A DNA stretch of 64,000 nt from a virus. The notes under the pieces were generated by a model. It worked only from the letters and a program-made list of their open reading frames with translations, did not search any database and was not told the DNA's origin. Positions within the stretch are counted from its first letter, which is position 1; every line of letters starts with the position of its first letter. Where the stretch lies: the UHGV virus genome UHGV-0225074; one strand, 5' to 3'. Made by a program: the position numbers and the translations under genes. This document shows, piece after piece, positions 1-64,000 of the stretch.

Positions 1-52
1 AAACGCCTAAAGGCTGGCGACGTGTAGATCACTTGCGCCCCGCCGATCTGGC

Positions 53-547
53 TTGCTTTCCTTTCATGGGGATCAAAAAATGATTAGTGTACGAATGTTT
101 TATTACGATGAATTATCAGACCAGGCAAAAGCCGCCGCCCGCGCTAACGTTGTGATCCCCGAGGTGGAAGCACTGATCCGTAATGTTGGCAACGCTCGCC
201 AGGCCTGGAAGGAAAACATTCACCGGGCAATTAATGACCCTTATCACGTCCGCCGGATCTACAATGGACAAATGGCGCTTTACAAAATCCGGCACCAGGG
301 CGAGGCTTATTTGATACCCTACATCCGGCAAAACTGCACAATTTATCTGGCCGATGGATCATATGTTTACTATGATTGCAACAAAAAACGGATCGCTATT
401 GTTAACAGTGGTTATCATGGATTATTACCCGACGATCTCCAGGTGGCGGCGCGTGATGAATATGTAAGAGTAAACGATCGAGGCCCGGCATACTTTAGAA
501 AATTATATTCCGACATTGCAAAGGCGAAGAGATCCGGCCTGGCATGA
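53..547 (+). CDS. hypothetical protein (164 aa; start could be ATG at 80)
   Basis: ORF in rightward early block; no recognisable motif. Confidence 0.45.
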   Translation: MLSFHGDQKMISVRMFYYDELSDQAKAAARANVVIPEVEALIRNVGNARQAWKENIHRAINDPYHVRRIYNGQMALYKIRHQGEAYLIPYIRQNCTIYLADGSYVYYDCNKKRIAIVNSGYHGLLPDDLQVAARDEYVRVNDRGPAYFRKLYSDIAKAKRSGLA

Positions 548-567
548 TAGGCAAAATCTTTACAATT

Positions 568-596
568 CCAGGGCTTGCTTTCGGTCCTGGTTTTTG
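568..596 (+). terminator. putative rho-independent terminator
   Basis: CCAGG/CCTGG stem with long loop then TTTTT, directly after stop of 53..547. Confidence 0.3.
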
Positions 597-811
597 CTAT
601 TCTTTGTTTGAAGCGGCAACGATGGACACCGGAGGAAAGTCACCGGAGGTGCCCGCTATTCCGGTAATGAGAATTACTCTCAACAACGCCTAAAATCTTA
701 TGCAAAATAGTGAATATGGCGAGATCTCCGATAAAATGGACTAGGGTACAGCCTGGACGAAAAACCGCTTAAAACTCGTTACAGGGCGTTTAAAGGCCAT
801 ATAAAAACAAC

Positions 812-840
812 TTGACACGGGAAAACGGCTAAAAAGTAAT
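812..840 (+). promoter_or_regulatory. sigma70-like promoter (TTGACA-17-AGTAAT)
   Basis: Perfect -35 hexamer, 17-bp spacer, weak -10, in intergenic region. Confidence 0.35.
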
Positions 841-915
841 TTCACCATGAAATCAATTGCATAGCGATGCATAAAGATGCAAAAAGTGAATAATGTAAAG
901 ATACGTAAAGAGCTA

Positions 916-944
916 TTGACAGCGATCCCCGCTTATATTATTAT
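916..944 (+). promoter_or_regulatory. strong sigma70-like early promoter (TTGACA-17-TATTAT)
   Basis: Consensus -35, 17-bp spacer, near-consensus -10, about 50 nt upstream of RBS of 994 gene. Confidence 0.6.
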
Positions 945-993
945 TTATCTCGTAGGGCAAACAAACGAAAACAACTTAACGAGGTAAACGAAA

Positions 994-1353
994 ATGACTA
1001 TCATCAATCTGAATTCTACTGTTAAAGGTAAAGATTTTGGCGGCGTAGTAGATCATGATCCGATGTGGTCACTTTCAGTTTTCAAAGGCGATTTAATCGA
1101 CGTCGTTACCCTGGACGGCCCGAGCGACGATTACAAATGTGAAATTCGTCTCACTAACTGGTACACTAACAAAACTTATGCTCTTGATCGTGTGATTATC
1201 GGTAGAATTGAATCACTGACAGACGAAGAGACCGGACAAGATTTTGATTATTATATCAATAGCTCTGATCGCGCTGATCGCCTCCTGCAAAAGATTAAAG
1301 AAAAAGGCGTTATTGATTTAGCTCTTTGGGTAGACGTTACAGAAAGCAATTAA
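994..1353 (+). CDS. hypothetical early protein (119 aa)
   Basis: ORF with GAGG RBS; downstream of strong promoter. Confidence 0.55.
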   Translation: MTIINLNSTVKGKDFGGVVDHDPMWSLSVFKGDLIDVVTLDGPSDDYKCEIRLTNWYTNKTYALDRVIIGRIESLTDEETGQDFDYYINSSDRADRLLQKIKEKGVIDLALWVDVTESN

Positions 1354-1429
1354 GTTAACAGATTAAAAGGCGTTTAGATGAGCGCCTTTTGATAAGTTAT
1401 CACCAACAATCAAAAGAGGTAAAAAAACA

Positions 1430-1744
1430 ATGACCAAATTAAAATTTTTCGAAATGCTGGATCGTTGTCTCGCAAGTCATAACTCTTGGTCAAAATTGAC
1501 TGGCGACGGTGAAAAATATAACGTAGCTCAATTAAAACCTTATGTTTTTCATGAAGATCCGGCAAAACTTGCGGCATATCGGGAACAAGATCCAGATTAT
1601 GCCTGGACTTCTCATGCTTCAGGGTTTACCCTTGCTGATTGTTGGCATATTGAAGCAATGCAACATAAAACCGCCGAGGCGGCAGAAAAGCAAGCCAAGA
1701 TTTTTACCCGCTGGATCGCTGAATATAAAGAGCTTAACAAATAA
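1430..1744 (+). CDS. hypothetical early protein (104 aa)
   Basis: ORF with AGAGG RBS. Confidence 0.55.
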   Translation: MTKLKFFEMLDRCLASHNSWSKLTGDGEKYNVAQLKPYVFHEDPAKLAAYREQDPDYAWTSHASGFTLADCWHIEAMQHKTAEAAEKQAKIFTRWIAEYKELNK

Positions 1745-1792
1745 TTAAACCGGGGCGCTAGCCGCCCCGCTATCCTTTGAGGTAAAGCAATT

Positions 1793-2023
1793 ATGATTAA
1801 TATTAGTGTTGACAAGTTAGCCGAAATCATCCAGAAAGCAGGCGATGAAAAATACGGCGTAAATGATTGTTATTTCATCGGGCAGTATGAGGACGGTCGC
1901 TATTATGGCGTGTTGTCTAACAAGGTGAAAAGCCGTAGCAGTGCCGCACAATTGCGCCGCCCGGATTTTTTCGAACAAAAAGGCCTGAAAGTAATCAAAG
2001 TAATGAAACGCAAAAAAGGCTAA
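1793..2023 (+). CDS. hypothetical protein (76 aa)
   Basis: ORF with GAGG RBS; stop overlaps next start (ATGA). Confidence 0.5.
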   Translation: MINISVDKLAEIIQKAGDEKYGVNDCYFIGQYEDGRYYGVLSNKVKSRSSAAQLRRPDFFEQKGLKVIKVMKRKKG

Positions 2024-2235
2024 TGATTATGAAAACTGTAAAAGCAAAAGATTTAAAAAGCGGAATGATCATCGAATTACCGGACATCGCCCCAGGCTTT
2101 AAGCCGGGTAGCGTCCTCATCACACAAATAGAAATCGAAGCGCCTCACATTGTGGAAGTATCTTTCTATTACAAAACTCGCTATATGGCTGATCTTTATC
2201 ACCCTGAGGCGGAATTTAAATTAATCAGTGAATGA
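2023..2235 (+). CDS. hypothetical protein (70 aa)
   Basis: Translationally coupled ORF. Confidence 0.5.
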   Translation: MIMKTVKAKDLKSGMIIELPDIAPGFKPGSVLITQIEIEAPHIVEVSFYYKTRYMADLYHPEAEFKLISE

Positions 2236-2566
2236 GGTAAAAGCTATGTTTCTGTTTAATCAATTCGACACGCCAGAAAAAGCCCTTGATTATTTGTTGA
2301 CAAAAGGCGAAAACTCATATCGTGGTAGTGCTCATGTGTGGCTAGTTTATCGCCAACTTGGATCGAGCATGAAAGCAACGGGCGCACACCCTATCACGCG
2401 CCGTGATCTGGAAAACAGGATCTATAAAGTTGCATTCTGTAATGATTCCGTGTCTATAGAGTTTTTAGATTGTATCTTTATCAATCACATAACAGGCCGA
2501 TCATTTCCTGATCCAGTACGTTGCCAGGTTGTCAGATATCCATCTAATGAGGTTGTAACATGTTAA
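2228..2566 (+). CDS. hypothetical protein (112 aa)
   Basis: ORF with GAGG RBS overlapping previous stop. Confidence 0.5.
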   Translation: MNEVKAMFLFNQFDTPEKALDYLLTKGENSYRGSAHVWLVYRQLGSSMKATGAHPITRRDLENRIYKVAFCNDSVSIEFLDCIFINHITGRSFPDPVRCQVVRYPSNEVVTC

Positions 2567-2793
2567 AAATTGATGACGCGATAACATACGCCACGGATCA
2601 CGGTTGCAAAGTATCAGATGATTTTATTCGTAAGGGTACAAGACTTAAAGCATTCTATGTTATGGATGGAATAATCCAGGTTATGATCACTCAGTGCCAT
2701 AAAGGGGCGCGGCGCTATCGTGTGAACGGCGAAGAGTACAGCCGAGCGCAAGCAATAATTTCCGCTGTAAACTATCTAAAACAATATGGTTAG
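2560..2793 (+). CDS. hypothetical protein (77 aa)
   Basis: Coupled ORF, last of rightward early block. Confidence 0.5.
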   Translation: MLKIDDAITYATDHGCKVSDDFIRKGTRLKAFYVMDGIIQVMITQCHKGARRYRVNGEEYSRAQAIISAVNYLKQYG

Positions 2794-2816
2794 CCAGTCA
2801 TAAGACAACCACACAA

Positions 2817-2842
2817 AGGCCAGGTTTTTACCTGGCTTTTCT
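2817..2842 (+). terminator. rho-independent terminator
   Basis: GCCAGG/CCTGGC stem, 6-nt loop, TTTT run after stop of 2560..2793. Confidence 0.6.
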
Positions 2843-3178
2843 CTTTGCAGATCCACACCATAAACAACCCACACCACGGCCCCACCGCTATGCAAAAAAG
2901 TGCATAATTGAGATCTAACACAAGACATACCATGATGAGGGTAACCGATAACCACGCTCAAAACGCTTTATATTGCGTTTAATTGTGTGTCGGTCCTGGC
3001 TTTTCACCCCACAACCCCACCTAATTAATAACGCATGTTATTAACTGAATAAATCATGCATTTCTATGCACTGGAAGTGAATATGAGCATAAATCAATAT
3101 AATGATAACTTTTCTCATCTAACCTATTGTGTGAACTGGTTTTATTGAGCATAAAAATAAAATCTTGTCAAATAAAAA

Positions 3179-3420
3179 TCGTTCGCGTAATCGTGGGGAG
3201 TGGCGCGAGCGTAGCGAGCGACACAATAACACGGGAGTAACTCAAATGATAATCCTTATCATTTTCGTTCGCGTTATCGTGGCTCGTAGACGCTACGATT
3301 AAAAGCGAAATAGTAACATAATTTATCATTACATCCGTAATGATTAGCAAGATCATTTTATCACATCGCCACGATAACACCGATCACGCTCTGCGTGATC
3401 GCTCCCGTGTTATTGTGTCG
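3179..3420. repeat. nested repeat cluster: 19-bp perfect inverted repeat (3219-3237 / 3402-3420), direct repeats TCGTTCGCGT(A/T)ATCGTGG (3179-3196, 3265-3282), hairpin GATCACGC-tct-GCGTGATC (3382-3400)
   Basis: Read directly in sequence inside 1.7-kb gene-free region. Confidence 0.8.
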
Positions 3421-4323
3421 GTATGTGATGGTAACACATGGTTATTATATGCGATCAAATCGCATTAAATCGTGTTTAATGGTTGACAAACCATTAAAAT
3501 GATGATCGTATCTTATGAGAAAAGGCTTGTTTTTGAGCATGATTTTATCTGAAGTGTCAAGTGTTTTTGTTATCGAAAATTCCTATCAATGCCTTGCGTA
3601 GCAAGGCTTATGTGAGAATAGTTATCATTGCGGAAATGCTCAAAGTATGGCTGTGTGTTAAACACAATTCTCTCTCCTTGTCAAGCTTTTATTTATAAAT
3701 TTACAAAATATTTATATTTGCGGAATGATTCTCATTTCGAAATTGAATTCGAAATCGAAATAATAATGATTCTCATTCGTCGTCTCATTCACAAAACAAC
3801 CCTAAAACATGAATAATCACACATGAAACTATCACCACAGTAACAGTCACACCATGTAATGACCTGAAGCGGCTGGCCTATGCGTCACACTGGTAACATT
3901 GGGCATTATTAGCTTGCTATGTGTTGTTAGCTAGTGCGCATAACGTGTTTTATGTTAAATAGCGTAATTCATATAAATATAAGCTTGTCAATGACAAATC
4001 GTGCTCTAAGCTGGCAAACCATATGCTTGCTATCTGTAACATTTGATAATTATTAGTTTCGGCAAGTAACTATCATGCCTGAAGAGGCCCCGAGGGACCG
4101 GGGACCGGATCGACCTTGCCCATGATATTTTGTAAAGATCCGTAAAGATAGTTGACGCCCGGAGCTGTCCGTCTAGCACCGCAGATGGTGAGAACACAAT
4201 ATTTTTACCCAAGGGCCAAGCCATGATATTTTTCGGCAAGTGATATTTTCGGCAGGGGGTCTGTTTTGATTTCTCCACGGGGGGAAGGGGTGGTTATACG
4301 GGGAAAACAGGGGCCTGTTTACG

Positions 4324-4390
4324 CGATATGTTTATGGCATCGACACGTTACGGCAATATGTTTATGAAATTATGTTTTATCAACATATCG
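4324..4390. repeat. 9-bp inverted repeat CGATATGTT/AACATATCG enclosing direct repeats ATATGTTTATG (4326-4336, 4356-4366)
   Basis: Read directly; iteron-like arrangement in non-coding region. Confidence 0.7.
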
Positions 4391-4558
4391 GGGAGTCCCT
4401 TCAGATTGTGTGTTAACAGAATGTGCACCATTCCGAGCAGGGGTTGTGATTGTATCCTCCAGCTTCAGGAGACATGGCTCGTGTTGTGGCTTACATAAAG
4501 CATAACAGGGCTGACAGTTTACGTCAACCCTTTTTGTGTGGTAAGCCGCATAGCAGTC

Positions 4559-4678
4559 TCAACAATCGTCCTTCTTAGCCACTGGCCCAATAGATACGTA
4601 CAACATCATCCCATAAGGGATAAGGATCAGGAACGCTGTAATCAGCATCCCCAGCAATAAGAAACCCACGTCGTCCAT
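4559..4678 (-). CDS. small hydrophobic membrane protein (39 aa)
   Basis: GGAG RBS 7 nt upstream, own promoter, single TM-like segment; below ORF-track cutoff. Confidence 0.45.
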   Translation of the reverse strand: MDDVGFLLLGMLITAFLILIPYGMMLYVSIGPVAKKDDC

Positions 4679-4703
4679 AAAATTCTCCTCGTGTAATTGA
4701 TAG

Positions 4704-4736
4704 AGGAAGTATAATAGACGAGCCTGTTTACGTCAA
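4704..4736 (-). promoter_or_regulatory. sigma70-like promoter (TTGACG-17-TATACT) on minus strand
   Basis: Good -35/-10 with 17-bp spacer upstream of 39-aa ORF. Confidence 0.5.
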
Positions 4737-4761
4737 GGTAAATTGATGCGCCACTTTAGAT

Positions 4762-4788
4762 AAAAGAAAAGGAGCCTCTTCAGGCTCC
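4762..4788 (-). terminator. rho-independent terminator of leftward operon
   Basis: GGAGCCT/AGGCTCC hairpin followed on minus strand by TTTTCTTTT; overlaps stop of 4780..5283. Confidence 0.6.
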
Positions 4789-5283
4789 CTTATTGTGTGC
4801 TTGTTGTGTGGTGAAACCACCTCGAATTTTCATAACCCCAGTTCTGCTGTACGCCTCTTTTGTGATCCATTCTTCCTTACTGGTGTCGTACATATCCAAA
4901 ATCCTGACGGCCTCTCCTTCTTCTTCACGAACATAGCCTTCCCAAAGGTCCATAGCTACACTGGCAGGAGACCTGTATACATTTAAGATTGTTGTCCAAA
5001 AGCTGGGGGATGTTGTGTCCCTGTATTGTTTCAAAATGATCACTGCTTCATGCTTATGCTCTTTGAACCATGTAGCCATAATCTCTGCTAAATGAAATAC
5101 ATCTCCTCCGGTGTATTTGATACAGATATCGTGCAAATTACCTGGTAGAATAAAGACCTCGCAACCCTCTCTTTGCGCGTTCTCAGACCCCTCCGCTATC
5201 TTCTTGCAGTAGGCCTTGAGTCCGTCAATATCTTCGATCCACGGAAAGTGTTTAAGTTTTTTCAATTTTGGTGTTTTATACAT
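4780..5283 (-). CDS. hypothetical protein (167 aa)
   Basis: Last ORF of leftward block. Confidence 0.5.
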   Translation of the reverse strand: MYKTPKLKKLKHFPWIEDIDGLKAYCKKIAEGSENAQREGCEVFILPGNLHDICIKYTGGDVFHLAEIMATWFKEHKHEAVIILKQYRDTTSPSFWTTILNVYRSPASVAMDLWEGYVREEEGEAVRILDMYDTSKEEWITKEAYSRTGVMKIRGGFTTQQAHNKGA

Positions 5284-5291
5284 TCTGTCTC

Positions 5292-5576
5292 CTACAGTCT
5301 CATCCAGGTCTGGTAGTCTGCTTCTGTGTAGTGGTCATCCCTTGCAACCTTTTGTGGTGGGGCAGGGTTCTTTGCAGCAGCTTCCATAATGCCTCGTGGG
5401 TCCGGATCTTCAATCAGGCCCTTGTGTTCGTCACAGGCGTAATGTTTGTACCAGTCACGTAGTCCCCACGGCGGTTGGTATTTCGTCATAAATGTGCAGC
5501 GCCTGCGGATGCCGATGGCTTTGCAGAATTTGCAGTAGGTTATAGGTTTGCACTTCTTCAGCGGGATATGTTTCAT
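5292..5576 (-). CDS. Cys-rich hypothetical protein (94 aa)
   Basis: ORF; CxxC-type cysteines; ATGA coupling with upstream gene. Confidence 0.5.
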   Translation of the reverse strand: MKHIPLKKCKPITYCKFCKAIGIRRRCTFMTKYQPPWGLRDWYKHYACDEHKGLIEDPDPRGIMEAAAKNPAPPQKVARDDHYTEADYQTWMRL

Positions 5577-5797
5577 TAATAATAATCCTCAGGTCCACCC
5601 ATATACCAGGAGTCTGGTGCATCACCCAGATCAGCCTCTCCCCAGTCACGGCTCTTTTTGCCTTTGGTCTGTTCCTTTCCAAAAAGAGCAGTCCCGTCAA
5701 GAAGGTGGCCCATAGCTTTCTCGCCCTTTTTGACGATCCTCCCACGGGCGTTCCATTCCTCAAATGTTCTGTAGGCCATAGAAGCACTCCGGGTCAT
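5576..5797 (-). CDS. hypothetical protein (start 5797 or 5779)
   Basis: ORF; GGAG RBS before internal ATG at 5779. Confidence 0.4.
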   Translation of the reverse strand: MTRSASMAYRTFEEWNARGRIVKKGEKAMGHLLDGTALFGKEQTKGKKSRDWGEADLGDAPDSWYMGGPEDYY

Positions 5798-6182
5798 AGA
5801 TTACGATCTGGCTACGGAGGCTCTCAACCATCTCTTTGTTTGTGGCACTCTCGTAGTATTCTTCAAAAATATCTTCCAATATGTCCTCATGTTCCTCATC
5901 CATCAGGAAAAGGTAGACATTATCTTCAGACCGAAGACGGGAGATGGCATAACGAAGGTTGTGTTTACCAAAATTTGCACCCGGTTCAACAATGATGCCA
6001 CCAACCTGGTAGCCGCAGATCCTGTTCCTGAGGTCCTCGCCGTCGTGATGGAAGTGTAGACTTTTCAGCGGGGTAAGCTCAAGGCATTCTTTAATGCTTT
6101 TTGAACCCTTTTTGTAAATAACCAACAAAGGTCCCCTCCTGTTTGCAATAATCCACTCATTTAAAACATGATAATTTGTCAT
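5760..6182 (-). CDS. hypothetical protein (140 aa from internal start)
   Basis: GGGGAG RBS before ATG at 6182; longer 6320 start would overlap upstream gene by 160 nt. Confidence 0.45.
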   Translation of the reverse strand: MTNYHVLNEWIIANRRGPLLVIYKKGSKSIKECLELTPLKSLHFHHDGEDLRNRICGYQVGGIIVEPGANFGKHNLRYAISRLRSEDNVYLFLMDEEHEDILEDIFEEYYESATNKEMVESLRSQIVIYDPECFYGLQNI

Positions 6183-6399
6183 CGCAATTCTCCCCAAGAA
6201 TAAACTCGATAGCGGCATTCCATCCCAGGCAATAAGCATCTGTTCCCCGGAGGATACTCCCCTTGTCATTGATTTCGTGCTTCTTAAGCATACAGTCTGT
6301 CCAACCTTTAAGTGCCTCATCTTTTGTACCGTAAACAGAACGGTTAAGATTTTGCCACCAGAAGTGGAATACTTTTGTGTAGGTGTTGAGGGTATTCAT
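6157..6399 (-). CDS. hypothetical protein (80 aa)
   Basis: ORF in operon. Confidence 0.45.
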   Translation of the reverse strand: MNTLNTYTKVFHFWWQNLNRSVYGTKDEALKGWTDCMLKKHEINDKGSILRGTDAYCLGWNAAIEFILGENCDDKLSCFK

Positions 6400-6632
6400 T
6401 TCATAACCTTCGGGTTCTCAGTGTAAAATTTTCTGACTTCCTGCAGTTTCGCGATGAACTCATCAAGGTCATCAAGTTCGATCATGATGGTATCGTCATC
6501 ATCACCGTTTGCGTGTAATGGTTGAGTCAGAGTTATTCCGCGAAGACGAGGGTATTTTGCGCCTGTCGCACAGATGGTTATATCCCCAACCATGCCCTCT
6601 AGTGCGGGGATTGGGTCATCAGTTAGCTTCAT
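6396..6632 (-). CDS. hypothetical protein (78 aa)
   Basis: ORF, 4-nt start/stop overlap. Confidence 0.45.
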   Translation of the reverse strand: MKLTDDPIPALEGMVGDITICATGAKYPRLRGITLTQPLHANGDDDDTIMIELDDLDEFIAKLQEVRKFYTENPKVMK

Positions 6633-6865
6633 ACTGTGTACTCCACAAAAACTTCAGTTGGCCTTACCTTTTTGGTGGAATAAAACATCTCTATTACCCC
6701 TGTGTTCAGGTTTAATGCTGGAATTTTAGGGTCTGGGCGATCCATGCCCCATGAAGGACAATCCGCTCTGATAAATAAACACTTGTCGTGTAGGAACCCC
6801 TCACCAGGACGAATCTCCCACACCTCAACATCCTCTTTAATCCTTTCTTTTATCTTTACCTTCAT
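6629..6865 (-). CDS. hypothetical protein (78 aa)
   Basis: ORF, 4-nt overlap. Confidence 0.45.
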   Translation of the reverse strand: MKVKIKERIKEDVEVWEIRPGEGFLHDKCLFIRADCPSWGMDRPDPKIPALNLNTGVIEMFYSTKKVRPTEVFVEYTV

Positions 6866-7128
6866 TTCATAACTCCCGGAGTTGGTATTAATTTAGAAAC
6901 ATCCTTTCCGCAGCTATCGCAAACAAACCTTTTCCCACCAGATACGATCTTATTATCGGATTGCCCATATGGTAAACCCGTGAAGTCTACACTAAGAGTA
7001 TATCTCTCTGTGATAACAGTGCTGGCAGAGTAGCCTCCACAGTGTGGGCAGGTTTCTGTTCCCATCTTATCAATATCTTTCATTTGAGCACTCACACCAA
7101 GGAAAGACTTCTTTGAGTTTTGAAGCAA
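6862..7128 (-). CDS. zinc-ribbon protein (CPHCGG ... CDSCG), start uncertain
   Basis: Two CxxC pairs; longest start overlaps upstream gene. Confidence 0.45.
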   Translation of the reverse strand: MLQNSKKSFLGVSAQMKDIDKMGTETCPHCGGYSASTVITERYTLSVDFTGLPYGQSDNKIVSGGKRFVCDSCGKDVSKLIPTPGVMK

Positions 7129-7417
7129 TAACCCGCTCCATGTAGTCTGTGCAACGCCAGAAGTGCTTCACAATATCAGATCCCTCAAGGGAAGAGTTAT
7201 CCTCTGCGTGGTAGACGAGCGAACTCCATAGAAGACTATTCATCCATTTGTCGTACAAGCTGATTGTGAGGAGTAAATCTTTCGGGAATTTCTCCACAAC
7301 CTCGTCATCATCTGTTGCCACAAGATACCAGTTACGACCATCCTTAGATACTCGAATAACCTCCGGCTTTTGGTATTCCCCATACACACGGATGTAGCGT
7401 ACTTCGTTGAACGTCAT
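7070..7417 (-). CDS. hypothetical protein (115 aa)
   Basis: ORF. Confidence 0.45.
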   Translation of the reverse strand: MTFNEVRYIRVYGEYQKPEVIRVSKDGRNWYLVATDDDEVVEKFPKDLLLTISLYDKWMNSLLWSSLVYHAEDNSSLEGSDIVKHFWRCTDYMERVIASKLKEVFPWCECSNERY

Positions 7418-7578
7418 GCAATGATCTCCCTAAAAAGGATTAACGAAAGTGTTCCAACAAAGAACCAGTTAAATACAGCAACCACTGCTGAATACTTGTT
7501 ACCCTCCAACAAAGCCTTCTTACTGTGGGATACACCCACGAAGAAATTCAGCAACAACGCAAAAATAGTAAAAAACAT
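7414..7578 (-). CDS. small membrane protein (54 aa)
   Basis: GGTAGGAG RBS; hydrophobic; TGA overlaps next ATG; below ORF-track cutoff. Confidence 0.45.
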   Translation of the reverse strand: MFFTIFALLLNFFVGVSHSKKALLEGNKYSAVVAVFNWFFVGTLSLILFREIIA

Positions 7579-7587
7579 ATCTTTCTC

Positions 7588-7833
7588 CTACCAAATAAGA
7601 ACGTAATTGTACTTCAAGCATCTCTTCATACCATAAAGGTCGGCCTGAATACACATGATGACCAACTCACGATCGAAAGATGTCATGCCGTCTTCATGGC
7701 AACTCTTTACGTAGTTTTCGATCCAAACTTCATCTGTTAACAGCGCCTCTGTGGTAGCAATTTCTTGCTTTATCCATTCACACTCTTCAGGTGTTATTGG
7801 GGTCCCCATCCGTGCATCCGTAAAGATATTCAT
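7588..7833 (-). CDS. hypothetical protein (82 aa from ATG 7833)
   Basis: GGAGA RBS before internal ATG; ATGA coupling. Confidence 0.45.
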   Translation of the reverse strand: MNIFTDARMGTPITPEECEWIKQEIATTEALLTDEVWIENYVKSCHEDGMTSFDRELVIMCIQADLYGMKRCLKYNYVLIW

Positions 7834-8012
7834 GGTGTCATCTCCAACCAGACATTGAACATCCATGCTGAAAGAAATGCATGGGCAATCATCATGAGGC
7901 CAGGGAAAACAAACGGGTCTTCTTTTTTACGAAGCAGGAGTGTTAATCCCTGCAACCCACAGCAAACCGTGTTCAAAATGAACAAGAAAAACGTAAATAC
8001 TAAGACAAACAT
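7830..8012 (-). CDS. membrane protein (60 aa)
   Basis: GGGAG RBS; hydrophobic. Confidence 0.4.
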   Translation of the reverse strand: MFVLVFTFFLFILNTVCCGLQGLTLLLRKKEDPFVFPGLMMIAHAFLSAWMFNVWLEMTP

Positions 8013-8016
8013 ATCA

Positions 8017-8172
8017 TTACTCCCAAAGACCAAAGTGATTAAGTACCGCGATGATGAGAACAATGGCTACGACTTTCAAGATAAAAGGCAGACATCCGAG
8101 GTTCTCATAAACACCGCTTCTTTCCGCATTGAAGTGATCGCGGACGATCGCCCTCATTATCCAGAAATTCAT
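8017..8172 (-). CDS. small membrane protein (51 aa)
   Basis: GAGGAGGAG RBS; two hydrophobic segments; not in ORF track. Confidence 0.45.
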   Translation of the reverse strand: MNFWIMRAIVRDHFNAERSGVYENLGCLPFILKVVAIVLIIAVLNHFGLWE

Positions 8173-8224
8173 AGCTCCTCCTCTTGATTAGATACCCTGA
8201 GGATATATTACTATCCATGAGGTG

Positions 8225-8468
8225 TCAAGGCTCTTTTCCAAAAAGAATACGATCATGACCAACAATAGCCTTCGTCTTTTCCTTCAGAGCGAACCGCTTT
8301 GTCCAGTCAGCCATGTCCTGAATGTACCAACAAGCCTCTGCCGCTGCACGAATATTCGCTACATATTCGAGTGCGCCCTGATACCCACGAGAAACACCCT
8401 CCGCCCACCGGATACCGCCCCTTTTTGCTTCCAGATGCCCTAATGCCTTCTTAACATTTTCCATCATC
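8225..8468 (-). CDS. hypothetical protein (about 81 aa from MM start)
   Basis: GGAGG RBS before ATGATG at 8463-8468. Confidence 0.4.
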
Positions 8469-8765
8469 AACCTCCAGGAGATATTTTTGCCGACGGCGCA
8501 TACTAACATCATGGAGTTTACGACTGCCAAGGAGATTTGCAATCTTCCAAGATTTTACTTCAGAAAATTCCTTTTTTACAACACCTTGAAGATGCCCGTT
8601 TATTTTTCTACGGGTCTCCACTGCACGTTTATAACCTTTAGTCTTGAACAGACTACACCAGGTCCCTCTGGTATTTGCATCGATGCTGAAACTTCTCATC
8701 ACTAACTGGAAGATACGCTGGCGGTGGCCCGTGCATGTCTCATCGAGGACATAATAATTTTTCAC
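8451..8765 (-). CDS. hypothetical basic protein (104 aa)
   Basis: ORF. Confidence 0.45.
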   Translation of the reverse strand: MKNYYVLDETCTGHRQRIFQLVMRSFSIDANTRGTWCSLFKTKGYKRAVETRRKINGHLQGVVKKEFSEVKSWKIANLLGSRKLHDVSMRRRQKYLLEVDDGKC

Positions 8766-8859
8766 AAGAACTCCTTCACAAAAAGATCGACGGCAAAATC
8801 CAGGCCCCGGCGTAGCGGGGGTACTGGATTTGGACGGCGCGGCGCTTCGCGCCCATATG

Positions 8860-9018
8860 TTAACGCCATTCCAGCTTCACGCAACCGTAGCCTTCACCCT
8901 TGCATTTTACCATCTGCCGAAGGGCCTCGTCAAAGCTTTCTCCCTGCCAGAATACGTAATATTTATACTCACCCTCGTGGGCGTTTGTCCAGTATTGGAC
9001 AGTAAAAGTGCTTCCCAT
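8860..9018 (-). CDS. small protein (52 aa)
   Basis: AGGAG RBS; not in ORF track. Confidence 0.4.
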   Translation of the reverse strand: MGSTFTVQYWTNAHEGEYKYYVFWQGESFDEALRQMVKCKGEGYGCVKLEWR

Positions 9019-9026
9019 TTAGTCTC

Positions 9027-9203
9027 CTAATGATTTTCTAATAGCCGCCAAAAACGATCCAGGAAAAGGTTAGCCCAGAATGCGAATGCTATTCCAAACA
9101 ACAACATCCCCAAGAATTCGCGAAATTCTGTTGTCAGTACCAAGCCAGTCCCCATGATAATGGTCATGATAACACATCCCAAGGTTTTCCAGATTTCAAT
9201 CAT
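9027..9203 (-). CDS. small membrane protein (58 aa)
   Basis: Hydrophobic; ATGA overlap with upstream gene. Confidence 0.4.
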   Translation of the reverse strand: MIEIWKTLGCVIMTIIMGTGLVLTTEFREFLGMLLFGIAFAFWANLFLDRFWRLLENH

Positions 9204-9447
9204 AAAGCACCATCCCAGATCTCAAAAGATTCACTACCAAGCCGGGGGAGGTCATGCTCATGAATTGGACAACAACGAAATCCTTCCAGCAGGCACATTT
9301 TGTATAAATTGTAAACAAGATATAAACTGCCTTCCTTGGACATGAAGATGTAAATGCCCTGTAACCACTTCGGGTCTCTGAAGTAAATTCCATTACTCCG
9401 AGATTTCTTCAGAGCAGACTTTATCAAAACCAAATCATCGTAAATCA
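9200..9447 (-). CDS. hypothetical protein (82 aa from internal start)
   Basis: GAGGAT RBS before ATG 9447; avoids overlap with 9462..9710. Confidence 0.4.
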
Positions 9448-9461
9448 TATTTTTATCCTCA

Positions 9462-9710
9462 TTAAGGCTTGGAAGGAGGGGCTGGTGGTGGACCTGGTCG
9501 CACCATTTTAGCAGAGACTGCGGAGATAATCTCTTCCCGTGTTGGATAGTAAATGCACTCATCCTCTTTTTCCTGGACGTGCTCTGCAATCTTTGCCATT
9601 GCACTTTCTTTCGTCAAAGAGGAATTCCAAATGGTTAGCCACAGGAATCCAAAGAATTTTTCCTGCACCCACCAACGTCCACTTTGACATTTTAGCCTAA
9701 ATTTATTCAT
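9462..9710 (-). CDS. hypothetical protein (82 aa)
   Basis: ORF. Confidence 0.4.
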   Translation of the reverse strand: MNKFRLKCQSGRWWVQEKFFGFLWLTIWNSSLTKESAMAKIAEHVQEKEDECIYYPTREEIISAVSAKMVRPGPPPAPPSKP

Positions 9711-10086
9711 CTTTTACCCTCCGAGCACTGTCCGGCAATGGACCGCCGTTTCTCCAGATCGTACAGGCAGCATACCCAGGTAGATCAGACCTCGATAAAA
9801 GGCACGGCACGTTGGTTGGCTCTACGTACCTTTTTCCTCTCGGAGATACAAAATACATCCATTGACCTGTTTCCTTAACCCCGATGTCTGCCCAAGTCAC
9901 TGACCATTTTGATGTCGCATACAAAGACAACTGCCTGTTTCTAAACAGCTTGAAATAAAGACTTCTAAAAAACTCAATCATAAGAGATACCCTTAACATA
10001 ACGCCAAGTTTTACGGTAATAGGCCAGCCACTTGGCAAGTTCTTCTTCACTGATACCAGATTTGCACAAATACCAGCCGTTGTCAA
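9703..10086 (-). CDS. hypothetical protein (127 aa)
   Basis: ORF. Confidence 0.4.
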   Translation of the reverse strand: MTTAGICANLVSVKKNLPSGWPITVKLGVMLRVSLMIEFFRSLYFKLFRNRQLSLYATSKWSVTWADIGVKETGQWMYFVSPRGKRYVEPTNVPCLLSRSDLPGYAACTIWRNGGPLPDSARRVKDE

Positions 10087-10116
10087 CGCTCACCCGCCCA
10101 TAGATGCAGAATTTTT

Positions 10117-10320
10117 TCATGCGCCCCTCTTCATTATGAAATCGCCAACATACAAAAGCTCATCGATAGCCACTGTCATCGCTGCCCGATTTAATGAGCC
10201 TCTCTCAAACTGGTCTCTCTTTTTCTGGTTGTTGGTGACAGCTTTGACAATATACTCAAGGATTTCTCCTCTTTCTTGTAGCCTCCCCATCTCAATCAGA
10301 TCCTTCTCATATCTCCCCAT
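10117..10320 (-). CDS. hypothetical protein (67 aa)
   Basis: ORF, first gene of leftward unit. Confidence 0.4.
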   Translation of the reverse strand: MGRYEKDLIEMGRLQERGEILEYIVKAVTNNQKKRDQFERGSLNRAAMTVAIDELLYVGDFIMKRGA

Positions 10321-10412
10321 GATTTCTCCTTTGAAGTTGTTTTTGTATATACTACACTATGCCTGTACATGACGTCAAGATACTTAATTAGAAAAAAAAA
10401 ACTCAAAAAGAC

Positions 10413-10441
10413 TTGCACATAAAAATGTGGCCGTTTATAGT
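10413..10441 (+). promoter_or_regulatory. sigma70-like promoter (TTGCAC-17-TATAGT)
   Basis: Upstream of rightward island gene 10497. Confidence 0.5.
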
Positions 10442-10496
10442 GTGTCTGTCGAAACGAAACGACCTAAAAATAACTTCCATATAGGAGAAATTAAAC

Positions 10497-11384
10497 ATGG
10501 CATCTGAAATTACTAAAGCTCAAAAACAAACTTTCTCCGCAACTCATGTTCGCGGTGTCCTGGGTAAATATCCCCGCCACAAACTGTGCAAAGATCTTAT
10601 TGGTACGCAGGTAGGTGCCTTCACTGTCCGCCATTTTTACCGTCATCTGAATGGAAAGACATTGTGGTGGTGTCAGAATAACAACAATAGCAATGAGTAT
10701 ATCATTCGGTCTACTAATAGCATCCATAACTCACTCAACTATCGGCGTAAATCGGCGATTACAAAAGATTCGGCTGTATTACCACCTGAGCGAACAAATG
10801 TTGTCGGTGGGGAATGCGTAATGATCAGCCCTGACGATTCAGGTGTCATCTACGATAACAAGCTGTATCTTCCGGCGGCTTGGCTATTACGTAACGATAC
10901 CTCGGGGACCTACGCCCGTCTTTATAACCGAGTAAGTGGAAAGGCCCGTTCTAAAATGCGTCGTATGGACTCCTTTGGTTGTGTTAAGTCACATCCACAC
11001 CGGAAATACCGTATGCTTACGACGGAGGATATCAAAGAGGCTATCGACGGTATGGGTGGGGAGGAAGAAACCATTCGTCGTATCGAAGCATTAGAGAGTA
11101 AATTCCTTAACAAAGTACCAAAACAGGAAAGTAAGGTCAAGATTGAGGAGAATACGGTCCAAATCACTGTCGATCTCATGGAGGTAGCGAAGGAACGTGT
11201 GCAGAATTTCTTCGAGGGACGAGAAGCCCCAGCGGAGGTAAAACAACAAATGTATAATGACCTTGTAGAGAAGATTCTTAATGACCAACAAACAATCAAG
11301 GTAATTTCTGTAGATATCGGGTCTATCGACAGAGCATTTACAACAGAATTTCAGCTGGAAAGCTTGCTAAAACAACTAAAGTAA
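10497..11384 (+). CDS. hypothetical protein (295 aa)
   Basis: AGGAGA RBS; rightward island inside leftward block. Confidence 0.55.
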   Translation: MASEITKAQKQTFSATHVRGVLGKYPRHKLCKDLIGTQVGAFTVRHFYRHLNGKTLWWCQNNNNSNEYIIRSTNSIHNSLNYRRKSAITKDSAVLPPERTNVVGGECVMISPDDSGVIYDNKLYLPAAWLLRNDTSGTYARLYNRVSGKARSKMRRMDSFGCVKSHPHRKYRMLTTEDIKEAIDGMGGEEETIRRIEALESKFLNKVPKQESKVKIEENTVQITVDLMEVAKERVQNFFEGREAPAEVKQQMYNDLVEKILNDQQTIKVISVDIGSIDRAFTTEFQLESLLKQLK

Positions 11385-11396
11385 GATAGTATTTAA

Positions 11397-11425
11397 GGCG
11401 TACCGATGGGTACGCCTTTTATTTT
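11397..11425 (+). terminator. rho-independent terminator
   Basis: GGCGTACC-gatg-GGTACGCC hairpin plus TTTTATTTT. Confidence 0.6.
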
Positions 11426-11435
11426 GGAGAAAATA

Positions 11436-11675
11436 ATGACCGAGAAAGTTGAAGAACAATTCAAGTATAAGTTCAATGAAATCGTCCTCATCGATGGTCA
11501 ATACGAGGCAACCATTCGAGATATCTATACCAGGACTGTCCGTAAGGACGAGGATACCGTTGAGGTCTATGTGTCTTATCGTCTTCACGAGAAAGATTGG
11601 TGGTATGAGGAGATTCTCCCACACCGTGTACAAAAGTTGAATGGCGAACTTAACTTTGGAGATAAAAAATGCTGA
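11436..11675 (+). CDS. hypothetical protein (79 aa)
   Basis: GGAG RBS 6 nt before ATG 11436. Confidence 0.5.
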   Translation: MTEKVEEQFKYKFNEIVLIDGQYEATIRDIYTRTVRKDEDTVEVYVSYRLHEKDWWYEEILPHRVQKLNGELNFGDKKC

Positions 11676-11965
11676 AACTAGAAGATAGTGGTATGCCTGA
11701 TCGTAACGAGCCGGACCATAAGGTTTGTGTTGATTCCATCTGCCTGCTGTATGGGTTCTCGGAGGATAATATCCTTAACGGTAAACGTTGCCTTGTGCTG
11801 GAGAAGACCGTCCTCGGTGTAAATGGATATTATCCTCGTAACGAATCTTGGTTTCTTTGCCACGTTGATGGACTTCCATATCTACATGATATCCGAGCTG
11901 ATCACTTGATGCACCTGGATGATTCAGATCATCTCGTGATAGAAAAGCTATCCAAAGGTCAATAA
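11669..11965 (+). CDS. hypothetical protein (98 aa)
   Basis: ORF overlapping previous stop. Confidence 0.5.
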   Translation: MLKLEDSGMPDRNEPDHKVCVDSICLLYGFSEDNILNGKRCLVLEKTVLGVNGYYPRNESWFLCHVDGLPYLHDIRADHLMHLDDSDHLVIEKLSKGQ

Positions 11966-11992
11966 AAAACCCGGCGCTTGCCGGGTTTTTTC
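11963..11992. terminator. bidirectional rho-independent terminator
   Basis: CCCGGC-gctt-GCCGGG hairpin flanked by A-run and T-run between convergent genes. Confidence 0.65.
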
Positions 11993-12366
11993 TATACATC
12001 TTTCAACCATTCATTCCTTTCGGTATAGATCATACGGTTTTTCTTCTTCCTGTTGAGGGTCGCAGGTATCACTTGGATATTATCACCACAGTTAAGGCCG
12101 GACACTTTAGTTGCCCTGAGCGGAAGCATGTGGTCTGGTTCCCACTTTATTCCAGTATCTTCACAGCGAACAGAACACAGGTGATCAGCCTCATCCCTGA
12201 CAAACTCATCCCACTCACTATGGAGGGTGGCACGTTTCTCTGCTTCAATACGAGCAAGACGGATACGAAGTTGTTCTGCCTTACCTTCCGGTGTGGAACG
12301 CCGCTGACGATCAATCTCACGACGACGGGCGGCATACTGACGATAATACTCCTGACGATCTCTCAT
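11992..12366 (-). CDS. HNH endonuclease (small, 124 aa)
   Basis: EPDHMLP ... N ... N HNH motif with Cys pairs. Confidence 0.55.
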   Translation of the reverse strand: MRDRQEYYRQYAARRREIDRQRRSTPEGKAEQLRIRLARIEAEKRATLHSEWDEFVRDEADHLCSVRCEDTGIKWEPDHMLPLRATKVSGLNCGDNIQVIPATLNRKKKNRMIYTERNEWLKDV

Positions 12367-12378
12367 AAGAATCTCCTC

Positions 12379-12858
12379 TTAGTGCAAGGTCAGAAATACC
12401 GTCAACAGGCCGTAGAGAACTGCCGCCAGGAGAAACCAGCGGTTATTGGAATTTCTGAACCAGTCTTTTACTCGGTATTTTACACCTAGCGTTTTCTTGT
12501 GTTCACTGATAATCCTATCCAACGATCTATAGAGATCACGAATAGAGGCTTCGAACCCTTCATAACTATCAAAGGCCTCTTCCAGATGTTCTGGATCGAG
12601 CTTCCCCATGTCTCCAACACGAAAAGTGTAAGTTGTTGGTCTTATGGTATTTGAACCCCTAGTGACATCCAGACGACCAACTTTGATAGAAAAAAGGATG
12701 CCGTTTTTGGCATCCCTTATGACGAGAACTCGTTCTTCTGTCACAGGCTCCCTTACGAGAGCGATGCAACCTTTTGAGTTTTCTATAAAACCCTTTTCCA
12801 GCAGAGTATGCCAGTGCTCTCGAAGGATAGGGTGTTCACGTACAATCTTTTGAAACAT
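12379..12858 (-). CDS. hypothetical protein (159 aa)
   Basis: ORF with GGAGG RBS. Confidence 0.5.
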   Translation of the reverse strand: MFQKIVREHPILREHWHTLLEKGFIENSKGCIALVREPVTEERVLVIRDAKNGILFSIKVGRLDVTRGSNTIRPTTYTFRVGDMGKLDPEHLEEAFDSYEGFEASIRDLYRSLDRIISEHKKTLGVKYRVKDWFRNSNNRWFLLAAVLYGLLTVFLTLH

Positions 12859-12930
12859 ACTAACCTCCTATCTTAATGATAGATCCATTTTATCATGAAA
12901 AACAGGGTTATCATATAAGATAGGGACGAT

Positions 12931-13161
12931 TCAGCACTTAAAACTGCACTTGGGACAAGGACAAGATATTCCGTGGACGCATAAACCAGTGCCATCTTTT
13001 CTGACACCCGTGCCACCACAATTAGGACAAGCGTCGTGCATGCATTTCACAGTTCCGGTATCACCGGGAGAAGGCCAGACAACTTTCTTGATGCCTTGCT
13101 GCTCATAATAACGGTCTTGCAGGATCTTGGCCTGCTCTGCGGTCAGTGGTCCATAGCTCAT
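12931..13161 (-). CDS. DnaJ-type zinc-finger-like Cys-rich protein (76 aa)
   Basis: CPNCGGTG and CxxC repeats. Confidence 0.45.
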   Translation of the reverse strand: MSYGPLTAEQAKILQDRYYEQQGIKKVVWPSPGDTGTVKCMHDACPNCGGTGVRKDGTGLCVHGISCPCPKCSFKC

Positions 13162-13334
13162 ACTGTATACCCCTTACATTGTAGCCAAACAAAGAAATCC
13201 TCCAACCAATCTTCCTGATCTCTGGTGTCGGGCCAGTTCTCAGGCTCTTCGGAGAGATTCCTGTGCATTTTATATTCTGATTGCCATTCGGAAATCAGTT
13301 CTACCATTCTACCCATAAACTCAAGCTGTCGCAT
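13158..13334 (-). CDS. small acidic protein (about 58 aa)
   Basis: GGAG RBS; TGA overlaps next ATG; not in ORF track. Confidence 0.35.
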   Translation of the reverse strand: MRQLEFMGRMVELISEWQSEYKMHRNLSEEPENWPDTRDQEDWLEDFFVWLQCKGYTV

Positions 13335-13551
13335 TTCTTCTCCTCATAACATAGTGGATTAAGGCCCCGAAGGGCCATGCAAAACCAATGGCAAAGCAGA
13401 TTTCAGACCAGTCTCGATCTGTACGGGCTTTATAAATCTGCTTCAGGACTACGTCCTTTTCCATCTTTACTGAGTATACCACAGCAATTATCGCATATGC
13501 AACACCAAAAAGTCCTACCAGAGCTTCAATCATCCCATCTTGCTCCAGCAC
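13321..13551 (-). CDS. membrane protein (76 aa)
   Basis: Two hydrophobic segments. Confidence 0.45.
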   Translation of the reverse strand: MLEQDGMIEALVGLFGVAYAIIAVVYSVKMEKDVVLKQIYKARTDRDWSEICFAIGFAWPFGALIHYVMRRRNATA

Positions 13552-14603
13552 ATGTCCTGAGCCGTCATGAGGACCCTTGCAAACAGGTCAAGATCCGCCA
13601 TTTTAGGAAGTTGTGTCTTTTTGTACAAATCTTCCCGGATATAACGATCCTTCTCGTCAGCCCATGAGAGCAATTCGTCAAGAGTCCATTTACCTGCCCG
13701 GATGTCGAGAAGTTCCTGAGCATCAGGACGCTTCACGAGTACCTTACCCTCAGAAAGGATCTCTTCCGCCATACGCATCAGGCGTACAAGGTGCATCGCG
13801 TGTTTGGTATCATAACCAAAGTCAACTTCGAGCTGATGACGAACTTCGTTTCGGTTCTGTTTCCATGTCCAATAGTTACGATGCTTCTCTTTGGCCTGTT
13901 TGTGTTCCTCTGCCAAATATTTGACAATAAAGACAGGTTTTCTCCGCTTGTCAGAATCAGAAAGTTGCTGATAGTCAACATGGCGAATTGAACCGTCAGC
14001 ATTGAACATCCCTGAGCTACTGAAGTTTTCCATCACCCCATAGATATCGTTCCCATAAGGTACAAGGATACACATATCGTTGAGATTGTTCATTGCTTCC
14101 ATGAAGCGATCATGTTTAATTGCCCCAGCAAGGAACTCGTTCTCACTATAGTTGTGAACTAAGCGGAAGAACTCCTTTTGCGTAGGCTTTGCCTCTGGCT
14201 GAGGATTGCTGATCCACTTATCATGACCGCGAATACGCTTAAGCTGTGCCATCGCATAGCCAGAAAAGGAGAACGCTACCTTACTGGTCAGTAGCGCCGG
14301 AGCCATTGTGCGAAGATATTCATAAACTTCAGAGGTTTGCAGAATATCCTTATCATCGACAAACATCAGTTCGATAATGTTGGGGTTCATCTCTGCAAAC
14401 AATTTCATGAAGTTTGTCAGCTCATAAATCTTCCCATCTTCTTCATCTTTCAGTGTCTGCTCTTTGATGTTAAAGAACGGGGTGCGAATGAATTTAGGAG
14501 GGGCGCAGAACAGACCCCGGATATCCACATCACTAGTTGGCAGATTTGTGCCATAAGCCAAACTTCCTGAGTGGCATCGCATCACTTCGAAATTTTCCAT
14601 CAT
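13530..14603 (-). CDS. nucleotidyltransferase-fold protein with OAS/cGAS/CD-NTase-like motif
   Basis: HSGSLAYGTNLPTSDVDIRGLF matches the GS-x3-GT-x-L-x3-SD-x-D signature. Confidence 0.5.
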   Translation of the reverse strand: MMENFEVMRCHSGSLAYGTNLPTSDVDIRGLFCAPPKFIRTPFFNIKEQTLKDEEDGKIYELTNFMKLFAEMNPNIIELMFVDDKDILQTSEVYEYLRTMAPALLTSKVAFSFSGYAMAQLKRIRGHDKWISNPQPEAKPTQKEFFRLVHNYSENEFLAGAIKHDRFMEAMNNLNDMCILVPYGNDIYGVMENFSSSGMFNADGSIRHVDYQQLSDSDKRRKPVFIVKYLAEEHKQAKEKHRNYWTWKQNRNEVRHQLEVDFGYDTKHAMHLVRLMRMAEEILSEGKVLVKRPDAQELLDIRAGKWTLDELLSWADEKDRYIREDLYKKTQLPKMADLDLFARVLMTAQDMCWSKMG

Positions 14604-14609
14604 CTCTCC

Positions 14610-14984
14610 TTAGGAGGTTACCAGTTTCATCGGGCGTTTCATATCCCAAAAGTTCAGGAGGCCCTGACACAGTTGCTTTGTGGGCAGACCATCTTTATTC
14701 ATCGGGGCTTCGTCACGCAGACGGCGGATCTCTTCAAGCAGAAGGATCACCTCATCTGGATAATAACCAGTAGGCTCTTCCGCCTTGATCATACAGATAC
14801 CAGGTTTCCACTTAGAAAAAGAGTAACGACTCTCGTCTTCTTTCCGGTTAGGGTATGCATCAACCAACACCTTGGCTAGCTTACCCCGGATCTGCTTTAC
14901 AATGCCGGGTTTCAGTTCATTGTACCCGAAATAAATATAAACAGAGTCGCCAACCTTGAGAGTATCGCCACGAACATCATTCAT
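14610..14984 (-). CDS. hypothetical protein (124 aa)
   Basis: ORF. Confidence 0.45.
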   Translation of the reverse strand: MNDVRGDTLKVGDSVYIYFGYNELKPGIVKQIRGKLAKVLVDAYPNRKEDESRYSFSKWKPGICMIKAEEPTGYYPDEVILLLEEIRRLRDEAPMNKDGLPTKQLCQGLLNFWDMKRPMKLVTS

Positions 14985-14985
14985 G

Positions 14986-15477
14986 CTATTCTCCTTTCAG
15001 TCGGAAAGATTTGATCATGGTAATCAGGTCTTTCTCCACTTGGGTATAGTTGTGGATAACATTTCCCATCTCATCACGATACTGATTCGCAATTTGTGGA
15101 CCTGACAGTTGACCTGGTCGGTATACGAGATCCGCAACTTCCATGTATTGTGGATTGTACATATACTCTGGTAGTACAACAGCAACTGCCGTCATTGCCC
15201 CGTTAAGAGCATCCTTTTCCTCGCAGAACGAGGCCCACGGGTACGTAGCTGAAACAGGGATCAGCTTTTGACACAGGGATTGAAGGCTTGACTGATAACC
15301 GCCATTAAGAACAATGATAGTCTTATCTTCATCAGCCCATTCCAATACTAACTTACCTGCCTTTGTCTTGGCAGGGGTGTAGTCACGGAATACCTCAGCG
15401 ATCGCATGAGCGGACTGAATTCCGGCATGGATACCTGCAATATACTGATTTACTACGCAATACATACGTGTCTTCAT
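14986..15477 (-). CDS. PTH2-like peptidyl-tRNA hydrolase family protein (putative)
   Basis: GIHAGIQSAHA resembles the PTH2 'K..aQ.SHA' motif. Confidence 0.35.
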   Translation of the reverse strand: MKTRMYCVVNQYIAGIHAGIQSAHAIAEVFRDYTPAKTKAGKLVLEWADEDKTIIVLNGGYQSSLQSLCQKLIPVSATYPWASFCEEKDALNGAMTAVAVVLPEYMYNPQYMEVADLVYRPGQLSGPQIANQYRDEMGNVIHNYTQVEKDLITMIKSFRLKGE

Positions 15478-15692
15478 TATTTCTTTCTCCTGTACACAAC
15501 TGTACTACTATTCAGATGCTTCCCTACCCAACCACAAATGGCACATAAAATAGCTAACCACCAAAAAACACCACAGATCAGGGAAATTAAAATATCTCCG
15601 ACCCTCAGTAAATCTTGTTCACGAAGGGTGTGGTAAATTACAGCCCCTGCCATGATGATACCGAGAACAATATAAATAATGGCAAAAATCAT
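15477..15692 (-). CDS. membrane protein (71 aa)
   Basis: Two TM-like segments. Confidence 0.45.
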   Translation of the reverse strand: MIFAIIYIVLGIIMAGAVIYHTLREQDLLRVGDILISLICGVFWWLAILCAICGWVGKHLNSSTVVYRRKK

Positions 15693-16045
15693 TTCCCTTT
15701 CCTTTCCTTCACAAACTTAACCAGAAGAAACATCCCCAATCCTATGGCCGCAGTTATGGCAAGGAATATAAATGCGGGAAGAAGCATAACCCCCAGCCCT
15801 ATGATTACCGGAAGGAATAAACCGCACATAACAGCTATCAACGCTGGAATTCCATATTTATCCCATACTGTGTCGTCCTCTGCACGATAAACGAGACCAA
15901 CACACAATCCAGCCAAGACACTTAGAACGACAACCAGCAAGGCTGCGTTATTAAAGATAAATCTCCATATAGGGAGTACAACGTCATCAAGATAATTCAT
16001 TTTTCTATCCTTTTTTGAAGAACTCTGTGTATTTAAACATAGCAC
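15689..16045 (-). CDS. membrane protein (118 aa)
   Basis: Multiple hydrophobic segments. Confidence 0.45.
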   Translation of the reverse strand: MLCLNTQSSSKKDRKMNYLDDVVLPIWRFIFNNAALLVVVLSVLAGLCVGLVYRAEDDTVWDKYGIPALIAVMCGLFLPVIIGLGVMLLPAFIFLAITAAIGLGMFLLVKFVKERKGK

Positions 16046-16214
16046 CCTTGTAGCTTGGATGCAAGCGATAATTACAACCTTTTTCGATACACCAATCTGT
16101 GGCCTTGTTACGCAGGGCTACTAAACCACACCAAGCACAAACTTGCTTCCCTGCATGTTTGTCCAGAAAGAAATGATGTTTCTCGTAGGTGTACTCTTCT
16201 TTGTCCTTAGGCAT
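16005..16214 (-). CDS. zinc-finger protein (about 69 aa from ATG 16214)
   Basis: GGAGG RBS; CAWCG ... CIEKGC. Confidence 0.4.
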   Translation of the reverse strand: MPKDKEEYTYEKHHFFLDKHAGKQVCAWCGLVALRNKATDWCIEKGCNYRLHPSYKGAMFKYTEFFKKG

Positions 16215-16665
16215 TATTCTGCTCCTCCAGCCAATCCCCAAGCTCATCCCTGGTCTGTTTGAAAGACTCAAGTTCAAGCAGTTTTTCATCTTTTTCCGTG
16301 AGCCTGTCTGCCAGGTTGAAAAGTCTTGCTAACGCATGGTTGAGCAGCGTTTTCTCAAATAGGGTTGCCCAAGAAATCCCTTTAAAACTGATTGAGTGAT
16401 CAGTCCCATACTCAGTTATATCGAAGATTTCCACCTTCTCTATGCGGAAAGGAAGCTCCCCATTTTTCCACACAAGAAATTTCCTTTTCCCTTCATATGC
16501 AGTCCTAAAGTTGTTCGCCTCTTTTTCCAAGAACTTAAGGAATTCCCAAGCCGGGTAATCACATCTCGCCACAAGTCGAGCATACTCTGCCTTCGCGTCT
16601 ATAGTATTCTTTGGAGAGCGTCTTATCCACCACAGGTTAAAGTCTTCGTGACTTACAAGTTTCAT
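16207..16665 (-). CDS. hypothetical protein (152 aa)
   Basis: ORF. Confidence 0.45.
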   Translation of the reverse strand: MKLVSHEDFNLWWIRRSPKNTIDAKAEYARLVARCDYPAWEFLKFLEKEANNFRTAYEGKRKFLVWKNGELPFRIEKVEIFDITEYGTDHSISFKGISWATLFEKTLLNHALARLFNLADRLTEKDEKLLELESFKQTRDELGDWLEEQNNA

Positions 16666-17909
16666 GATCTCTCCTTAAGAACATTACGGATTGCATCGAT
16701 ACGTGCAACACGGATCGCCTCACCGATCTCCTTGCCGCTTTTGCCTTTCTCCAGCATTGCGGAAGATACCGCCTTGCTGTCCATATTTACAACCGCCTCG
16801 AAAGCATCAAGGAGAATTTTTCCTTGCGGGTATTCCTTGTCTGCGTGGGTGGCACCGCGACCACGGGCATCGCAGAAACAAGCGTCTGCTAAGGCAAACA
16901 CCTTATCCTGTGTCTTCTGACTAGCCACGTTACCTGCGGCTTCGAAAAGCTTGATCATGGAACGTGGCTTGATTCCTTTATTATTCCCACGGCCCAAAAT
17001 GCAATGCACACGAGTATGGTGCTCTGTCACGTACAGTGCAATATCCCTGAATTCGTTAGGAACTCGAATCCGACTGCACAGCGTCCGCACAGGATCAAGA
17101 CCAGCCTCTTCATGACCGTGAAGATTACCGTACTTACGGAAAGTGATCGCCTTTCCAAAGTCATGACACAGCACCGCAAATTTCACCTGAGGAGAGCAAA
17201 AGGTTTTATCGGCCTGTTGCAGACACATCAACGTATGAATGAAAGCGTCTCCCTCAGGGTGATGTTCTGGTGGTTGCTCTACTCCACGTAGGGAATCCAG
17301 TTCTGGAAGTTCGCCCATAATCGACATGTGGTAGGCGTAATTATGGAAGTTTTTGGAATTTAAGGCCTTTTCCATTTCTTTCCATTTCCGCTCAGGGCTA
17401 ATCTCCGCAAGACGGTGACGATTATTAAACATAAGTGTGTATGTTTTATGGTCAACAGACCAACTCTCACCCAACTGCGACTTAAGACGGAAAAGACGCA
17501 GAATACGCAGAGGGTCATCCATGAATGCCGACGTCGTATGACGAAGAGTCATGTTTGACAGGTCATCCATACCATTGAACGGGTCAATGATAAATCCTGT
17601 TTCCATGTCTTTAGCCATCGCATTGATCGTCAGGTCACGACGCGATAAATCCTCTTCCAGAGTTACATCCGGGCTGAAGAAGGTCTCAAAGCCAGTATGG
17701 CCTTCACCAGTTTTACGCTCAGTACGGGCCAGTGCGTATTCTTCTTTGGTTTCAGGATGAAGGTAGACAGGAAAAGCGGCGCCAACCTGGGTGAAACCTT
17801 TTTCAATCATCTCTTCGTGTGTTGCACCCACAACCACGTAATCACGGTCATGAACTGGACGACCAAGCAACCCATCACGAACAGCGCCACCTACCAGATA
17901 TACTTTCAT
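16662..17909 (-). CDS. cca: tRNA nucleotidyltransferase (class II CCA-adding enzyme) with HD domain
   Basis: N-terminal GGAVRD ... RD.D head motif and HDFGK HD motif. Confidence 0.8.
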   Translation of the reverse strand: MKVYLVGGAVRDGLLGRPVHDRDYVVVGATHEEMIEKGFTQVGAAFPVYLHPETKEEYALARTERKTGEGHTGFETFFSPDVTLEEDLSRRDLTINAMAKDMETGFIIDPFNGMDDLSNMTLRHTTSAFMDDPLRILRLFRLKSQLGESWSVDHKTYTLMFNNRHRLAEISPERKWKEMEKALNSKNFHNYAYHMSIMGELPELDSLRGVEQPPEHHPEGDAFIHTLMCLQQADKTFCSPQVKFAVLCHDFGKAITFRKYGNLHGHEEAGLDPVRTLCSRIRVPNEFRDIALYVTEHHTRVHCILGRGNNKGIKPRSMIKLFEAAGNVASQKTQDKVFALADACFCDARGRGATHADKEYPQGKILLDAFEAVVNMDSKAVSSAMLEKGKSGKEIGEAIRVARIDAIRNVLKERS

Positions 17910-17918
17910 CTTTTCTCC

Positions 17919-18185
17919 TTAGAAATTTTCTGTGTTGATGAAGTTTACACCGTTGTGCCTCAACACGTCAATCTTTAATTGACGGTGAAGTCGATCATAT
18001 TCTTTTGTAATAGTATTGCGATCCTCTTGGTGTTTACCAAACTCATCAATTGGTCTGACATATATCACCTTTCCACGATTATATGTACCGCATGATGTTT
18101 TTACATCGAAATTCTCTTGAAGGTCGCCCTCAAGAACAACGTAATACGGGTACAGATCGTATTTTAAAAATGCAGTTACTTTCAT
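17919..18185 (-). CDS. hypothetical protein (88 aa)
   Basis: ORF. Confidence 0.45.
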   Translation of the reverse strand: MKVTAFLKYDLYPYYVVLEGDLQENFDVKTSCGTYNRGKVIYVRPIDEFGKHQEDRNTITKEYDRLHRQLKIDVLRHNGVNFINTENF

Positions 18186-18189
18186 AGTC

Positions 18190-18474
18190 TCACCACATCA
18201 CGTAAGTTTTATAAATTTGGGGAAGATTGTTTTTATTCATGAAGATATCGTACTCTTCAAGACCATTTTCACCTTCAACGAAAAATGTAAACTGGACACT
18301 GTTCCAGTGTTTTCCATGCTCATTCAGAGTTATGGCTGTGCTGCTACGATCAATAGCAACTTCAAGCACAGGGAGAATTTCTTCCTCATCATGAGTTTTC
18401 AAAAACTCTTTTGCTCGTTTCTCATCATAAGGCCAACCCGCATTCGGGTTAGTAAGCTTTGCGTAAAGATTCAT
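18190..18474 (-). CDS. hypothetical protein (94 aa)
   Basis: ORF. Confidence 0.45.
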   Translation of the reverse strand: MNLYAKLTNPNAGWPYDEKRAKEFLKTHDEEEILPVLEVAIDRSSTAITLNEHGKHWNSVQFTFFVEGENGLEEYDIFMNKNNLPQIYKTYVMW

Positions 18475-18779
18475 TCAGTAATCTCCAGCTCTTCTGCGGT
18501 ATACACATCGTTACCTTCGTACACTGTACCACCAATACGCACGACGAATGTACGATCAACAACCTTACCAAAGTGTAAAGTTCTTGATCCTCCGCCCGTG
18601 GTTAAGTAGACATCCCGACTAGTGCGTGCAGTCCCGCACAACTTATCCTCGGAATAAATAGCCATCTCTGTCCCAGCAGGTATTGCTACGACTGCTGTTA
18701 CAATTTGTCCAACAGTAGAAGATGTTCCCACAACTTCACTGCACAGATCTCTAACAACGGTATAGATTTTATTAATCAT
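18471..18779 (-). CDS. hypothetical protein (102 aa)
   Basis: ORF. Confidence 0.45.
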   Translation of the reverse strand: MINKIYTVVRDLCSEVVGTSSTVGQIVTAVVAIPAGTEMAIYSEDKLCGTARTSRDVYLTTGGGSRTLHFGKVVDRTFVVRIGGTVYEGNDVYTAEELEITE

Positions 18780-19309
18780 TGTATTTCTCCTCTCATTTTA
18801 AGGACTGCTTGTTTGTGTGCGTTACTTTGTGGAACACCAGAGAAGTTGACCGCGATAAAGTAATCGAGGATCTGCTTGTCTGTTGCTTGTTCTAATGTTA
18901 ACACAGGTAAGAATGGGTTGCCAAATGCTAATTGTTCTCCACGGGTCATGTCAGACCAGTACAGGCTTTTACCATCAGGAAGTACAAACGGGATCTCGTT
19001 CGTGATGAATAGATTGATCGTTGTCAAACGTTGTTTCCCATCAACAACCTCAATCCAAGGACCATCTCGACGGTCCCAGTCATCATGCTTGGCGACTGCC
19101 ACATTTCCGAGCGGGAATCCAGACACCAATGTCTTCAGAAACTGTTGCTGTTCCTTTTTCTTCCACACATACGGGCGCTGGTAAGCAGCGTCAAAGAAAT
19201 ATGCTCCGCGCTCAAGCCAGCAGATGTGGGATTCAACACTGTGTTGACCAGGGTTCACACGGAACACCTGGAGTTCCCGAATCCGGTTACGAACGACTGG
19301 TTCACTCAT
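18776..19309 (-). CDS. ParB-like nuclease domain (DUF262-like) protein
   Basis: DGKQRLTT motif. Confidence 0.45.
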   Translation of the reverse strand: MSEPVVRNRIRELQVFRVNPGQHSVESHICWLERGAYFFDAAYQRPYVWKKKEQQQFLKTLVSGFPLGNVAVAKHDDWDRRDGPWIEVVDGKQRLTTINLFITNEIPFVLPDGKSLYWSDMTRGEQLAFGNPFLPVLTLEQATDKQILDYFIAVNFSGVPQSNAHKQAVLKMRGEIQ

Positions 19310-19680
19310 TTGCGGAATCCCGCTTCTTCTAAGGTGAGCATTACGTGTGGGGGATCACACCCATCATACCAGTTGTCAACAAAAACTTTTTTATTTTTCT
19401 TAACTGTGCTAATTCCAGCCATATTCAGTTGCGCTATAAAGCCTGAGTAGATATCGTCATTGTCGCCAAACAACACAAGACCAGCATCATAAGCTGGGAC
19501 ATCTTCATGAACATAGATGATCATATTCCCGTCATAAGATACCTTCAGCCTAGAAGGCATGGAATCCAACTTATCTTCCAGTTCCCTGTGGGCCTTATCG
19601 TTAAGCTTACCGACAGGGAATGTAAGTTCCGCTATCACACCTACCGTTACACGTTGCTCGCTCATTATTTGTTCTCCCAT
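19306..19680 (-). CDS. hypothetical protein (124 aa)
   Basis: ORF. Confidence 0.45.
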   Translation of the reverse strand: MGEQIMSEQRVTVGVIAELTFPVGKLNDKAHRELEDKLDSMPSRLKVSYDGNMIIYVHEDVPAYDAGLVLFGDNDDIYSGFIAQLNMAGISTVKKNKKVFVDNWYDGCDPPHVMLTLEEAGFRK

Positions 19681-19994
19681 TTATTCATGTAGTTAACAAG
19701 GTCTTTTACTGACCGTTTGCCATCAAGAGGGTAAACCATGTCACCCTCCATCCCGCCATGTGTCAGCATCTTTACTAAACGATTATACACGGACTCAGGA
19801 CGATTGCAACGTTTAATTTTCCATCGCTCCCCATCCGGACTGAAATATTTCTCTTCACAAGAAACATGGATCAGGTCGCCCATGTACTCTTTGAATTTGA
19901 CGGTATGCATAGGACGGTGATAAATGTAGAATTTCATAGCAATCTCCTCTAATACGAGAAGCATAATTGAAGCTGTGCAGGGAGTCAAGTACAA
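19665..19994 (-). CDS. hypothetical protein (109 aa)
   Basis: ORF. Confidence 0.45.
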   Translation of the reverse strand: MYLTPCTASIMLLVLEEIAMKFYIYHRPMHTVKFKEYMGDLIHVSCEEKYFSPDGERWKIKRCNRPESVYNRLVKMLTHGGMEGDMVYPLDGKRSVKDLVNYMNKWENK

Positions 19995-20020
19995 AAACTA
20001 AAAAACCCGCCGAAGCGGGT

Positions 20021-20299
20021 TTACCATGTAATATACAATCGTGCTCTAATGCCTTGCATAGAGGGTTCAACTTCTACGACATCAACCTCGAAACCTCCAC
20101 CACGAAGATCAGCAATAATATGAGGCAAATAATCAAGCAGGTAATCCGGCAGATCTATCACCATCCCCATCCCCAAAAGTCCCTTCTTGGCACATTGGTG
20201 AATCCCCTCCACCATGTTGTCGTACAGCTGGTTCATCTCGGGCGGGATTGCTGCGTTTGCGATTTCTGCGATCCCTCGCATCTTGCTTGCGGCACTCAT
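20021..20299 (-). CDS. hypothetical protein (92 aa)
   Basis: GGAGGG RBS; overlaps 3' tail of methyltransferase frame. Confidence 0.45.
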   Translation of the reverse strand: MSAASKMRGIAEIANAAIPPEMNQLYDNMVEGIHQCAKKGLLGMGMVIDLPDYLLDYLPHIIADLRGGGFEVDVVEVEPSMQGIRARLYITW

Positions 20300-20816
20300 C
20301 GTCTTGTCCCTCCAAAAAATAAAATGGCTTAAGATTCAGCCTATTCTTACGGTCCCAAATAAAGTAAGCGTAACCACTTCCGTCTGTTTTACCATCTTCA
20401 GTAAATGATGGTCTTTGAGACAACACCATCAGACTGGTGATAGGATTCTCTTGCCACCATTCCCATCGCTTCATGCTCTCAAGGAACCCTAACCGTAAAA
20501 GCATAATCACGACATCGGCATCGTCAAGTGCTTTTGTCACAAACTCTTGGGCCAATGAATATGGCGGGTTGGTGATGATGCAATCAACATGATTTGGATA
20601 ATAGGTATTGAGATAATCCACACCTTCACGAATTTCCCCCCAAGCTGAACCGAGAGGCATGTGATTATAGAACCTCCCAGACGCTCTACAAGGTTCCAGG
20701 TATGTCCATGAGGGGTTGATAGGGATAACATCCAAGAGGGCCTGTACGGCCCATTCAGGAGTCTCATAGACGTCATAATCCCTACGCTCCCCCTTTTTCT
20801 TCAGGGGAGCACTCAT
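20133..20816 (-). CDS. DNA methyltransferase (NPPY motif, probable N6-adenine); 3' extent uncertain
   Basis: ITNPPYS catalytic motif; Gly/Asp-rich tail overlaps next gene in another frame. Confidence 0.55.
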   Translation of the reverse strand: MSAPLKKKGERRDYDVYETPEWAVQALLDVIPINPSWTYLEPCRASGRFYNHMPLGSAWGEIREGVDYLNTYYPNHVDCIITNPPYSLAQEFVTKALDDADVVIMLLRLGFLESMKRWEWWQENPITSLMVLSQRPSFTEDGKTDGSGYAYFIWDRKNRLNLKPFYFLEGQDDECRKQDARDRRNRKRSNPARDEPAVRQHGGGDSPMCQEGTFGDGDGDRSAGLPA

Positions 20817-21742
20817 TACTCGGCATTCCCAAAGGTGTCGATGATAACTTCACCTGCGGTCAGGAGAGCTTCGATTAGTGCTTGGCGATCACGAGAGGTA
20901 ATCTCCAGTGCCTTTTCTTCTCCTTGTGCAATAGCCCCAACCTGTGACAGAATGCTTTGCAGCTCATCGATGTTGAAGATATCGAAATCAGAAGCCTTCA
21001 GGTTTCTCACATCTAACGAGAAAGTCTCACCATCGACATGTACCTTCAGGACAACACTTCGGTCAGGGTCTCCAGTAACGGTGTCCTCTTTCTGGGTATC
21101 TTTCACACCAACAGGGGTTATGATCGGATTTTTACCTGATTTCATCCTTTCGATATTTTTATCATCCAAGATCACTGCGCGGGTTCGTTTAGTGATCTCA
21201 ACTTCATCCAACCACACCTGCCCGCCACCTTTGATTGTGTTGATCTCCCCGTCGGTCAATACACCTTTGTAGAAATAATCGATTAAGCGATCGAAGTGTT
21301 GTTTATAGAACAGCACCTGGGTATAAATATTGGCCCCATCACCAAATGCCCCGCCCTGATAGTTATGGAACATAAATTCCGTCATTGGGGCCACAGTGCG
21401 CTCTTTACAAGCCAGCCATAAGATTGTCCCAGCAGAACACACCTGTCCCTCTGCATGGGTCACTACGGTTGCTTGACTCTCACGCATCGCGCTAACATAG
21501 GCCATTGCGATATCAACACGTCCACCGTAAGTGTTGATGATAACACGCACCATATCGTCTGGGTTGGCTTGGCGTATTTGTTGTAATTTATTAAAATGAT
21601 CTTCCATATAATCCAAATCATGAATATAGATCACATGCTCATGAGAGGGCATTGGATAGCAGAAAGAACCTTCCCCACCAAAACCACCGCCAAAGCCAAA
21701 GTAATTCTTTTTGTCGTTATTCTGCATCTTGTGTCTCCCCAT
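20816..21742 (-). CDS. ClpP/S14-like serine peptidase
   Basis: TYGGRVDIAMAYV ... ATVVTHAEGQVCSAGTILW resembles the ClpP active-site region. Confidence 0.5.
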   Translation of the reverse strand: MGRHKMQNNDKKNYFGFGGGFGGEGSFCYPMPSHEHVIYIHDLDYMEDHFNKLQQIRQANPDDMVRVIINTYGGRVDIAMAYVSAMRESQATVVTHAEGQVCSAGTILWLACKERTVAPMTEFMFHNYQGGAFGDGANIYTQVLFYKQHFDRLIDYFYKGVLTDGEINTIKGGGQVWLDEVEITKRTRAVILDDKNIERMKSGKNPIITPVGVKDTQKEDTVTGDPDRSVVLKVHVDGETFSLDVRNLKASDFDIFNIDELQSILSQVGAIAQGEEKALEITSRDRQALIEALLTAGEVIIDTFGNAE

Positions 21743-22211
21743 TCGCGTCTACAATCAGTTGTCGTAATGTGTATGCATTCCGTAACAACCAGTCTATATT
21801 GAACCCTGAATCATCATCCACAAGGACTTGGTCGCTGTACTTAAAGCACAGGAGTACCCTCTTGGCGCGTTCTGAGGCTACTGCCGCTTGATGCAACAGC
21901 GTAAAGTGGTTAAGCTCTTCTTTGGTCAAACTCACGTACTGAGATTTTCCATCTAGGTAAATCAAATGTTCCAACAGGTCACGACGATCCGGGAACATCC
22001 AAGAGGCATCCCGCTCGGCAGCGGAACGACTATAAATCATCCGGGTAAAGAACCCGTCATTCATTCTATAAAGTGATTCAGCCACAACCTTTAGATAGAG
22101 ATTGTAATACTTTGTCACCTCGGACTCGAAAAATTCAGGCTCGACGACTCCACAATTCTTCAGTTCCATCAGTCTCCGATGGGAAAGAATCCCATGAATA
22201 CTAACTGTCAT
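21717..22211 (-). CDS. hypothetical protein (164 aa)
   Basis: ORF. Confidence 0.45.
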   Translation of the reverse strand: MTVSIHGILSHRRLMELKNCGVVEPEFFESEVTKYYNLYLKVVAESLYRMNDGFFTRMIYSRSAAERDASWMFPDRRDLLEHLIYLDGKSQYVSLTKEELNHFTLLHQAAVASERAKRVLLCFKYSDQVLVDDDSGFNIDWLLRNAYTLRQLIVDANGETQDAE

Positions 22212-22218
22212 ACTCCTC

Positions 22219-22530
22219 CTATCGAGCTATAAGGTACTTAATACTTCCGTCTTTCTCACGGTGACCGATATCTACCACATAGTACGGTCCGAACTTGTCA
22301 ACGTTCACCTTGTCACCAACGAATAACTCTCTCTTACTTTGGTACTCAATGGATTCCAGGAAGTATCTGAATAAATCAGTATCGTCTGTGTTACAGATGT
22401 TTTTCATCCCGCCATCCTTGTAAGTAATGAAAATCACTTTGTTACCGATTTTACCAACTGACCAGCCCTGCCCATCAACTTTAACGAGACAATAAGAATT
22501 ATTAAGCTTATCGCGAAATCTGGATGCCAC
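22219..22530 (-). CDS. hypothetical protein (103 aa)
   Basis: ORF. Confidence 0.45.
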   Translation of the reverse strand: MASRFRDKLNNSYCLVKVDGQGWSVGKIGNKVIFITYKDGGMKNICNTDDTDLFRYFLESIEYQSKRELFVGDKVNVDKFGPYYVVDIGHREKDGSIKYLIAR

Positions 22531-23146
22531 GTTTTTCCTCCAAGGATCTTAAGAACCTCTCCAACAAGGCTAGTTTATCAGGTGTGTTCAGGTTAAGAAC
22601 CCGAACTCCGTACTTTCTGGCTAAATTAACTGCGGTTGCAGTACCTCCCTTAGGATTTCCGTTCCTATCTTCTTTGGCATAGTACAAACAAAATGCAGAG
22701 GGACGTGGATCGAGGATATTGGCCCCCAAGACTTGATGCACATTACGAGAATGGAGCGCAAAAGCTCCTCTTTTTCTTTTAAGAGCTTCAAAATTAGGAT
22801 GAATCTCCTCAACCAGTGCCTCACGTACAACCTTTTGGTCGGGAATAAGATAATCAAGATAATCTAAAGGATAATCCCAGAGATCCCAGAGATTATCATT
22901 GTCAGATGCAAATCCATCCCAGGGAATATAGATCTCCGCCAAATGTGTACGATACTCTTCTTGCTTCCCATTGTCAAGAGATTCGTAATATTTTTGCATT
23001 CCGACCTGGAATGCTTCATCTGCACCACCTGCTTTTCCACTTCTCAAGGTGAATCCGCACCTTGCAAGGCGGAAACCAGCATCTTCCATGATGCTGATAA
23101 CCTCAGGAGGGGTCTCCCTCGACCCCACGCCTGTATAATAAGCCAT
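22508..23146 (-). CDS. SLOG/DprA-like Rossmann-fold protein
   Basis: YTGVGSRETP and SGKAGGADEAFQVG resemble DprA/Smf-LOG motifs. Confidence 0.4.
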   Translation of the reverse strand: MAYYTGVGSRETPPEVISIMEDAGFRLARCGFTLRSGKAGGADEAFQVGMQKYYESLDNGKQEEYRTHLAEIYIPWDGFASDNDNLWDLWDYPLDYLDYLIPDQKVVREALVEEIHPNFEALKRKRGAFALHSRNVHQVLGANILDPRPSAFCLYYAKEDRNGNPKGGTATAVNLARKYGVRVLNLNTPDKLALLERFLRSLEEKRGIQISR

Positions 23147-23155
23147 AATCCTCCG

Positions 23156-23944
23156 TTACGAAGCCAGTGGAGTATAGCGTCCTTCTGCACGGTCGGCGAT
23201 TAACGCCTTGGCAATGTCACGAACCATACCACCACGGACGATGTCATCATCTGGGTTGTCGAAGTTTACAATACCCACACCCGCGATCCCGTTCCGGCTC
23301 AGGAAATCTTCCACCCACTCCAGACCGGAGATTCCGTGGATATCTTTCTGAGAGGCATCCCCCATGACCACGAGTGTACAGTTGTCAGAGATACGTGTGA
23401 TGATACTCAACATTTCCTCTGGGGTACTCTGCTGGGCTTCGTCGATCAGGAGATAGCTTCTTTCATCGAATGAACGACCACGGATGCTTTCCAATTCCTG
23501 AACTTCAATACGCCCATTCAGACCATCTTTAAGCGCATTGTAATAGGCACCGTCGCCCATACGTTTACGGATGGTGTCTAACATGTTACGAACATACGGG
23601 AAGAGTTTTTCCAACGATGTTCCCGGTTTGAAGCCGGAGGTTTTACCCGTCTGCACATAAGGGCGAGCGACAATGATCTTGTCAAGTTCATTCTTACGGA
23701 GCAGATCAGCAGCGTAAGCCGATGCCAGGTAAGTTTTACCTGTACCGAAGATACCTTTTGCGATAACAATATTGCAAGTTTGCAACTTGTGAAGGTAATC
23801 TTGCTGCTTGTCATTCAGAGGAGTCAGCGGTGGAGCGCTATTCCTTTCCTCATCGAATTTAGGGTGGTGCTTGGCTTGTCTCTCAGCACGTTGTTGCTGG
23901 CGAACGCTAAGTTTGGTTGCACGAGCCTCTTTGCTTCTTCCCAT
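23156..23944 (-). CDS. phoH: PhoH-like ATPase
   Basis: Walker A GIFGTGKTYLA and conserved PhoH core. Confidence 0.8.
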   Translation of the reverse strand: MGRSKEARATKLSVRQQQRAERQAKHHPKFDEERNSAPPLTPLNDKQQDYLHKLQTCNIVIAKGIFGTGKTYLASAYAADLLRKNELDKIIVARPYVQTGKTSGFKPGTSLEKLFPYVRNMLDTIRKRMGDGAYYNALKDGLNGRIEVQELESIRGRSFDERSYLLIDEAQQSTPEEMLSIITRISDNCTLVVMGDASQKDIHGISGLEWVEDFLSRNGIAGVGIVNFDNPDDDIVRGGMVRDIAKALIADRAEGRYTPLAS

Positions 23945-23954
23945 GTGGTTCTCC

Positions 23955-24509
23955 TTAAGAGGTTAGAACAGATTTTGCCTTTTTGTAGTATGCGGTTCTT
24001 TCTGCGAGGTGGTTAGTCCCGCCATTTACCAGCTTGGTGATTTTGGTGATATCATCAGCATCGCAAGCGGCGTTGATGTTTCTCATGTTCCAGTACCAAC
24101 CAGCGCTGTCAACTGCATATTTCGGCTGTTCAAGTAATTCAGGGTGATTGACGAGATCCAACCCTAAGGCTTTACCACAAGCTTTGTAGTTTGCAAGCCC
24201 GGTGACTTGGATCAGACCACGTCCCTTGTACTTAGCTCCGTCACCATCCTTTTCTGGTGTATTGCCAAGTCGCTTTGCAATTGGTCCGGTATCATACTTA
24301 TTAAAGTAGGCATTGTTTCCAAGCTCTCTGGTATAAAGGAACTCTGCGGACTCCACCCCGATTTGGGAGAGGAAACCGGCAATGCGGTTGACAGTATTAA
24401 TACCACCCTTCTCAAACAAATCGTTCAAAGGACCAATAAACTTGGCATTTCTGCCAGCCTTCGCTCCATTCGGAAAGATTTTGTTGAGTTGTTCCAGCGT
24501 AAGTTTCAA
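23955..24509 (-). CDS. endolysin, GH19 chitinase-like lysozyme
   Basis: GRGLIQVTG and SAGWYWNM match GH19 signatures. Confidence 0.6.
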   Translation of the reverse strand: MKLTLEQLNKIFPNGAKAGRNAKFIGPLNDLFEKGGINTVNRIAGFLSQIGVESAEFLYTRELGNNAYFNKYDTGPIAKRLGNTPEKDGDGAKYKGRGLIQVTGLANYKACGKALGLDLVNHPELLEQPKYAVDSAGWYWNMRNINAACDADDITKITKLVNGGTNHLAERTAYYKKAKSVLTS

Positions 24510-24527
24510 AAGACCTCCTTTTTCAGG

Positions 24528-24908
24528 TTAGGCCTCTCCCACCGCCTCTTCAAAAGCCGCTTCGAGCTGGGAGGCTACCCCATGAATCTTGATCGTAATC
24601 TTCTCTTGGAAGATCGCGTATCTCAGCTCTTCTTCTGTCAAAGCCTCTGCCAACTGGCAGACCAATTTATCAAACACTTTCTGTTGAACCCCTGTAGAGA
24701 GAGTTTTACGAAGGCGTTCTTTTTTCTCCTTTATTTCCTTGGCAAAATATACGTCTTTCTCTCCCTTCACCATGTTCTGGAGACTTTCAACCTGCACCTG
24801 CAATCCAGTAGCAAAATCCCCGATCAGTCGGTCCCACACCAGAGAAACAAACTCCTTTGCCAGAGAAGGTCGTAAGTCAGTGGTTACAACTTCGGCCTTT
24901 TTTGACAT
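24528..24908 (-). CDS. hypothetical protein (126 aa)
   Basis: ORF. Confidence 0.45.
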   Translation of the reverse strand: MSKKAEVVTTDLRPSLAKEFVSLVWDRLIGDFATGLQVQVESLQNMVKGEKDVYFAKEIKEKKERLRKTLSTGVQQKVFDKLVCQLAEALTEEELRYAIFQEKITIKIHGVASQLEAAFEEAVGEA

Positions 24909-25048
24909 TAGTAACCCCCGCGAGCGGCAGCGTCTGCTGCAAGTTGCTGAAGTTCTTCATCAGAAGAGCGTTTATTCTTCGGCTTTTTGCCACGCAGTTC
25001 CAGAGCCAGTTCCTTGGTATATGCCTTACGCAGTGCTTTCTTACTCAT
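24908..25048 (-). CDS. small basic protein (46 aa)
   Basis: AGGAG RBS; stop overlaps next ATG; not in ORF track. Confidence 0.35.
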   Translation of the reverse strand: MSKKALRKAYTKELALELRGKKPKNKRSSDEELQQLAADAAARGGY

Positions 25049-25127
25049 TCGAATTCTCCTCTAAATTTCCTGCCGGACAGATTTCTCGGCAGGATTACAT
25101 AAATCATACAGACAGAAGGTTGCTATG

Positions 25128-25400
25128 TCAACAGGATTTCATATGTTTTTGCACAAAAGCAATGAAGTCATCCGCGCCACCAATGTACTCCGTTGAGGAG
25201 TCCGTCTCACGGAAAATCTGCGGGACGGTGCGAGGGATAACCGGGGCGCATTGCTCCACCAGCTCTTCCTTGGTGTAATTCTTCCCGAGTGTCAGGTAGA
25301 TATACTCGATCCCATTTGCAATGGCAAACTCCTTCGCACGGACGCAGTGTGAGCAGTTATCCTTACCATAAATGGTGAAGGTTGAATTCTTCAGATTCAT
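25128..25400 (-). CDS. glutaredoxin-like redoxin (RNR electron donor)
   Basis: CSHC active site; adjacent to nrdAB. Confidence 0.65.
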   Translation of the reverse strand: MNLKNSTFTIYGKDNCSHCVRAKEFAIANGIEYIYLTLGKNYTKEELVEQCAPVIPRTVPQIFRETDSSTEYIGGADDFIAFVQKHMKSC

Positions 25401-25744
25401 TGTTTCTCCGATTCAAGAAGGAATGTGAATACTGGGATTTCTGATGTGTAGTCAACATCATACCCTTTAACTACCAAGTCCCCAACGAAACGCATGGATT
25501 CTGATATACTGCCAAAAACGGGATACGCTGCCTCAACCCTTGCAGGATGGCCTAGCGCCTGTTTAAGCTTTAATACCCAAGGGCTGGTAGCCTGTAAATA
25601 GATTTTAGCCTTAGCTACTCCGTGCAATCGACGGGAAATGGAAATTTTCATATCACTTGAGAAGCCTACCACACGCTCGCCTCCAAAAGTAACTACCAGC
25701 TTGGACGGATCGTATACTACAGATTCAAAATTGGCACTATCCAT
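25397..25744 (-). CDS. hypothetical protein (115 aa)
   Basis: ORF. Confidence 0.45.
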   Translation of the reverse strand: MDSANFESVVYDPSKLVVTFGGERVVGFSSDMKISISRRLHGVAKAKIYLQATSPWVLKLKQALGHPARVEAAYPVFGSISESMRFVGDLVVKGYDVDYTSEIPVFTFLLESEKQ

Positions 25745-25753
25745 TATTACTCC

Positions 25754-26842
25754 TTAAAAATCCCAGACTTCATCTTCAGCGTCATTGACTGTCGCATTAA
25801 GACGATAATCAGTGTTTGTTTGTTCCTGATTCGCATTCTGTTGCTTGGAAGGGTTCATCCAAACATCCATGAACGGGAGAGGATCACGTTTTGGTGCTAC
25901 GAAATCTTTTTCAATGCCGTAGTAATCGTAGATCGGAGCACAGTTCCAGTCAGTCCAATCTTTCAGCAATGGGGCGTTCAACCCGATGATCGCGCGGCCT
26001 TCACTGAAGAGATAATCGCCCCAACCATATTCATTGGTACGAACTTCATCCAGAATTGCTTTCAGCTCGTGTTTGATTGCGATAAAACTGGCCTTCCATA
26101 CCGGGTCTTTCAGAAGGATATCGATAACTCCGAAATCCATCTTGGTATGCAGCATCTCATCCAACATAATTTTCTGTACTAGCTGCCCCACCTGGACAAA
26201 CACACCCTGTTCTGCAAGAGCGAACGTACAGGCAAAGCTAGAGATGAATTCAATACCTTCCAGCCCCAACAGGGAGAACATCGCTCTCAGGATTCCTCGA
26301 CGGATTTCCTCTTTGTCAACAGAGTCCGGGTCAATACGGTATCGAGCACCGAGGATCTCTAATTCACGCATGAATTTGACAATGACGCCAGAGCGTTCAA
26401 GGACGGCCTGGTTGTTCTGAATATCTTCAATGATCTGGCGAGAATTAGGCAGACATTGACGAACAATATCAGAATACGTCAGAGCATGTAGGACTTCAAT
26501 CTCTGATTGCTTCATCATCATGGCGAACAGTTCACTATTCGTGATGAACGGTGCAAACAGACAGATGATAGACTGTGCTGCAACACTATCAGCTTCCCAT
26601 TGCCACATCAGGGTCTGCACCATGACGTCGTAAGTCGATTTGCTGCAAGTAGCAAAGTCAGTGATAGACTGGCTCAGTTCAACTTCATCTTCTGACCAGT
26701 CCTGTTCTTTCTGCTTTTTATACAGGTCAAACAGTTGCGGATACTTTTTATTAATGGAGTCATACATCCCCATCTGTTGACCAAGGAACAGTGGGTAGTC
26801 CCCGGTCTTATGTGCGGTGTTTTCTACGTTAAAAACTGCCAT
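25754..26842 (-). CDS. nrdB: ribonucleotide reductase class Ia small subunit
   Basis: Diiron ligand motifs (E...H pairs), 362 aa, downstream of nrdA. Confidence 0.85.
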   Translation of the reverse strand: MAVFNVENTAHKTGDYPLFLGQQMGMYDSINKKYPQLFDLYKKQKEQDWSEDEVELSQSITDFATCSKSTYDVMVQTLMWQWEADSVAAQSIICLFAPFITNSELFAMMMKQSEIEVLHALTYSDIVRQCLPNSRQIIEDIQNNQAVLERSGVIVKFMRELEILGARYRIDPDSVDKEEIRRGILRAMFSLLGLEGIEFISSFACTFALAEQGVFVQVGQLVQKIMLDEMLHTKMDFGVIDILLKDPVWKASFIAIKHELKAILDEVRTNEYGWGDYLFSEGRAIIGLNAPLLKDWTDWNCAPIYDYYGIEKDFVAPKRDPLPFMDVWMNPSKQQNANQEQTNTDYRLNATVNDAEDEVWDF

Positions 26843-26879
26843 TTTCTCTCCTCAAAAACGGGGCCGAAGCCCCTACAAC

Positions 26880-29192
26880 TTATAAAGAACAACTTTCGCA
26901 ATAAGGATCTTCAGCATCCCCGGCGATAAGTGGTGCAACAGCTCTTGTCTCTTCCTCAGCTTTTGCTTTAGCATGAAGTTCCTCAGTGAGGGAGTCTCCA
27001 GCCCCAACTTTGGAGTTTAGGTAATACCATGTCTTCATACCCATCTTCGTGGCGCGAATCAGATACCCAAGTTGTTGTTTCATGGAAATCTTACCATCCG
27101 GCAACTGGGTATAGTCGATGTAAAGATCCGCACTAATTGCCTGGCCTGCGAACTTCTGAATGATTGCATAGATATCAATCAAATCATTCGTATCGATATC
27201 CCAAGCCGACGTGTAATATTCCTTCAGCTCTTCATACTCGGGCACGATAAACAGCACAGAGCCTTGAGGAGATTTCTTGAAGATCACATGGTCACGTACC
27301 GGATACAGGCCATTTGTTGTGTTGGTAGCTAATGATGAACTTTCGTTCGGCATATAAGCTTCCAAGACACTGTTACGGATACCACCATTTTCGATGATTT
27401 CCTGGCGCAAAGTTTCCCAGTCCTGCTTCAGGCTCGGATTCTTCACGACACTATCAACCGCCTTATTATAGGTATCGATAGGCAACCAACCCTGCGGATA
27501 CTTAGTCTTATTCATCCACGGAGCAACACCACGCTCTTTAGCCAGTCGCAGACTTGCCTTATGCAGACTGAAGCTATGCAGTTCTGCCAGATCGTGAACC
27601 AACTGCTTGCTCTCAGGAGAACCATACGCGACTTTGTGTTTCGCGATGTAGTGTGCAAGGTTGGTCAGGCCAACACCAATCGAACGACGAGATTCGGCTG
27701 TGTACTTCATGTTCTCATACGGATAATCCATGATATCCATAACGTTGTCGATCATCAGGACGGTGTAGTAAGCAACATCCTCGTATTCTTCTTCGGAAAC
27801 ACGACCAGCAACCAGAGAGGCGATAAAGCACAATGCAACTTCACCATCATCGATGGTCGGGTTGAAAATATTGCGCATATCTGTATACCCTTTTGTTGGC
27901 AGACAGATTTCTTGACACAAGTTAGATGAGTAAATTGTCTCAAGGAATGGCGTATGACGGTTCATTTCGTCAGGCCAGTAAACATAAAGACGACCAGTTT
28001 CAGCACGTTGAGTGATCAGTTCCATTGCCAGATCACGAGCCTTCACCCAAGTCTTTGGAATCTTAGTATCTGCTGCTACACGGGCAACCTCAGCATCAAA
28101 CTCCTGCATTGTCATTCGGAACATACCCTCATGTAACTGAGGAGCATCCTTATATGACACCAACATCCAGTCCAGATTCTTAGCTACGCGATTCATGAAC
28201 GAGTGATTGACACCAATTGAATAGTCCATCGTGTTGATACGCTTTGAGGTAACCGTCATCGGATTACGCAGGCGCATCAGTTCTTCAACTTGCGGGTCTA
28301 ACGCAAGGAAAGACACCGTTGCAGAACCACCACGGGATTGTTGACGATTTTCCTTAACACCAACATCAATTCCACGGTAATACGGGAGTTTACCCATGTG
28401 TTTGATCGTATTGTCACGAACACCATCGCCGATAGAGCGGGAGGACAGGTAATAACCGATCCCTGCCTGTGCTACCGTCATAGTGTACGCCACTTCACGG
28501 GCAACACCAATACTTTTAGCTGTATCGTCTGCTTTGATAATGCAACAGGATGCATATCCAGTTTTACCAGTACGCAACCCATTCAGGTACGGCGTTGGTG
28601 CATTGATTTTAAGATCAGAGAGATACCTATACAGTCTGATGACGTCATTCTTCCTACGGGATAATGGCATATTCTTCATAACAGCCATAGCAATACCCAT
28701 GAACATCATCTGTGGGGATTCGAACAGGATATCATTGATGTTATCTTTGATACCATACTTATCCCGGAACTGTTTCAGAACCGCATACCCATAACTCAGG
28801 TCCTTACTGTGGTCAATGACTTGATCAAAGTTTAACAGCTCAGGTCCAGTATAGCCCATTTCTTCCCAGTACCCACGCATCACCATGTCCTGGTAAAACT
28901 CGGTAAGGCTTGGGATTTTCTTAAATCCGCCAAAAGCTTCCTTGTAGATTTGTCCAATCAGGACGCGCCCAGCCATCCGTGAATGGGCTTCGTCTTTACG
29001 ACTCACACAGGCGTCGATCAATGCCTGGTTAACTTCACGAGTGGTGCAGCCGTCATACAGTCGCTTATATGCATCCATTGAGATATACGACCAGTTACCA
29101 TTACCGTCATCACCAAAGATAGCGGCCTTGTTTAGACGTTCTGGTTCAAATGGAACCACACTACCATCACTCTTCACAACTGTATTGATCAA
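26880..29192 (-). CDS. nrdA: ribonucleotide reductase class Ia large subunit
   Basis: N-terminal ATP cone, 770 aa, conserved RNR core and C-terminal CxxC tail. Confidence 0.9.
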   Translation of the reverse strand: MINTVVKSDGSVVPFEPERLNKAAIFGDDGNGNWSYISMDAYKRLYDGCTTREVNQALIDACVSRKDEAHSRMAGRVLIGQIYKEAFGGFKKIPSLTEFYQDMVMRGYWEEMGYTGPELLNFDQVIDHSKDLSYGYAVLKQFRDKYGIKDNINDILFESPQMMFMGIAMAVMKNMPLSRRKNDVIRLYRYLSDLKINAPTPYLNGLRTGKTGYASCCIIKADDTAKSIGVAREVAYTMTVAQAGIGYYLSSRSIGDGVRDNTIKHMGKLPYYRGIDVGVKENRQQSRGGSATVSFLALDPQVEELMRLRNPMTVTSKRINTMDYSIGVNHSFMNRVAKNLDWMLVSYKDAPQLHEGMFRMTMQEFDAEVARVAADTKIPKTWVKARDLAMELITQRAETGRLYVYWPDEMNRHTPFLETIYSSNLCQEICLPTKGYTDMRNIFNPTIDDGEVALCFIASLVAGRVSEEEYEDVAYYTVLMIDNVMDIMDYPYENMKYTAESRRSIGVGLTNLAHYIAKHKVAYGSPESKQLVHDLAELHSFSLHKASLRLAKERGVAPWMNKTKYPQGWLPIDTYNKAVDSVVKNPSLKQDWETLRQEIIENGGIRNSVLEAYMPNESSSLATNTTNGLYPVRDHVIFKKSPQGSVLFIVPEYEELKEYYTSAWDIDTNDLIDIYAIIQKFAGQAISADLYIDYTQLPDGKISMKQQLGYLIRATKMGMKTWYYLNSKVGAGDSLTEELHAKAKAEEETRAVAPLIAGDAEDPYCESCSL

Positions 29193-29201
29193 ACTTTCCC
29201 C

Positions 29202-29432
29202 TTATTCTTCTTCAAATTGAGACAAAAACGCATCTGCCTCGTCAACATCCTGATCGTCTTTCTCGTTTTGATCTGGCGCAACGATGTTAACTATTTTACC
29301 AGAAAACTCATCATAGTAAACATCGTCGTACATTTTACTGTCATCGGTTAAATCGTTGAAGTAGAGCCACCCGGCATAATGATGCTTATCATCGAAGCCA
29401 CGGTCTTTCCATTTCGTTTTTTCTTTACTCAT
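29202..29432 (-). CDS. acidic hypothetical protein (76 aa)
   Basis: ORF. Confidence 0.45.
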   Translation of the reverse strand: MSKEKTKWKDRGFDDKHHYAGWLYFNDLTDDSKMYDDVYYDEFSGKIVNIVAPDQNEKDDQDVDEADAFLSQFEEE

Positions 29433-29938
29433 TCGTCCTCCAGGCCAAATACATCGCCCAGACGAGCTTCGTCTTCAATATCGAAAGTGATTTCAAATGT
29501 CTCTGGTCGATCCCCTCGCTTGGTATACTTGCGGGTGTTAACTTTTTCAGTTACAGGGATGTCGTAAGGAAGATCTAAAACAAATTCCATATCACTGCCT
29601 GAATAAACCCCTACATCAAGGATTTCAACACCGTTGTATATCTTCGCGTATTTATAATCAGGTCGCATTTCTCCGACAAAAATCATTGTCTTACGATACG
29701 TCGATGGCATATTGGCACATCTTACATTTTTGTTTTGGAACACAGTTACGTGTTTAGGATTCCCATCTTTATCGGTAACCTGAAAACCGAGTGCGTATAA
29801 GGCAGCGCGGAGGTCATTATCTTTCTGAACATCAAATCCTGGGACCGTTCTCAGGAAGTCAATGGTGACCGAAATATGTTGTGGTGGCTTGCGTTTCTCT
29901 TTACTCATGTAATCTCCATTCTGCCTGACAAGGGGCAA
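29429..29938 (-). CDS. hypothetical protein (169 aa)
   Basis: ORF; promoter-like TTGACA-17-TATCTT upstream. Confidence 0.45.
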   Translation of the reverse strand: MPLVRQNGDYMSKEKRKPPQHISVTIDFLRTVPGFDVQKDNDLRAALYALGFQVTDKDGNPKHVTVFQNKNVRCANMPSTYRKTMIFVGEMRPDYKYAKIYNGVEILDVGVYSGSDMEFVLDLPYDIPVTEKVNTRKYTKRGDRPETFEITFDIEDEARLGDVFGLEDE

Positions 29939-29988
29939 AATCGCCCCTAATTAATATGCTTCTAAGATACGAATTAACGATATCTTTG

Positions 29989-30987
29989 TCAACCTGAAAT
30001 TGCATTGTCAGGCACTAACTGGCGATGTTGTCGCCAACCACGCAGGTTACCGGACCAAAGTTGCCCTTGACGATCTGCGTGTGTGATACCTTCTTCCCAA
30101 GAGCTTGGGTCACGGGGAAAGTTAATATGTCCGATAGTTAAATAATCAGAGTTCTCAATTTCCCTGTATTCTGTCATGGGTGTGGCCTGATGTTCGAATG
30201 GTGAGGCATGAACCTTGTTACCACTGATCAACTTCTCGTAGATATCCAAGGCCTTTTCTTTGCTCGTATTCAGAACACGATAAGATACCTGGGCACAACA
30301 AGATGCGGAAACAGACAAAGCCTCTTCCAGAGTCAACATTACAGGCTTGTTCTCTTCGTCAAGAACACAATAGCCTTCAAATACTGCACACTCTTTGTCG
30401 TCGATATCTTCAAAGCCATAAACGTGGTCAACGTATGGTGTATGCCACTGTCCCGGTTCAAGAGGGTCTGGGATAGAGTTATCGCTAGCCTCTTTCATTG
30501 CCTTAGCCAGTTCATAGATCGTAGGATCAGCATCCGGGTCAACACGCAACCAGAAGAAGTTATTCCAGTCTGTAGCGGTGACAACTGTCTTCATTCTTTG
30601 GTATGGTTCCAGAAGGCGGTTTGCAATCTGCTTGTGATAACCCGCATCTGCAAATTCTGCTGCAAACCGGGCTGCACTAAGTCCTGCGAGTTTCCACCAC
30701 TCTTCTGCCGAGTACCCATCACCAAGCTGTGCTGAGTGCTCCCCGGCATCCTGCATTCCAGGTTGGTTCTTACCAAACTTCACAGGCATTGCAGGATTTT
30801 GCTGAACCTGCTCGATCATTTTCTTAATCGGAATAGCACGACTGCTCATTGCATTTCGACTTAACAGTCGGTGAGTCATCAGCTCACTATGGATTATTCG
30901 TGGGTATTCAAGTTCGAAGGTTATGATTCGAATGCCTGAAGGAGAAATGCTGTCAGCTACAATTTTTACGGAAATCAAATTACTCAC
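29989..30987 (-). CDS. thyX: flavin-dependent thymidylate synthase (ThyX family)
   Basis: HR-x7-S ThyX-like motif (THRLLSRNAMSS) and overall ThyX-like N-terminus. Confidence 0.65.
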   Translation of the reverse strand: MSNLISVKIVADSISPSGIRIITFELEYPRIIHSELMTHRLLSRNAMSSRAIPIKKMIEQVQQNPAMPVKFGKNQPGMQDAGEHSAQLGDGYSAEEWWKLAGLSAARFAAEFADAGYHKQIANRLLEPYQRMKTVVTATDWNNFFWLRVDPDADPTIYELAKAMKEASDNSIPDPLEPGQWHTPYVDHVYGFEDIDDKECAVFEGYCVLDEENKPVMLTLEEALSVSASCCAQVSYRVLNTSKEKALDIYEKLISGNKVHASPFEHQATPMTEYREIENSDYLTIGHINFPRDPSSWEEGITHADRQGQLWSGNLRGWRQHRQLVPDNAISG

Positions 30988-31297
30988 TCATTGCTCCTAA
31001 TTTCTCAATAATCTTGTCTTGGTTTTCAGCCATACGGGCGGCGACGGCAGTTTCAACTAACAGGTCAAGTTCAGCAAGACGGTCTTTGTATTTGATCTGG
31101 GGGGTAATAATCTCTTCCAGCTCGCGGAGAGAGAATAAGTTCAGATAGACGTCATCAAAAAGACCTTTATTAAAATCCGCATCAATCCCCATGATATCCG
31201 CAGTCAGTCCTGTACCTGGGAACATACCTTCAATAACACGATTCACACGAGCCGTTGCTTGTGTACGGATGTGTTCCGCCATTTCATCCTTTGTCAT
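30980..31297 (-). CDS. hypothetical protein (105 aa)
   Basis: ORF. Confidence 0.45.
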   Translation of the reverse strand: MTKDEMAEHIRTQATARVNRVIEGMFPGTGLTADIMGIDADFNKGLFDDVYLNLFSLRELEEIITPQIKYKDRLAELDLLVETAVAARMAENQDKIIEKLGAMSE

Positions 31298-31494
31298 TTT
31301 CCAACCCTCTTAATTTTGTAGTTAACATTTGGATCAAGGTCTGCCTTGAACACCAAGTAGCGGTTAAGCACATTCTTACACATGTCGCTTGTCGCTTTGA
31401 ATGAGTACACGAAATTATCCTTCTCATCGAATACTTCGTACCACTTACCCTGACGGACGATGAAATCACCGCCCTCGCATCTATTCCTTTTCAT
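31294..31494 (-). CDS. hypothetical protein (66 aa)
   Basis: ORF. Confidence 0.4.
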   Translation of the reverse strand: MKRNRCEGGDFIVRQGKWYEVFDEKDNFVYSFKATSDMCKNVLNRYLVFKADLDPNVNYKIKRVGK

Positions 31495-32153
31495 CAGGAG
31501 AGGTCCAGAATAAAGTCCTGAATATGACTCCAGTCGGATGTCTCAAGGTCAATCGAGACTTTCAACTCCTCAGATTGGTCATACGGAGTCCAGAACTTAA
31601 TCTTAAGTACGTCATCTCCGAACTGATTCAGGAATTCATTGCGATCATCAATAATGACGTCAAGCTTAAGACCTGCTTTGTTCTTCGTCGCATAAAAACC
31701 ATGACCAGAACCCGGCTCAAGGCTGAAGAACTCTTCTGTCTCACGTTTCAAGAAGCGTACCTTAGACGAAAAGTGTCCCTTTTTGCAGTATGATACAAAT
31801 TGGTTGAAGTGACCAGCTTCAGCAAATGCGGCCACTGCTTCAACAGCGCCAGGGCGTGGTTTCAGCCTATCGTACAAATAAGGATCTTCCCAGAACTCAT
31901 ACGGAGGTAATTGATTCACCTTCGCGGGTGGAAAATATTTAGAAAGATTATAGTAAGTCTTCCCCTGTGGGTTCGGGGGTGGCAAACTACAGTCTGCCTT
32001 AACGCCATACATCAGTTCCAACCAATGAAGCCAAGGAGTACCAGAATCTACAAACGTCAGATCGACATCAATACCGATATTCAGCGATTTACGCATCATC
32101 TTCTCCATAGCTAATTGTTCTTGCCCACTCAAGGATCTCTTCTGCACAGTCAA
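31494..32153 (-). CDS. HAD-family phosphatase / putative 5'-nucleotidase
   Basis: IGIDVDLTF fits HAD motif I DxDxT. Confidence 0.4.
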   Translation of the reverse strand: MTVQKRSLSGQEQLAMEKMMRKSLNIGIDVDLTFVDSGTPWLHWLELMYGVKADCSLPPPNPQGKTYYNLSKYFPPAKVNQLPPYEFWEDPYLYDRLKPRPGAVEAVAAFAEAGHFNQFVSYCKKGHFSSKVRFLKRETEEFFSLEPGSGHGFYATKNKAGLKLDVIIDDRNEFLNQFGDDVLKIKFWTPYDQSEELKVSIDLETSDWSHIQDFILDLS

Positions 32154-32694
32154 TCATACCACCCTCTTTGTTATCGAAGTCACGTTCATGACCCCGGATA
32201 CCATCAAGATATAACCAGTTACGACTGTCATTCCCCCAATCATAACCTTTTCGGTGGATACGTGCAAGGAAGAATTCCCCACCAGTCGAGTATGCATAAT
32301 CGGACAATTCTTTGATTTCTTCAGCAAAACCACCATCAGAGAATACAATCACCTCGTCGTTGGCATAGGTCTGTTTCAGCTTTTCCACAGCAGCTTTACC
32401 GAATGCTGACTTTCCGAACAACGGCTTGATTACCTTCTCAGAGCAATGGATCATCCATTCTCGGGGAGAAACAAAGAAGCCGTCTATCATCAGGTAAGGT
32501 GTTGGTTTCTCTTTGTAGCGGCGCGTGTATAGAGAGTCCCATAGCTCGCGAGAGATACCTGCACTTCGAACAGCGACCTCAAAAAGGAGTTCCTTCACCT
32601 CTTCGTGGTTGATGTTGGGGTTTCCTTTGCACAGATATGCGGAAATCTCATCTTTACCGCTTTGTGGCGGAGCGTTTAATACTATTATATCCAT
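32089..32694 (-). CDS. dNMP kinase-like P-loop kinase
   Basis: MDIIVLNAPPQSGKDE resembles the N-terminus of T4 dNMP kinase. Confidence 0.45.
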   Translation of the reverse strand: MDIIVLNAPPQSGKDEISAYLCKGNPNINHEEVKELLFEVAVRSAGISRELWDSLYTRRYKEKPTPYLMIDGFFVSPREWMIHCSEKVIKPLFGKSAFGKAAVEKLKQTYANDEVIVFSDGGFAEEIKELSDYAYSTGGEFFLARIHRKGYDWGNDSRNWLYLDGIRGHERDFDNKEGGMIDCAEEILEWARTISYGEDDA

Positions 32695-32885
32695 CAGGCC
32701 CCCGTATACTCGCGAAGTGCATCCACGAGATCAAGCGTTTCATCGTGCAGTCGATACCCTGTTTCATCTATAGACCCCGACAGATCCTCAAGCTTATCTG
32801 CCAAAGAGCGGATCTGTTTTTGAAGCCACTCAATGTCTTCCCATTCAGGGATGTCAATCTCTAAAGCTCTTCCACGTCTGATCAT
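32694..32885 (-). CDS. hypothetical protein (63 aa)
   Basis: ORF. Confidence 0.4.
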   Translation of the reverse strand: MIRRGRALEIDIPEWEDIEWLQKQIRSLADKLEDLSGSIDETGYRLHDETLDLVDALREYTGA

Positions 32886-32923
32886 TCTCTCTCTCTCCTT
32901 AAAAAGGGCCGAAGCCCTTAAAG

Positions 32924-33865
32924 TTAAACCAAAATATTAGACAGCAGTTGCGATCGTTTCTCTTTCGAGAGGAGGTTTGTTCTCCCACGACGCTGTTGCC
33001 CGGTGACCTTGTGACGGTAACGTTGGTACTTGCCAAGGTTGGTGTAATGGAAACCATCCTCTATCCACTCGCTCATATCAAGAACACCATCAACATAAAG
33101 ATCGAAGTTAGGCAGACGAGAATCCCACGGCATGAAGATTTCGTACAACTCTTGGTTCGATAAAACGTCGAACTTGTTATACTCTTCCATTTCATCCCAA
33201 GCCTCGGGGTTACCTTTCAAGCACTCATCCCACAGCAGGTGTCCTGGGAACTTGGTGTGCTTAGACTTCTTGTATTTCGTACACAGGCGATCGGTCAGAT
33301 ATTCCAGCTTGTTGGAGGTGAATCCAAACAGGGCTTTGGCGATAAGCATGGTATCGATAATACGGAAGGTTGATGGCTTATCCATTCCATTCAATAGGAA
33401 ACGAGCATTGACCTTCTTAATGTCGAACTTACGGACATTATGCCCAACAACAAAATCCGCTTCATCAAGCAAGTCCCACAGGTCTTGAAGAATAGATGCA
33501 TCACTTTCCTTATCGTAGTTATCACGGATATCGCGATAAATGACCTCGTCCTGGTCAGCCCATTTGGCTACGAAAGATAGCATGTACCAGTCAGAAACCA
33601 GCTGGTTCAATCCAATCCCGTTCTGCCAAAGACTCCAGAGATGTCCCTTCAGCGGCGCGGTCTCGATGTCTAAGAACAGGATTTTAGCTTTCTTATAATC
33701 AGATACTAAGGACTTTGTCAAAGGCGTAGACTCTGCGCTATGACGCTTAAGAACCAAACGGATGTATGACTCTCTCGACTCTTTTCCAAGGAATGTGCGA
33801 GCAATTTCACGGTTACTCATTCCGCTTTCATGAAGTTCTATAATCTTTTTATCTACAGGTAGCAT
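32924..33865 (-). CDS. DEDD-family 3'-5' exonuclease with N-terminal HTH
   Basis: LFLDIETAP and GHNVRKFD exonuclease motifs; N-terminal HTH-like SNREIARTF. Confidence 0.55.
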   Translation of the reverse strand: MLPVDKKIIELHESGMSNREIARTFLGKESRESYIRLVLKRHSAESTPLTKSLVSDYKKAKILFLDIETAPLKGHLWSLWQNGIGLNQLVSDWYMLSFVAKWADQDEVIYRDIRDNYDKESDASILQDLWDLLDEADFVVGHNVRKFDIKKVNARFLLNGMDKPSTFRIIDTMLIAKALFGFTSNKLEYLTDRLCTKYKKSKHTKFPGHLLWDECLKGNPEAWDEMEEYNKFDVLSNQELYEIFMPWDSRLPNFDLYVDGVLDMSEWIEDGFHYTNLGKYQRYRHKVTGQQRRGRTNLLSKEKRSQLLSNILV

Positions 33866-34068
33866 TACACCTCTCGGACGAATTCAATGATATCATTCAC
33901 AGCGAAATCTCTAAAGTCTTGTTTATCGAGGTCATAACCTCTAATAAACCATTGAGAGTTCTTGTGATACTGGGTAGACCCATACCACATGACGGGTTCT
34001 TCTACAGTACGATATCCGCACTTACCTCGCCAATTTCTGTAAAAGAATTTAAGTGGTTTCTTTGGCAT
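33865..34068 (-). CDS. hypothetical protein (67 aa)
   Basis: ORF. Confidence 0.4.
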   Translation of the reverse strand: MPKKPLKFFYRNWRGKCGYRTVEEPVMWYGSTQYHKNSQWFIRGYDLDKQDFRDFAVNDIIEFVREV

Positions 34069-34543
34069 GTTTTTCCTCCGTCTGCTTGACGAACTCTGTA
34101 AGGTATAGCAAGAGGCTGTCTTGTTTCTGAGTACCTTCGGGGATAATTATGCCAAGGTCCGCCTTAGCTCTTTCAATTATCTTCTCGTTGGTGCATCTTC
34201 TCAAAAACTTCAACATATCGTTCTTAAACCCGCCGTGAAGCGGATAGCCACTGAAGTCTTGCTCTAAGTAATCTGCCAAATTTCTAAGAGCGGTGGATAA
34301 CGACGTCTGAGTATTCTCTGAAACGTACTTCATCCAAGCCTTCAGGACATATCCCTCAAAAGTATTCACGCACTGACTAAGGACACCTCTGCATTTACCT
34401 TCGAAATGGTCATGATCCAAGCACGGCTTACGAAGTGGCTCGCCGAGTATAGGATCTAACCCTTGCTGCTCCAGAATCAATTTGTTTCTGAAAGCAGCAA
34501 TCTGCTTTGCATCTTTCACCCAAAGTTCCGGTGTTAATGGCAC
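34049..34543 (-). CDS. endonuclease VII-like Holliday junction resolvase
   Basis: CLDHDHFEGKCRGVLSQCVNTFEG matches the T4 gp49 HLDHDH ... RGLLC.LCN..EG region. Confidence 0.7.
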   Translation of the reverse strand: MPLTPELWVKDAKQIAAFRNKLILEQQGLDPILGEPLRKPCLDHDHFEGKCRGVLSQCVNTFEGYVLKAWMKYVSENTQTSLSTALRNLADYLEQDFSGYPLHGGFKNDMLKFLRRCTNEKIIERAKADLGIIIPEGTQKQDSLLLYLTEFVKQTEEKHAKETT

Positions 34544-34587
34544 AACTACTGGCTTCTTCCTTGCTTTTGGTTTGGATGCTCGACTCT

Positions 34588-35202
34588 TTATTCTTTTCCT
34601 ACGGATATATCCTCCAAGAACTTCTTCCCTATCAAATATGCATCTGCGTAGTCAGCCTTTCCGGCGGCAAGAGTCATTCCGTCAAGCCAACCTGGGAAAT
34701 CACAATCTACGGCTCTCACCATGTGCGATTTTTCCATTTTAACCTGACCTGTGGAGTATACCTTTTTCCCGGTCTTTTTGTCAACCTTTTCTTTAACAAC
34801 TGTGCGTTCTGATTCAGGCAAAAGTGCTCTGGCATAAGCCTTCACAGAGGTAGGGGCTACAGTATGGATCGCTTGATACCCCAAAATTGCTGACTGATAC
34901 AACCCGTACACAATACAGTAGAACAGACCAGCCAAATCCCGAGTGGCGCTGCCGATAGAACTAAGGCTAAGGGCTTCCATAACATATTTGTCAATCCGAT
35001 GTTCTTCAGCCAAAGTAAGGATTCTGCCAACAATGAACCTAATCTGTTCATGAACATTGTCAAAATAAATAACATCCTTGTTTTTCTTGCTCTTGCTATT
35101 GTTTGAGCCTGTTCTGATCATTTCCCGGTAAACAGGCACTCCATCATCGAATATGACAACAGCACAATGGCTAAGACTCTGATCAACCGACATCAGCTTC
35201 AT
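34588..35202 (-). CDS. RNase H-like fold (RuvC-like) nuclease, putative
   Basis: N-terminal SVDQS ... D ... E acidic pattern. Confidence 0.3.
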   Translation of the reverse strand: MKLMSVDQSLSHCAVVIFDDGVPVYREMIRTGSNNSKSKKNKDVIYFDNVHEQIRFIVGRILTLAEEHRIDKYVMEALSLSSIGSATRDLAGLFYCIVYGLYQSAILGYQAIHTVAPTSVKAYARALLPESERTVVKEKVDKKTGKKVYSTGQVKMEKSHMVRAVDCDFPGWLDGMTLAAGKADYADAYLIGKKFLEDISVGKE

Positions 35203-35503
35203 CGGTTACCTCCGAGTCATTTTGGTCCTTGAAGACAACAAGCGAGAATTCTTGAGTGTCTAGCAAAACGCTTGTTAACATCAACAGCCTCTCACCTTCT
35301 ACCAGCTCGCAATCATCCAGAAGCAATACGGTGAATGCAACATTCGGATCAGTATAGTCATCAGTGAAAATCACATAGCAATCATCACCAGACTCAACCA
35401 TGCGCCACAATCCTGTGGCGACTAAGAATTTACCCTTGACGCTGGGAACAGCCAGCGCCTCAGCATCCCTCATAACTGCCTGCATGATTAAGTTATCAAT
35501 CAT
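35183..35503 (-). CDS. acidic hypothetical protein (106 aa)
   Basis: ORF. Confidence 0.45.
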   Translation of the reverse strand: MIDNLIMQAVMRDAEALAVPSVKGKFLVATGLWRMVESGDDCYVIFTDDYTDPNVAFTVLLLDDCELVEGERLLMLTSVLLDTQEFSLVVFKDQNDSEVTDEADVG

Positions 35504-36633
35504 ATAACCCCCACACGACGTAACTCGCTTGAAAGGGTTGTCTTATCATTTGCAGAACGTTTCATGTAGACCATCTGGAAAATGATAGATGCCCACTGAC
35601 CTGCACTCATTTTCCGTTGTGTGCCGTCCCACGAAGTGAACTCAACACCGTTCGGGAACCAGGTTTTATACTGGTTAATGATCGCTTGCCACATGGATTT
35701 CTCATCCTGAAGGTGTCCGATCAGGTTGAATGCAGCCGTATCACCGAAACGTCCAGCGATATCGAAACACTGGTAAGGCTTGATGTTATCTGAGCTATCA
35801 CCGCAAAGCATCTGGTAACCGAAGAACTTACGTCCCCATCCCTTGACCTTGCTACCTTCCATCCAGATCTCACCCATAGAATCATCGATTAACATAGGGA
35901 TCGGGTGCTTCCATGTCTTCTCTTCTGAATCGCGCATAGTATCGAAGATAAGTCCAGGATTTCCTTTCTGGTCTTTATCAAATGATGCCACGATGTAGTT
36001 GAACTTCCCGGTCTTCTGGTAATTCTCCCACCCCATGTAGGCAAGAACAGACAAATAATCATCTGCTTCAACACCATTGATCACCTTGGCGTTATACTTC
36101 CGGGTAACATAATCCCTTGTTTCCTGAAGAAGGAGTGGGCGTAATGTATCCTCACGATTACCCTTGTAACGCTCTGGAGCTGGGAGCATAAGGCGGAAGT
36201 TACCCTCACCACCAAGTACACCCATCCCTGTATTGCTTTCCATCTCAAGGTGTTCAAAGATAGCATTGATCTTTGTCTTCAGGATATGAAGGCAGTTTTC
36301 TACAGGTTCCGGTTCCTGAATGTCTTTAATCGTGAAGTCATCCCTACCCCACGGTACAAACACTCGGCCTTCGGCCTTTGCCTTCGCCTCCATGTTCATG
36401 TTTTGGTCTTTGATCCATCCACCGACAACTTTCTTTGTCGATCCCCAAAACTCAGTCCTGTTTTTGAAAATCTTTGTTCTTCCAGACTCAATGTGAGTGA
36501 CCTCAATTGTACGCTTTTCAGCACCAGCAGCTGATACAAAGCATGTCTGGTCGAGATCCAAAGCTAATACGCAGTCTTTTGTGACTTTATTTTTCCAATC
36601 TTTATCATACGGATATCCCACTAGCCCTCTCAA
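35500..36633 (-). CDS. flap endonuclease / 5'-3' exonuclease (RNase H-type)
   Basis: YKGNRE and GVEADD FEN motifs. Confidence 0.75.
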   Translation of the reverse strand: MRGLVGYPYDKDWKNKVTKDCVLALDLDQTCFVSAAGAEKRTIEVTHIESGRTKIFKNRTEFWGSTKKVVGGWIKDQNMNMEAKAKAEGRVFVPWGRDDFTIKDIQEPEPVENCLHILKTKINAIFEHLEMESNTGMGVLGGEGNFRLMLPAPERYKGNREDTLRPLLLQETRDYVTRKYNAKVINGVEADDYLSVLAYMGWENYQKTGKFNYIVASFDKDQKGNPGLIFDTMRDSEEKTWKHPIPMLIDDSMGEIWMEGSKVKGWGRKFFGYQMLCGDSSDNIKPYQCFDIAGRFGDTAAFNLIGHLQDEKSMWQAIINQYKTWFPNGVEFTSWDGTQRKMSAGQWASIIFQMVYMKRSANDKTTLSSELRRVGVI

Positions 36634-37121
36634 TCTTTACTCAAATACTCGTCCAAATACCGGACATCCAATTCCCACTTTTCGCGCTTGCTTCGCTCAT
36701 GATACAAATCAAACGCTTCCTTAACATATTTCTCTGCCACAGGGCGACTAACTTCATTCACTCTCATAAAGTGACGAAGGGCAATTTCACCACGCCCACG
36801 GATCCCTGCCAAACCAATATGCTTGACTTCATGACAGGAAGGACATAGCGCGATTAAACCTATCAGAGTTATCTTACCGTCTCCGAAATTCCACTTCTCA
36901 TGGCATTCAACAGGGTGTTTTGTTCCTTTACCCCCGCAGATTTCACATCGATAATTGGCCTTCGCATAACACTTCTTTCTGACAACATCCCACTGGGCTT
37001 TGGGGAGACGAGATCGGAGATTAGTAAACCACGCGGTCTTTGGAACTAGTTCAATCTCTAATTTCAAATCACCTCCACGTTGCAGCAACAACAATATCAA
37101 TAGCTCGTTCCCAGCACTCAC
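36630..37121 (-). CDS. zinc-binding HNH-like protein (start uncertain)
   Basis: CEICGG ... HEKW ... CPSCHEVKH; overlaps NADAR 3' end. Confidence 0.4.
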   Translation of the reverse strand: MSAGNELLILLLLQRGGDLKLEIELVPKTAWFTNLRSRLPKAQWDVVRKKCYAKANYRCEICGGKGTKHPVECHEKWNFGDGKITLIGLIALCPSCHEVKHIGLAGIRGRGEIALRHFMRVNEVSRPVAEKYVKEAFDLYHERSKREKWELDVRYLDEYLSKD

Positions 37122-37575
37122 CGAGAAGATTCAAACCACGCCAGTTGGTTGGGTCATCGATACGTGTGTCATATTCGTTTAATTTAACACCCCAGATGGC
37201 ATCATAAGGGGAGGCTTCCACAAACTTACGACCAGCATCCCGATGCCCAAGCGCCGCTTCTAGAACAGACCTGTTGGCCTTCATTTTCAATACAAGGCCT
37301 GAAGTCACAATATCCATTCTATTCTCTTCCCAGACGCTGTTGTCGAAACCTTTTACCTGACGACCAAGAGCTTTGGCCTCATTAGGGTTATCAACCGTAG
37401 CGATACGGGAAGCAATTTCTTTGTCATCGAAGAGCATTGCCTTCTGGAACATCATGTAATGTTCTACAGTGAAAAACTCGTAACCACCACAACGAATAGG
37501 AATAACTTGGCGGTAGTGATTACTGAACATATCCCGGTAAGTGAAGAAAAAGACGTATTTATCAGTTACTCGCAT
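37069..37575 (-). CDS. NADAR (YbiA-like) domain protein
   Basis: YVFFFTYRDMFSNHY ... CGG ... FTVEHYMMFQKA ... SPYDAIWG; GAGG RBS before ATG 37575. Confidence 0.7.
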   Translation of the reverse strand: MRVTDKYVFFFTYRDMFSNHYRQVIPIRCGGYEFFTVEHYMMFQKAMLFDDKEIASRIATVDNPNEAKALGRQVKGFDNSVWEENRMDIVTSGLVLKMKANRSVLEAALGHRDAGRKFVEASPYDAIWGVKLNEYDTRIDDPTNWRGLNLLGECWERAIDIVVAATWR

Positions 37576-37582
37576 TATTGCC

Positions 37583-37777
37583 TCAATGAAATGTTTTCTT
37601 ACTTGGACAAGAACCAGCGCCATCTTTTGTTACAATCTCTGTTCGATGACCGTCGCTGTAAACGCAGACCTTAGAGCTGCCGTTGGTATATTCATCAACC
37701 AAATCGAGAGTGTTTACAGTTGCGAATACCGGAGAAGAGAGCAGCAATGCTGCGATAAGAATTTTTGTGCGGATCAT
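37583..37777 (-). CDS. small secreted protein with signal peptide (64 aa)
   Basis: AAGGAG RBS; MIRTKILIAALLLSSPVFA signal-like N-terminus; two Cys. Confidence 0.45.
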   Translation of the reverse strand: MIRTKILIAALLLSSPVFATVNTLDLVDEYTNGSSKVCVYSDGHRTEIVTKDGAGSCPSKKTFH

Positions 37778-37840
37778 TGTGTATCTCCTTTTGTAAGTAG
37801 AGACCCGATGATAGTCTATCACCGGGCCTTTTGTCAACTC

Positions 37841-38731
37841 TTACTTACCTGCTGGTAAGGTAACGAATGGGGTCTGAGAACCACTGGTCATGTAGACTGG
37901 GGTCACACCGTTCCACTTGTTGATCGCTTCCAGTTGCATGATTTCTGGGTTTTTTCGGAGAGAATCACCACGCAGTTGGATAGATTCTGCTTCGCCTTTT
38001 GCCAGTGCTACTTTAGCATCTGCTTCACCCTGAGCTTGCAGTCGCTTAGATTCAGCTTCACCGCGAGCTGCTTCAATTTGTTTCTGAGCTTCAGCTTTAG
38101 TCTGCTGGATTTCGTTTTCACGCAGCAGCGCTTTCTGAGTCGCTTCGATCTTAGCGTTGATGGACGCAGTTACCTGAGGAGGATAACCAAGGTCATCAGT
38201 GTAAGACAGTTTCACAATAACGATACCTACCGGGTCAAGTTTCTGCTTCAGGGTCTTGGTCACTCGGTCCAGAAGCTGAGATTTACCATCACCAGCCAGT
38301 GTACCAATGTCCATTGTACCCGCTTCCTTGATCAACGCATCAGAGATATTCTGACGAATGTTGACATCGGTAATCTCCTGGACGCCTTTACGGTAGGTCT
38401 GGAAGATCTTGGTAACCTTAGAGCGGTCAACGTAATACTCAACACCGATCTTCGCAGTAACCGTCATAGAATCTTTGGTCTGGAAGTTAAACGGTTGTTC
38501 GTAGTTGTTCAACTGGTTGAACGTCGGGAACTGATAGATCTCTTCGTTCCAGGTTAACCAATACTTACCAACGCCCACTTCTTGCTGCTGAACGCCTTTC
38601 TCATCACCATACAGGTCAACCTTAACACCCACATAACCCGCCGGAACAGTTGCACGTTCACAACCAGTCAGACCAATTGCACCCAGGGCGATCAGGCCAG
38701 CAAATACTACGCGTTTGATATTCTTAAGCAT
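37841..38731 (-). CDS. SPFH (band-7/HflK-like) domain lipoprotein
   Basis: Lipobox LTGC; SPFH-like core; Ala/Glu-rich coiled-coil tail. Confidence 0.55.
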   Translation of the reverse strand: MLKNIKRVVFAGLIALGAIGLTGCERATVPAGYVGVKVDLYGDEKGVQQQEVGVGKYWLTWNEEIYQFPTFNQLNNYEQPFNFQTKDSMTVTAKIGVEYYVDRSKVTKIFQTYRKGVQEITDVNIRQNISDALIKEAGTMDIGTLAGDGKSQLLDRVTKTLKQKLDPVGIVIVKLSYTDDLGYPPQVTASINAKIEATQKALLRENEIQQTKAEAQKQIEAARGEAESKRLQAQGEADAKVALAKGEAESIQLRGDSLRKNPEIMQLEAINKWNGVTPVYMTSGSQTPFVTLPAGK

Positions 38732-38888
38732 TAGTTTGTTTCTCCTCTTTGATTTTATACTCAGTCTTTACGTTTTCATCAACGTGGTCATCTACGATTT
38801 TTGCAACATAAGATGCCGCAGACTTACCTTTGGACTTTGCCAAGTGCTGCAACTTTTCCCAAGTTGCCGCCTTCAGATTTAGCAACAT
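38724..38888 (-). CDS. ribbon-helix-helix (CopG/Arc-like) small DNA-binding protein (54 aa)
   Basis: AGGAG RBS; RHH-like ...SKGKSAASYVAKIV; stop overlaps SPFH start. Confidence 0.45.
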   Translation of the reverse strand: MLLNLKAATWEKLQHLAKSKGKSAASYVAKIVDDHVDENVKTEYKIKEEKQTNA

Positions 38889-39088
38889 TATCGATCTCCT
38901 TCAGCGCTTGTCTTCGGAATGAAGACCTTACGCAACCAGTACCACACGACAACCGGGGCAGTGAAGACTAAGGCAAACCCGCCAATAACACTGATTGTAT
39001 CTTTGGCAGAAACCAGAGTTGGGACACCAAACCCGAATACGACGCAGATGAAGACAAATAGGCCAACACCATTAAGGTAGTATTTCAT
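38888..39088 (-). CDS. membrane protein (66 aa, 2 TM)
   Basis: Hydrophobic segments. Confidence 0.45.
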   Translation of the reverse strand: MKYYLNGVGLFVFICVVFGFGVPTLVSAKDTISVIGGFALVFTAPVVVWYWLRKVFIPKTSAEGDR

Positions 39089-39447
39089 TATTCAGTGTCC
39101 TCAGCACCATCATCGGCTTCAGTCTGTGCAACATTAGGTGTTCCACGACCAAACAGAATATCTGCCTCGGTGAAGACTTCTTTTTCGGCCTCTAATGCAG
39201 CAGTTTTCTTTTCTGCTTCGAAGCGAACATCATACTCGCGCTTCACCAGACTATTGAAGAATTTTGGAGAGATATTATGCGTTTCTTTCTCCACAGAGCG
39301 AATATCTTTGATCTGGTCTTTCAGATCAGCGATTTGACGCTGGAGATCAACCACTTCAGTTACGCTATCTTTCAGGCGTTTACGCTGAACCGGGTCAGAC
39401 GGCAGAGAGGTGATCAGTTCGATTTTGATTTTTGGCATACGTGGCAT
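39088..39447 (-). CDS. coiled-coil hypothetical protein (119 aa)
   Basis: ORF. Confidence 0.45.
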   Translation of the reverse strand: MPRMPKIKIELITSLPSDPVQRKRLKDSVTEVVDLQRQIADLKDQIKDIRSVEKETHNISPKFFNSLVKREYDVRFEAEKKTAALEAEKEVFTEADILFGRGTPNVAQTEADDGAEDTE

Positions 39448-39509
39448 ATATTGCTCCTTTGTTTGGTTTAGTGTGGTCAGTATAACCGTTCAGTTTTATT
39501 TGTCAAGCT

Positions 39510-39734
39510 TCAATTGTCAATGCCGACAATTTTTCCGCCCATTCTCTCGATCTGGTTGACATGAGATACCAGTGTGCCGAGTGTGCATTCATAAGCGTAT
39601 TTCTTTACGCCACCCCAACGACGCTTCATCGTGAAGCGGATAACATGACGGGAAGATGCCCCGCGATTAATGATGGTCATTTTAAGGCGTTTAGCCAAGG
39701 CAACAATTTCAGAATAATCAATATTTTCTTCCAC
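39510..39734 (-). CDS. hypothetical protein (74 aa)
   Basis: ORF. Confidence 0.4.
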   Translation of the reverse strand: MEENIDYSEIVALAKRLKMTIINRGASSRHVIRFTMKRRWGGVKKYAYECTLGTLVSHVNQIERMGGKIVGIDN

Positions 39735-39785
39735 TTCGTTCTCCTTTTGTCTTGATGGGTCATTATACAGACCCAGATACGATTG

Positions 39786-40463
39786 TCAAACAATAATGTT
39801 TGGTTTTTTGAAAGTCCCTGGCTTCATGATTTTACCGCCTTTGTCGAAGAATACGACACGTGGCTCTTCTTTCATATTCTCATCAACAATGGAGAAATGA
39901 ACACCTTCATAGCGTCCACCATTACGCTGTTCGATACAGGTGCATTCTGCCTCAAGGGCTTTTGCCAAGTCAAGGTCTTTATGCAAAGACTGAATTTCAC
40001 TAAGTGTTGGATATTTAGAATCATTAGATTCCAGAACGCTATGCATGTTCTTATGCAATTGCATATCAAGACCAAACAACAAAGCTGTGCTCAATTTAAG
40101 CATCCCCTCATAGTCATCATTCGCAAAAGCATCCAAAGCTTTACCAGGAGAAAACTTAAGGTCCGGATTATAAGTTAAATATTTATCTGAGGATAGCGAA
40201 TAGTTATTACTCAACCAATAAGCATACGACGCCACAACAAACAAGTCACACGCTCCATCAACAACTTCCTTACGGTCATTTTCGATTAATGCTGTAACGG
40301 TTTCTTGTAACTCCTCTCCTACAAACTCCCACTGCTTTCCCAATGGGGTAAATTCACCCTTTGCAGATGCTGCGACAGAATTCCAATCTACAACATGTTT
40401 CGCATACTTAACAAGAGAGGTTGGGCGCAGCATAGCATTCAGAGTATCATAAGCTTCTTTCAT
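39786..40463 (-). CDS. MazG-like nucleotide pyrophosphohydrolase domain protein
   Basis: EELQETVTALIEND ... EVVDGACDLFVVA resembles the MazG EExxE ... D motif. Confidence 0.4.
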   Translation of the reverse strand: MKEAYDTLNAMLRPTSLVKYAKHVVDWNSVAASAKGEFTPLGKQWEFVGEELQETVTALIENDRKEVVDGACDLFVVASYAYWLSNNYSLSSDKYLTYNPDLKFSPGKALDAFANDDYEGMLKLSTALLFGLDMQLHKNMHSVLESNDSKYPTLSEIQSLHKDLDLAKALEAECTCIEQRNGGRYEGVHFSIVDENMKEEPRVVFFDKGGKIMKPGTFKKPNIIV

Positions 40464-40471
40464 TAAATCTC

Positions 40472-40750
40472 CTAAATTGTTTTTTCAAAAACACCATCGA
40501 TGGCGTATTTAATTTTTTCCCAAGTTTCTTTATCGAAACCTACCATACCCCGCTGTTCATAACCTTGGCGAGAACGGTTGTCATAATGAGCTAACTCATT
40601 GTAAGAAAGGTTAACTGAACCTGGCAGATCAGGATCTGGACGAATTGACCATCTGTAGTTGTCGTTCATCGCAGAATCGTAGATATGCGCTTCAAAATCT
40701 ACAGTATTTTCTTTAATTTGATGCATCACCATCTCCTTGCGGTTGATCAC
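40472..40750 (-). CDS. hypothetical protein (92 aa)
   Basis: ORF. Confidence 0.45.
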   Translation of the reverse strand: MINRKEMVMHQIKENTVDFEAHIYDSAMNDNYRWSIRPDPDLPGSVNLSYNELAHYDNRSRQGYEQRGMVGFDKETWEKIKYAIDGVFEKTI

Positions 40751-41063
40751 GACTGATACCTAAAGGTAGCCATGCCCCTGTCTTGCTTTTATACAGGCAG
40801 GTTGATTTGTACCATGAATAACTGGTCTCTGTATTCGCGGCCCAGCCGTCGAACTGACAAGTCATAGTATGCCATAATGGGACAGTAAGGGCCAGCGTAA
40901 CAAGGCCCATAACAAATACCCAGATGATCAGCAGACGTTTAACCTTTCCAGCAACCCAGTCAAAGAAATCATCCAGCTTATCTTTTCGGAATCTGTAAGC
41001 GGCATAAATGCCGCCTCCTGTTACAAATGATGCGCCTAGTAGCGCCAGCCAATACCAGATCAT
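40713..41063 (-). CDS. membrane protein (116 aa)
   Basis: Three hydrophobic segments. Confidence 0.45.
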   Translation of the reverse strand: MIWYWLALLGASFVTGGGIYAAYRFRKDKLDDFFDWVAGKVKRLLIIWVFVMGLVTLALTVPLWHTMTCQFDGWAANTETSYSWYKSTCLYKSKTGAWLPLGISRDQPQGDGDASN

Positions 41064-41064
41064 T

Positions 41065-41544
41065 TTACTGTGCCTTTGTTACGATAATTTGAGTATCAGG
41101 GCGCACAGGGATTTGGGAACCATCGCCGAGAGTCAGGATAACATCCTCCCCCATCGCACCAGTATTCGTTACGGTATAAACCTTTCCGCAAAACATGATC
41201 TCATCACCCTTACGGATTGCTTTAGCTGGGTAGTTCCCAGGTTCCCGATCAGTGTCTTCCAGCGGGTCATATGTTGCATGGAAAATTTCTGATTTGCAAG
41301 GATAGAATTCTCCAGCCACCCCTTTAATTACATAATCCCCAGCAGAGGCTACAACCACCCCCTCTGGGGTTTTTATCTCTACAGTACGACCACAATCACG
41401 AGTGTGGATTTCGGAATCCTTCCACACACCAGTTTCCATCCAATTATGGATCTGCCCTGCGCTGGTTGACGACCCGTCAAACTTATGTGCTTCAACCTCT
41501 ACAGGTTTTTTACGATAAAATCCCATTAGTATACAGGCTCCCAT
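41065..41544 (-). CDS. hypothetical protein (159 aa)
   Basis: ORF. Confidence 0.45.
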   Translation of the reverse strand: MGACILMGFYRKKPVEVEAHKFDGSSTSAGQIHNWMETGVWKDSEIHTRDCGRTVEIKTPEGVVVASAGDYVIKGVAGEFYPCKSEIFHATYDPLEDTDREPGNYPAKAIRKGDEIMFCGKVYTVTNTGAMGEDVILTLGDGSQIPVRPDTQIIVTKAQ

Positions 41545-42827
41545 GTTAATGTATCTAGTTCACGAACGCTTTGGCCCACAGGGAACTGAGGAACACCATC
41601 ATCAGTTCTAGCTTGGAACGTGAAGTTAATAAACTTACCCACCAGCAGGAGCATTCGTTCCTGAGATCTCTCTGCGTGGGTTCCCTTCATTTTACAGTTG
41701 AAACGTGTACCATCTTTCTCTTCGCAGAGTAATACACCCTCACCGTTCTTATCTTCCACAGAATCAAGGACTTTAGCCTCGCCATCTTGGAACAATTTCC
41801 ATTTTAGAAGGTCTGATGAACGCTGTCCAAATTCATACAAGCCTTTGAAGTTTCGGACAATAGAACCTTCAAACCCCCTCTCCATATATTTACCGATGGA
41901 CCATTTAACCTCTCTCTCACAAGAGACAACAATACCATGAACAATGTTAATAAGAGGTACTTCAAGTTCACACTCTACAGCTTCAGCAACGGATAAGAGG
42001 TCTTGGTGACGTGTCTTATCATGATCCGTTGAATACCAAGGACTTCCTGCATTCACAGGAATGTCGAAGATATGGTACTCTAGGTCAAGGCTTGAATAGC
42101 CGCCATAACGATCAACATCTTTAACTGGTTCGATCGCGATAGAGTAAACATCGCCATCAAAATCTTTCCAGCTCTCTTCCCCGTTGTCAACAGCTTTCTG
42201 ATGACGCTTCAGGTCAGACTGGTAATCCTTTTCAATCTCTTCTTCAATCTGCTCTGGTGTACGCCACTTCTTAGCGAGAGCGACAATCTTTTGCAGACTC
42301 AGACCATGAATGTACAGCTCCCCATCGAATTTGTCAAACCCTGAATGCTCAGAAAGGGATTTAACCTGTTTAGACAACTCAGAATCAAGCGGTACAGGAT
42401 ATAGTTTGTTACCACGGCTATTGAATTGTGGGAAGCCATCTGCATCAAGAGTAACCAGAGCACGTACACCATCGAGCTTTGGCTGTACGTATGCTGGATA
42501 AATTATTGATTTATAACGTTTAATTGCATCATGTGCCAGCATTGGGGAGAAGTTCTCTTCCTGTTCAAGCTTGCTTGTATCGTCACGATATCCAAGGCGA
42601 ACCTGTTTCTCCCATTTGGAAACGGCCTCAGCCCATGCTTGCTGTTCTGCGGTGGTTTCGTTAGAACGTCCAACGTTCTTTGGTTCACAGGTGGTAACCT
42701 TTTGTTGCTTCTTGCCACCAACCTTACCAAACTCTACAACTACCTGATTACCAACAATAAAAACCTTCCAACACTGGAAAGATCCATCTTTATTCAGTGC
42801 GAAAAGTGTTGAATTAACTTGTTGCAT
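41526..42827 (-). CDS. ATP-dependent DNA ligase
   Basis: KLDGVRAL motif I (KxDG), 433 aa. Confidence 0.75.
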   Translation of the reverse strand: MQQVNSTLFALNKDGSFQCWKVFIVGNQVVVEFGKVGGKKQQKVTTCEPKNVGRSNETTAEQQAWAEAVSKWEKQVRLGYRDDTSKLEQEENFSPMLAHDAIKRYKSIIYPAYVQPKLDGVRALVTLDADGFPQFNSRGNKLYPVPLDSELSKQVKSLSEHSGFDKFDGELYIHGLSLQKIVALAKKWRTPEQIEEEIEKDYQSDLKRHQKAVDNGEESWKDFDGDVYSIAIEPVKDVDRYGGYSSLDLEYHIFDIPVNAGSPWYSTDHDKTRHQDLLSVAEAVECELEVPLINIVHGIVVSCEREVKWSIGKYMERGFEGSIVRNFKGLYEFGQRSSDLLKWKLFQDGEAKVLDSVEDKNGEGVLLCEEKDGTRFNCKMKGTHAERSQERMLLLVGKFINFTFQARTDDGVPQFPVGQSVRELDTLTWEPVY

Positions 42828-43603
42828 TATTTCTCCTTTGTCTGTAAAACAGTTTTACCTTCAAGGTGATCCTCAACCATTTTAACCAGGCCGGGATTAC
42901 TAAAGGCATCAACAGCTCCGGTACGATAAACTACAACACCCGCATCTTCGTACATCAACTGCTCGTCATATCTAACAGCAGGATTGACAACTACAACTTT
43001 AGTACCCCGCATAACCGCAGGGAACAATTCCCAGTTGAAGTTGATTACCGTGTTTGAACATCCAACAACAATTACAAGGTCTTGGCTTGTCAAGGACTCT
43101 AAGGTATCATACATAGGGCCATAGGCTGGAGCATTTTCACCAAAGAAAATTACGTTTGGTTTACACCAATCATAATCATCAGGATCAATTTGGTCGTAAC
43201 CAATATCGACAATCTCTATCTTCTGAGTGAAAGCATCTTTAACAAGGATCTCTTTCAGATAACCATGTATGTACAGAGTATCTTCTTTCGGTACACCTGC
43301 ACGTTCCAACAAATCATCGACGTTAGTCGTCATGTTGATAACTTGTCCAGGATAACGTTTGTACCATTCAGCAACACGAAGATGTGCAGCATTCGGGTGT
43401 ACCGTTGGTAACTCTGCACGACGCTTGTTATAAAACATGTGCGTTTTATGGTAGAAATTACCACGGAAGGCGTGTATGTTACAAACCTCCTCAAGGTCGT
43501 ATTCATCCCACAGGGCTTTACCAGATTCAGTATCTGTGCGGAATGTACGTACACCACTCTCCGCAGAGAAGCCAGCACCACTTATAACGATAAGACGTCT
43601 CAT
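42827..43603 (-). CDS. Sir2-family NAD-dependent deacylase/ADP-ribosyltransferase-like protein lacking Zn Cys motifs
   Basis: ISGAGFSAESGVRTFR, TTNVDDLLERAG and HG Sir2 motifs. Confidence 0.7.
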   Translation of the reverse strand: MRRLIVISGAGFSAESGVRTFRTDTESGKALWDEYDLEEVCNIHAFRGNFYHKTHMFYNKRRAELPTVHPNAAHLRVAEWYKRYPGQVINMTTNVDDLLERAGVPKEDTLYIHGYLKEILVKDAFTQKIEIVDIGYDQIDPDDYDWCKPNVIFFGENAPAYGPMYDTLESLTSQDLVIVVGCSNTVINFNWELFPAVMRGTKVVVVNPAVRYDEQLMYEDAGVVVYRTGAVDAFSNPGLVKMVEDHLEGKTVLQTKEK

Positions 43604-43824
43604 GGATTTTCCCCTATAACATTATTTATCTCATTCATAGCCTCATTATAACCATTACACCGCTCGGTAATACCTTTCATATAACGAATTTTATTAAGAA
43701 CTCGTAAATTTGAAAACTTCCAGGCTTCCCATGCAGCAGATTTTGCTTCTGGTGTTGACCAAGGATCGCTAAGAGAGTTCCACCAATTTTCGAACGATTC
43801 CCGTAGGTTATTTCCTTTATACAT
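43600..43824 (-). CDS. hypothetical protein (74 aa)
   Basis: ORF. Confidence 0.45.
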   Translation of the reverse strand: MYKGNNLRESFENWWNSLSDPWSTPEAKSAAWEAWKFSNLRVLNKIRYMKGITERCNGYNEAMNEINNVIGENP

Positions 43825-43833
43825 TATCTTTCC

Positions 43834-44241
43834 TTACTGTAATTTCAATGAGTTACGCAGACGACGCTCTTGAGCATCACGAGTTTCCTGCGGAACACTG
43901 TGAATAGAATCATTCCCGTGGCGGTTCTCGACCACTAGGCTGATAACACGATACCCATTCTCCGCAGCGAGATCAAGATAAGGTTTCAGTTCTTTTTCAC
44001 TGGTAGAAGTATTAGACAAGATGATTTTACGAAATTTCCATTCCATCATTTCCTTTACTTGATCTTGGCACCATTTATGCGCTGCCTGGATATTTTCAGG
44101 TTTCCAGTCGTAAACACCATCTTCCGTGTAGTGAAATTTATCTGCTTCACAGATAGGCCACAAACCTTCTGCTAGCATATCTGCAACTGTAGATTTACCA
44201 GCACCAGACACACCGCGCAGGATAATCAGAGTCTTTTCCAT
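43834..44241 (-). CDS. P-loop kinase (polynucleotide kinase-like domain)
   Basis: LRGVSGAGKSTVA Walker A; 135 aa, kinase domain only. Confidence 0.5.
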   Translation of the reverse strand: MEKTLIILRGVSGAGKSTVADMLAEGLWPICEADKFHYTEDGVYDWKPENIQAAHKWCQDQVKEMMEWKFRKIILSNTSTSEKELKPYLDLAAENGYRVISLVVENRHGNDSIHSVPQETRDAQERRLRNSLKLQ

Positions 44242-44250
44242 CTCTTCTCC

Positions 44251-44595
44251 TCAGTAATTGTTTCTCAAGATCGTAATACGATACTTCGAGAAGCTCTCTT
44301 TTGCAAGCATGAACTTTTGTGCAGCAGAAGGGTTAGACGTGTGGACATAGAGTTTAGCATCATGCACAGGAAGTTTCCCATACACAAGCTTCTCTTCCAA
44401 GGCTAACAGGCAGTCATAGCCCTCCATTTCTGAATCTTCACCGAGGTCATTGTCGAAATGCCACTCTGTGACATAACGATAGAACTTTGACCGATTATCA
44501 AGAAAATCCATAAATTTCTGAGAGGTCTTGAACCACAATGCATCAGGATAACCGTAGTCTTTAGGGTCTCTTAAATCGTCAAGCCAGACAATCAT
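44251..44595 (-). CDS. hypothetical protein (114 aa)
   Basis: ORF between kinase and ligase. Confidence 0.45.
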   Translation of the reverse strand: MIVWLDDLRDPKDYGYPDALWFKTSQKFMDFLDNRSKFYRYVTEWHFDNDLGEDSEMEGYDCLLALEEKLVYGKLPVHDAKLYVHTSNPSAAQKFMLAKESFSKYRITILRNNY

Positions 44596-45554
44596 TTTTG
44601 AACTCCAACGTAAAAACGACTATCGCGATCAAAGAGGTCTTCAATCGCAAAATAATCTTCAACAACCTGACGACGTTTTTGAGAGTCCATCCCAGCCCAG
44701 TCGTCTTTAGAGTAATACTCACGAATATGGTCTAGCAACTCGTAATACTCTTCGTCAATACGCTTCTTGGCATCTTTCGGGTTATCCCAGATCATATCCC
44801 ACTTGTTATCACCTCCACGCATCAGGAATTTCTTCGCCAGATAATGTGGGGACTTGATTTTCAAAAGTAGTTCGCTATTTTCGTCATCTGTCCCGATATT
44901 TCGGACAACAAAACCTTCGTGGCTAACAGCATGACTGGCTGCAACGACATCGCCAAATGCACGGACATCCCATTGAGGACGTTTTGCACCGATCACTTCA
45001 GCGATGCGATCAAGTTTGTGCTCTTCAACCATAACACCGTTTAAAGCGAGATCACGGACACCAATCAGATAAGCACCTTCTTTCTCTTCCACAATATGTG
45101 GGTCGCTGCTATCGCATATTTCGAAAATGAAAGTGTAATCTTCACGGAAAGAAATCAGATCAAAATTCATTTTTTCGAGGTACTTACGAGCCAATTCTGA
45201 AAACTCAGAATCCAATGTCCCTGTTGTTGAAACGAGCAGCTTGTCTTTGTGTATTGCCGCTGTAGCCATAAAACCATTGACCTTGCGGGAACAAACAACC
45301 GGTTTGTCAAGAGGAAGGTCAGTTCCATTCTCGAAGCGGTTGAAAATCTTAGTGAAAGGCCAGATAATCACGTTGTCTTCTGAATCAACAACCATGCCAC
45401 GGCACTCAAGCAGTCGTGGGTCAGTATGCCACAGGTTATCCCAGAACACATTGTTCTTATACTTCAGCACAGAAAGACCCGCGAACGGGCCTTCGGTGTA
45501 AGTCTTTTTGGTTACCAGTTTTTTAGCAACCAAATCGTCTACGTTGAATTTCAT
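44592..45554 (-). CDS. Rnl2-like RNA ligase
   Basis: Motif I KVNG, motif IV EGFVVR, motif V K..K (LKIKSPHYLAKK); 320 aa. Confidence 0.55.
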   Translation of the reverse strand: MKFNVDDLVAKKLVTKKTYTEGPFAGLSVLKYKNNVFWDNLWHTDPRLLECRGMVVDSEDNVIIWPFTKIFNRFENGTDLPLDKPVVCSRKVNGFMATAAIHKDKLLVSTTGTLDSEFSELARKYLEKMNFDLISFREDYTFIFEICDSSDPHIVEEKEGAYLIGVRDLALNGVMVEEHKLDRIAEVIGAKRPQWDVRAFGDVVAASHAVSHEGFVVRNIGTDDENSELLLKIKSPHYLAKKFLMRGGDNKWDMIWDNPKDAKKRIDEEYYELLDHIREYYSKDDWAGMDSQKRRQVVEDYFAIEDLFDRDSRFYVGVQK

Positions 45555-45720
45555 GTTCTCTCCTTCGTCTGAGATTTTTCAATAGTTTGAGCACTTCTTT
45601 TTGTGCTGATTTCATTTCACTGTAGTCATCATAGATGCTCAGGTCTAGTTCGTCAACATATTCTTCAAGCTCGCTAATCAAAAAGGCCACGTTATGGATA
45701 AGGTCAAGATCTTTTTTCAT
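45523..45720 (-). CDS. hypothetical protein (65 aa)
   Basis: ORF. Confidence 0.4.
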   Translation of the reverse strand: MKKDLDLIHNVAFLISELEEYVDELDLSIYDDYSEMKSAQKEVLKLLKNLRRRREHEIQRRRFGC

Positions 45721-46060
45721 AACCTTCCGCCTGATAATATGTTGTATTATAAGGAGTTTCGATACTGAAGCTTATCTGGCACATCTCCTGAGCAAGATAT
45801 TTTCCAAGTTCGACAGCCATTGATAATATCTCATGCTCCTGACGCTGGAAACGTGGATACTGCATCAACCGCACAGTCATACCATCTTCGACACCACCTG
45901 TGTAAACATAGGTGCATGGAGCAATCTGCACACAAGCACCTTGCATAACCCACTGGCGACACAAATTCTCGGCCTGAGCATAATCCCCGGCAATGTGAAT
46001 AGTAGCGAAGAAAGACTTCGCCGTGTTACGTGCTATGAAATTTCGTTCTTTGTTATGCAT
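45704..46060 (-). CDS. hypothetical protein (118 aa)
   Basis: ORF. Confidence 0.45.
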   Translation of the reverse strand: MHNKERNFIARNTAKSFFATIHIAGDYAQAENLCRQWVMQGACVQIAPCTYVYTGGVEDGMTVRLMQYPRFQRQEHEILSMAVELGKYLAQEMCQISFSIETPYNTTYYQAEGYEKRS

Positions 46061-46061
46061 C

Positions 46062-46655
46062 TTATTCTCCGTGGTCAGCAGTGTAGATTGGTTTTTTGAG
46101 GCACATCAGGACTGCCTCACGCATCGTCAGAGGACGACCATGAACATCCCAACCTACATCGAGAATACGTCCACCGGGGGCTGTATAGGAGCCGTGGCTA
46201 TGCCCGTGCAACATAACTGACCCGTGGTGTGCTTTGTTCCACGATGCGAACGGATAGTGAGACATACACACATGCACCTTCTCTTTTCCAGTGCTGAAGT
46301 TAATCTCTTTATAATCAACGACTTCATGACCGAATTCACGGAAGATACGTTTCGTATCTCGGTTGTCATGGTTACCACCAACCAGAATGATCTTTCCGTT
46401 GATCTTTTCAAGGATGTCACGAACGCGAGGCTCCATGTAACGTCCGTAAGCAATCACGAAGTCACCAAGGTGCGCTACGACATCATCTGGTTTAACGTGC
46501 TTATTCCAGATTTCAATCATTCCTGCATTCATGGCATACAGACTTTCACGGTCTTCTTTTGGGCCGTACAGTTTCTTCCGGAATTTATCACACGAGGGAA
46601 AACCCAGAATATTGGTGTGCCACCAGTGCGTGTCTGACGTTACGTGGTCGATCAT
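46062..46655 (-). CDS. calcineurin-like metallophosphoesterase
   Basis: SDTHW ... HLGDF ... GGNHD ... GHSH metallophosphatase motifs. Confidence 0.7.
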   Translation of the reverse strand: MIDHVTSDTHWWHTNILGFPSCDKFRKKLYGPKEDRESLYAMNAGMIEIWNKHVKPDDVVAHLGDFVIAYGRYMEPRVRDILEKINGKIILVGGNHDNRDTKRIFREFGHEVVDYKEINFSTGKEKVHVCMSHYPFASWNKAHHGSVMLHGHSHGSYTAPGGRILDVGWDVHGRPLTMREAVLMCLKKPIYTADHGE

Positions 46656-46891
46656 GTATCCTCCTGATATCTTTTTACAAGTTCCTCTTGAATATGAAGT
46701 GTAACATCACGAACTTCACCTTCAAGGTCGTGGAGCACAGGACGAAGAATATCACGGATCAACTGTCTCTGCGAAGGTGTTATCAGATTTGCCTTCATAG
46801 CCTCTCGGCATACTTGGAAAGTAGCCGTGATGTTTTTCTGCTTTTCTTTCAACATTTTCTTTCTTCTGTTTAGTTTCGCAAGTCTGCTCAT
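46652..46891 (-). CDS. hypothetical protein (79 aa)
   Basis: ORF. Confidence 0.45.
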   Translation of the reverse strand: MSRLAKLNRRKKMLKEKQKNITATFQVCREAMKANLITPSQRQLIRDILRPVLHDLEGEVRDVTLHIQEELVKRYQEDT

Positions 46892-47172
46892 TTTTTCTTC
46901 CTCTTCGTAGTTTTCTTATACAGACCCAGTGCAGCATTTTCCTGAGCACATGTCAATACACGTGTTAATCCGCGACGATCAACCTCCGGCATGTTAAGCT
47001 CCCACCAACCCATCCAATAGATCTGATCCTTTGTCAGTGGTTCCGCTTCAGGATCTGCCTCCTGTTCATTCAGTCTCTGTAGAGCATCTTTAATCACACC
47101 CACATCGGTTGTGAACACAAATGCAGAGGTATCAAACTTTTCCTTGACAGGTTTCCTGATATCTTTCTTCAT
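46888..47172 (-). CDS. hypothetical protein (94 aa)
   Basis: ORF. Confidence 0.45.
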   Translation of the reverse strand: MKKDIRKPVKEKFDTSAFVFTTDVGVIKDALQRLNEQEADPEAEPLTKDQIYWMGWWELNMPEVDRRGLTRVLTCAQENAALGLYKKTTKRKKK

Positions 47173-47459
47173 TTCATATCCTCAGCTGGGTAGGCGAACA
47201 GAAGCCCATCCCTTATTTTCTGGTAATGCTGCCACACAATAAGTTTCATGCACACCAAGTTAACGATATGCCTATCACCATGAATGTAAACTGAAGCATC
47301 CATCCATGTCTTTCCCCAGTCTACCCGGCTATCTAAGTACAGTTTCACACCATACTTTTTCTCCATAGACTTCATGATGTCTCTCAGAGCTAGATAAGCA
47401 TCTTTATAGATGGAGTCATCACGGGTAATGCTCTTCATATCCAAAATAATCCTCCACAA
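47169..47459 (-). CDS. hypothetical protein (96 aa)
   Basis: ORF. Confidence 0.45.
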   Translation of the reverse strand: MWRIILDMKSITRDDSIYKDAYLALRDIMKSMEKKYGVKLYLDSRVDWGKTWMDASVYIHGDRHIVNLVCMKLIVWQHYQKIRDGLLFAYPAEDMK

Positions 47460-47555
47460 TACCTCTCAGAGCCTCTGGGAGGCCCTGTATTTAATTTAAT
47501 ATGGGTTGGTAACCCAAGTGTACTACCACACCATTAAAACGCCTTAGAACACGTT

Positions 47556-47897
47556 CTAGAGCGTTACATGGATTTCACTTAGATCCACCACAACATTGTT
47601 GTTCTCGATGTGTTCCACAGTCAAGTCCTTTGCATATGTTACACACACATTACGTCGAGCTAGTCTCGACTTTACCGAAGCATAGAAGTTATCGAAGACC
47701 TTGTCAACTGGTATACCATCTGGTAATACCACGCACACATTGTGGTCTTCACCACATTCATGATACACTTCACGTATCATCATCAGCTTGGTCTTCTCTT
47801 CATCGGTCTGCTCCGGTTTCCGTCGTGGCTTACCACAGACCATTTCACCGATAATTTTTGTTTCTTTACTTGAAAACATAACAATCTCCTTTAACAT
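47556..47897 (-). CDS. hypothetical protein (113 aa), first gene of leftward block
   Basis: AGGAGA RBS; promoter immediately upstream. Confidence 0.5.
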   Translation of the reverse strand: MLKEIVMFSSKETKIIGEMVCGKPRRKPEQTDEEKTKLMMIREVYHECGEDHNVCVVLPDGIPVDKVFDNFYASVKSRLARRNVCVTYAKDLTVEHIENNNVVVDLSEIHVTL

Positions 47898-47904
47898 TCC
47901 CTAG

Positions 47905-47932
47905 ATTCTACACGTTAAAAAGTTCATGTCAA
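47905..47932 (-). promoter_or_regulatory. sigma70-like promoter (TTGACA-16-TAGAAT) for leftward block
   Basis: Consensus -35 and good -10 on minus strand. Confidence 0.55.
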
Positions 47933-47935
47933 CAC

Positions 47936-47964
47936 TTGACATCATCTTTTCTTCATACGATAAT
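47936..47964 (+). promoter_or_regulatory. sigma70-like promoter (TTGACA-17-GATAAT) for rightward NAD operon
   Basis: Consensus -35, 17-bp spacer; back-to-back with the minus-strand promoter. Confidence 0.5.
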
Positions 47965-48099
47965 CCAACTCATCGAGTCACCGACTCTATGATATAGAAT
48001 ATTTATACTCTGTAGTAAAAGATCTTGTTTTAGATCTTATGTTTTATTGTTTTTTAAAAGAGTATTGTTTTATTTATTTTATATAGTATTTATTTACGT

Positions 48100-48143
48100 G
48101 CTCAAATTGAGCATAGGCTTAGTATCAAAATGAGCACAGGCTA
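48100..48143. repeat. two 17-bp direct repeats CAAATTGAGCATAGGCT / CAAAATGAGCACAGGCT (operator-like)
   Basis: 14/17 identical, tandem with 8-bp gap, just upstream of RBS of 48156 gene. Confidence 0.6.
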
Positions 48144-48155
48144 TGGAGGAGTGAC

Positions 48156-48473
48156 ATGGGGTACATTGCAACAGGTAAGCACATCTACGGCAACTTCGAA
48201 CTGAAGCTGCTGTCGGTGACCTGTGCCTCTTCCAATGATAAGATAGTGTACCTATATATGCGGCATCAGTTCCATTACTTCAAATCGATGCGGAAGGAGT
48301 ACCACGAATCGCTGGATAGCATAGCTGATGCAGTTGGCCTATCACGGGCGACCACAACAAGGTGTGTAAGCAACCTTGAGAAATTAAAATGGTTGACAAA
48401 ACATACGACGCGTACCAAGATGGGTCACAACCAAACAATTTATGAAGTACATTCTTGGAAAGAGGAGAAATGA
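48156..48473 (+). CDS. winged-helix HTH DNA-binding protein (105 aa)
   Basis: GGAGGAG RBS; HTH-like SIADAVGLSRATTTRCVSNLEKL. Confidence 0.5.
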   Translation: MGYIATGKHIYGNFELKLLSVTCASSNDKIVYLYMRHQFHYFKSMRKEYHESLDSIADAVGLSRATTTRCVSNLEKLKWLTKHTTRTKMGHNQTIYEVHSWKEEK

Positions 48474-48474
48474 A

Positions 48475-49275
48475 ATGAGTTTAGAACTTCGTCTGAACAA
48501 ACTGGTAGTTCCTGTCGATCACTTTACGTTCAAAGGTGGTGAAGAACAGGTTAGAATCGATATGGCGCATACTCCGAAAGGTGGTATTGGTTTCGTAGAC
48601 ATCACTGCGAAAATTAAAAATTCTACTGATGTTATGGCACTTGCCATGTTGGTGGATGCATGTTCTCGCCTTGAAGGTCTCCATCATACTGCACAATTTA
48701 CTTTGCACTTGCCGTATATCCCATATGCACGTCAGGACCGCGTAATGCAACCTGGTGAAGCGTTATCCATCAAAGTTTTCGCAAATATCGTCAACTCTCT
48801 TGGGTTTGACAAGGTCATTGTCGATGATCCGCATAGCGATGTCTCCGCAGCACTGCTTAACAACGTTAAAATTCGTGGTCAGGATGCTCTTATTGCGGAA
48901 TTCCATGAAGGTCTTGCCGGAAAAGATGTTGTTATCGTTGCCCCTGACGCCGGAGCACGTAAAAAAGCTCAGAAAGTTTCCGATCGTCTCCGCCTCCCTC
49001 TGGTAGAAGCTGGAAAAGTGCGTGACCTGAAGACAAATGAAATTACCGGGACTGCTGTTTTCGGTGATGTTGAAGGCCGCGAGTGTGTTATTGTCGATGA
49101 TATCTGCGATGGTGGTCGAACATTCATTGCCCTGGCACAAGCATTGAAGGCAAAAGGTGCAAAACGTGTTATTCTTTACGTAACTCACGGTATCTTTTCC
49201 TTCGGTAAAGAAGTTATCTACGAAGGCGGCGTTGATGAAATCTACGCGTACCACGACTGGACCGAAAACTTTTAA
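48475..49275 (+). CDS. adps: ribose-phosphate pyrophosphokinase-like protein (Prs family; candidate NARP1 ADPR-PP synthetase Adps)
   Basis: AGGAG RBS before ATG 48475; PRPP-binding VIVDDICDGGRTF loop; paired with Nampt-like gene. Confidence 0.6.
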   Translation: MSLELRLNKLVVPVDHFTFKGGEEQVRIDMAHTPKGGIGFVDITAKIKNSTDVMALAMLVDACSRLEGLHHTAQFTLHLPYIPYARQDRVMQPGEALSIKVFANIVNSLGFDKVIVDDPHSDVSAALLNNVKIRGQDALIAEFHEGLAGKDVVIVAPDAGARKKAQKVSDRLRLPLVEAGKVRDLKTNEITGTAVFGDVEGRECVIVDDICDGGRTFIALAQALKAKGAKRVILYVTHGIFSFGKEVIYEGGVDEIYAYHDWTENF

Positions 49276-49335
49276 TTGACAAATGAATAAGTGGGCGTAC
49301 AATCGCCCTATTAAACAAACAAAGGAGAAACAAAA

Positions 49336-51022
49336 CATGCTTAATCAAGAAAGTCCTATCCTGTTCGCTGACTTTTACAAACCTTCACATATCTCCATGT
49401 ATGATAAACGTTCTGAAATTGTTCAGGATAACATGACCCCTCGTAATGCGAAGCACTTCATCCACTTCGCTGATAACGACCAGCGTGTCATGTTTGCTGG
49501 CCTTCAGGGATTTATTAAGTGGTTCCTTATCGACATGTTCAACAATAACTTCTTCAACCTCCCGAAAGAAGAAGCGGTTGCTGATTATCGTGAGGTTTGC
49601 GACTCCAGCATCGGCATTGGCATGGTAGAAACATGGGGCTTTGAGGCTCTTCATGATCTCGGTTATCTTCCTCTGGAAATCCGTGCTCTTCCAGAAGGGA
49701 CGCTTTCTCCGGTTCAGGTCCCAATGTTTACAATCCAGAATACGCACCCGGATTTTTACTGGTTGCCTAACTTCTTGGAAAGTGTGATCTCCGCAGAAAC
49801 TTGGAAAACTATCACAACTGCAACGACGTTCTGGCAGTATCGCAAGCTGTCTGAAAAATGGGCTGCTGAGACCTGTGATAACAACGACCATGTTGCATTC
49901 CAGAACCACTGCTTCGCATATCGCGGTGAAGCTGGTACTCACGACGCAGCACAGAGCGAATTTGGTCAACTGATCAACTCTATGGGTACAGACACTATCC
50001 CAGCGATTCTGTATGCTCGTCGTTATTACAACATGAAAGGCAAGTTCGTTGCTGGTTCTATTCCTGCATCTGAACACTCTGTTGCAACCACGAACATCGG
50101 CTTTATCGTCGGTCGCCTACAAGGTGAACACCCGGAACTAACTCTGGACGAAGCACGTTTCCTGGCTGAGGTTGAATTCCTGCGTTTCTACATCACGGAA
50201 ATTTTCCCTAAAGGTTTTGTTTCCTACGTGGCAGACAGTTATGACTTCTGGGCGATTATCACCAAAGCAGCAGCGATCCTGAAACAGGACATCATGGCAC
50301 GTGATGGTCGTGTTGTTTTCCGTCCTGACTCCGGCATTCCTGAACATATCATTGCAGGCTATCGTAGCCTCGGTGAGTTTGATGACTGGTCTGATGCGCT
50401 GCCAGCACTACAGGAAGATTCAAATTCAGAAGTTGCCAAGATTGAAGGTAAATACTACCGGATTCTTGTTGACGATGAAGATAATGCCTACTTCGACTTC
50501 CAACCTTCAGGTCTTGAAGAGCATGAAGTTAAGGGTGCAATTCAGTGTCTGTGGGAAATCTTTGGTGGTGAAGTTAACTCCAAGGGTTACAAAGTTCTGG
50601 ACAGTCATGTAGGTCTGATCTATGGTGATTCCATCACTGTTGCTCGTGCAAAAGACATCTTTGAACGTCTGAAAGATAAAGGCTTTGCATCCAGCAATAT
50701 CGTGTACGGTGTTGGTTCCTTTACCACCCAGTATACAACCCGTGATTCACTTGGTATGGCTGTGAAAGCAACTGGCGCTGTGATTGATGGTCAGCAGATC
50801 ATGGTTGTCAAAGAACCGAAGACTGACCTCGGTAAGAAATCTGCAAAAGGTTTCCTGAAGGTTGTTCGTGATGAGAATGGCGAACTGAAACTGGTTGACA
50901 ATTGTCAGCTTGAAGAGGTACAGTCTGAAGATAATGAACTGCGTCGTGTGTTCTACAACGGCAAACTGATTGTCGATGAAGATCTGACAACGATTCGTGA
51001 ACGCGCAGCCGATCAACTGTAA
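49336..51022 (+). CDS. namat: nicotinamide phosphoribosyltransferase-like protein (NadV/Nampt family; candidate NARP1 Namat)
   Basis: AAGGAG RBS before ATG 49336; ILFADFYKPSH matches the Nampt DSYK motif; about 560 aa. Confidence 0.6.
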
Positions 51023-51027
51023 TCAAT

Positions 51028-51048
51028 AAGCCCCTTCGGGGGCTTTTC
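51028..51048 (+). terminator. rho-independent terminator
   Basis: GCCCC-ttcg-GGGGC hairpin followed by TTTT. Confidence 0.75.
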
Positions 51049-51157
51049 TGATAGGTACACTATGGAAAATCCATGCAAGTGGCATGAAGTCCCGGTACAT
51101 GATTGCCTGACATGTAATAATACACCGACAAACCCGTATTATATTAAGGAGCCTAAA

Positions 51158-51373
51158 ATGTTTGGACCCGTAATGATGGAATGTAAAGTCTGTAAACAGG
51201 AGTTTGAAGCCGATCTTGAGGCTCATGGACCAGGTGTTTGCATCATTTCCTTTGGTTGTGGACATACAATGCACGCAACAAAGACCGAAACCAGCTGGGT
51301 AAACACGAAAACGGGAAATGTAGATCTCGTTGAAACCGCAAAACAGATTAAGGGGTCTGATTTCAGTGCGTAA
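51158..51373 (+). CDS. zinc-ribbon protein (71 aa from ATG 51158)
   Basis: AAGGAG RBS; CKVCK ... CGH. Confidence 0.45.
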   Translation: MFGPVMMECKVCKQEFEADLEAHGPGVCIISFGCGHTMHATKTETSWVNTKTGNVDLVETAKQIKGSDFSA

Positions 51374-51578
51374 TTTAGTCGCGAAACATGATTTTAACAG
51401 GGCATCTGTTCATGAAGACCAAAAGAAGTCTTGGGTTCCTGAGGTTGAGGAAGGTCTTGATGAATATTACGATGATGACTGTGAATGGGAGACCGATGAT
51501 GAGTTCATAGAACGTATCAGAGCACTCTCCATAGCAGAATACCGTCGTGGCGTCAACGACTCAGGTATCATGGATTGA
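51330..51578 (+). CDS. acidic hypothetical protein (start 51330 or GTG 51366)
   Basis: ORF overlapping previous gene end. Confidence 0.4.
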   Translation: MKPQNRLRGLISVRNLVAKHDFNRASVHEDQKKSWVPEVEEGLDEYYDDDCEWETDDEFIERIRALSIAEYRRGVNDSGIMD

Positions 51579-51652
51579 CAAAAAAGGTGTCCGCTGGTAA
51601 GATTGAGTTATCAAAATAACTTGACTCTTAACAACTTACACGGTAGGACACT

Positions 51653-51898
51653 ATGTTTAAACTAAAACTCGTTTACAAAACTGATAACGGAGAGTATATT
51701 GAACACGAATCGAATCATAGGGAACTGGATGAAGCCACTGATGAAGCGGATGAGATCGCTTTTTCTACAACTGGTTTTGGAATTGAAGCCTGGAAATACG
51801 TTGCCTCCTTCGGTGAAGAAGGTGGATTATACTATTTCTACCCCAATGATGAAGACCTCACAATCAAATACGCTCTCCGAATCTTCCGAACAATTTAA
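51653..51898 (+). CDS. acidic hypothetical protein (81 aa)
   Basis: ORF. Confidence 0.45.
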   Translation: MFKLKLVYKTDNGEYIEHESNHRELDEATDEADEIAFSTTGFGIEAWKYVASFGEEGGLYYFYPNDEDLTIKYALRIFRTI

Positions 51899-51961
51899 GA
51901 ATCGCAAACAACGCCGTGCTGAAGCGGCGATCAGTCGTTCAAAACGAAAAGGAGCAAAACG

Positions 51962-52081
51962 ATGAAAGATGAATTTGACGGGTTTATTGGTTACGGCGAA
52001 GGAATTCGTCAGGCTGAAGACGTAGATTTTTTCGTTGGTTTCGGAGAGGGGATTTCTTCTGATGAACGACCTGACCTCTAA
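51962..52081 (+). CDS. small repeat protein (39 aa; GYGEGI ... GFGEGI)
   Basis: AAAGGAG RBS; not in ORF track. Confidence 0.35.
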   Translation: MKDEFDGFIGYGEGIRQAEDVDFFVGFGEGISSDERPDL

Positions 52082-52256
52082 TCACTGTATCGCATTCTCG
52101 GAAAGAGACTGGCCTAGTGAAAGTCTGCGTGGTATGTATTATCATTCAGCCTGTACTAACTGCGGGAAGGAGTACATAGGTCCTAAAAGAGAAATTTTCT
52201 GTTTTATTTGCGGGAATAGTAAAAAAGACGTTGACAATGAAACAGGTAATCTATAA
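52062..52256 (+). CDS. zinc-ribbon protein (64 aa)
   Basis: CTNCG ... CFICG; in-frame internal start with GGAG upstream. Confidence 0.45.
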   Translation: MNDLTSNHCIAFSERDWPSESLRGMYYHSACTNCGKEYIGPKREIFCFICGNSKKDVDNETGNL

Positions 52257-52273
52257 TATCTACCACATCAAAC

Positions 52274-52346
52274 GTTCAGTAGCTCAGTTGGTAGAGCAGG
52301 TTCTTCATACGGACAAGGTCAGTGGTTCAATTCCGCTCTGAACGAT
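52274..52346 (+). tRNA. tRNA-Met(CAT)
   Basis: Cloverleaf by eye: CGTTCAG/CTGAACG acceptor, GCTC/GAGC D-stem, loop TTCATAC, T-loop TTCAATT. Confidence 0.6.
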
Positions 52347-52349
52347 AAG

Positions 52350-52424
52350 GCCCTCAAGCTCATTAGGTATGAGCAATCGACTCATAATCGAGAGGTAGGC
52401 AGGTTCGAATCCTCCGGGGGTCAC
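52350..52424 (+). tRNA. tRNA with CAT anticodon (Met/fMet/Ile-lysidine), CCA encoded
   Basis: Acceptor GGCCCTC/GGGGGTC with G-U pairs; loop CTCATAA; T-loop TTCGAAT. Confidence 0.55.
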
Positions 52425-52518
52425 CAATTAAAAATGTTGGCGAGGATATCTGATTGAGTTAGTATCCTCATGAACATAAACGGGACAAATTCCCAAATAA
52501 AATGCAAAGGAGAAAATT

Positions 52519-52830
52519 ATGACTAAGAAAAATACTGCTAAGAAAGTATCCGCCATCGACGCTATCAAACAGCCTTTCCAGTTTGAGTCGAAGTCTACTC
52601 AGACTCATTCTGCACCGCACGATGTGCGTCTCGGTGGTGTAGAGAAAACCGTATCAGTTTTCGATCGCCGTAAAGGCGAGTATAAATCCGAAACCCGGAT
52701 TGAAGGTGGTCAGATTATCTCTGCTTCTTACCGCATCCGCACAGGAAAGACCAAGCGTGAACGTGCTGGTAAGGTAAAGGAAACTAAGGTTGTTGAAACC
52801 GTAGCTCCGAAGAGTAAGAAGAAAAAGTAA
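52519..52830 (+). CDS. Lys-rich basic protein (103 aa)
   Basis: AAGGAG RBS; C-terminal APKSKKKK; inside tRNA array. Confidence 0.5.
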   Translation: MTKKNTAKKVSAIDAIKQPFQFESKSTQTHSAPHDVRLGGVEKTVSVFDRRKGEYKSETRIEGGQIISASYRIRTGKTKRERAGKVKETKVVETVAPKSKKKK

Positions 52831-52892
52831 TTTCTCCGGCATGGGGAATGACGATTCCGTGAAACGTCTTTAAAAACACGGGCATGTTTTCG

Positions 52893-52965
52893 GGGGTATT
52901 AACACAGCGGTTAGTGTAGCGGCCTCTTAAGCCGAAGGTCGAAGGTTCGAATCCTTCATGCCCCA
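52893..52965 (+). tRNA. tRNA-Lys(CTT), CCA encoded
   Basis: GGGGTAT/ATGCCCC acceptor, ACAC/GTGT D-stem, loop CTCTTAA, GAAGG-TTCGAAT-CCTTC T-arm. Confidence 0.6.
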
Positions 52966-53096
52966 CCAAGTTTGAAATGAGAGAGATACGGGTTCGACTC
53001 CCGTTCTTGCTGGCCCGGCTCGCGTAGTGGCACAGGGCGATAGCTTAAATGGACGAAAGTGCTCTCGTTTCAAATCTAAACCAAAAGGAGAACGAA

Positions 53097-53285
53097 ATGT
53101 TCGGATCCCTGTTACGTATGGCTGGCGATATTGTTGGTACTGCTGTTGTTGTCACGGCAACTGTTGCAGAACCTTTTGTAGATGTAGCCGCAGAAGTTCT
53201 TGACGCCGCTGATGAGATTATCGTATCACCTACCGCAGACGTCGTTGGTGAAGTTTGTGACTCCATTAAGGACATTGTACGATGA
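53097..53285 (+). CDS. small hydrophobic/acidic protein (62 aa)
   Basis: AAAGGAG RBS before ATG 53097. Confidence 0.45.
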   Translation: MFGSLLRMAGDIVGTAVVVTATVAEPFVDVAAEVLDAADEIIVSPTADVVGEVCDSIKDIVR

Positions 53286-53419
53286 GTGGCGGTGTTATCT
53301 TTATCATCATGTCAGTGATCTCTTTCCTGCTTGTTCTTTGGTATTATTGGTCATGGTTTGAAAACAACCCTACCACCGAAGAAATAATCAAAGATTCGCT
53401 TGACAAACACAATCTGTAA
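53282..53419 (+). CDS. small membrane protein (45 aa)
   Basis: ATGA coupling; single TM; not in ORF track. Confidence 0.4.
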   Translation: MSGGVIFIIMSVISFLLVLWYYWSWFENNPTTEEIIKDSLDKHNL

Positions 53420-53428
53420 GTGTAGTAT
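53400..53428 (+). promoter_or_regulatory. sigma70-like promoter (TTGACA-17-TAGTAT)
   Basis: Consensus -35 with 17-bp spacer, 30 nt upstream of 53461 gene. Confidence 0.5.
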
Positions 53429-53460
53429 TTAAAACCTAATTTAACGCAAAGGAGAACTTA

Positions 53461-54072
53461 ATGACTGATTCTAAAACTGTAATTTCCGTAACTGAACGTG
53501 CCACTAAAGCAGTAACCACTGCCGCTACTGGTCTGACTAAAGTAGTCGCTGAACTGCAATCTCTGGCAGAAGGGTCTGAAAAGATCAGTCAGGAAATTCA
53601 GTTTAAGCAGCAGGAACTGGGACAAATTGAAGTTCAGTTCAACGAAAAACTGGCAGAAGAAAAATCCAAGCTGAAGATCAAAGTTCTGGAAAATGAAGAT
53701 TCCGTTCTGAACTCTATCCTGAAAGCTCGCGGCCTTGTAGCTGTAGAACCGGGTGTTGTTGAAGACCTTCGTGCAGAGCTGGCGATCTCTCAGCAGAACA
53801 ATGCTGAAGCTGTAGAAAGCGCAGTTGCCGACGTTAAACGTAGCGCTGCAATCGAACTGAATGCGGTTAAGGCAAATCTGGAATCTGCTCACAAGGTTGC
53901 AATTGCAGAACTTACTGCGAATAGCAAGGCTAAGGATGACCGTATTGCAATGCTGACAGAACAGCTTGAAGCAGCGCGTGGTGATCTGAAGGCTGAACGC
54001 GAAACCCGTCTGGAAATCGCAAAAGCTGATGCTAACCGCCAGGGCGTTGTTGTCAACACTGGCAAAAACTAA
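53461..54072 (+). CDS. coiled-coil protein (203 aa), codon-optimised
   Basis: AAGGAG RBS; Ala/Glu/Lys-rich heptad-like sequence; E. coli-preferred codons. Confidence 0.55.
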   Translation: MTDSKTVISVTERATKAVTTAATGLTKVVAELQSLAEGSEKISQEIQFKQQELGQIEVQFNEKLAEEKSKLKIKVLENEDSVLNSILKARGLVAVEPGVVEDLRAELAISQQNNAEAVESAVADVKRSAAIELNAVKANLESAHKVAIAELTANSKAKDDRIAMLTEQLEAARGDLKAERETRLEIAKADANRQGVVVNTGKN

Positions 54073-54146
54073 TGCGTAGTGTCGACACGGATGTCGGCAA
54101 ATATTTGAAGTAACTTAAATTTTAAATTTCATGAGAGGAGAATTCT

Positions 54147-54794
54147 ATGTCTACTAAGATGTCTGTAACCCGCGCTCTGGCTACCCTGACCAAGGTTGAG
54201 GAAAAGATTCAGAAGCGTATCGAAGCGCTGAACACGATTCACATCGCGAAAGGCACTGACGCAAACCGTCAGATCCCAGGCTCTATCCAGAGCGTTGAGG
54301 ACTTCGAGAAATCTGCTCAGGCAGACTTCCAGGGTGTTCAGGATCTTCTGGCTGTTCGCGACGACCTGAAGGCGAAAGTTGTTCAGTCAAACGCTGTAAC
54401 AAAAGTTGAGATCGCTGGCGAGTCTATGACCGTAGCTCAGGCGATTGAACGTAAACGCACCATCGTTTTCAAAGAGCTTCTGCTTGGCAAACTGAAGTCT
54501 CAGTATAATCATGCTCAGGTTCGCCTGAACCGTGATACACAGGAATTCGAAGCGAAGCTTGAAGCTGCTCGTGCTCCATATGTCCAACGTGATAAAGCGC
54601 CAGACGCTGCACAGTTGGCTGTAGTAGAAGCGCCAGTTCGTAGCATGGGAACTCCTTCCATTGTCGACCCACTGGGTCTGGCAGATCGCATTCGTTCTCT
54701 GGAAGCAGAGATTGAAGACTTCAAGTCTAACGTTGACTTTGTTCTTTCCGAGTCAAATGCACGGACTGAAGTAGAGATTGAAGGATCAATCTAA
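54147..54794 (+). CDS. coiled-coil protein (215 aa), codon-optimised
   Basis: GAGAGGAG RBS; same style as 53461 gene. Confidence 0.55.
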   Translation: MSTKMSVTRALATLTKVEEKIQKRIEALNTIHIAKGTDANRQIPGSIQSVEDFEKSAQADFQGVQDLLAVRDDLKAKVVQSNAVTKVEIAGESMTVAQAIERKRTIVFKELLLGKLKSQYNHAQVRLNRDTQEFEAKLEAARAPYVQRDKAPDAAQLAVVEAPVRSMGTPSIVDPLGLADRIRSLEAEIEDFKSNVDFVLSESNARTEVEIEGSI

Positions 54795-55195
54795 AATATT
54801 TGCAGGAATTCTTGATTAACATCTTGTAATTCCTGTGAATAGCTGGTAAAGTTTTTAAATGCTGTTTTTGGTTAGCGAAGTCAGAAACATCTTGCCTCTA
54901 CCGGGGCCGGAGGTTAAACTGCTCCGAACATAATCATATAGGATGATACTTAAACGTATGTTTCCGTCAGTCCGCACAATGATGCGGTTTGATCGAAATT
55001 GTCGAATCGCGAATTCGAAAGACTTCAACATTCAGCATTCAAAGATTATCGTTCAAAGCTTAATGTTTAAACTTGAAGCTTCTAAACCGTAAAGCTAAAA
55101 TTTCTTTGATTACTTAAATCCTGGGTATAGGATCTTAGCTCACAAGATATGGCTAACTGACTCCTCCAGGCTGTTAATCGGAAACAGCATTTCTT

Positions 55196-55268
55196 GCTCG
55201 TATAGCTCAGTTGGTAGAGCAACTCCCTTGTAAGGAGAAGGTCGTGGGTTCAAGTCCTACTGCGAGCA
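55196..55268 (+). tRNA. tRNA-Thr(TGT), CCA encoded
   Basis: GCTCGTA/TGCGAGC acceptor, loop CTTGTAA, T-loop TTCAAGT. Confidence 0.65.
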
Positions 55269-55277
55269 CCAAACAAT

Positions 55278-55349
55278 TTCTCGATAGCTTACTTTGGTTA
55301 GAGCGGTCCCACGATAGGGACGGTACAGGTTCGATTCCTGTTCGAGAAG
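55278..55349 (+). tRNA. atypical tRNA-like gene, anticodon unclear (6-nt loop ACGATA on GTCCC/GGGAC stem)
   Basis: Perfect acceptor TTCTCGA/TCGAGAA, D- and T-arms present, CCA encoded, irregular anticodon arm. Confidence 0.35.
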
Positions 55350-55354
55350 CCAAT

Positions 55355-55460
55355 GCAGGGTAGGCGGTTTGTCAACCGCGAGGTCCATCCAGACCTGAAA
55401 AATATGCCAGAACTAACAGTACGGCTAAATACATAGGTGGTTAGATTCCACCGCCCTGCT
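55355..55460 (+). tRNA. atypical long (106 nt) tRNA-like gene with about 38-nt insert in the variable region
   Basis: Acceptor GCAGGGT/GCCCTGC, D-arm GCGG/CCGC, T-arm GGTGG-TTAGATT-CCACC, CCA encoded; anticodon arm irregular. Confidence 0.3.
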
Positions 55461-55645
55461 CCAAATCTATTCTGCTAGGTTCTGAAACACTTAAAATCTC
55501 CTGCATCTAGTGGGGTGTGATCTCTGTGTCGGCTTTGATATCAAGTTGATGAAAGGGATGGCGTAGGCTCTTCTTCGCAAGTAGAGGCGCTTCGGAGAGG
55601 CAACGGCGGTTGTCAGGACATCGGGACTTCACAAAATAGATTTCT

Positions 55646-55731
55646 GCGGGATTGGTGGTATTGGCAGTACACACGAGGCTTAAGACTTCGTAGGCCTCTG
55701 GGCCTTGAGGGTTCGAATCCCTCATCCCGCA
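55646..55731 (+). tRNA. tRNA-Leu(TAA), type II, CCA encoded
   Basis: GCGGGAT/ATCCCGC acceptor, loop CTTAAGA, variable-arm hairpin AGGCC/GGCCT. Confidence 0.6.
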
Positions 55732-55740
55732 CCAGTTTAA

Positions 55741-55819
55741 GAGGGCGTATCTCAACGGGCTTCTAACCCGTCGTTAATCGAGTAATTGGAGTATGCGGGT
55801 TCGAATCCTGCCGCCTTCG
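55741..55819 (+). tRNA. tRNA-Arg(TCT)-like, atypical (no clear D-arm)
   Basis: Perfect ACGGG-CTTCTAA-CCCGT anticodon arm and T-arm, CCA encoded; only 7 nt between acceptor and anticodon stem. Confidence 0.3.
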
Positions 55820-55938
55820 CCAAATTCACAGGACAGCCGGGACGGGTTTACTCCGAGCTGTGGAAGCGTCGAAAGACTATAGGACACGTCTTGACCCGAA
55901 TGTGTGGGAGCGAATTGAAATAATCGGGTCCCCCAAAA

Positions 55939-56009
55939 GCACGGTTGCTGGAGTGGCAACAGCTTTCTCTGCAAAAGAAATGTCAGGTGTTCGATTCACC
56001 TACCGTGCT
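55939..56009 (+). tRNA. tRNA-Cys(GCA), CCA encoded
   Basis: GCACGGT/ACCGTGC acceptor, TTTCT-CTGCAAA-AGAAA anticodon arm. Confidence 0.6.
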
Positions 56010-56051
56010 CCAAGTTGTTGAATATTTTTATAAAAAATGATAAAATGGCCC

Positions 56052-56080
56052 TTGACAGATAAATTTAAATCTGATAACAT
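56052..56080 (+). promoter_or_regulatory. sigma70-like promoter (TTGACA-17-TAACAT)
   Basis: Consensus -35 upstream of 56098 gene. Confidence 0.35.
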
Positions 56081-56097
56081 TAATAAGTGGGGTTATT

Positions 56098-56448
56098 ATG
56101 GCAGTAAAACAACAACTTACAAAGCGTCGTAGAGGAAAAGGTAGACCCCTTAAAGAAGAGTCTAATGCTATTCAGCTTGAGAAGAATATCCTTGACCTTA
56201 AGACCAATATGATTGCTATGATTCCTGATGCTCATAAGGTATTGAAAGATCTTATGACAAGTGCCACAACAAAGGACAATATCAGGGAAAATATTGCTCG
56301 ATTTGTAATTGAGAAAGGCGAACAAATGCTTTCTGATTACTTCGATGAAGAGAATGAAGAAGCTGAAACAACTAATGTTGATGACAATAAGTCTACTCCT
56401 ATGAGTAGGCCGTTCACAACAGATATTGTTCAGTTCAAACAAGGTTAA
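56098..56448 (+). CDS. hypothetical protein with basic N-terminus (116 aa)
   Basis: ORF inside tRNA array; KRRRGKGRP. Confidence 0.5.
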   Translation: MAVKQQLTKRRRGKGRPLKEESNAIQLEKNILDLKTNMIAMIPDAHKVLKDLMTSATTKDNIRENIARFVIEKGEQMLSDYFDEENEEAETTNVDDNKSTPMSRPFTTDIVQFKQG

Positions 56449-56450
56449 TT

Positions 56451-56531
56451 GGCTCGTTGGCAGAATGGCTATTGCAGCGGATTGTAAATCCGTGCCCTTC
56501 GGGGTTCCTGGTTCGAGTCCAGGGTGGGCCA
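56451..56531 (+). tRNA. tRNA-Tyr(GTA), type II, CCA encoded
   Basis: Loop TTGTAAA on GCGGA/TCCGT stem; variable-arm hairpin; T-loop TTCGAGT. Confidence 0.55.
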
Positions 56532-56540
56532 CCAATTAAT

Positions 56541-56613
56541 GGGAGTATAGCTCAGTCAGTAGAGCGCTCGACCGATAATCGAGAGGTCGCAGGAGCAAAG
56601 CCTGCTACTCCCA
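56541..56613 (+). tRNA. tRNA-Ile(GAT), unusual T-loop AGCAAAG
   Basis: GGGAGTA/TACTCCC acceptor, CTCGA-CCGATAA-TCGAG anticodon arm, CCA encoded. Confidence 0.5.
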
Positions 56614-56706
56614 CCACTCTCCGTCATAGTACCGCATCCTGACGTTTCGGATTGCATAATCAAGGTACTGGGAACTAGTAAGATACTATGACGGGATCGA
56701 TTTAAA

Positions 56707-56780
56707 GCGTTATTAGTGTTAGCGGTCCAGCACTCCGTCCTTCCAAGTCGGAAGCATCGGTTCGAATCCGATATAACGCT
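56707..56780 (+). tRNA. tRNA-Gly(TCC), CCA encoded
   Basis: GCGTTAT/ATAACGC acceptor, loop CTTCCAA, ATCGG-TTCGAAT-CCGAT T-arm. Confidence 0.6.
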
Positions 56781-56864
56781 CCAAATACGCCCCTAAACTG
56801 ATGAACGTCTGCGCGGCTGGAAACACCCACTCAATAGTTCAGATACCCAGGGGCAACAAACAAA

Positions 56865-56937
56865 TGCTCCTATCGGCTAAATGGACAGGCCGTCAGACTT
56901 TCAATCTGGAAATCCGAGTTCGATCCTCGGTGGGAGT
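56865..56937 (+). tRNA. tRNA-Glu(TTC), CCA encoded
   Basis: TCAGA-CTTTCAA-TCTGG anticodon arm, CCGAG-TTCGATC-CTCGG T-arm. Confidence 0.55.
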
Positions 56938-56947
56938 ACCAAATAAT

Positions 56948-57048
56948 GGGTATCTAAGGCGAATTGGAAAACGCCCGGTGAAGTGGGTGCGCACCTTGTA
57001 GCTCACTGGCATACTTGCTGAGGTTCGTTTGAGTCGGACTGATGCCCA
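56948..57048 (+). tRNA. atypical long tRNA-like element (about 100 nt)
   Basis: Acceptor GGGTATC/GATGCCC plus CCA and a good D-arm GGCG-AATTGGAAAA-CGCC; anticodon and T regions do not fold canonically. Confidence 0.25.
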
Positions 57049-57055
57049 CCAAACA

Positions 57056-57135
57056 ATGTGCGGGTAACTTAATTGCTCCGGGAGCAAGCTGGTCTCCAAA
57101 GCCAGTCGTAAGGGGTTCGACTCCTCACCTTCATG
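57056..57135 (+). tRNA. tRNA-Trp(CCA)-like, acceptor stem poorly paired
   Basis: Good D-arm TTGC/GCAA and CTGGT-CTCCAAA-GCCAG anticodon arm; T-loop TTCGACT; 3' G-CCA; 5' end uncertain. Confidence 0.3.
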
Positions 57136-57154
57136 CCAGATAATGGGGGCGACC

Positions 57155-57285
57155 GGATGTTGAAAATGACTATGATCTACCGCTGCAACGGGAAATCTTG
57201 TCGGTCATAAGTAAGCATGGCGGCAACAAAATAAGCTGAGGATTGCAGTCCGATACTTAGCCTGGCTCGGTTTCAGGCGCCCTCA
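57155..57285 (+). ncRNA. long tRNA-like or structured RNA element bracketed by acceptor-like stem GGGGGCG/CGCCCTC
   Basis: Pairing termini only; internal fold unresolved. Confidence 0.15.
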
Positions 57286-57293
57286 CCGATTGT

Positions 57294-57366
57294 AGGGAGA
57301 TGGTGTAATTGGTTAGCACACGGGTCTTTGAAATCCGTAGTTCAGGTTCAAGTCCTGATCTCCCTG
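57294..57366 (+). tRNA. tRNA-Gln(TTG), CCA encoded
   Basis: AGGGAGA/TCTCCCT acceptor, CGGGT-CTTTGAA-ATCCG anticodon arm, T-loop TTCAAGT. Confidence 0.6.
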
Positions 57367-57563
57367 CCAAGTTTGAGTGTTTTCTTTTGAGAATACTCAT
57401 GCGTGGCCTAAGCATTTATCAGATGATGTTCAACCTGTGACGTTGAGGAAGTGGGAGCGATACCCACAGGTCACCCCAATTTGCAGATACGTGATTATCT
57501 CTATCTTCCCACGTCATGTGTTCTAGTCGAGATTTTCGTTTGTACGATATCTGCCGCGAATTT

Positions 57564-57651
57564 GGTGGAATGGTCGAGAGGTTTAAGACAGCACCTTGGA
57601 AAGGTGTAGGCCCCCAAAAGGGGTCCGTAGGTTCGAATCCTACTTCCACCG
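57564..57651 (+). tRNA. tRNA-Ser(GGA), type II, CCA encoded
   Basis: GGTGGAA/TTCCACC acceptor, GCACC-TTGGAAA-GGTGT anticodon arm, long variable-arm hairpin. Confidence 0.6.
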
Positions 57652-57672
57652 CCACTTTATGGAGGGTTTATG

Positions 57673-57828
57673 CAGAAACTTTTGCGTTGCAAGAAAGTGT
57701 TTGGACGCTGTAGGCTCCACGGTAGTAACTGTGGTGTTGCAGAAGAAATTCAATCAGTCCCTATTACTCGTGCGAAAGAAAAAGCAGATCTTCGTAAAGA
57801 AATTAAAGAACAATTGGAAGATTAACCC
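57673..57828 (+). CDS. possible small Cys-rich protein (51 aa)
   Basis: GGAGGG upstream (short spacing); C..C..C..C; stop lies inside tRNA-Ser(GCT) 5' end. Confidence 0.2.
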
Positions 57829-57905
57829 TAATCAGGTAAGGGATCTCTTTGCTAAAGAGACAGTAGCTCCGAAAGGGGTGTGCGAGTTCAAGTCTTGCAT
57901 CTTCC
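57816..57905 (+). tRNA. tRNA-Ser(GCT), type II, CCA encoded
   Basis: GGAAGAT/ATCTTCC acceptor, TCTCT-TTGCTAA-AGAGA anticodon arm, variable-arm hairpin. Confidence 0.55.
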
Positions 57906-57933
57906 GCCAAAACAACAAGGAGGAACAAATCGA

Positions 57934-58380
57934 ATGGCGACGAAAACTGTTTTGAAAACAGCCGAGCATGATGAGTGCCTTGGGAGTTCAACTCTCCCTT
58001 CCTCCGCCAAATATTGCAATGGGTGCGCAACAACGTATCCAATAAGCGAGTTCTACACGATAGGTAAGTACAAAGACAAAATGAAATATAAACCTTTGTG
58101 CAAACGTTGTGAGAATAAACGCAGAAAAGAAAGGAATCTTGAGATAATCAAGGAAGTGTTTGGAGAAAATCTCTGCTGCTCATCTTGTGGATATGACAAG
58201 TGCTTTGCTGCTCTTGACTTCCATCATGTAGATGCAGAATCGAAAGACTTCAATATCGCTAAGATGCTACTTGGGACGCCAGCAAAAGAGAAGCTGGCAG
58301 CAGAATTGAAGAAGTGTATGATTCTTTGTGCGAATTGTCACAGGGAGCACCACGCAGAAGAAAGATTATCGGGTAGGTAG
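57934..58380 (+). CDS. HNH homing endonuclease embedded in tRNA array
   Basis: AGGAGG RBS; CCSSCG ... FHHVD ... CANCHREHH HNH motif; 3' end overlaps tRNA-Lys(TTT). Confidence 0.7.
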   Translation: MATKTVLKTAEHDECLGSSTLPSSAKYCNGCATTYPISEFYTIGKYKDKMKYKPLCKRCENKRRKERNLEIIKEVFGENLCCSSCGYDKCFAALDFHHVDAESKDFNIAKMLLGTPAKEKLAAELKKCMILCANCHREHHAEERLSGR

Positions 58381-58443
58381 CCGAGCGGTCAGGCATTCGC
58401 CTTTTAAGCGAAGAGACGATGGGTTCAAATCCCTCCCTTCCCA
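58371..58443 (+). tRNA. tRNA-Lys(TTT), CCA encoded (T-stem weak)
   Basis: TTCGC-CTTTTAA-GCGAA anticodon arm, T-loop TTCAAAT. Confidence 0.45.
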
Positions 58444-58506
58444 CCAAATTGAATCGGTTAAAATAATTCTTGCAAAAGGTTGTTTTCACTGGTAAAGTAT
58501 TAAAAT

Positions 58507-58588
58507 GACGAGCTGGTTCATTGGTAGAACGGCGGACTGTTAATCCGCGAGCATTAGCTCTATGTAGGTTCAATTCCTACGCTCGTCG
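58507..58588 (+). tRNA. tRNA-Asn(GTT), long variable arm, CCA encoded
   Basis: GACGAGC/GCTCGTC acceptor, GCGGA-CTGTTAA-TCCGC anticodon arm, GTAGG-TTCAATT-CCTAC T-arm. Confidence 0.6.
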
Positions 58589-58598
58589 CCAAATTTAT

Positions 58599-58671
58599 GG
58601 GGATATGGTATTAGCGGCAAACATACTGGCCTGTCACGCCGGAGTCACGGGTTCGAATCCCGTTATCCTCG
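58599..58671 (+). tRNA. tRNA-Asp(GTC), CCA encoded
   Basis: CTGGC-CTGTCAC-GCCGG anticodon arm, ACGGG-TTCGAAT-CCCGT T-arm. Confidence 0.5.
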
Positions 58672-58678
58672 CCATCTT

Positions 58679-58749
58679 GGGAAATTAGTTAAGTGATATA
58701 ATGGCCTCTGGTGCTGAGGGCGTCTCCTGTTCGACTCAGGAATTTCCCG
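58679..58749 (+). tRNA. tRNA-His(GTG)? (anticodon loop TGGTGCT irregular), CCA encoded
   Basis: GGGAAAT/ATTTCCC acceptor, GTTA/TAAT D-stem, TCCTG-TTCGACT-CAGGA T-arm. Confidence 0.4.
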
Positions 58750-58894
58750 CCAATTTGATATGTTGATGTAAATTGCCGGAAGGCACTCAAAATGAGTTCG
58801 ACGTATCAAACCAATTGTACCCTAACGGGGCATGATATTAGCTAGCCAGCGATACCAGTTGCAGTGTCTGGGATAATTAAAATTCTGCACTTAT

Positions 58895-58969
58895 CTCTCC
58901 TTAGCGCAGTCTGGTCAGCGTGGGTGCTTTGGATGCATCGGGTCCCAGGTTCGAATCCTGGAGGGGAGA
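58895..58969 (+). tRNA. tRNA-Pro(TGG), CCA encoded
   Basis: GGTGC-TTTGGAT-GCATC anticodon arm, CCAGG-TTCGAAT-CCTGG T-arm. Confidence 0.6.
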
Positions 58970-59031
58970 CCAAATAAGGTTTATCGTGGGGCGATGGAAA
59001 CTTAGTTAACCATGCGACGGTAAAAATTAAT

Positions 59032-59101
59032 GTGGGTGTCCTGACGGACAGGCAACGGTCTACGAAGCCGTTTGATGTAGGTTCGAGTCCTTCCATCCAC
59101 A
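59032..59101 (+). tRNA. tRNA-Arg(ACG), short D-loop, CCA encoded
   Basis: ACGGT-CTACGAA-GCCGT anticodon arm, T-loop TTCGAGT. Confidence 0.5.
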
Positions 59102-59108
59102 CCACCAT

Positions 59109-59181
59109 GGGGCTGTAGTTTATTTGGATAAAATCACAGGCTTGCACCTTGTAGAACTGAGTTCGATTCTCAGTGGCTCCA
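59109..59181 (+). tRNA. tRNA-Ala(TGC) with G3:U70, CCA encoded
   Basis: ACAGG-CTTGCAC-CTTGT anticodon arm, CTGAG-TTCGATT-CTCAG T-arm; G3-U70 AlaRS identity pair. Confidence 0.55.
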
Positions 59182-59350
59182 CCAAATGAAGAAGCCGGAC
59201 TCGGTGTACAACGACATGGCAAGTCTTCGGCGTTAAAGGCATCCCTGGTACAAATGTGCTTTACACGGAGCAAGGATTGATGAGTATATTGCCTATAAGT
59301 GCTTGTCATGGTATTTGTCCGAGGGTGGCATTCTCCCGAAGGATCGATTA

Positions 59351-59432
59351 GGGCAAGTGGCGAAATTGGTAGACGCACCAGATTTAGGTTCTGGCGTCCT
59401 ATGACGTGAGAGTTCGAGTCTCTCCTTGCCCA
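59351..59432 (+). tRNA. tRNA-Leu(TAG), type II, CCA encoded
   Basis: GGGCAAG/CTTGCCC acceptor, GCG-AAATTGGTAGA-CGC D-arm, CCAGA-TTTAGGT-TCTGG anticodon arm, variable-arm hairpin. Confidence 0.65.
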
Positions 59433-59441
59433 CCACACATC

Positions 59442-59524
59442 GGGTCGGTAGCTCAGTTGGTAGAGCACCTGATTGAAGATCAGGGTGTCGGTGGTTCGAA
59501 TCCACCCCGTCCCGCCAAACAATT
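59442..59524 (+). tRNA. tRNA-Phe(GAA), CCA encoded
   Basis: GCTC-AGTTGGTA-GAGC D-arm, CCTGA-TTGAAGA-TCAGG anticodon arm, GGTGG-TTCGAAT-CCACC T-arm. Confidence 0.6.
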
Positions 59525-59618
59525 CTCTGTGATGCAGGTTCAACTCCTGTCAGGACGGCAAAGCCTTCGGGTGGAGAGGTCGTGTGCGTGAAGTGGTTAA
59601 CGGCAGGGAATCCAATAT

Positions 59619-59691
59619 TGCGGGTTAGAACTCAGGGAGTTCATCGGTCTCATAAGCCGAACGAAGAGCAGTTCGAGTCTGCTACCCGCAT
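59619..59691 (+). tRNA. third tRNA with CAT anticodon (Met/fMet/Ile-lysidine), CCA encoded
   Basis: TGCGGGT/ACCCGCA acceptor, GAAC/GTTC D-stem, TCGGT-CTCATAA-GCCGA anticodon arm, AGCAG-TTCGAGT-CTGCT T-arm. Confidence 0.55.
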
Positions 59692-59737
59692 CCAAATTCT
59701 AATAACAATAAATTATTATATCTCCTCTCCTTTGCCT

Positions 59738-59768
59738 CGCCCCGCTCTTGCGGGGCTTTTCTTTTTCT
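59738..59768 (+). terminator. strong rho-independent terminator closing the tRNA array
   Basis: GCCCCGC-tctt-GCGGGGC hairpin followed by TTTTCTTTTTCT. Confidence 0.85.
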
Positions 59769-59805
59769 GGTACACTCTAAAAGTAGCTTATTAAAGGAGA
59801 CCAGA

Positions 59806-61263
59806 ATGATCCACACTTACGAGAAGAATGAGCATCTTCGAGAATACCGTTTACTGAAAAGTTTTTTCTCTGATGATATTTACCACATTTTACGCAGTCT
59901 TGATGTAATCATCGCAGGCGGCTCTATCACTGCACTTTTCACAAACCGGGAAGTTAATGACCTCGACTTGTACTTCCGTTCATGGGATGACTTGGAGATC
60001 TTCATTACTTACATGATGGACATAGACCTACGAAAAGGTGAACATGACCTGTCCCCTAAGACGATGGGATATAATGAAGAGAAACGTGTTTATCGTGATT
60101 TCTTCATTTTAGACAATGGGAAAGAGGTATGGGAATCCCGTGCGCCAAGATTCAAGGTTCTTTCTCAGAAAGTGTCTAAGCAAGAGATCGTGGAGATGGA
60201 AGATAAGTTTGCCAGTGACTGCCCTTTTGATCTGTCTGATATCTCTGAATCGACTTGGGATGGTATTGAAAAACTGCTCGAAAGTAGAAAGAAGAAAGTC
60301 TCATATGTTCGTAATATCGGCATGACAGACAAAAGCATTATGTTTTCAGATGGTTCTAATCCGGTGATGCAATGCATTGCATTCTCGGTATTTGACAACG
60401 CTGGTCAGATCTTTGATAAGTTTGACTACACCATCAACATGGGTGCCTTCTCATTTAGTGATGAAACATGGGTGTTTGACAGTCGTTTCCTTAAACATGC
60501 TGCACAGAAAGTGTTGGTTCTTAATCCAGCGACAGACTATCCGATCATCAGTATGCTCCGAGCGTCAAAGTACGAGGCCCGTGGGTATACAATCTCCCGT
60601 CGAGAAACAATGAAGTTGGGTGTTGCCGTCGCAAGTCTCAAAATGGAAAGCTGGGAAGATGCCAAAAAGCATCTTAGCGGTATGTATGGGACAAACGTTG
60701 AAGAACTCTTCGATACAAAAGAGCCGTTTTCATTTGAGGGATTATTTGATAAACTGGATAATGCAGGTGATATTGCTATCAGCACGATTGCCACTATCAC
60801 CGACAAGCGTAAAGGCCAACGGCGTTTTAATCTCGAAGCTAAAAATATCTTCAATGTTTTCCAACGCCTGCGTAAAAACACCGATCGCCTGTATTTCAAG
60901 GAATTCTGGGCTGTATCTAGTGCTGTGCATTTTTACATGATGCAGGCGCATACCGAAAAACACGTATTCGGCCTTAATAGCAATAGCATCGACAATCCAG
61001 AGATGCTAGATAAGATCAGGATTTATTTTGATCTTGATGCTGCACAAGAGAGGTACAAGCTCTTATGCAAGAATGGGGTTCAGGGGAGTTGGCACGTAGG
61101 GGAGATAGAACCTGGTGCTTGTCTGTTTAAGGTTATCGTGGAAGATCCGCTTATCCTTGAGTACGAAGGAGATGGGCGAGTGTCTTTAAACCGAGAAGAT
61201 AAGGCTCCTCGGAATAAGGTGACTATTGTTGAATTATTAGATTGTGATGGGGATATCTCATGA
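59806..61263 (+). CDS. nucleotidyltransferase-fold-like protein of unknown function (485 aa)
   Basis: AAAGGAG RBS; IIAGGSITALFTNREVNDLDLYF (GS ... DxD) resembles the Pol-beta NTase motif. Confidence 0.5.
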   Translation: MIHTYEKNEHLREYRLLKSFFSDDIYHILRSLDVIIAGGSITALFTNREVNDLDLYFRSWDDLEIFITYMMDIDLRKGEHDLSPKTMGYNEEKRVYRDFFILDNGKEVWESRAPRFKVLSQKVSKQEIVEMEDKFASDCPFDLSDISESTWDGIEKLLESRKKKVSYVRNIGMTDKSIMFSDGSNPVMQCIAFSVFDNAGQIFDKFDYTINMGAFSFSDETWVFDSRFLKHAAQKVLVLNPATDYPIISMLRASKYEARGYTISRRETMKLGVAVASLKMESWEDAKKHLSGMYGTNVEELFDTKEPFSFEGLFDKLDNAGDIAISTIATITDKRKGQRRFNLEAKNIFNVFQRLRKNTDRLYFKEFWAVSSAVHFYMMQAHTEKHVFGLNSNSIDNPEMLDKIRIYFDLDAAQERYKLLCKNGVQGSWHVGEIEPGACLFKVIVEDPLILEYEGDGRVSLNREDKAPRNKVTIVELLDCDGDIS

Positions 61264-61664
61264 TAAATTTTATCAGTGTGGTTTGGACCTTTATAAAGGG
61301 ACACACCAAACTGGTTATCATTGCTGTCCTTTCTCTGGCGCTCCTGTGGGGCGCTTTTGAAGTTAAGTGGTGGTATGATGACCAAATACAGCAGGCCTAT
61401 AGCCGTGGGGTTAATGATACGGATAACAAATGGGTTCTGCAAATGAGAAACAACAAAGATGCAAATCAAGATTTCAAAAATGGGCAGCAAGACTTCTCTG
61501 ATGAACTGAGTCGCCAGCTTGCAGAAGAGAAGGCTAAGAATGATTTACTTAGATCCCGACTCGATGAAAAACAACAGGCATATAACAAATCTGAAGCGGG
61601 TAAAAAGTTTGGGCTGGATAACGACTTTGTTGATATCTATAATGAAAGCTTGGGGGTCAAATGA
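61260..61664 (+). CDS. i-spanin (Rz-like)
   Basis: N-terminal TM helix then periplasmic coiled-coil; ATGA overlap with upstream gene. Confidence 0.55.
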   Translation: MINFISVVWTFIKGHTKLVIIAVLSLALLWGAFEVKWWYDDQIQQAYSRGVNDTDNKWVLQMRNNKDANQDFKNGQQDFSDELSRQLAEEKAKNDLLRSRLDEKQQAYNKSEAGKKFGLDNDFVDIYNESLGVK

Positions 61665-61951
61665 GAAAGTGTTTGCTTGCCATATTCCTCTCTGTAATCA
61701 TGCTTGTTGGATGCGAGTCTCCACAGAAGGTAGTTCCAGTGGTTGAGAAGTTTAATCCCTCTGAGGTGCTTTCTAAGCCGCCTGCTCACGCGATGATTCC
61801 CCCTTCTGACCCAACACCACTTCCCTATGGTGCTGATAACGCTAAAAACAGTGCTATTGTTAAGAAAAATAATCTTGAAGCAGCAGATACACGTAGCAAA
61901 TTGCTTATCCTTCAGGCATACATTCGTAACATATTTACACCTCAAAAGTGA
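61661..61951 (+). CDS. o-spanin (Rz1-like lipoprotein)
   Basis: Signal peptide with LVGC lipobox; Pro-rich; overlaps i-spanin stop. Confidence 0.55.
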   Translation: MRKCLLAIFLSVIMLVGCESPQKVVPVVEKFNPSEVLSKPPAHAMIPPSDPTPLPYGADNAKNSAIVKKNNLEAADTRSKLLILQAYIRNIFTPQK

Positions 61952-61959
61952 TTGACAAG

Positions 61960-61990
61960 GCCCTTATTTCGTGATAAGGGCTTTATTTTT
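61960..61990 (+). terminator. rho-independent terminator
   Basis: GCCCTTAT-ttcgtg-ATAAGGGC hairpin followed by TTTATTTTT. Confidence 0.7.
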
Positions 61991-62040
61991 ATGATCTTTC
62001 GTGGTAAAATCCTCCTATAGCATATAATAATGGAGGTCCT

Positions 62041-63540
62041 TTGAGTACAACTTTTGGACCCGCCAGCCCCAAGCAGAAAATGATCCTGGAAAACAAGGCG
62101 CAAATCCTGATCATTGGGGGCGCTGCGGGATCAGGTAAATCTTACCTGTTGCAACTTATGCCCTTAGCCTTAATAGATGACCCTCGATCAAACTGTATCA
62201 TGTTCCGAAGACTTACACCGCAGATTGTCGGTGCGGGCGGTTTGTATGAAACAGCTCGTGGTATCTATAGTGAATTATCGCCTGAGTGGAAGCCGCGCTT
62301 CCGAGAAAAAGACCTGAAGGCTATCTTCCCTTCGGGTGCAAAAGTTAAATGGTCGCACATGGAATATGAGAAAGACAAGCTTTCTCATCAGGGTCTTCAG
62401 TATACTTTTGTAGGGTTTGACGAAGGAACACAGTTTGAATGGACGCAGATCGAATATCTGATGTCTCGTTTACGTTCCGAATCTAAATACCCAAGCCGTA
62501 TGGTCATCTCTTGTAACCCTGATCCTGATCATAAGATTAAAGAGCTGATAGATTGGTATCTCGACGAGGATGGTTATCCTATCCCAGAACGTGATGGTGT
62601 TATCCGTTGGTTCATCCGTCGTGATGGTGATTTCATTTGGGGTGATAGCGCAGAAGAATTAATTGAACGATACTGGGATGGTGAAGATATCCACAAGAAG
62701 CCTAAGCCGCTCTCCTTCTCGTTTATTAGTGCAACAATTTTCGATAATCCGCCAATGCTGGAAAACAACCCAGATTATCTTGCATTTCTTGAAGGTCTTC
62801 CTGAAGTTGAAAAAGCACAGCTGTTGTATGGTAACTGGAAGGTTCGCCCAGAAGGTGCAAACTATTTCCAAAGGTCTTTCTTGAAAGAAGTCGCGACGCT
62901 ACCTTTAGGCTGTACTTCTGTAAGACCATATGACAAGGCGGGAACTGAACGCTCAACAGGCAACAAGTTCCCTGACTTTACTGCATCGGTCAAGGTAAGT
63001 AAAGATACCGAGGGATTCTATTATCTTTCTGGTGACTATCACCCAGATTTTGTTGATGATGGTCCTTATTCTACCGGGACGCAGGGCCGCTTCTGTAAGA
63101 AGGCTGGCGAACGTGATGCAATTATCAAAAAACAAGCAGAACATGATGGCGATGATGTAACGATTATTTTCTCAGTTGACCCAGGCCAAGCTGGTATAAG
63201 CGAATTCCTCACCAGCTCAAGAGCATTGCTCGCGGATGGTTATGTAGTTGAGAAAGACCCTACGCCAGGCAACAAGTCGAAACTTACTCGTTTTGCACCA
63301 TTTGCCCAGCTTGCACAGCAAGGCTTTGTCCGTATTGTACGTAGTAGTTTTGATGCAAAGACATATGAAGCCCTCATGAATGAACTTGAGAAATTTAATG
63401 GCGAGCGAAGCACCGTGTCCCGTAAGGACGATTGGGTTGACGCCATCTCTTCAGGTATTAACTTCCTGGAGAAAACGGAGATCATCAGACCTGTCGTAAT
63501 CCCAAGGATTGTTGCTCCGACTATGTATACACGATTATAA
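62041..63540 (+). CDS. terL: terminase large subunit
   Basis: Walker A GGAAGSGKS; about 500 aa; terminase nuclease-like C-terminal half; GGAGGT RBS before TTG/ATG start. Confidence 0.8.
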   Translation: MSTTFGPASPKQKMILENKAQILIIGGAAGSGKSYLLQLMPLALIDDPRSNCIMFRRLTPQIVGAGGLYETARGIYSELSPEWKPRFREKDLKAIFPSGAKVKWSHMEYEKDKLSHQGLQYTFVGFDEGTQFEWTQIEYLMSRLRSESKYPSRMVISCNPDPDHKIKELIDWYLDEDGYPIPERDGVIRWFIRRDGDFIWGDSAEELIERYWDGEDIHKKPKPLSFSFISATIFDNPPMLENNPDYLAFLEGLPEVEKAQLLYGNWKVRPEGANYFQRSFLKEVATLPLGCTSVRPYDKAGTERSTGNKFPDFTASVKVSKDTEGFYYLSGDYHPDFVDDGPYSTGTQGRFCKKAGERDAIIKKQAEHDGDDVTIIFSVDPGQAGISEFLTSSRALLADGYVVEKDPTPGNKSKLTRFAPFAQLAQQGFVRIVRSSFDAKTYEALMNELEKFNGERSTVSRKDDWVDAISSGINFLEKTEIIRPVVIPRIVAPTMYTRL

Positions 63541-63555
63541 TAGAGGGGATGACTC

Positions 63556-64000
63556 GTGTCAAATCGCAGAAACAGAAAAAGAAAGAATGCGGTGGCAAAA
63601 GCAGGGAATGAAAACCTTGCTGTGAGTCGTGTCCGTACTGGAGAACTTGGTAGTGGAGCATTGTCTCAGATTCGTGCTGAATCTGAGATTATGAAGGTTG
63701 AAGAACTCCGCTGGCCTATGTTCCTCGCAACAGTGGATTCCATGAAGCAAGACCATACTGTTGCCACAGCGCTGGATACGAAATATGTTTTTGTCACCAA
63801 GGCTTTCAATGATTTTAAAATTCTTTTCAACCGAGATAGTGAAGAGTCTAAAAAAGCGGCAGATTTCGTCGAGTATGCTCTGAAGAATCTTGCTAACCAA
63901 CAGACGCTTCGCGATGTAGCGAGAAGTGCTGCGACATTTAACGAGTATGGTTTCTCTGTATTCGAAAAGGTCTACAGAACAGAATCCGCGCCATCTAAGT
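63556..64000 (+). CDS. putative portal protein, 5' partial (runs off window end)
   Basis: Open frame from GTG 63556 with GGGG RBS, directly after terminase; identity inferred from position only. Confidence 0.3.
   Translation, partial: MSNRRNRKRKNAVAKAGNENLAVSRVRTGELGSGALSQIRAESEIMKVEELRWPMFLATVDSMKQDHTVATALDTKYVFVTKAFNDFKILFNRDSEESKKAADFVEYALKNLANQQTLRDVARSAATFNEYGFSVFEKVYRTESAPSK

What the first reader, a model, noticed from the sequence alone, without database searches (positions are those of the whole stretch)
55278..55460. Two adjacent non-canonical tRNA-like genes: one with a 6-nt anticodon loop, one 106 nt with an internal insert
55278..55349 has perfect acceptor, D and T arms and an encoded CCA. 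Its anticodon arm is GTCCC-ACGATA-GGGAC, giving a 6-nt loop with no U33, followed by a 3-nt variable region. The next gene at 55355..55460 has a 7-bp acceptor, a GCGG/CCGC D-arm, a T-arm and CCA. It carries about 38 nt extra between the anticodon region and T-arm, and its anticodon arm is again a 5-bp stem with a 6-nt loop (AGGTC-CATCCA-GACCT). These could be frameshift or quadruplet-type decoders. They could also be regulatory or decoy tRNA mimics, intron-containing precursors, or decaying pseudogenes. This spot may hold the otherwise missing Val tRNA.
Basis: seen in the sequence. Interest (0 to 1): 0.55.

Follow-up and report, generated by a model that had tools for sequence, protein, structure and literature searches.

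The report
Two conserved non-decoding phage tRNA mimics
Two tRNA-shaped genes in this Klebsiella phage's tRNA cluster are kept by selection but almost certainly cannot read codons. One of them belongs to an undescribed RNA family found in about 200 related phage genomes, and it may be a decoy against bacterial enzymes that cut tRNAs.

Summary
E1 (55278-55352) and E2 (55355-55463) are cloverleaf RNAs with encoded CCA and 6-nt 'anticodon' loops. They lie 6 and 2 nt downstream of tRNA-Thr in the tRNA array of a Mydovirus (Vequintavirinae) Klebsiella phage.

Neither is a decaying pseudogene. E2 is a conserved family, one copy per genome. It occurs in Mydovirus, Seunavirus, Henunavirus, rV5-like phages and metagenomes, and once in an unrelated Schitoviridae phage. 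98-99% of stem positions stay paired, 9-12 of 21 pairs show compensatory changes, and the tertiary 19:56 elbow pair covaries. Its 'anticodon' loop is 5, 6 or 7 nt and never has a canonical U33 context. The insert is a variable-arm hairpin swapped among at least nine unrelated versions, between two near-invariant linkers. It has no Rfam family and no bacterial homolog.

E1 is a younger, dispensable tRNA-Ile(GAU)-like paralog. All its stems are intact, and its loop is 6, 7 or 8 nt in different phages.

The phage also encodes a tRNA repair kit (Rnl1 ligase, phosphoesterase, RlaP, CCA-adding enzyme). The best reading is non-decoding tRNA mimics acting as decoys or competitors in the conflict with tRNA-cleaving host defences. 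That function is inferred, not shown.

The parts
55073..55101 (+). sigma-70-like promoter (TTGAAG-17-TAAAAT) upstream of the Thr-E1-E2 cluster
   Evidence: Consensus scan. Inferred only.
55196..55271 (+). Canonical tRNA-Thr(UGU). It is the 5' neighbour of the cluster, and E2 is adjacent to a tRNA-Thr in most lineages.
   Evidence: ARAGORN; Rfam 69.8 bits; neighbour survey.
55278..55352 (+). E1: a tRNA-Ile(GAU)-like tRNA mimic with all four stems intact, discriminator G and encoded CCA
55306..55321 (+). E1 anticodon arm GUCCC-ACGAUA-GGGAC. The loop is 6 nt, with C where U33 should be. Homologs have 7-nt loops (AAGAUUC, ACGAUUA, ACGAUUC) and an 8-nt loop (ACAGAUCC).
55355..55463 (+). E2: a member of a conserved class-II-shaped tRNA-like RNA family (7/5 acceptor/T, discriminator U, encoded CCA)
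55364..55379 (+). E2 D arm GCGG-UUUGUCAA-CCGC, which can also be drawn as 6 bp plus a 4-nt loop. U19 pairs with A56 of the T loop. The other clades have G19/C56.
55381..55396 (+). E2 'anticodon' hairpin AGGUC-CAUCCA-GACCU with a 6-nt loop. The loop is 5-7 nt in other clades.
55397..55405 (+). E2 5' linker GAAAAAUAU. The GAAAA core is near-invariant across the family.
55406..55425 (+). E2 variable-arm hairpin, type a (GCCAGAACUAACAGUACGGC). This type is shared with K54lambda, Ro1, Henunavirus, the Schitoviridae phage UTK0002 and, in more diverged form, L161/L175. Other lineages carry unrelated hairpins in its place.
55426..55435 (+). E2 3' linker UAAAUACAUA. AAUACAUA plus the following GG is invariant in all BLAST-derived homologs.
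55436..55452 (+). E2 T arm GGUGG-UUAGAUU-CCACC

Best explanation
E1 and E2 are genuine, selectively maintained tRNA-shaped RNA genes that do not work as ordinary decoders.

**Likely biogenesis (inferred).** They are probably transcribed with tRNA-Thr from the array. RNase P would cut at their 5' ends and exonucleases would trim back to the encoded CCA. The products would be stable L-shaped RNAs.

**E2.** It belongs to an old, previously undescribed family, one copy per genome, found throughout Vequintavirinae and transferred at least once to a Schitoviridae phage. The family keeps the following:
- the acceptor, D and T arms;
- the D-loop/T-loop elbow pair;
- two single-stranded linkers flanking a variable-arm hairpin.

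The 'anticodon' loop (5-7 nt) and the hairpin sequence change freely.

**E1.** It is a younger, dispensable paralog of the subfamily's peculiar C33-type tRNA-Ile(GAU). Its loop has lost or gained nucleotides (6, 7 or 8 nt).

**Proposed mechanism (inferred, not shown).** These RNAs act in trans as tRNA mimics. They would be competitive ligands or decoys for host tRNA-binding enzymes, most plausibly the defence nucleases that cut the anticodon arm or variable arm of tRNAs. The fast-changing loop and variable-arm hairpin would be the contested surfaces.

The structure and conservation are shown. Expression, processing and the decoy role are inferred.
For: **Structure is selected.**
- E2: 99.4% of 313 cells are paired, against 32-45% in the slid controls. 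9 of 21 pairs have changes on both sides, spread over all four helices.
- An independent metagenome set gives 98.3% paired and 12 of 21 pairs.
- RNAalifold recovers the cloverleaf unaided.
- The tertiary 19:56 pair covaries perfectly: 12 distinct sequences are G/C and 6 are U/A.
- E1: 21 of 21 pairs are kept in all 9 variants. Two pairs (2-71 and 7-66) changed on both sides, and all indels fall in loops.

**Decoding is unlikely.**
- E2 loops are CAUCCA, CAGCCA, CCGCCA, CCUCCA, CUUCCA, CCUCAA, GUGAUA (6 nt); CAUCAAA, UAUCAAA (7 nt, on a 4-bp stem); UUUUA, UUAUA (5 nt).
- E1 loops are 6, 7 and 8 nt, none with U33.
- 22 of the 23 canonical tRNAs in the same array have U33 in a 7-nt loop.

**E2 is a discrete family.**
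- The covariance model gives at least 81 bits for members and at most 28 bits for real tRNAs, with one copy per genome.
- BLAST finds the window type in 74 GenBank records and the rV5 type in 122.
- It is present in a Schitoviridae phage at 100 bits.
- It has no Rfam family and no bacterial or E. coli homolog.

**Insert hairpin.** It always folds in the same register but has been replaced many times, even between phages about 95% identical in the flanks.

**Context.**
- The phage encodes an Rnl1 RNA ligase, a Metallophos phosphoesterase, an RlaP repair nucleotidyltransferase and a CCA-adding enzyme with an HD domain. The ligase is shared by the rV5-like, Seunavirus and Mydovirus records listed.
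- Literature: Septu and retron-Eco7 PtuAB cleave the variable arm of tRNA-Tyr. T5 tRNA-Tyr resists through its distinctive variable loop, and phage tRNA may act as 'decoy or supplement' (PMC13096335). Phage tRNAs carry anticodon-loop changes that evade nucleases (PMC10264068). Schlafen cuts the anticodon arm (PMC13056530), and OLD is reported to do so (PMC12445682, title and abstract).

**Internal control.** A real decaying tRNA-Trp in the same array has a broken acceptor stem but an intact anticodon arm, the opposite pattern.
Against: - There is no expression, processing or binding data for any member. The literature searches found none.
- Hypervariable loops fit relaxed constraint as well as an arms race.
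- The decoy idea does not explain why the two single-stranded linkers are the most conserved part of E2.
- The linkers' invariance in the IMG/VR and metagenome sets is partly by construction, because the 3' linker was in the search pattern.
- Neither RNA resembles any host tRNA in sequence, so any mimicry is of shape only.
- E1 is missing from several close relatives (K54lambda, Ro1, Henunavirus). It is identical in nearly all Mydovirus genomes, so selection on the 6-nt version itself is weakly documented.
- Covariation counts are not corrected for phylogeny.
Confidence: 0.4

Rival explanations
1. They are unusual but working decoders. E2 would be a UGA suppressor or Sec-like/Trp-like tRNA. 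E1 would be an Ile tRNA that decodes with a non-standard loop, possibly promoting frameshifting or quadruplet reading.
For: - The Henunavirus, Schitoviridae and several metagenome versions of E2 have a 7-nt loop, CAUCAAA or UAUCAAA. ARAGORN-based annotation calls it a tca suppressor.
- The 6-nt clade mostly keeps CCA in the loop, and the array has only a decayed tRNA-Trp.
- All E1 versions keep GAU.
- CCA is encoded.
- Other members of the subfamily carry CUA suppressor tRNAs.
Against: - Loop length is 5, 6, 7 or 8 nt in different clades.
- U33 is absent from all but one variant, the 6-nt loop CUUCCA.
- The 7-nt clade has only a 4-bp stem and A33.
- The discriminator varies (U, A, C), and CCA is not encoded in the rV5 clade.
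- NINP13076 has CCUCAA.
- Rfam tRNA-Sec scores 21.8 bits against a gathering score of 47.
- A 6-nt loop cannot form the canonical U-turn anticodon presentation (established tRNA structure).
Confidence: 0.1
2. They are cis-acting processing signals ('punctuation'). The tRNA-like folds would be kept only so that RNase P and 3' exonucleases cut the array transcript correctly, as with mascRNA or plant mitochondrial t-elements. The released RNAs would be by-products.
For: - Spacing to the neighbouring tRNA genes is tight, 2-6 nt, in every lineage.
- The conserved parts (acceptor, T arm, elbow, RCCA) are what RNase P recognises, according to established knowledge.
- The loops irrelevant to processing vary freely.
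Against: - The neighbours are themselves tRNAs with their own RNase P sites, so no extra signal is needed.
- E2 changes neighbours (Thr, E1, Arg, Leu, Asn) and sides, yet is always kept.
- It survived transfer to another phage family.
- The invariant linkers and the retained anticodon-like hairpin are not needed for RNase P recognition.
Confidence: 0.15
3. They are inactivated tRNA genes drifting towards loss. This applies most plausibly to E1 in Mydovirus, which would be a tRNA-Ile paralog disabled by a 1-nt loop deletion.
For: - E1 has been lost by clean deletion in K54lambda-type phages. It is absent in Ro1 and Henunavirus and is replaced by another tRNA in GAP31 and 4MG.
- tRNAscan-based annotation flags it as a pseudo tRNA-Ser.
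- Mydovirus genomes are too similar for conservation of the 6-nt form to be informative.
Against: - All 21 stem pairs are intact in 9 E1 variants, with compensatory changes, and indels occur only in loops.
- E2 has 9-12 compensatory pairs plus a covarying tertiary pair, and it spans genera and families.
- The genuine pseudo-tRNA-Trp in the same array shows stem breakage instead.
Confidence: 0.1
4. They are substrates or cofactors of the phage's own RNA enzymes (Rnl1 ligase, RlaP, CCA-adding enzyme), or aminoacyl carriers for a non-ribosomal reaction. Known analogues are YrlA in Rsr/RtcB repair operons and the non-proteinogenic tRNA-Gly of Staphylococcus.
For: - The RNA repair kit is in the same genome, and the ligase is shared across the E2-bearing myophage clades sampled.
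- The CCA end and L-shape are conserved.
- The 6-nt clade has G1-C72, C2-G71, U73 and an NCC in the loop. From memory, these resemble E. coli GlyRS identity elements.
- The invariant linkers suggest a dedicated protein contact.
Against: - E2 is not adjacent to these genes.
- Whether the Schitoviridae carrier has the kit was not checked.
- The discriminator and loop are not conserved across clades, so there is no common aminoacylation identity.
- There is no YrlA-type Ro-binding helix and no Rfam YrlA hit at E2.
Confidence: 0.1

Closest known systems
Phage T4 stable RNAs rnaC and rnaD (species 1 and 2 RNA)
   Same: They are small stable RNAs of unknown function encoded inside a phage tRNA cluster, directly next to tRNA genes. 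rnaC has a tRNA-type T arm (CCGGG-UUCGAAU-CCCGG) and paired termini.
   Different: There is no sequence or structure homology: the E2 covariance model does not hit them. E2 keeps a full cloverleaf with D arm, anticodon-like arm and elbow pair. rnaC and rnaD have large non-tRNA domains.
Nuclease-evading phage tRNAs (T5 tRNA-Tyr against retron-Eco7/Septu PtuAB; T5 tRNA-Lys against PARIS; mycobacteriophage anticodon-loop variants)
   Same: They are encoded in phage tRNA arrays. Their changes are concentrated in the anticodon loop or variable arm, the sites cut by defence nucleases. A decoy role has been discussed (PMC13096335, PMC11555353, PMC11464382, PMC10264068).
   Different: Those are functional 7-nt-loop decoders that replace the cleaved host tRNA. 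E1 and E2 have loops of the wrong size, without U33, and most probably cannot decode. If they act in defence evasion, it would be as pure decoys or inhibitors, which has not been demonstrated for any phage RNA to my knowledge.
Bacterial tRNA-Sec and allo-tRNAs
   Same: Both have a long variable arm. The D arm can be drawn as a 6-bp stem with a 4-nt loop. One E2 clade has UCA in the loop, and there is a weak Rfam tRNA-Sec hit.
   Different: E2 is 7/5, not 8/5, 8/4 or 9/3. Its discriminator is U, not G. It has A33, a 4-bp stem or a 6-nt loop. Its insert is far longer and carries single-stranded linkers. It scores below half the gathering threshold (features from PMC7609411).
Non-translational pseudo-tRNAs and tRNA-like ncRNAs (Bacillus cereus tRNA-Other, YrlA, mascRNA)
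   Same: These are tRNA-shaped RNAs with degenerate anticodon arms. They are processed like tRNAs but are not used by the ribosome (PMC3399842 for tRNA-Other).
   Different: They are unrelated in sequence, and none is phage-encoded in a tRNA array. YrlA has a Ro-binding helix, and mascRNA is a processing by-product of a long ncRNA.

Membership tests
Canonical elongator tRNA (Rfam RF00005) | Cloverleaf with 7-bp acceptor stem, 5-bp T stem and D arm | tested here: met
   Both elements meet this.
Canonical elongator tRNA (Rfam RF00005) | 5-bp anticodon stem with a 7-nt loop, U33 and a purine at 37 | tested here: not met
   E1 has ACGAUA and E2 has CAUCCA, both 6 nt without U33. Homologs have 5-8 nt. 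22 of 23 canonical tRNAs in the array meet it.
Canonical elongator tRNA (Rfam RF00005) | Covariance-model score at or above the gathering score (29 bits) | tested here: inconclusive
   E1 scores 39.8 bits and passes. E2 has no RF00005 hit at E <= 10.
Canonical elongator tRNA (Rfam RF00005) | D-loop/T-loop tertiary pair 19:56 (L-shape) | tested here: met
   In E2, G19/C56 and U19/A56 covary perfectly across 18 distinct sequences. E1 has GG in the D loop and UUCGAUU in the T loop.
Canonical elongator tRNA (Rfam RF00005) | Aminoacylation and use on the ribosome | not testable with these tools
   This needs acid-gel or periodate assays and polysome profiling.
Bacterial tRNA-Sec (RF01852) | 13-bp acceptor/T domain (8/5) | tested here: not met
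   E2 is 7/5 in every member. The feature is defined in PMC7609411.
Bacterial tRNA-Sec (RF01852) | G73 discriminator and UCA anticodon in a 7-nt loop | tested here: not met
   The window E2 has U73 and the loop CAUCCA. The 7-nt clade has UCA, but with A33 and a 4-bp stem.
Bacterial tRNA-Sec (RF01852) | Score at or above the gathering score (47 bits) | tested here: not met
   21.8 bits.
Allo-tRNA | 12-bp acceptor domain arranged as 8/4 or 9/3 | tested here: not met
   The arrangement is 7/5 (definition).
Frameshift-suppressor / quadruplet-decoding tRNA | Enlarged (8-nt) anticodon loop with an extra anticodon base in an otherwise canonical loop | tested here: not met
   The window loops are 6 nt. 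Only the SPLA5a and EspYZU08 versions of E1 have 8 nt (ACAGAUCC), and they lack U33.
Intron-containing tRNA precursor | Insertion within the anticodon loop; group I intron core or a BHB motif | tested here: not met
   The insert lies between the anticodon stem and the T stem, at the variable-arm position. It is 31-40 nt, and no intron family matches in Rfam.
T4 rnaC/rnaD stable RNAs | Sequence and structure homology to T4 rnaC or rnaD | tested here: not met
   The E2 model finds nothing at L150 2909-3172.
YrlA / bacterial Y RNA (RF02553) | Ro-binding helix formed by the termini, plus a tRNA-like domain | tested here: not met
   There is no RF02553 hit at E1 or E2. The termini form a plain acceptor stem.
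Nuclease-resistant replacement tRNAs of phages | Functional decoder of the same codon as the host tRNA that is cleaved | tested here: not met
   The loop geometry is incompatible with canonical decoding.
Nuclease-resistant replacement tRNAs of phages | Resistance to, or titration of, a defined defence nuclease | not testable with these tools
   This needs cleavage and competition assays and phage genetics.

The most novel reading that the evidence does not exclude
E2 is the founding member of a class of phage RNA anti-defence elements. It would be a non-decoding, tRNA-shaped decoy or inhibitor that binds host tRNA-cleaving immune nucleases, such as PtuAB/Septu-type enzymes that cut the variable arm or enzymes that cut the anticodon arm. 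Its swappable variable-arm hairpin and loop would be the arms-race interface. It would be mobile between phage families as part of tRNA arrays.
Probability: 0.3. Interest if true: 0.8.

Novelty: new variant of a known kind. Interest (0 to 1): 0.6.

Why it matters
Phage tRNA arrays are now seen as counter-defence tools, but so far only through working replacement tRNAs. Here a conserved, horizontally mobile, non-decoding tRNA mimic sits in those arrays, in phages that also carry a tRNA repair kit. That would point to a second strategy, RNA decoys, and it gives a concrete, easily testable candidate.

There is also a practical annotation problem. About 200 GenBank genomes label E2 inconsistently as tRNA-OTHER, tRNA-Lys, tRNA-TERM or hypothetical protein, or leave it unannotated. 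E1 is called tRNA-Ser or tRNA-Ile. Some of these phages (PVP-SE1, rV5-like, Klebsiella Mydovirus) are candidates for therapy and biocontrol, where a 'suppressor tRNA' label can raise needless concern.

Tried and rejected
1. **Antisense sRNA idea.** The conserved linkers have no convincing complementary target in the window.
2. **Paralogy with array tRNAs.** Global alignment of the E2 core or of E1 with the 23 canonical tRNAs gives only weak scores.
3. **Host mimic or capture.** There is no match in 5,426 E. coli genomes, and no E2 motif in 185,579 species genomes.
4. **Gly-identity idea for E2** (G1-C72, C2-G71, U73, NCC). It holds only in the 6-nt clade and fails in NINP13076 (CCUCAA), the CAUCAAA clade and the rV5 clade.
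5. **Loose two-linker pattern scan of IMG/VR.** None of the 99 scored with the model was a true member; the remaining 20 or so were not scored.
6. **Neighbouring ORFs of the array.** They are uninformative: NAPRTase, hypotheticals and a tail-fibre-like protein.
7. **Small CDSs annotated over E2** in Mydo and SSE121. I rejected these: compensatory RNA changes and frame-breaking hairpin swaps argue against coding.
8. **Stand-alone transcription unit for E2 in rV5-like phages.** The T-run after E2 is just the 4-nt spacer before tRNA-Thr.
9. **Literature searches.** None found any description of these RNAs.
Full report
**What the window is.** The region is 99.8% identical to Klebsiella phage vB_KpnM_VIK251 (Vequintavirinae, Mydovirus). 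Positions 52273-59694 hold a + strand tRNA array with 24 ARAGORN calls. The finding lies directly after tRNA-Thr(UGU) at 55196-55271. The layout is Thr, 6 nt, E1 (55278-55352), 2 nt, E2 (55355-55463). A sigma-70-like promoter match lies at 55073-55101.

**Checking the observation.**
- E1 parses as a 75-nt cloverleaf with all stems perfect apart from one G.U. It has a 6-nt loop (ACGAUA) on a 5-bp stem, a 3-nt variable region, discriminator G and an encoded CCA.
- E2 is 109 nt with CCA. It has a 7-bp acceptor, the D arm GCGG/CCGC, the hairpin AGGUC-CAUCCA-GACCU, a 39-nt insert, a T arm and discriminator U.
- Unconstrained folding gives exactly these cloverleaves, with z = -2.3 and -3.6.
- ARAGORN calls E1 'tRNA-???' with a 2-base anticodon and misses E2.
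- When only this stretch is searched, Rfam tRNA scores E1 at 39.8 bits against a gathering score of 29. E2 gets only 21.8 bits on tRNA-Sec, whose gathering score is 47.
- In public records E1 is annotated tRNA-Ser, pseudo-tRNA-Ser or tRNA-Ile. E2 is unannotated, called a hypothetical protein, or called 'tRNA-TERM suppressor'.

**E2 is a conserved RNA family.**
- BLAST finds the window-type E2 in 74 GenBank phage records, covering Mydovirus, Seunavirus and Henunavirus.
- Motif scans plus a covariance model built here (R1) add rV5-like and Av-05-like contigs from IMG/VR and 25 metagenome copies.
- The rV5-type version is in 122 further GenBank records.
- Members score 81-122 bits and ordinary tRNAs at most 28 bits. 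Each genome has one copy.
- On 15 distinct sequences the four-helix cloverleaf has 99.4% of cells paired, against 32-45% for slid controls. 9 of 21 pairs changed on both sides, in all four helices.
- The metagenome set gives 98.3% and 12 of 21. That alignment was fitted to the model, so it leans towards the structure.
- RNAalifold finds the same structure without guidance.
- The D-loop base at position 19 and the T-loop base at position 56 covary perfectly, G/C in 12 distinct sequences and U/A in 6. The L-shaped elbow is therefore maintained.
- No bacterial genome holds the E2 motif, and no E. coli genome matches E2.
- One copy, 88% identical to the Erwinia-phage version, sits in the tRNA array of a Schitoviridae podophage, Salmonella phage vB_SenP_UTK0002. 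This shows horizontal transfer between phage families.

**What varies and what does not in E2.**
- The 'anticodon' hairpin is always present, and its stem shows compensatory changes.
- Its loop is 6 nt in Mydovirus and Seunavirus (CAUCCA, CAGCCA, CCGCCA, CCUCCA, CUUCCA, CCUCAA, GUGAUA).
- It is 7 nt on a 4-bp stem in Henunavirus-like lineages (CAUCAAA, UAUCAAA).
- It is 5 nt in rV5-like phages (UUUUA, UUAUA).
- The insert is always a hairpin in the same register, with a 5' linker of 7-9 nt and a 3' linker of 9-10 nt. The hairpin itself exists in at least nine unrelated versions. It differs even between Mydovirus genomes whose flanks are about 95% identical.
- The linkers, G(U)AAAA and AAUACAUAGG, are the most conserved segments. 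That holds in the BLAST-derived set too, where the linkers were not part of the search criterion.
- The discriminator is U, A or C. CCA is not encoded in the rV5 clade.
- These features argue against a conserved decoding or aminoacylation identity. They point to a shape-dependent function with a specific contact at the linkers.

**E1 is younger and dispensable.**
- Homologs occur only in Mydovirus and some Seunavirus phages.
- Nine distinct versions keep all 21 stem pairs. Pairs 2-71 and 7-66 changed on both sides, and every indel falls in a loop.
- The anticodon loop is ACGAUA (6 nt) in Mydovirus. It is AAGAUUC, ACGAUUA or ACGAUUC (7 nt) in PVP-SE1-like phages, and ACAGAUCC (8 nt) in SPLA5a and EspYZU08. 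It always contains GAU and never has U33.
- The array's canonical tRNA-Ile(GAU) at 56541-56616 itself has C33 (CCGAUAA). That trait is conserved in three other divergent lineages but not in the Schitoviridae phage. E1 therefore looks like a derivative of this lineage-specific Ile loop.
- E1 is cleanly deleted in K54lambda-type phages, at a CAAT microhomology. It is absent in Ro1 and Henunavirus. In GAP31 and 4MG a tRNA-Arg(GCG)-like gene occupies its place.
- Selection on the 6-nt form itself cannot be shown, because Mydovirus copies are nearly identical.

**Pseudogene reading.** The same array holds a true decaying tRNA at 57062-57130. It aligns with the intact tRNA-Trp of relatives and keeps the arm GCUGGU-CUCCAAA-GCCAGU and the GCCA tail. 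It has lost acceptor pairing and has no folding signal, with z = -0.46. E1 and E2 show the reverse pattern: perfect stems with an abnormal loop.

**Other readings from the first stage.**
- *Intron.* The insert is at the variable-arm position, not in the anticodon loop, and no intron family matches.
- *Val tRNA.* Neither loop holds a Val anticodon, and none of the related arrays I examined has a Val tRNA.
- *Frameshift or quadruplet decoding.* The loop sizes differ between close relatives, and U33 is missing.

**Context bearing on function.**
- The window encodes a class II CCA-adding enzyme with an HD domain (16662-17909), an RlaP 'RNA repair pathway' nucleotidyltransferase (13530-14603), an Rnl1-type RNA ligase (44592-45554) and a Metallophos phosphoesterase (46062-46655).
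- The ligase is shared with rV5-like and PVP-SE1-like phages. The CCA enzyme is shared with Seunavirus and Henunavirus.
- By analogy with T4 Pnkp/Rnl1 repair of PrrC-cut tRNA (established knowledge), tRNA damage by host nucleases appears to be a standing pressure on this subfamily.
- Recent work shows that Septu and retron-Eco7 PtuAB cut the variable arm of tRNA-Tyr. It also shows that T5 tRNA-Tyr resists through a distinctive variable loop, and that phage tRNA may act as 'decoy or supplement' (PMC13096335).
- A bacterial Schlafen cuts the anticodon arm (PMC13056530). OLD is reported to amputate the anticodon arm (PMC12445682, title and abstract only).

**Most likely mechanism.**
- *Shown:* both RNAs are selected for a tRNA L-shape, and E2 is an old, mobile, single-copy family.
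- *Inferred:* they are co-transcribed with tRNA-Thr. RNase P and 3' trimming process them into stable CCA-ended RNAs that the ribosome cannot use. They then act as shape mimics that compete for tRNA-binding proteins, most plausibly defence nucleases that attack the anticodon or variable arm. That would make those two parts the fast-evolving surfaces.
- I put about 0.4 on this functional reading, and about 0.9 on the statement that these are selected, non-canonical tRNA-like RNAs rather than pseudogenes or ordinary decoders.
- The rivals are odd decoders or suppressors (0.1), cis processing signals (0.15), drifting pseudogenes, mainly for E1 (0.1), and partners of the phage RNA-repair enzymes or non-ribosomal aminoacyl carriers (0.1).
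- The invariant linkers remain unexplained under every model.

**Comparison with known systems.**
- E2 works most like the T4 stable RNAs rnaC and rnaD, which are tRNA-cluster RNAs of unknown function with tRNA-like ends. It is not homologous to them.
- It resembles tRNA-Sec and allo-tRNAs in the D arm and long extra arm. It fails their defining 8/5, 8/4 or 9/3 geometry, the G73 discriminator and the model score.
- It is not a YrlA.
- It differs from the nuclease-resistant phage tRNAs described so far in not being a plausible decoder.
- I found no Rfam family and no paper describing it.
- I rate it a new variant of a known kind: a phage tRNA-like non-coding RNA.

**Caveats.**
- No expression data exist.
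- The covariation counts are not phylogeny-corrected.
- The IMG/VR and metagenome members were retrieved with a pattern containing the 3' linker and T arm, so invariance there is partly built in.
- The identity-element comparisons for GlyRS and the T4 repair analogy rest on my own knowledge, not on a tool result.

Noticed in passing
window 57062-57130 (+): This is a decaying tRNA-Trp(CCA). The anticodon arm GCUGGU-CUCCAAA-GCCAGU and the GCCA tail are intact, but the acceptor stem is broken and the fold z-score is -0.46. Relatives (L157 949-1025, L165 4186-4272) have an intact tRNA-Trp at the same place. This explains the 'missing' Trp.
   Followed up: yes
window 56541-56616 (+): The canonical tRNA-Ile(GAU) has C33 instead of the near-universal U33 (loop CCGAUAA) and an odd T loop, AGCAAAG. 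C33 is conserved in the Ile genes of three other divergent Vequintavirinae lineages (L152, L165, L157). The Schitoviridae phage UTK0002 has the normal loop. This may be a nuclease-evasion change.
   Followed up: partly
window 55741-55822 (+): A third non-canonical tRNA-like gene. Rfam tRNA scores it at 34.9 bits, ARAGORN misses it, and Iguana_ER37 annotates it as 'tRNA-OTHER'. It has a G3.U70 pair, the loop CUUCUAA (UCU), an aberrant D region, a long extra segment and an encoded CCA.
   Followed up: partly
window 57919-58005 (+): A tRNA-Ser(UGA)-like gene that ARAGORN misses in the window (Rfam tRNA-Sec 30.5 bits). It is annotated as a third tRNA-Ser in phage Mydo. CCA is not fully encoded.
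   Followed up: partly
window 13530-14603, 16662-17909, 44592-45554, 46062-46655 (all -): A tRNA/RNA repair kit: an RlaP nucleotidyltransferase, a CCA-adding enzyme with an HD domain, an Rnl1-type RNA ligase and a Metallophos phosphoesterase.
   Followed up: partly
window 42827-43603 (-), 48442-49275 (+), 49283-51022 (+): A Sir2-family protein and an NAD-salvage pair (PRPP synthetase plus nicotinamide/nicotinate phosphoribosyltransferase) lie immediately upstream of the tRNA array. From memory, this resembles phage NAD+ reconstitution counter-defence.
   Followed up: no
GenBank MG065662, MG065677, MG065647 and others: Eighteen records named 'Campylobacter phage' (about 137-141 kb) carry the rV5-type E2 at 99-100% identity. 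They look like rV5-like coliphage genomes under a Campylobacter label.
   Followed up: no
window 55170-55188 (+): The hairpin GCUGUUAAUCGGAAACAGC followed by a U-rich run lies directly upstream of tRNA-Thr. A similar sequence precedes tRNA-Thr in Av-05 (L026). It could be a processing or attenuation signal.
   Followed up: no
L175 2791-2865 and L161 7862-7934: Related metagenomic phages carrying the 7-nt-loop E2 also encode a CUA-anticodon (amber suppressor) tRNA, which ARAGORN calls 'tRNA-Pyl'.
   Followed up: no
L013 225-298 (GAP31), L012 (4MG), L157 2617-2690: In these phages the slot between tRNA-Thr and E2 holds a tRNA-Arg(GCG)-like gene instead of E1. It has a 3-nt variable region and C37 (loop CUGCGCA).
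   Followed up: partly
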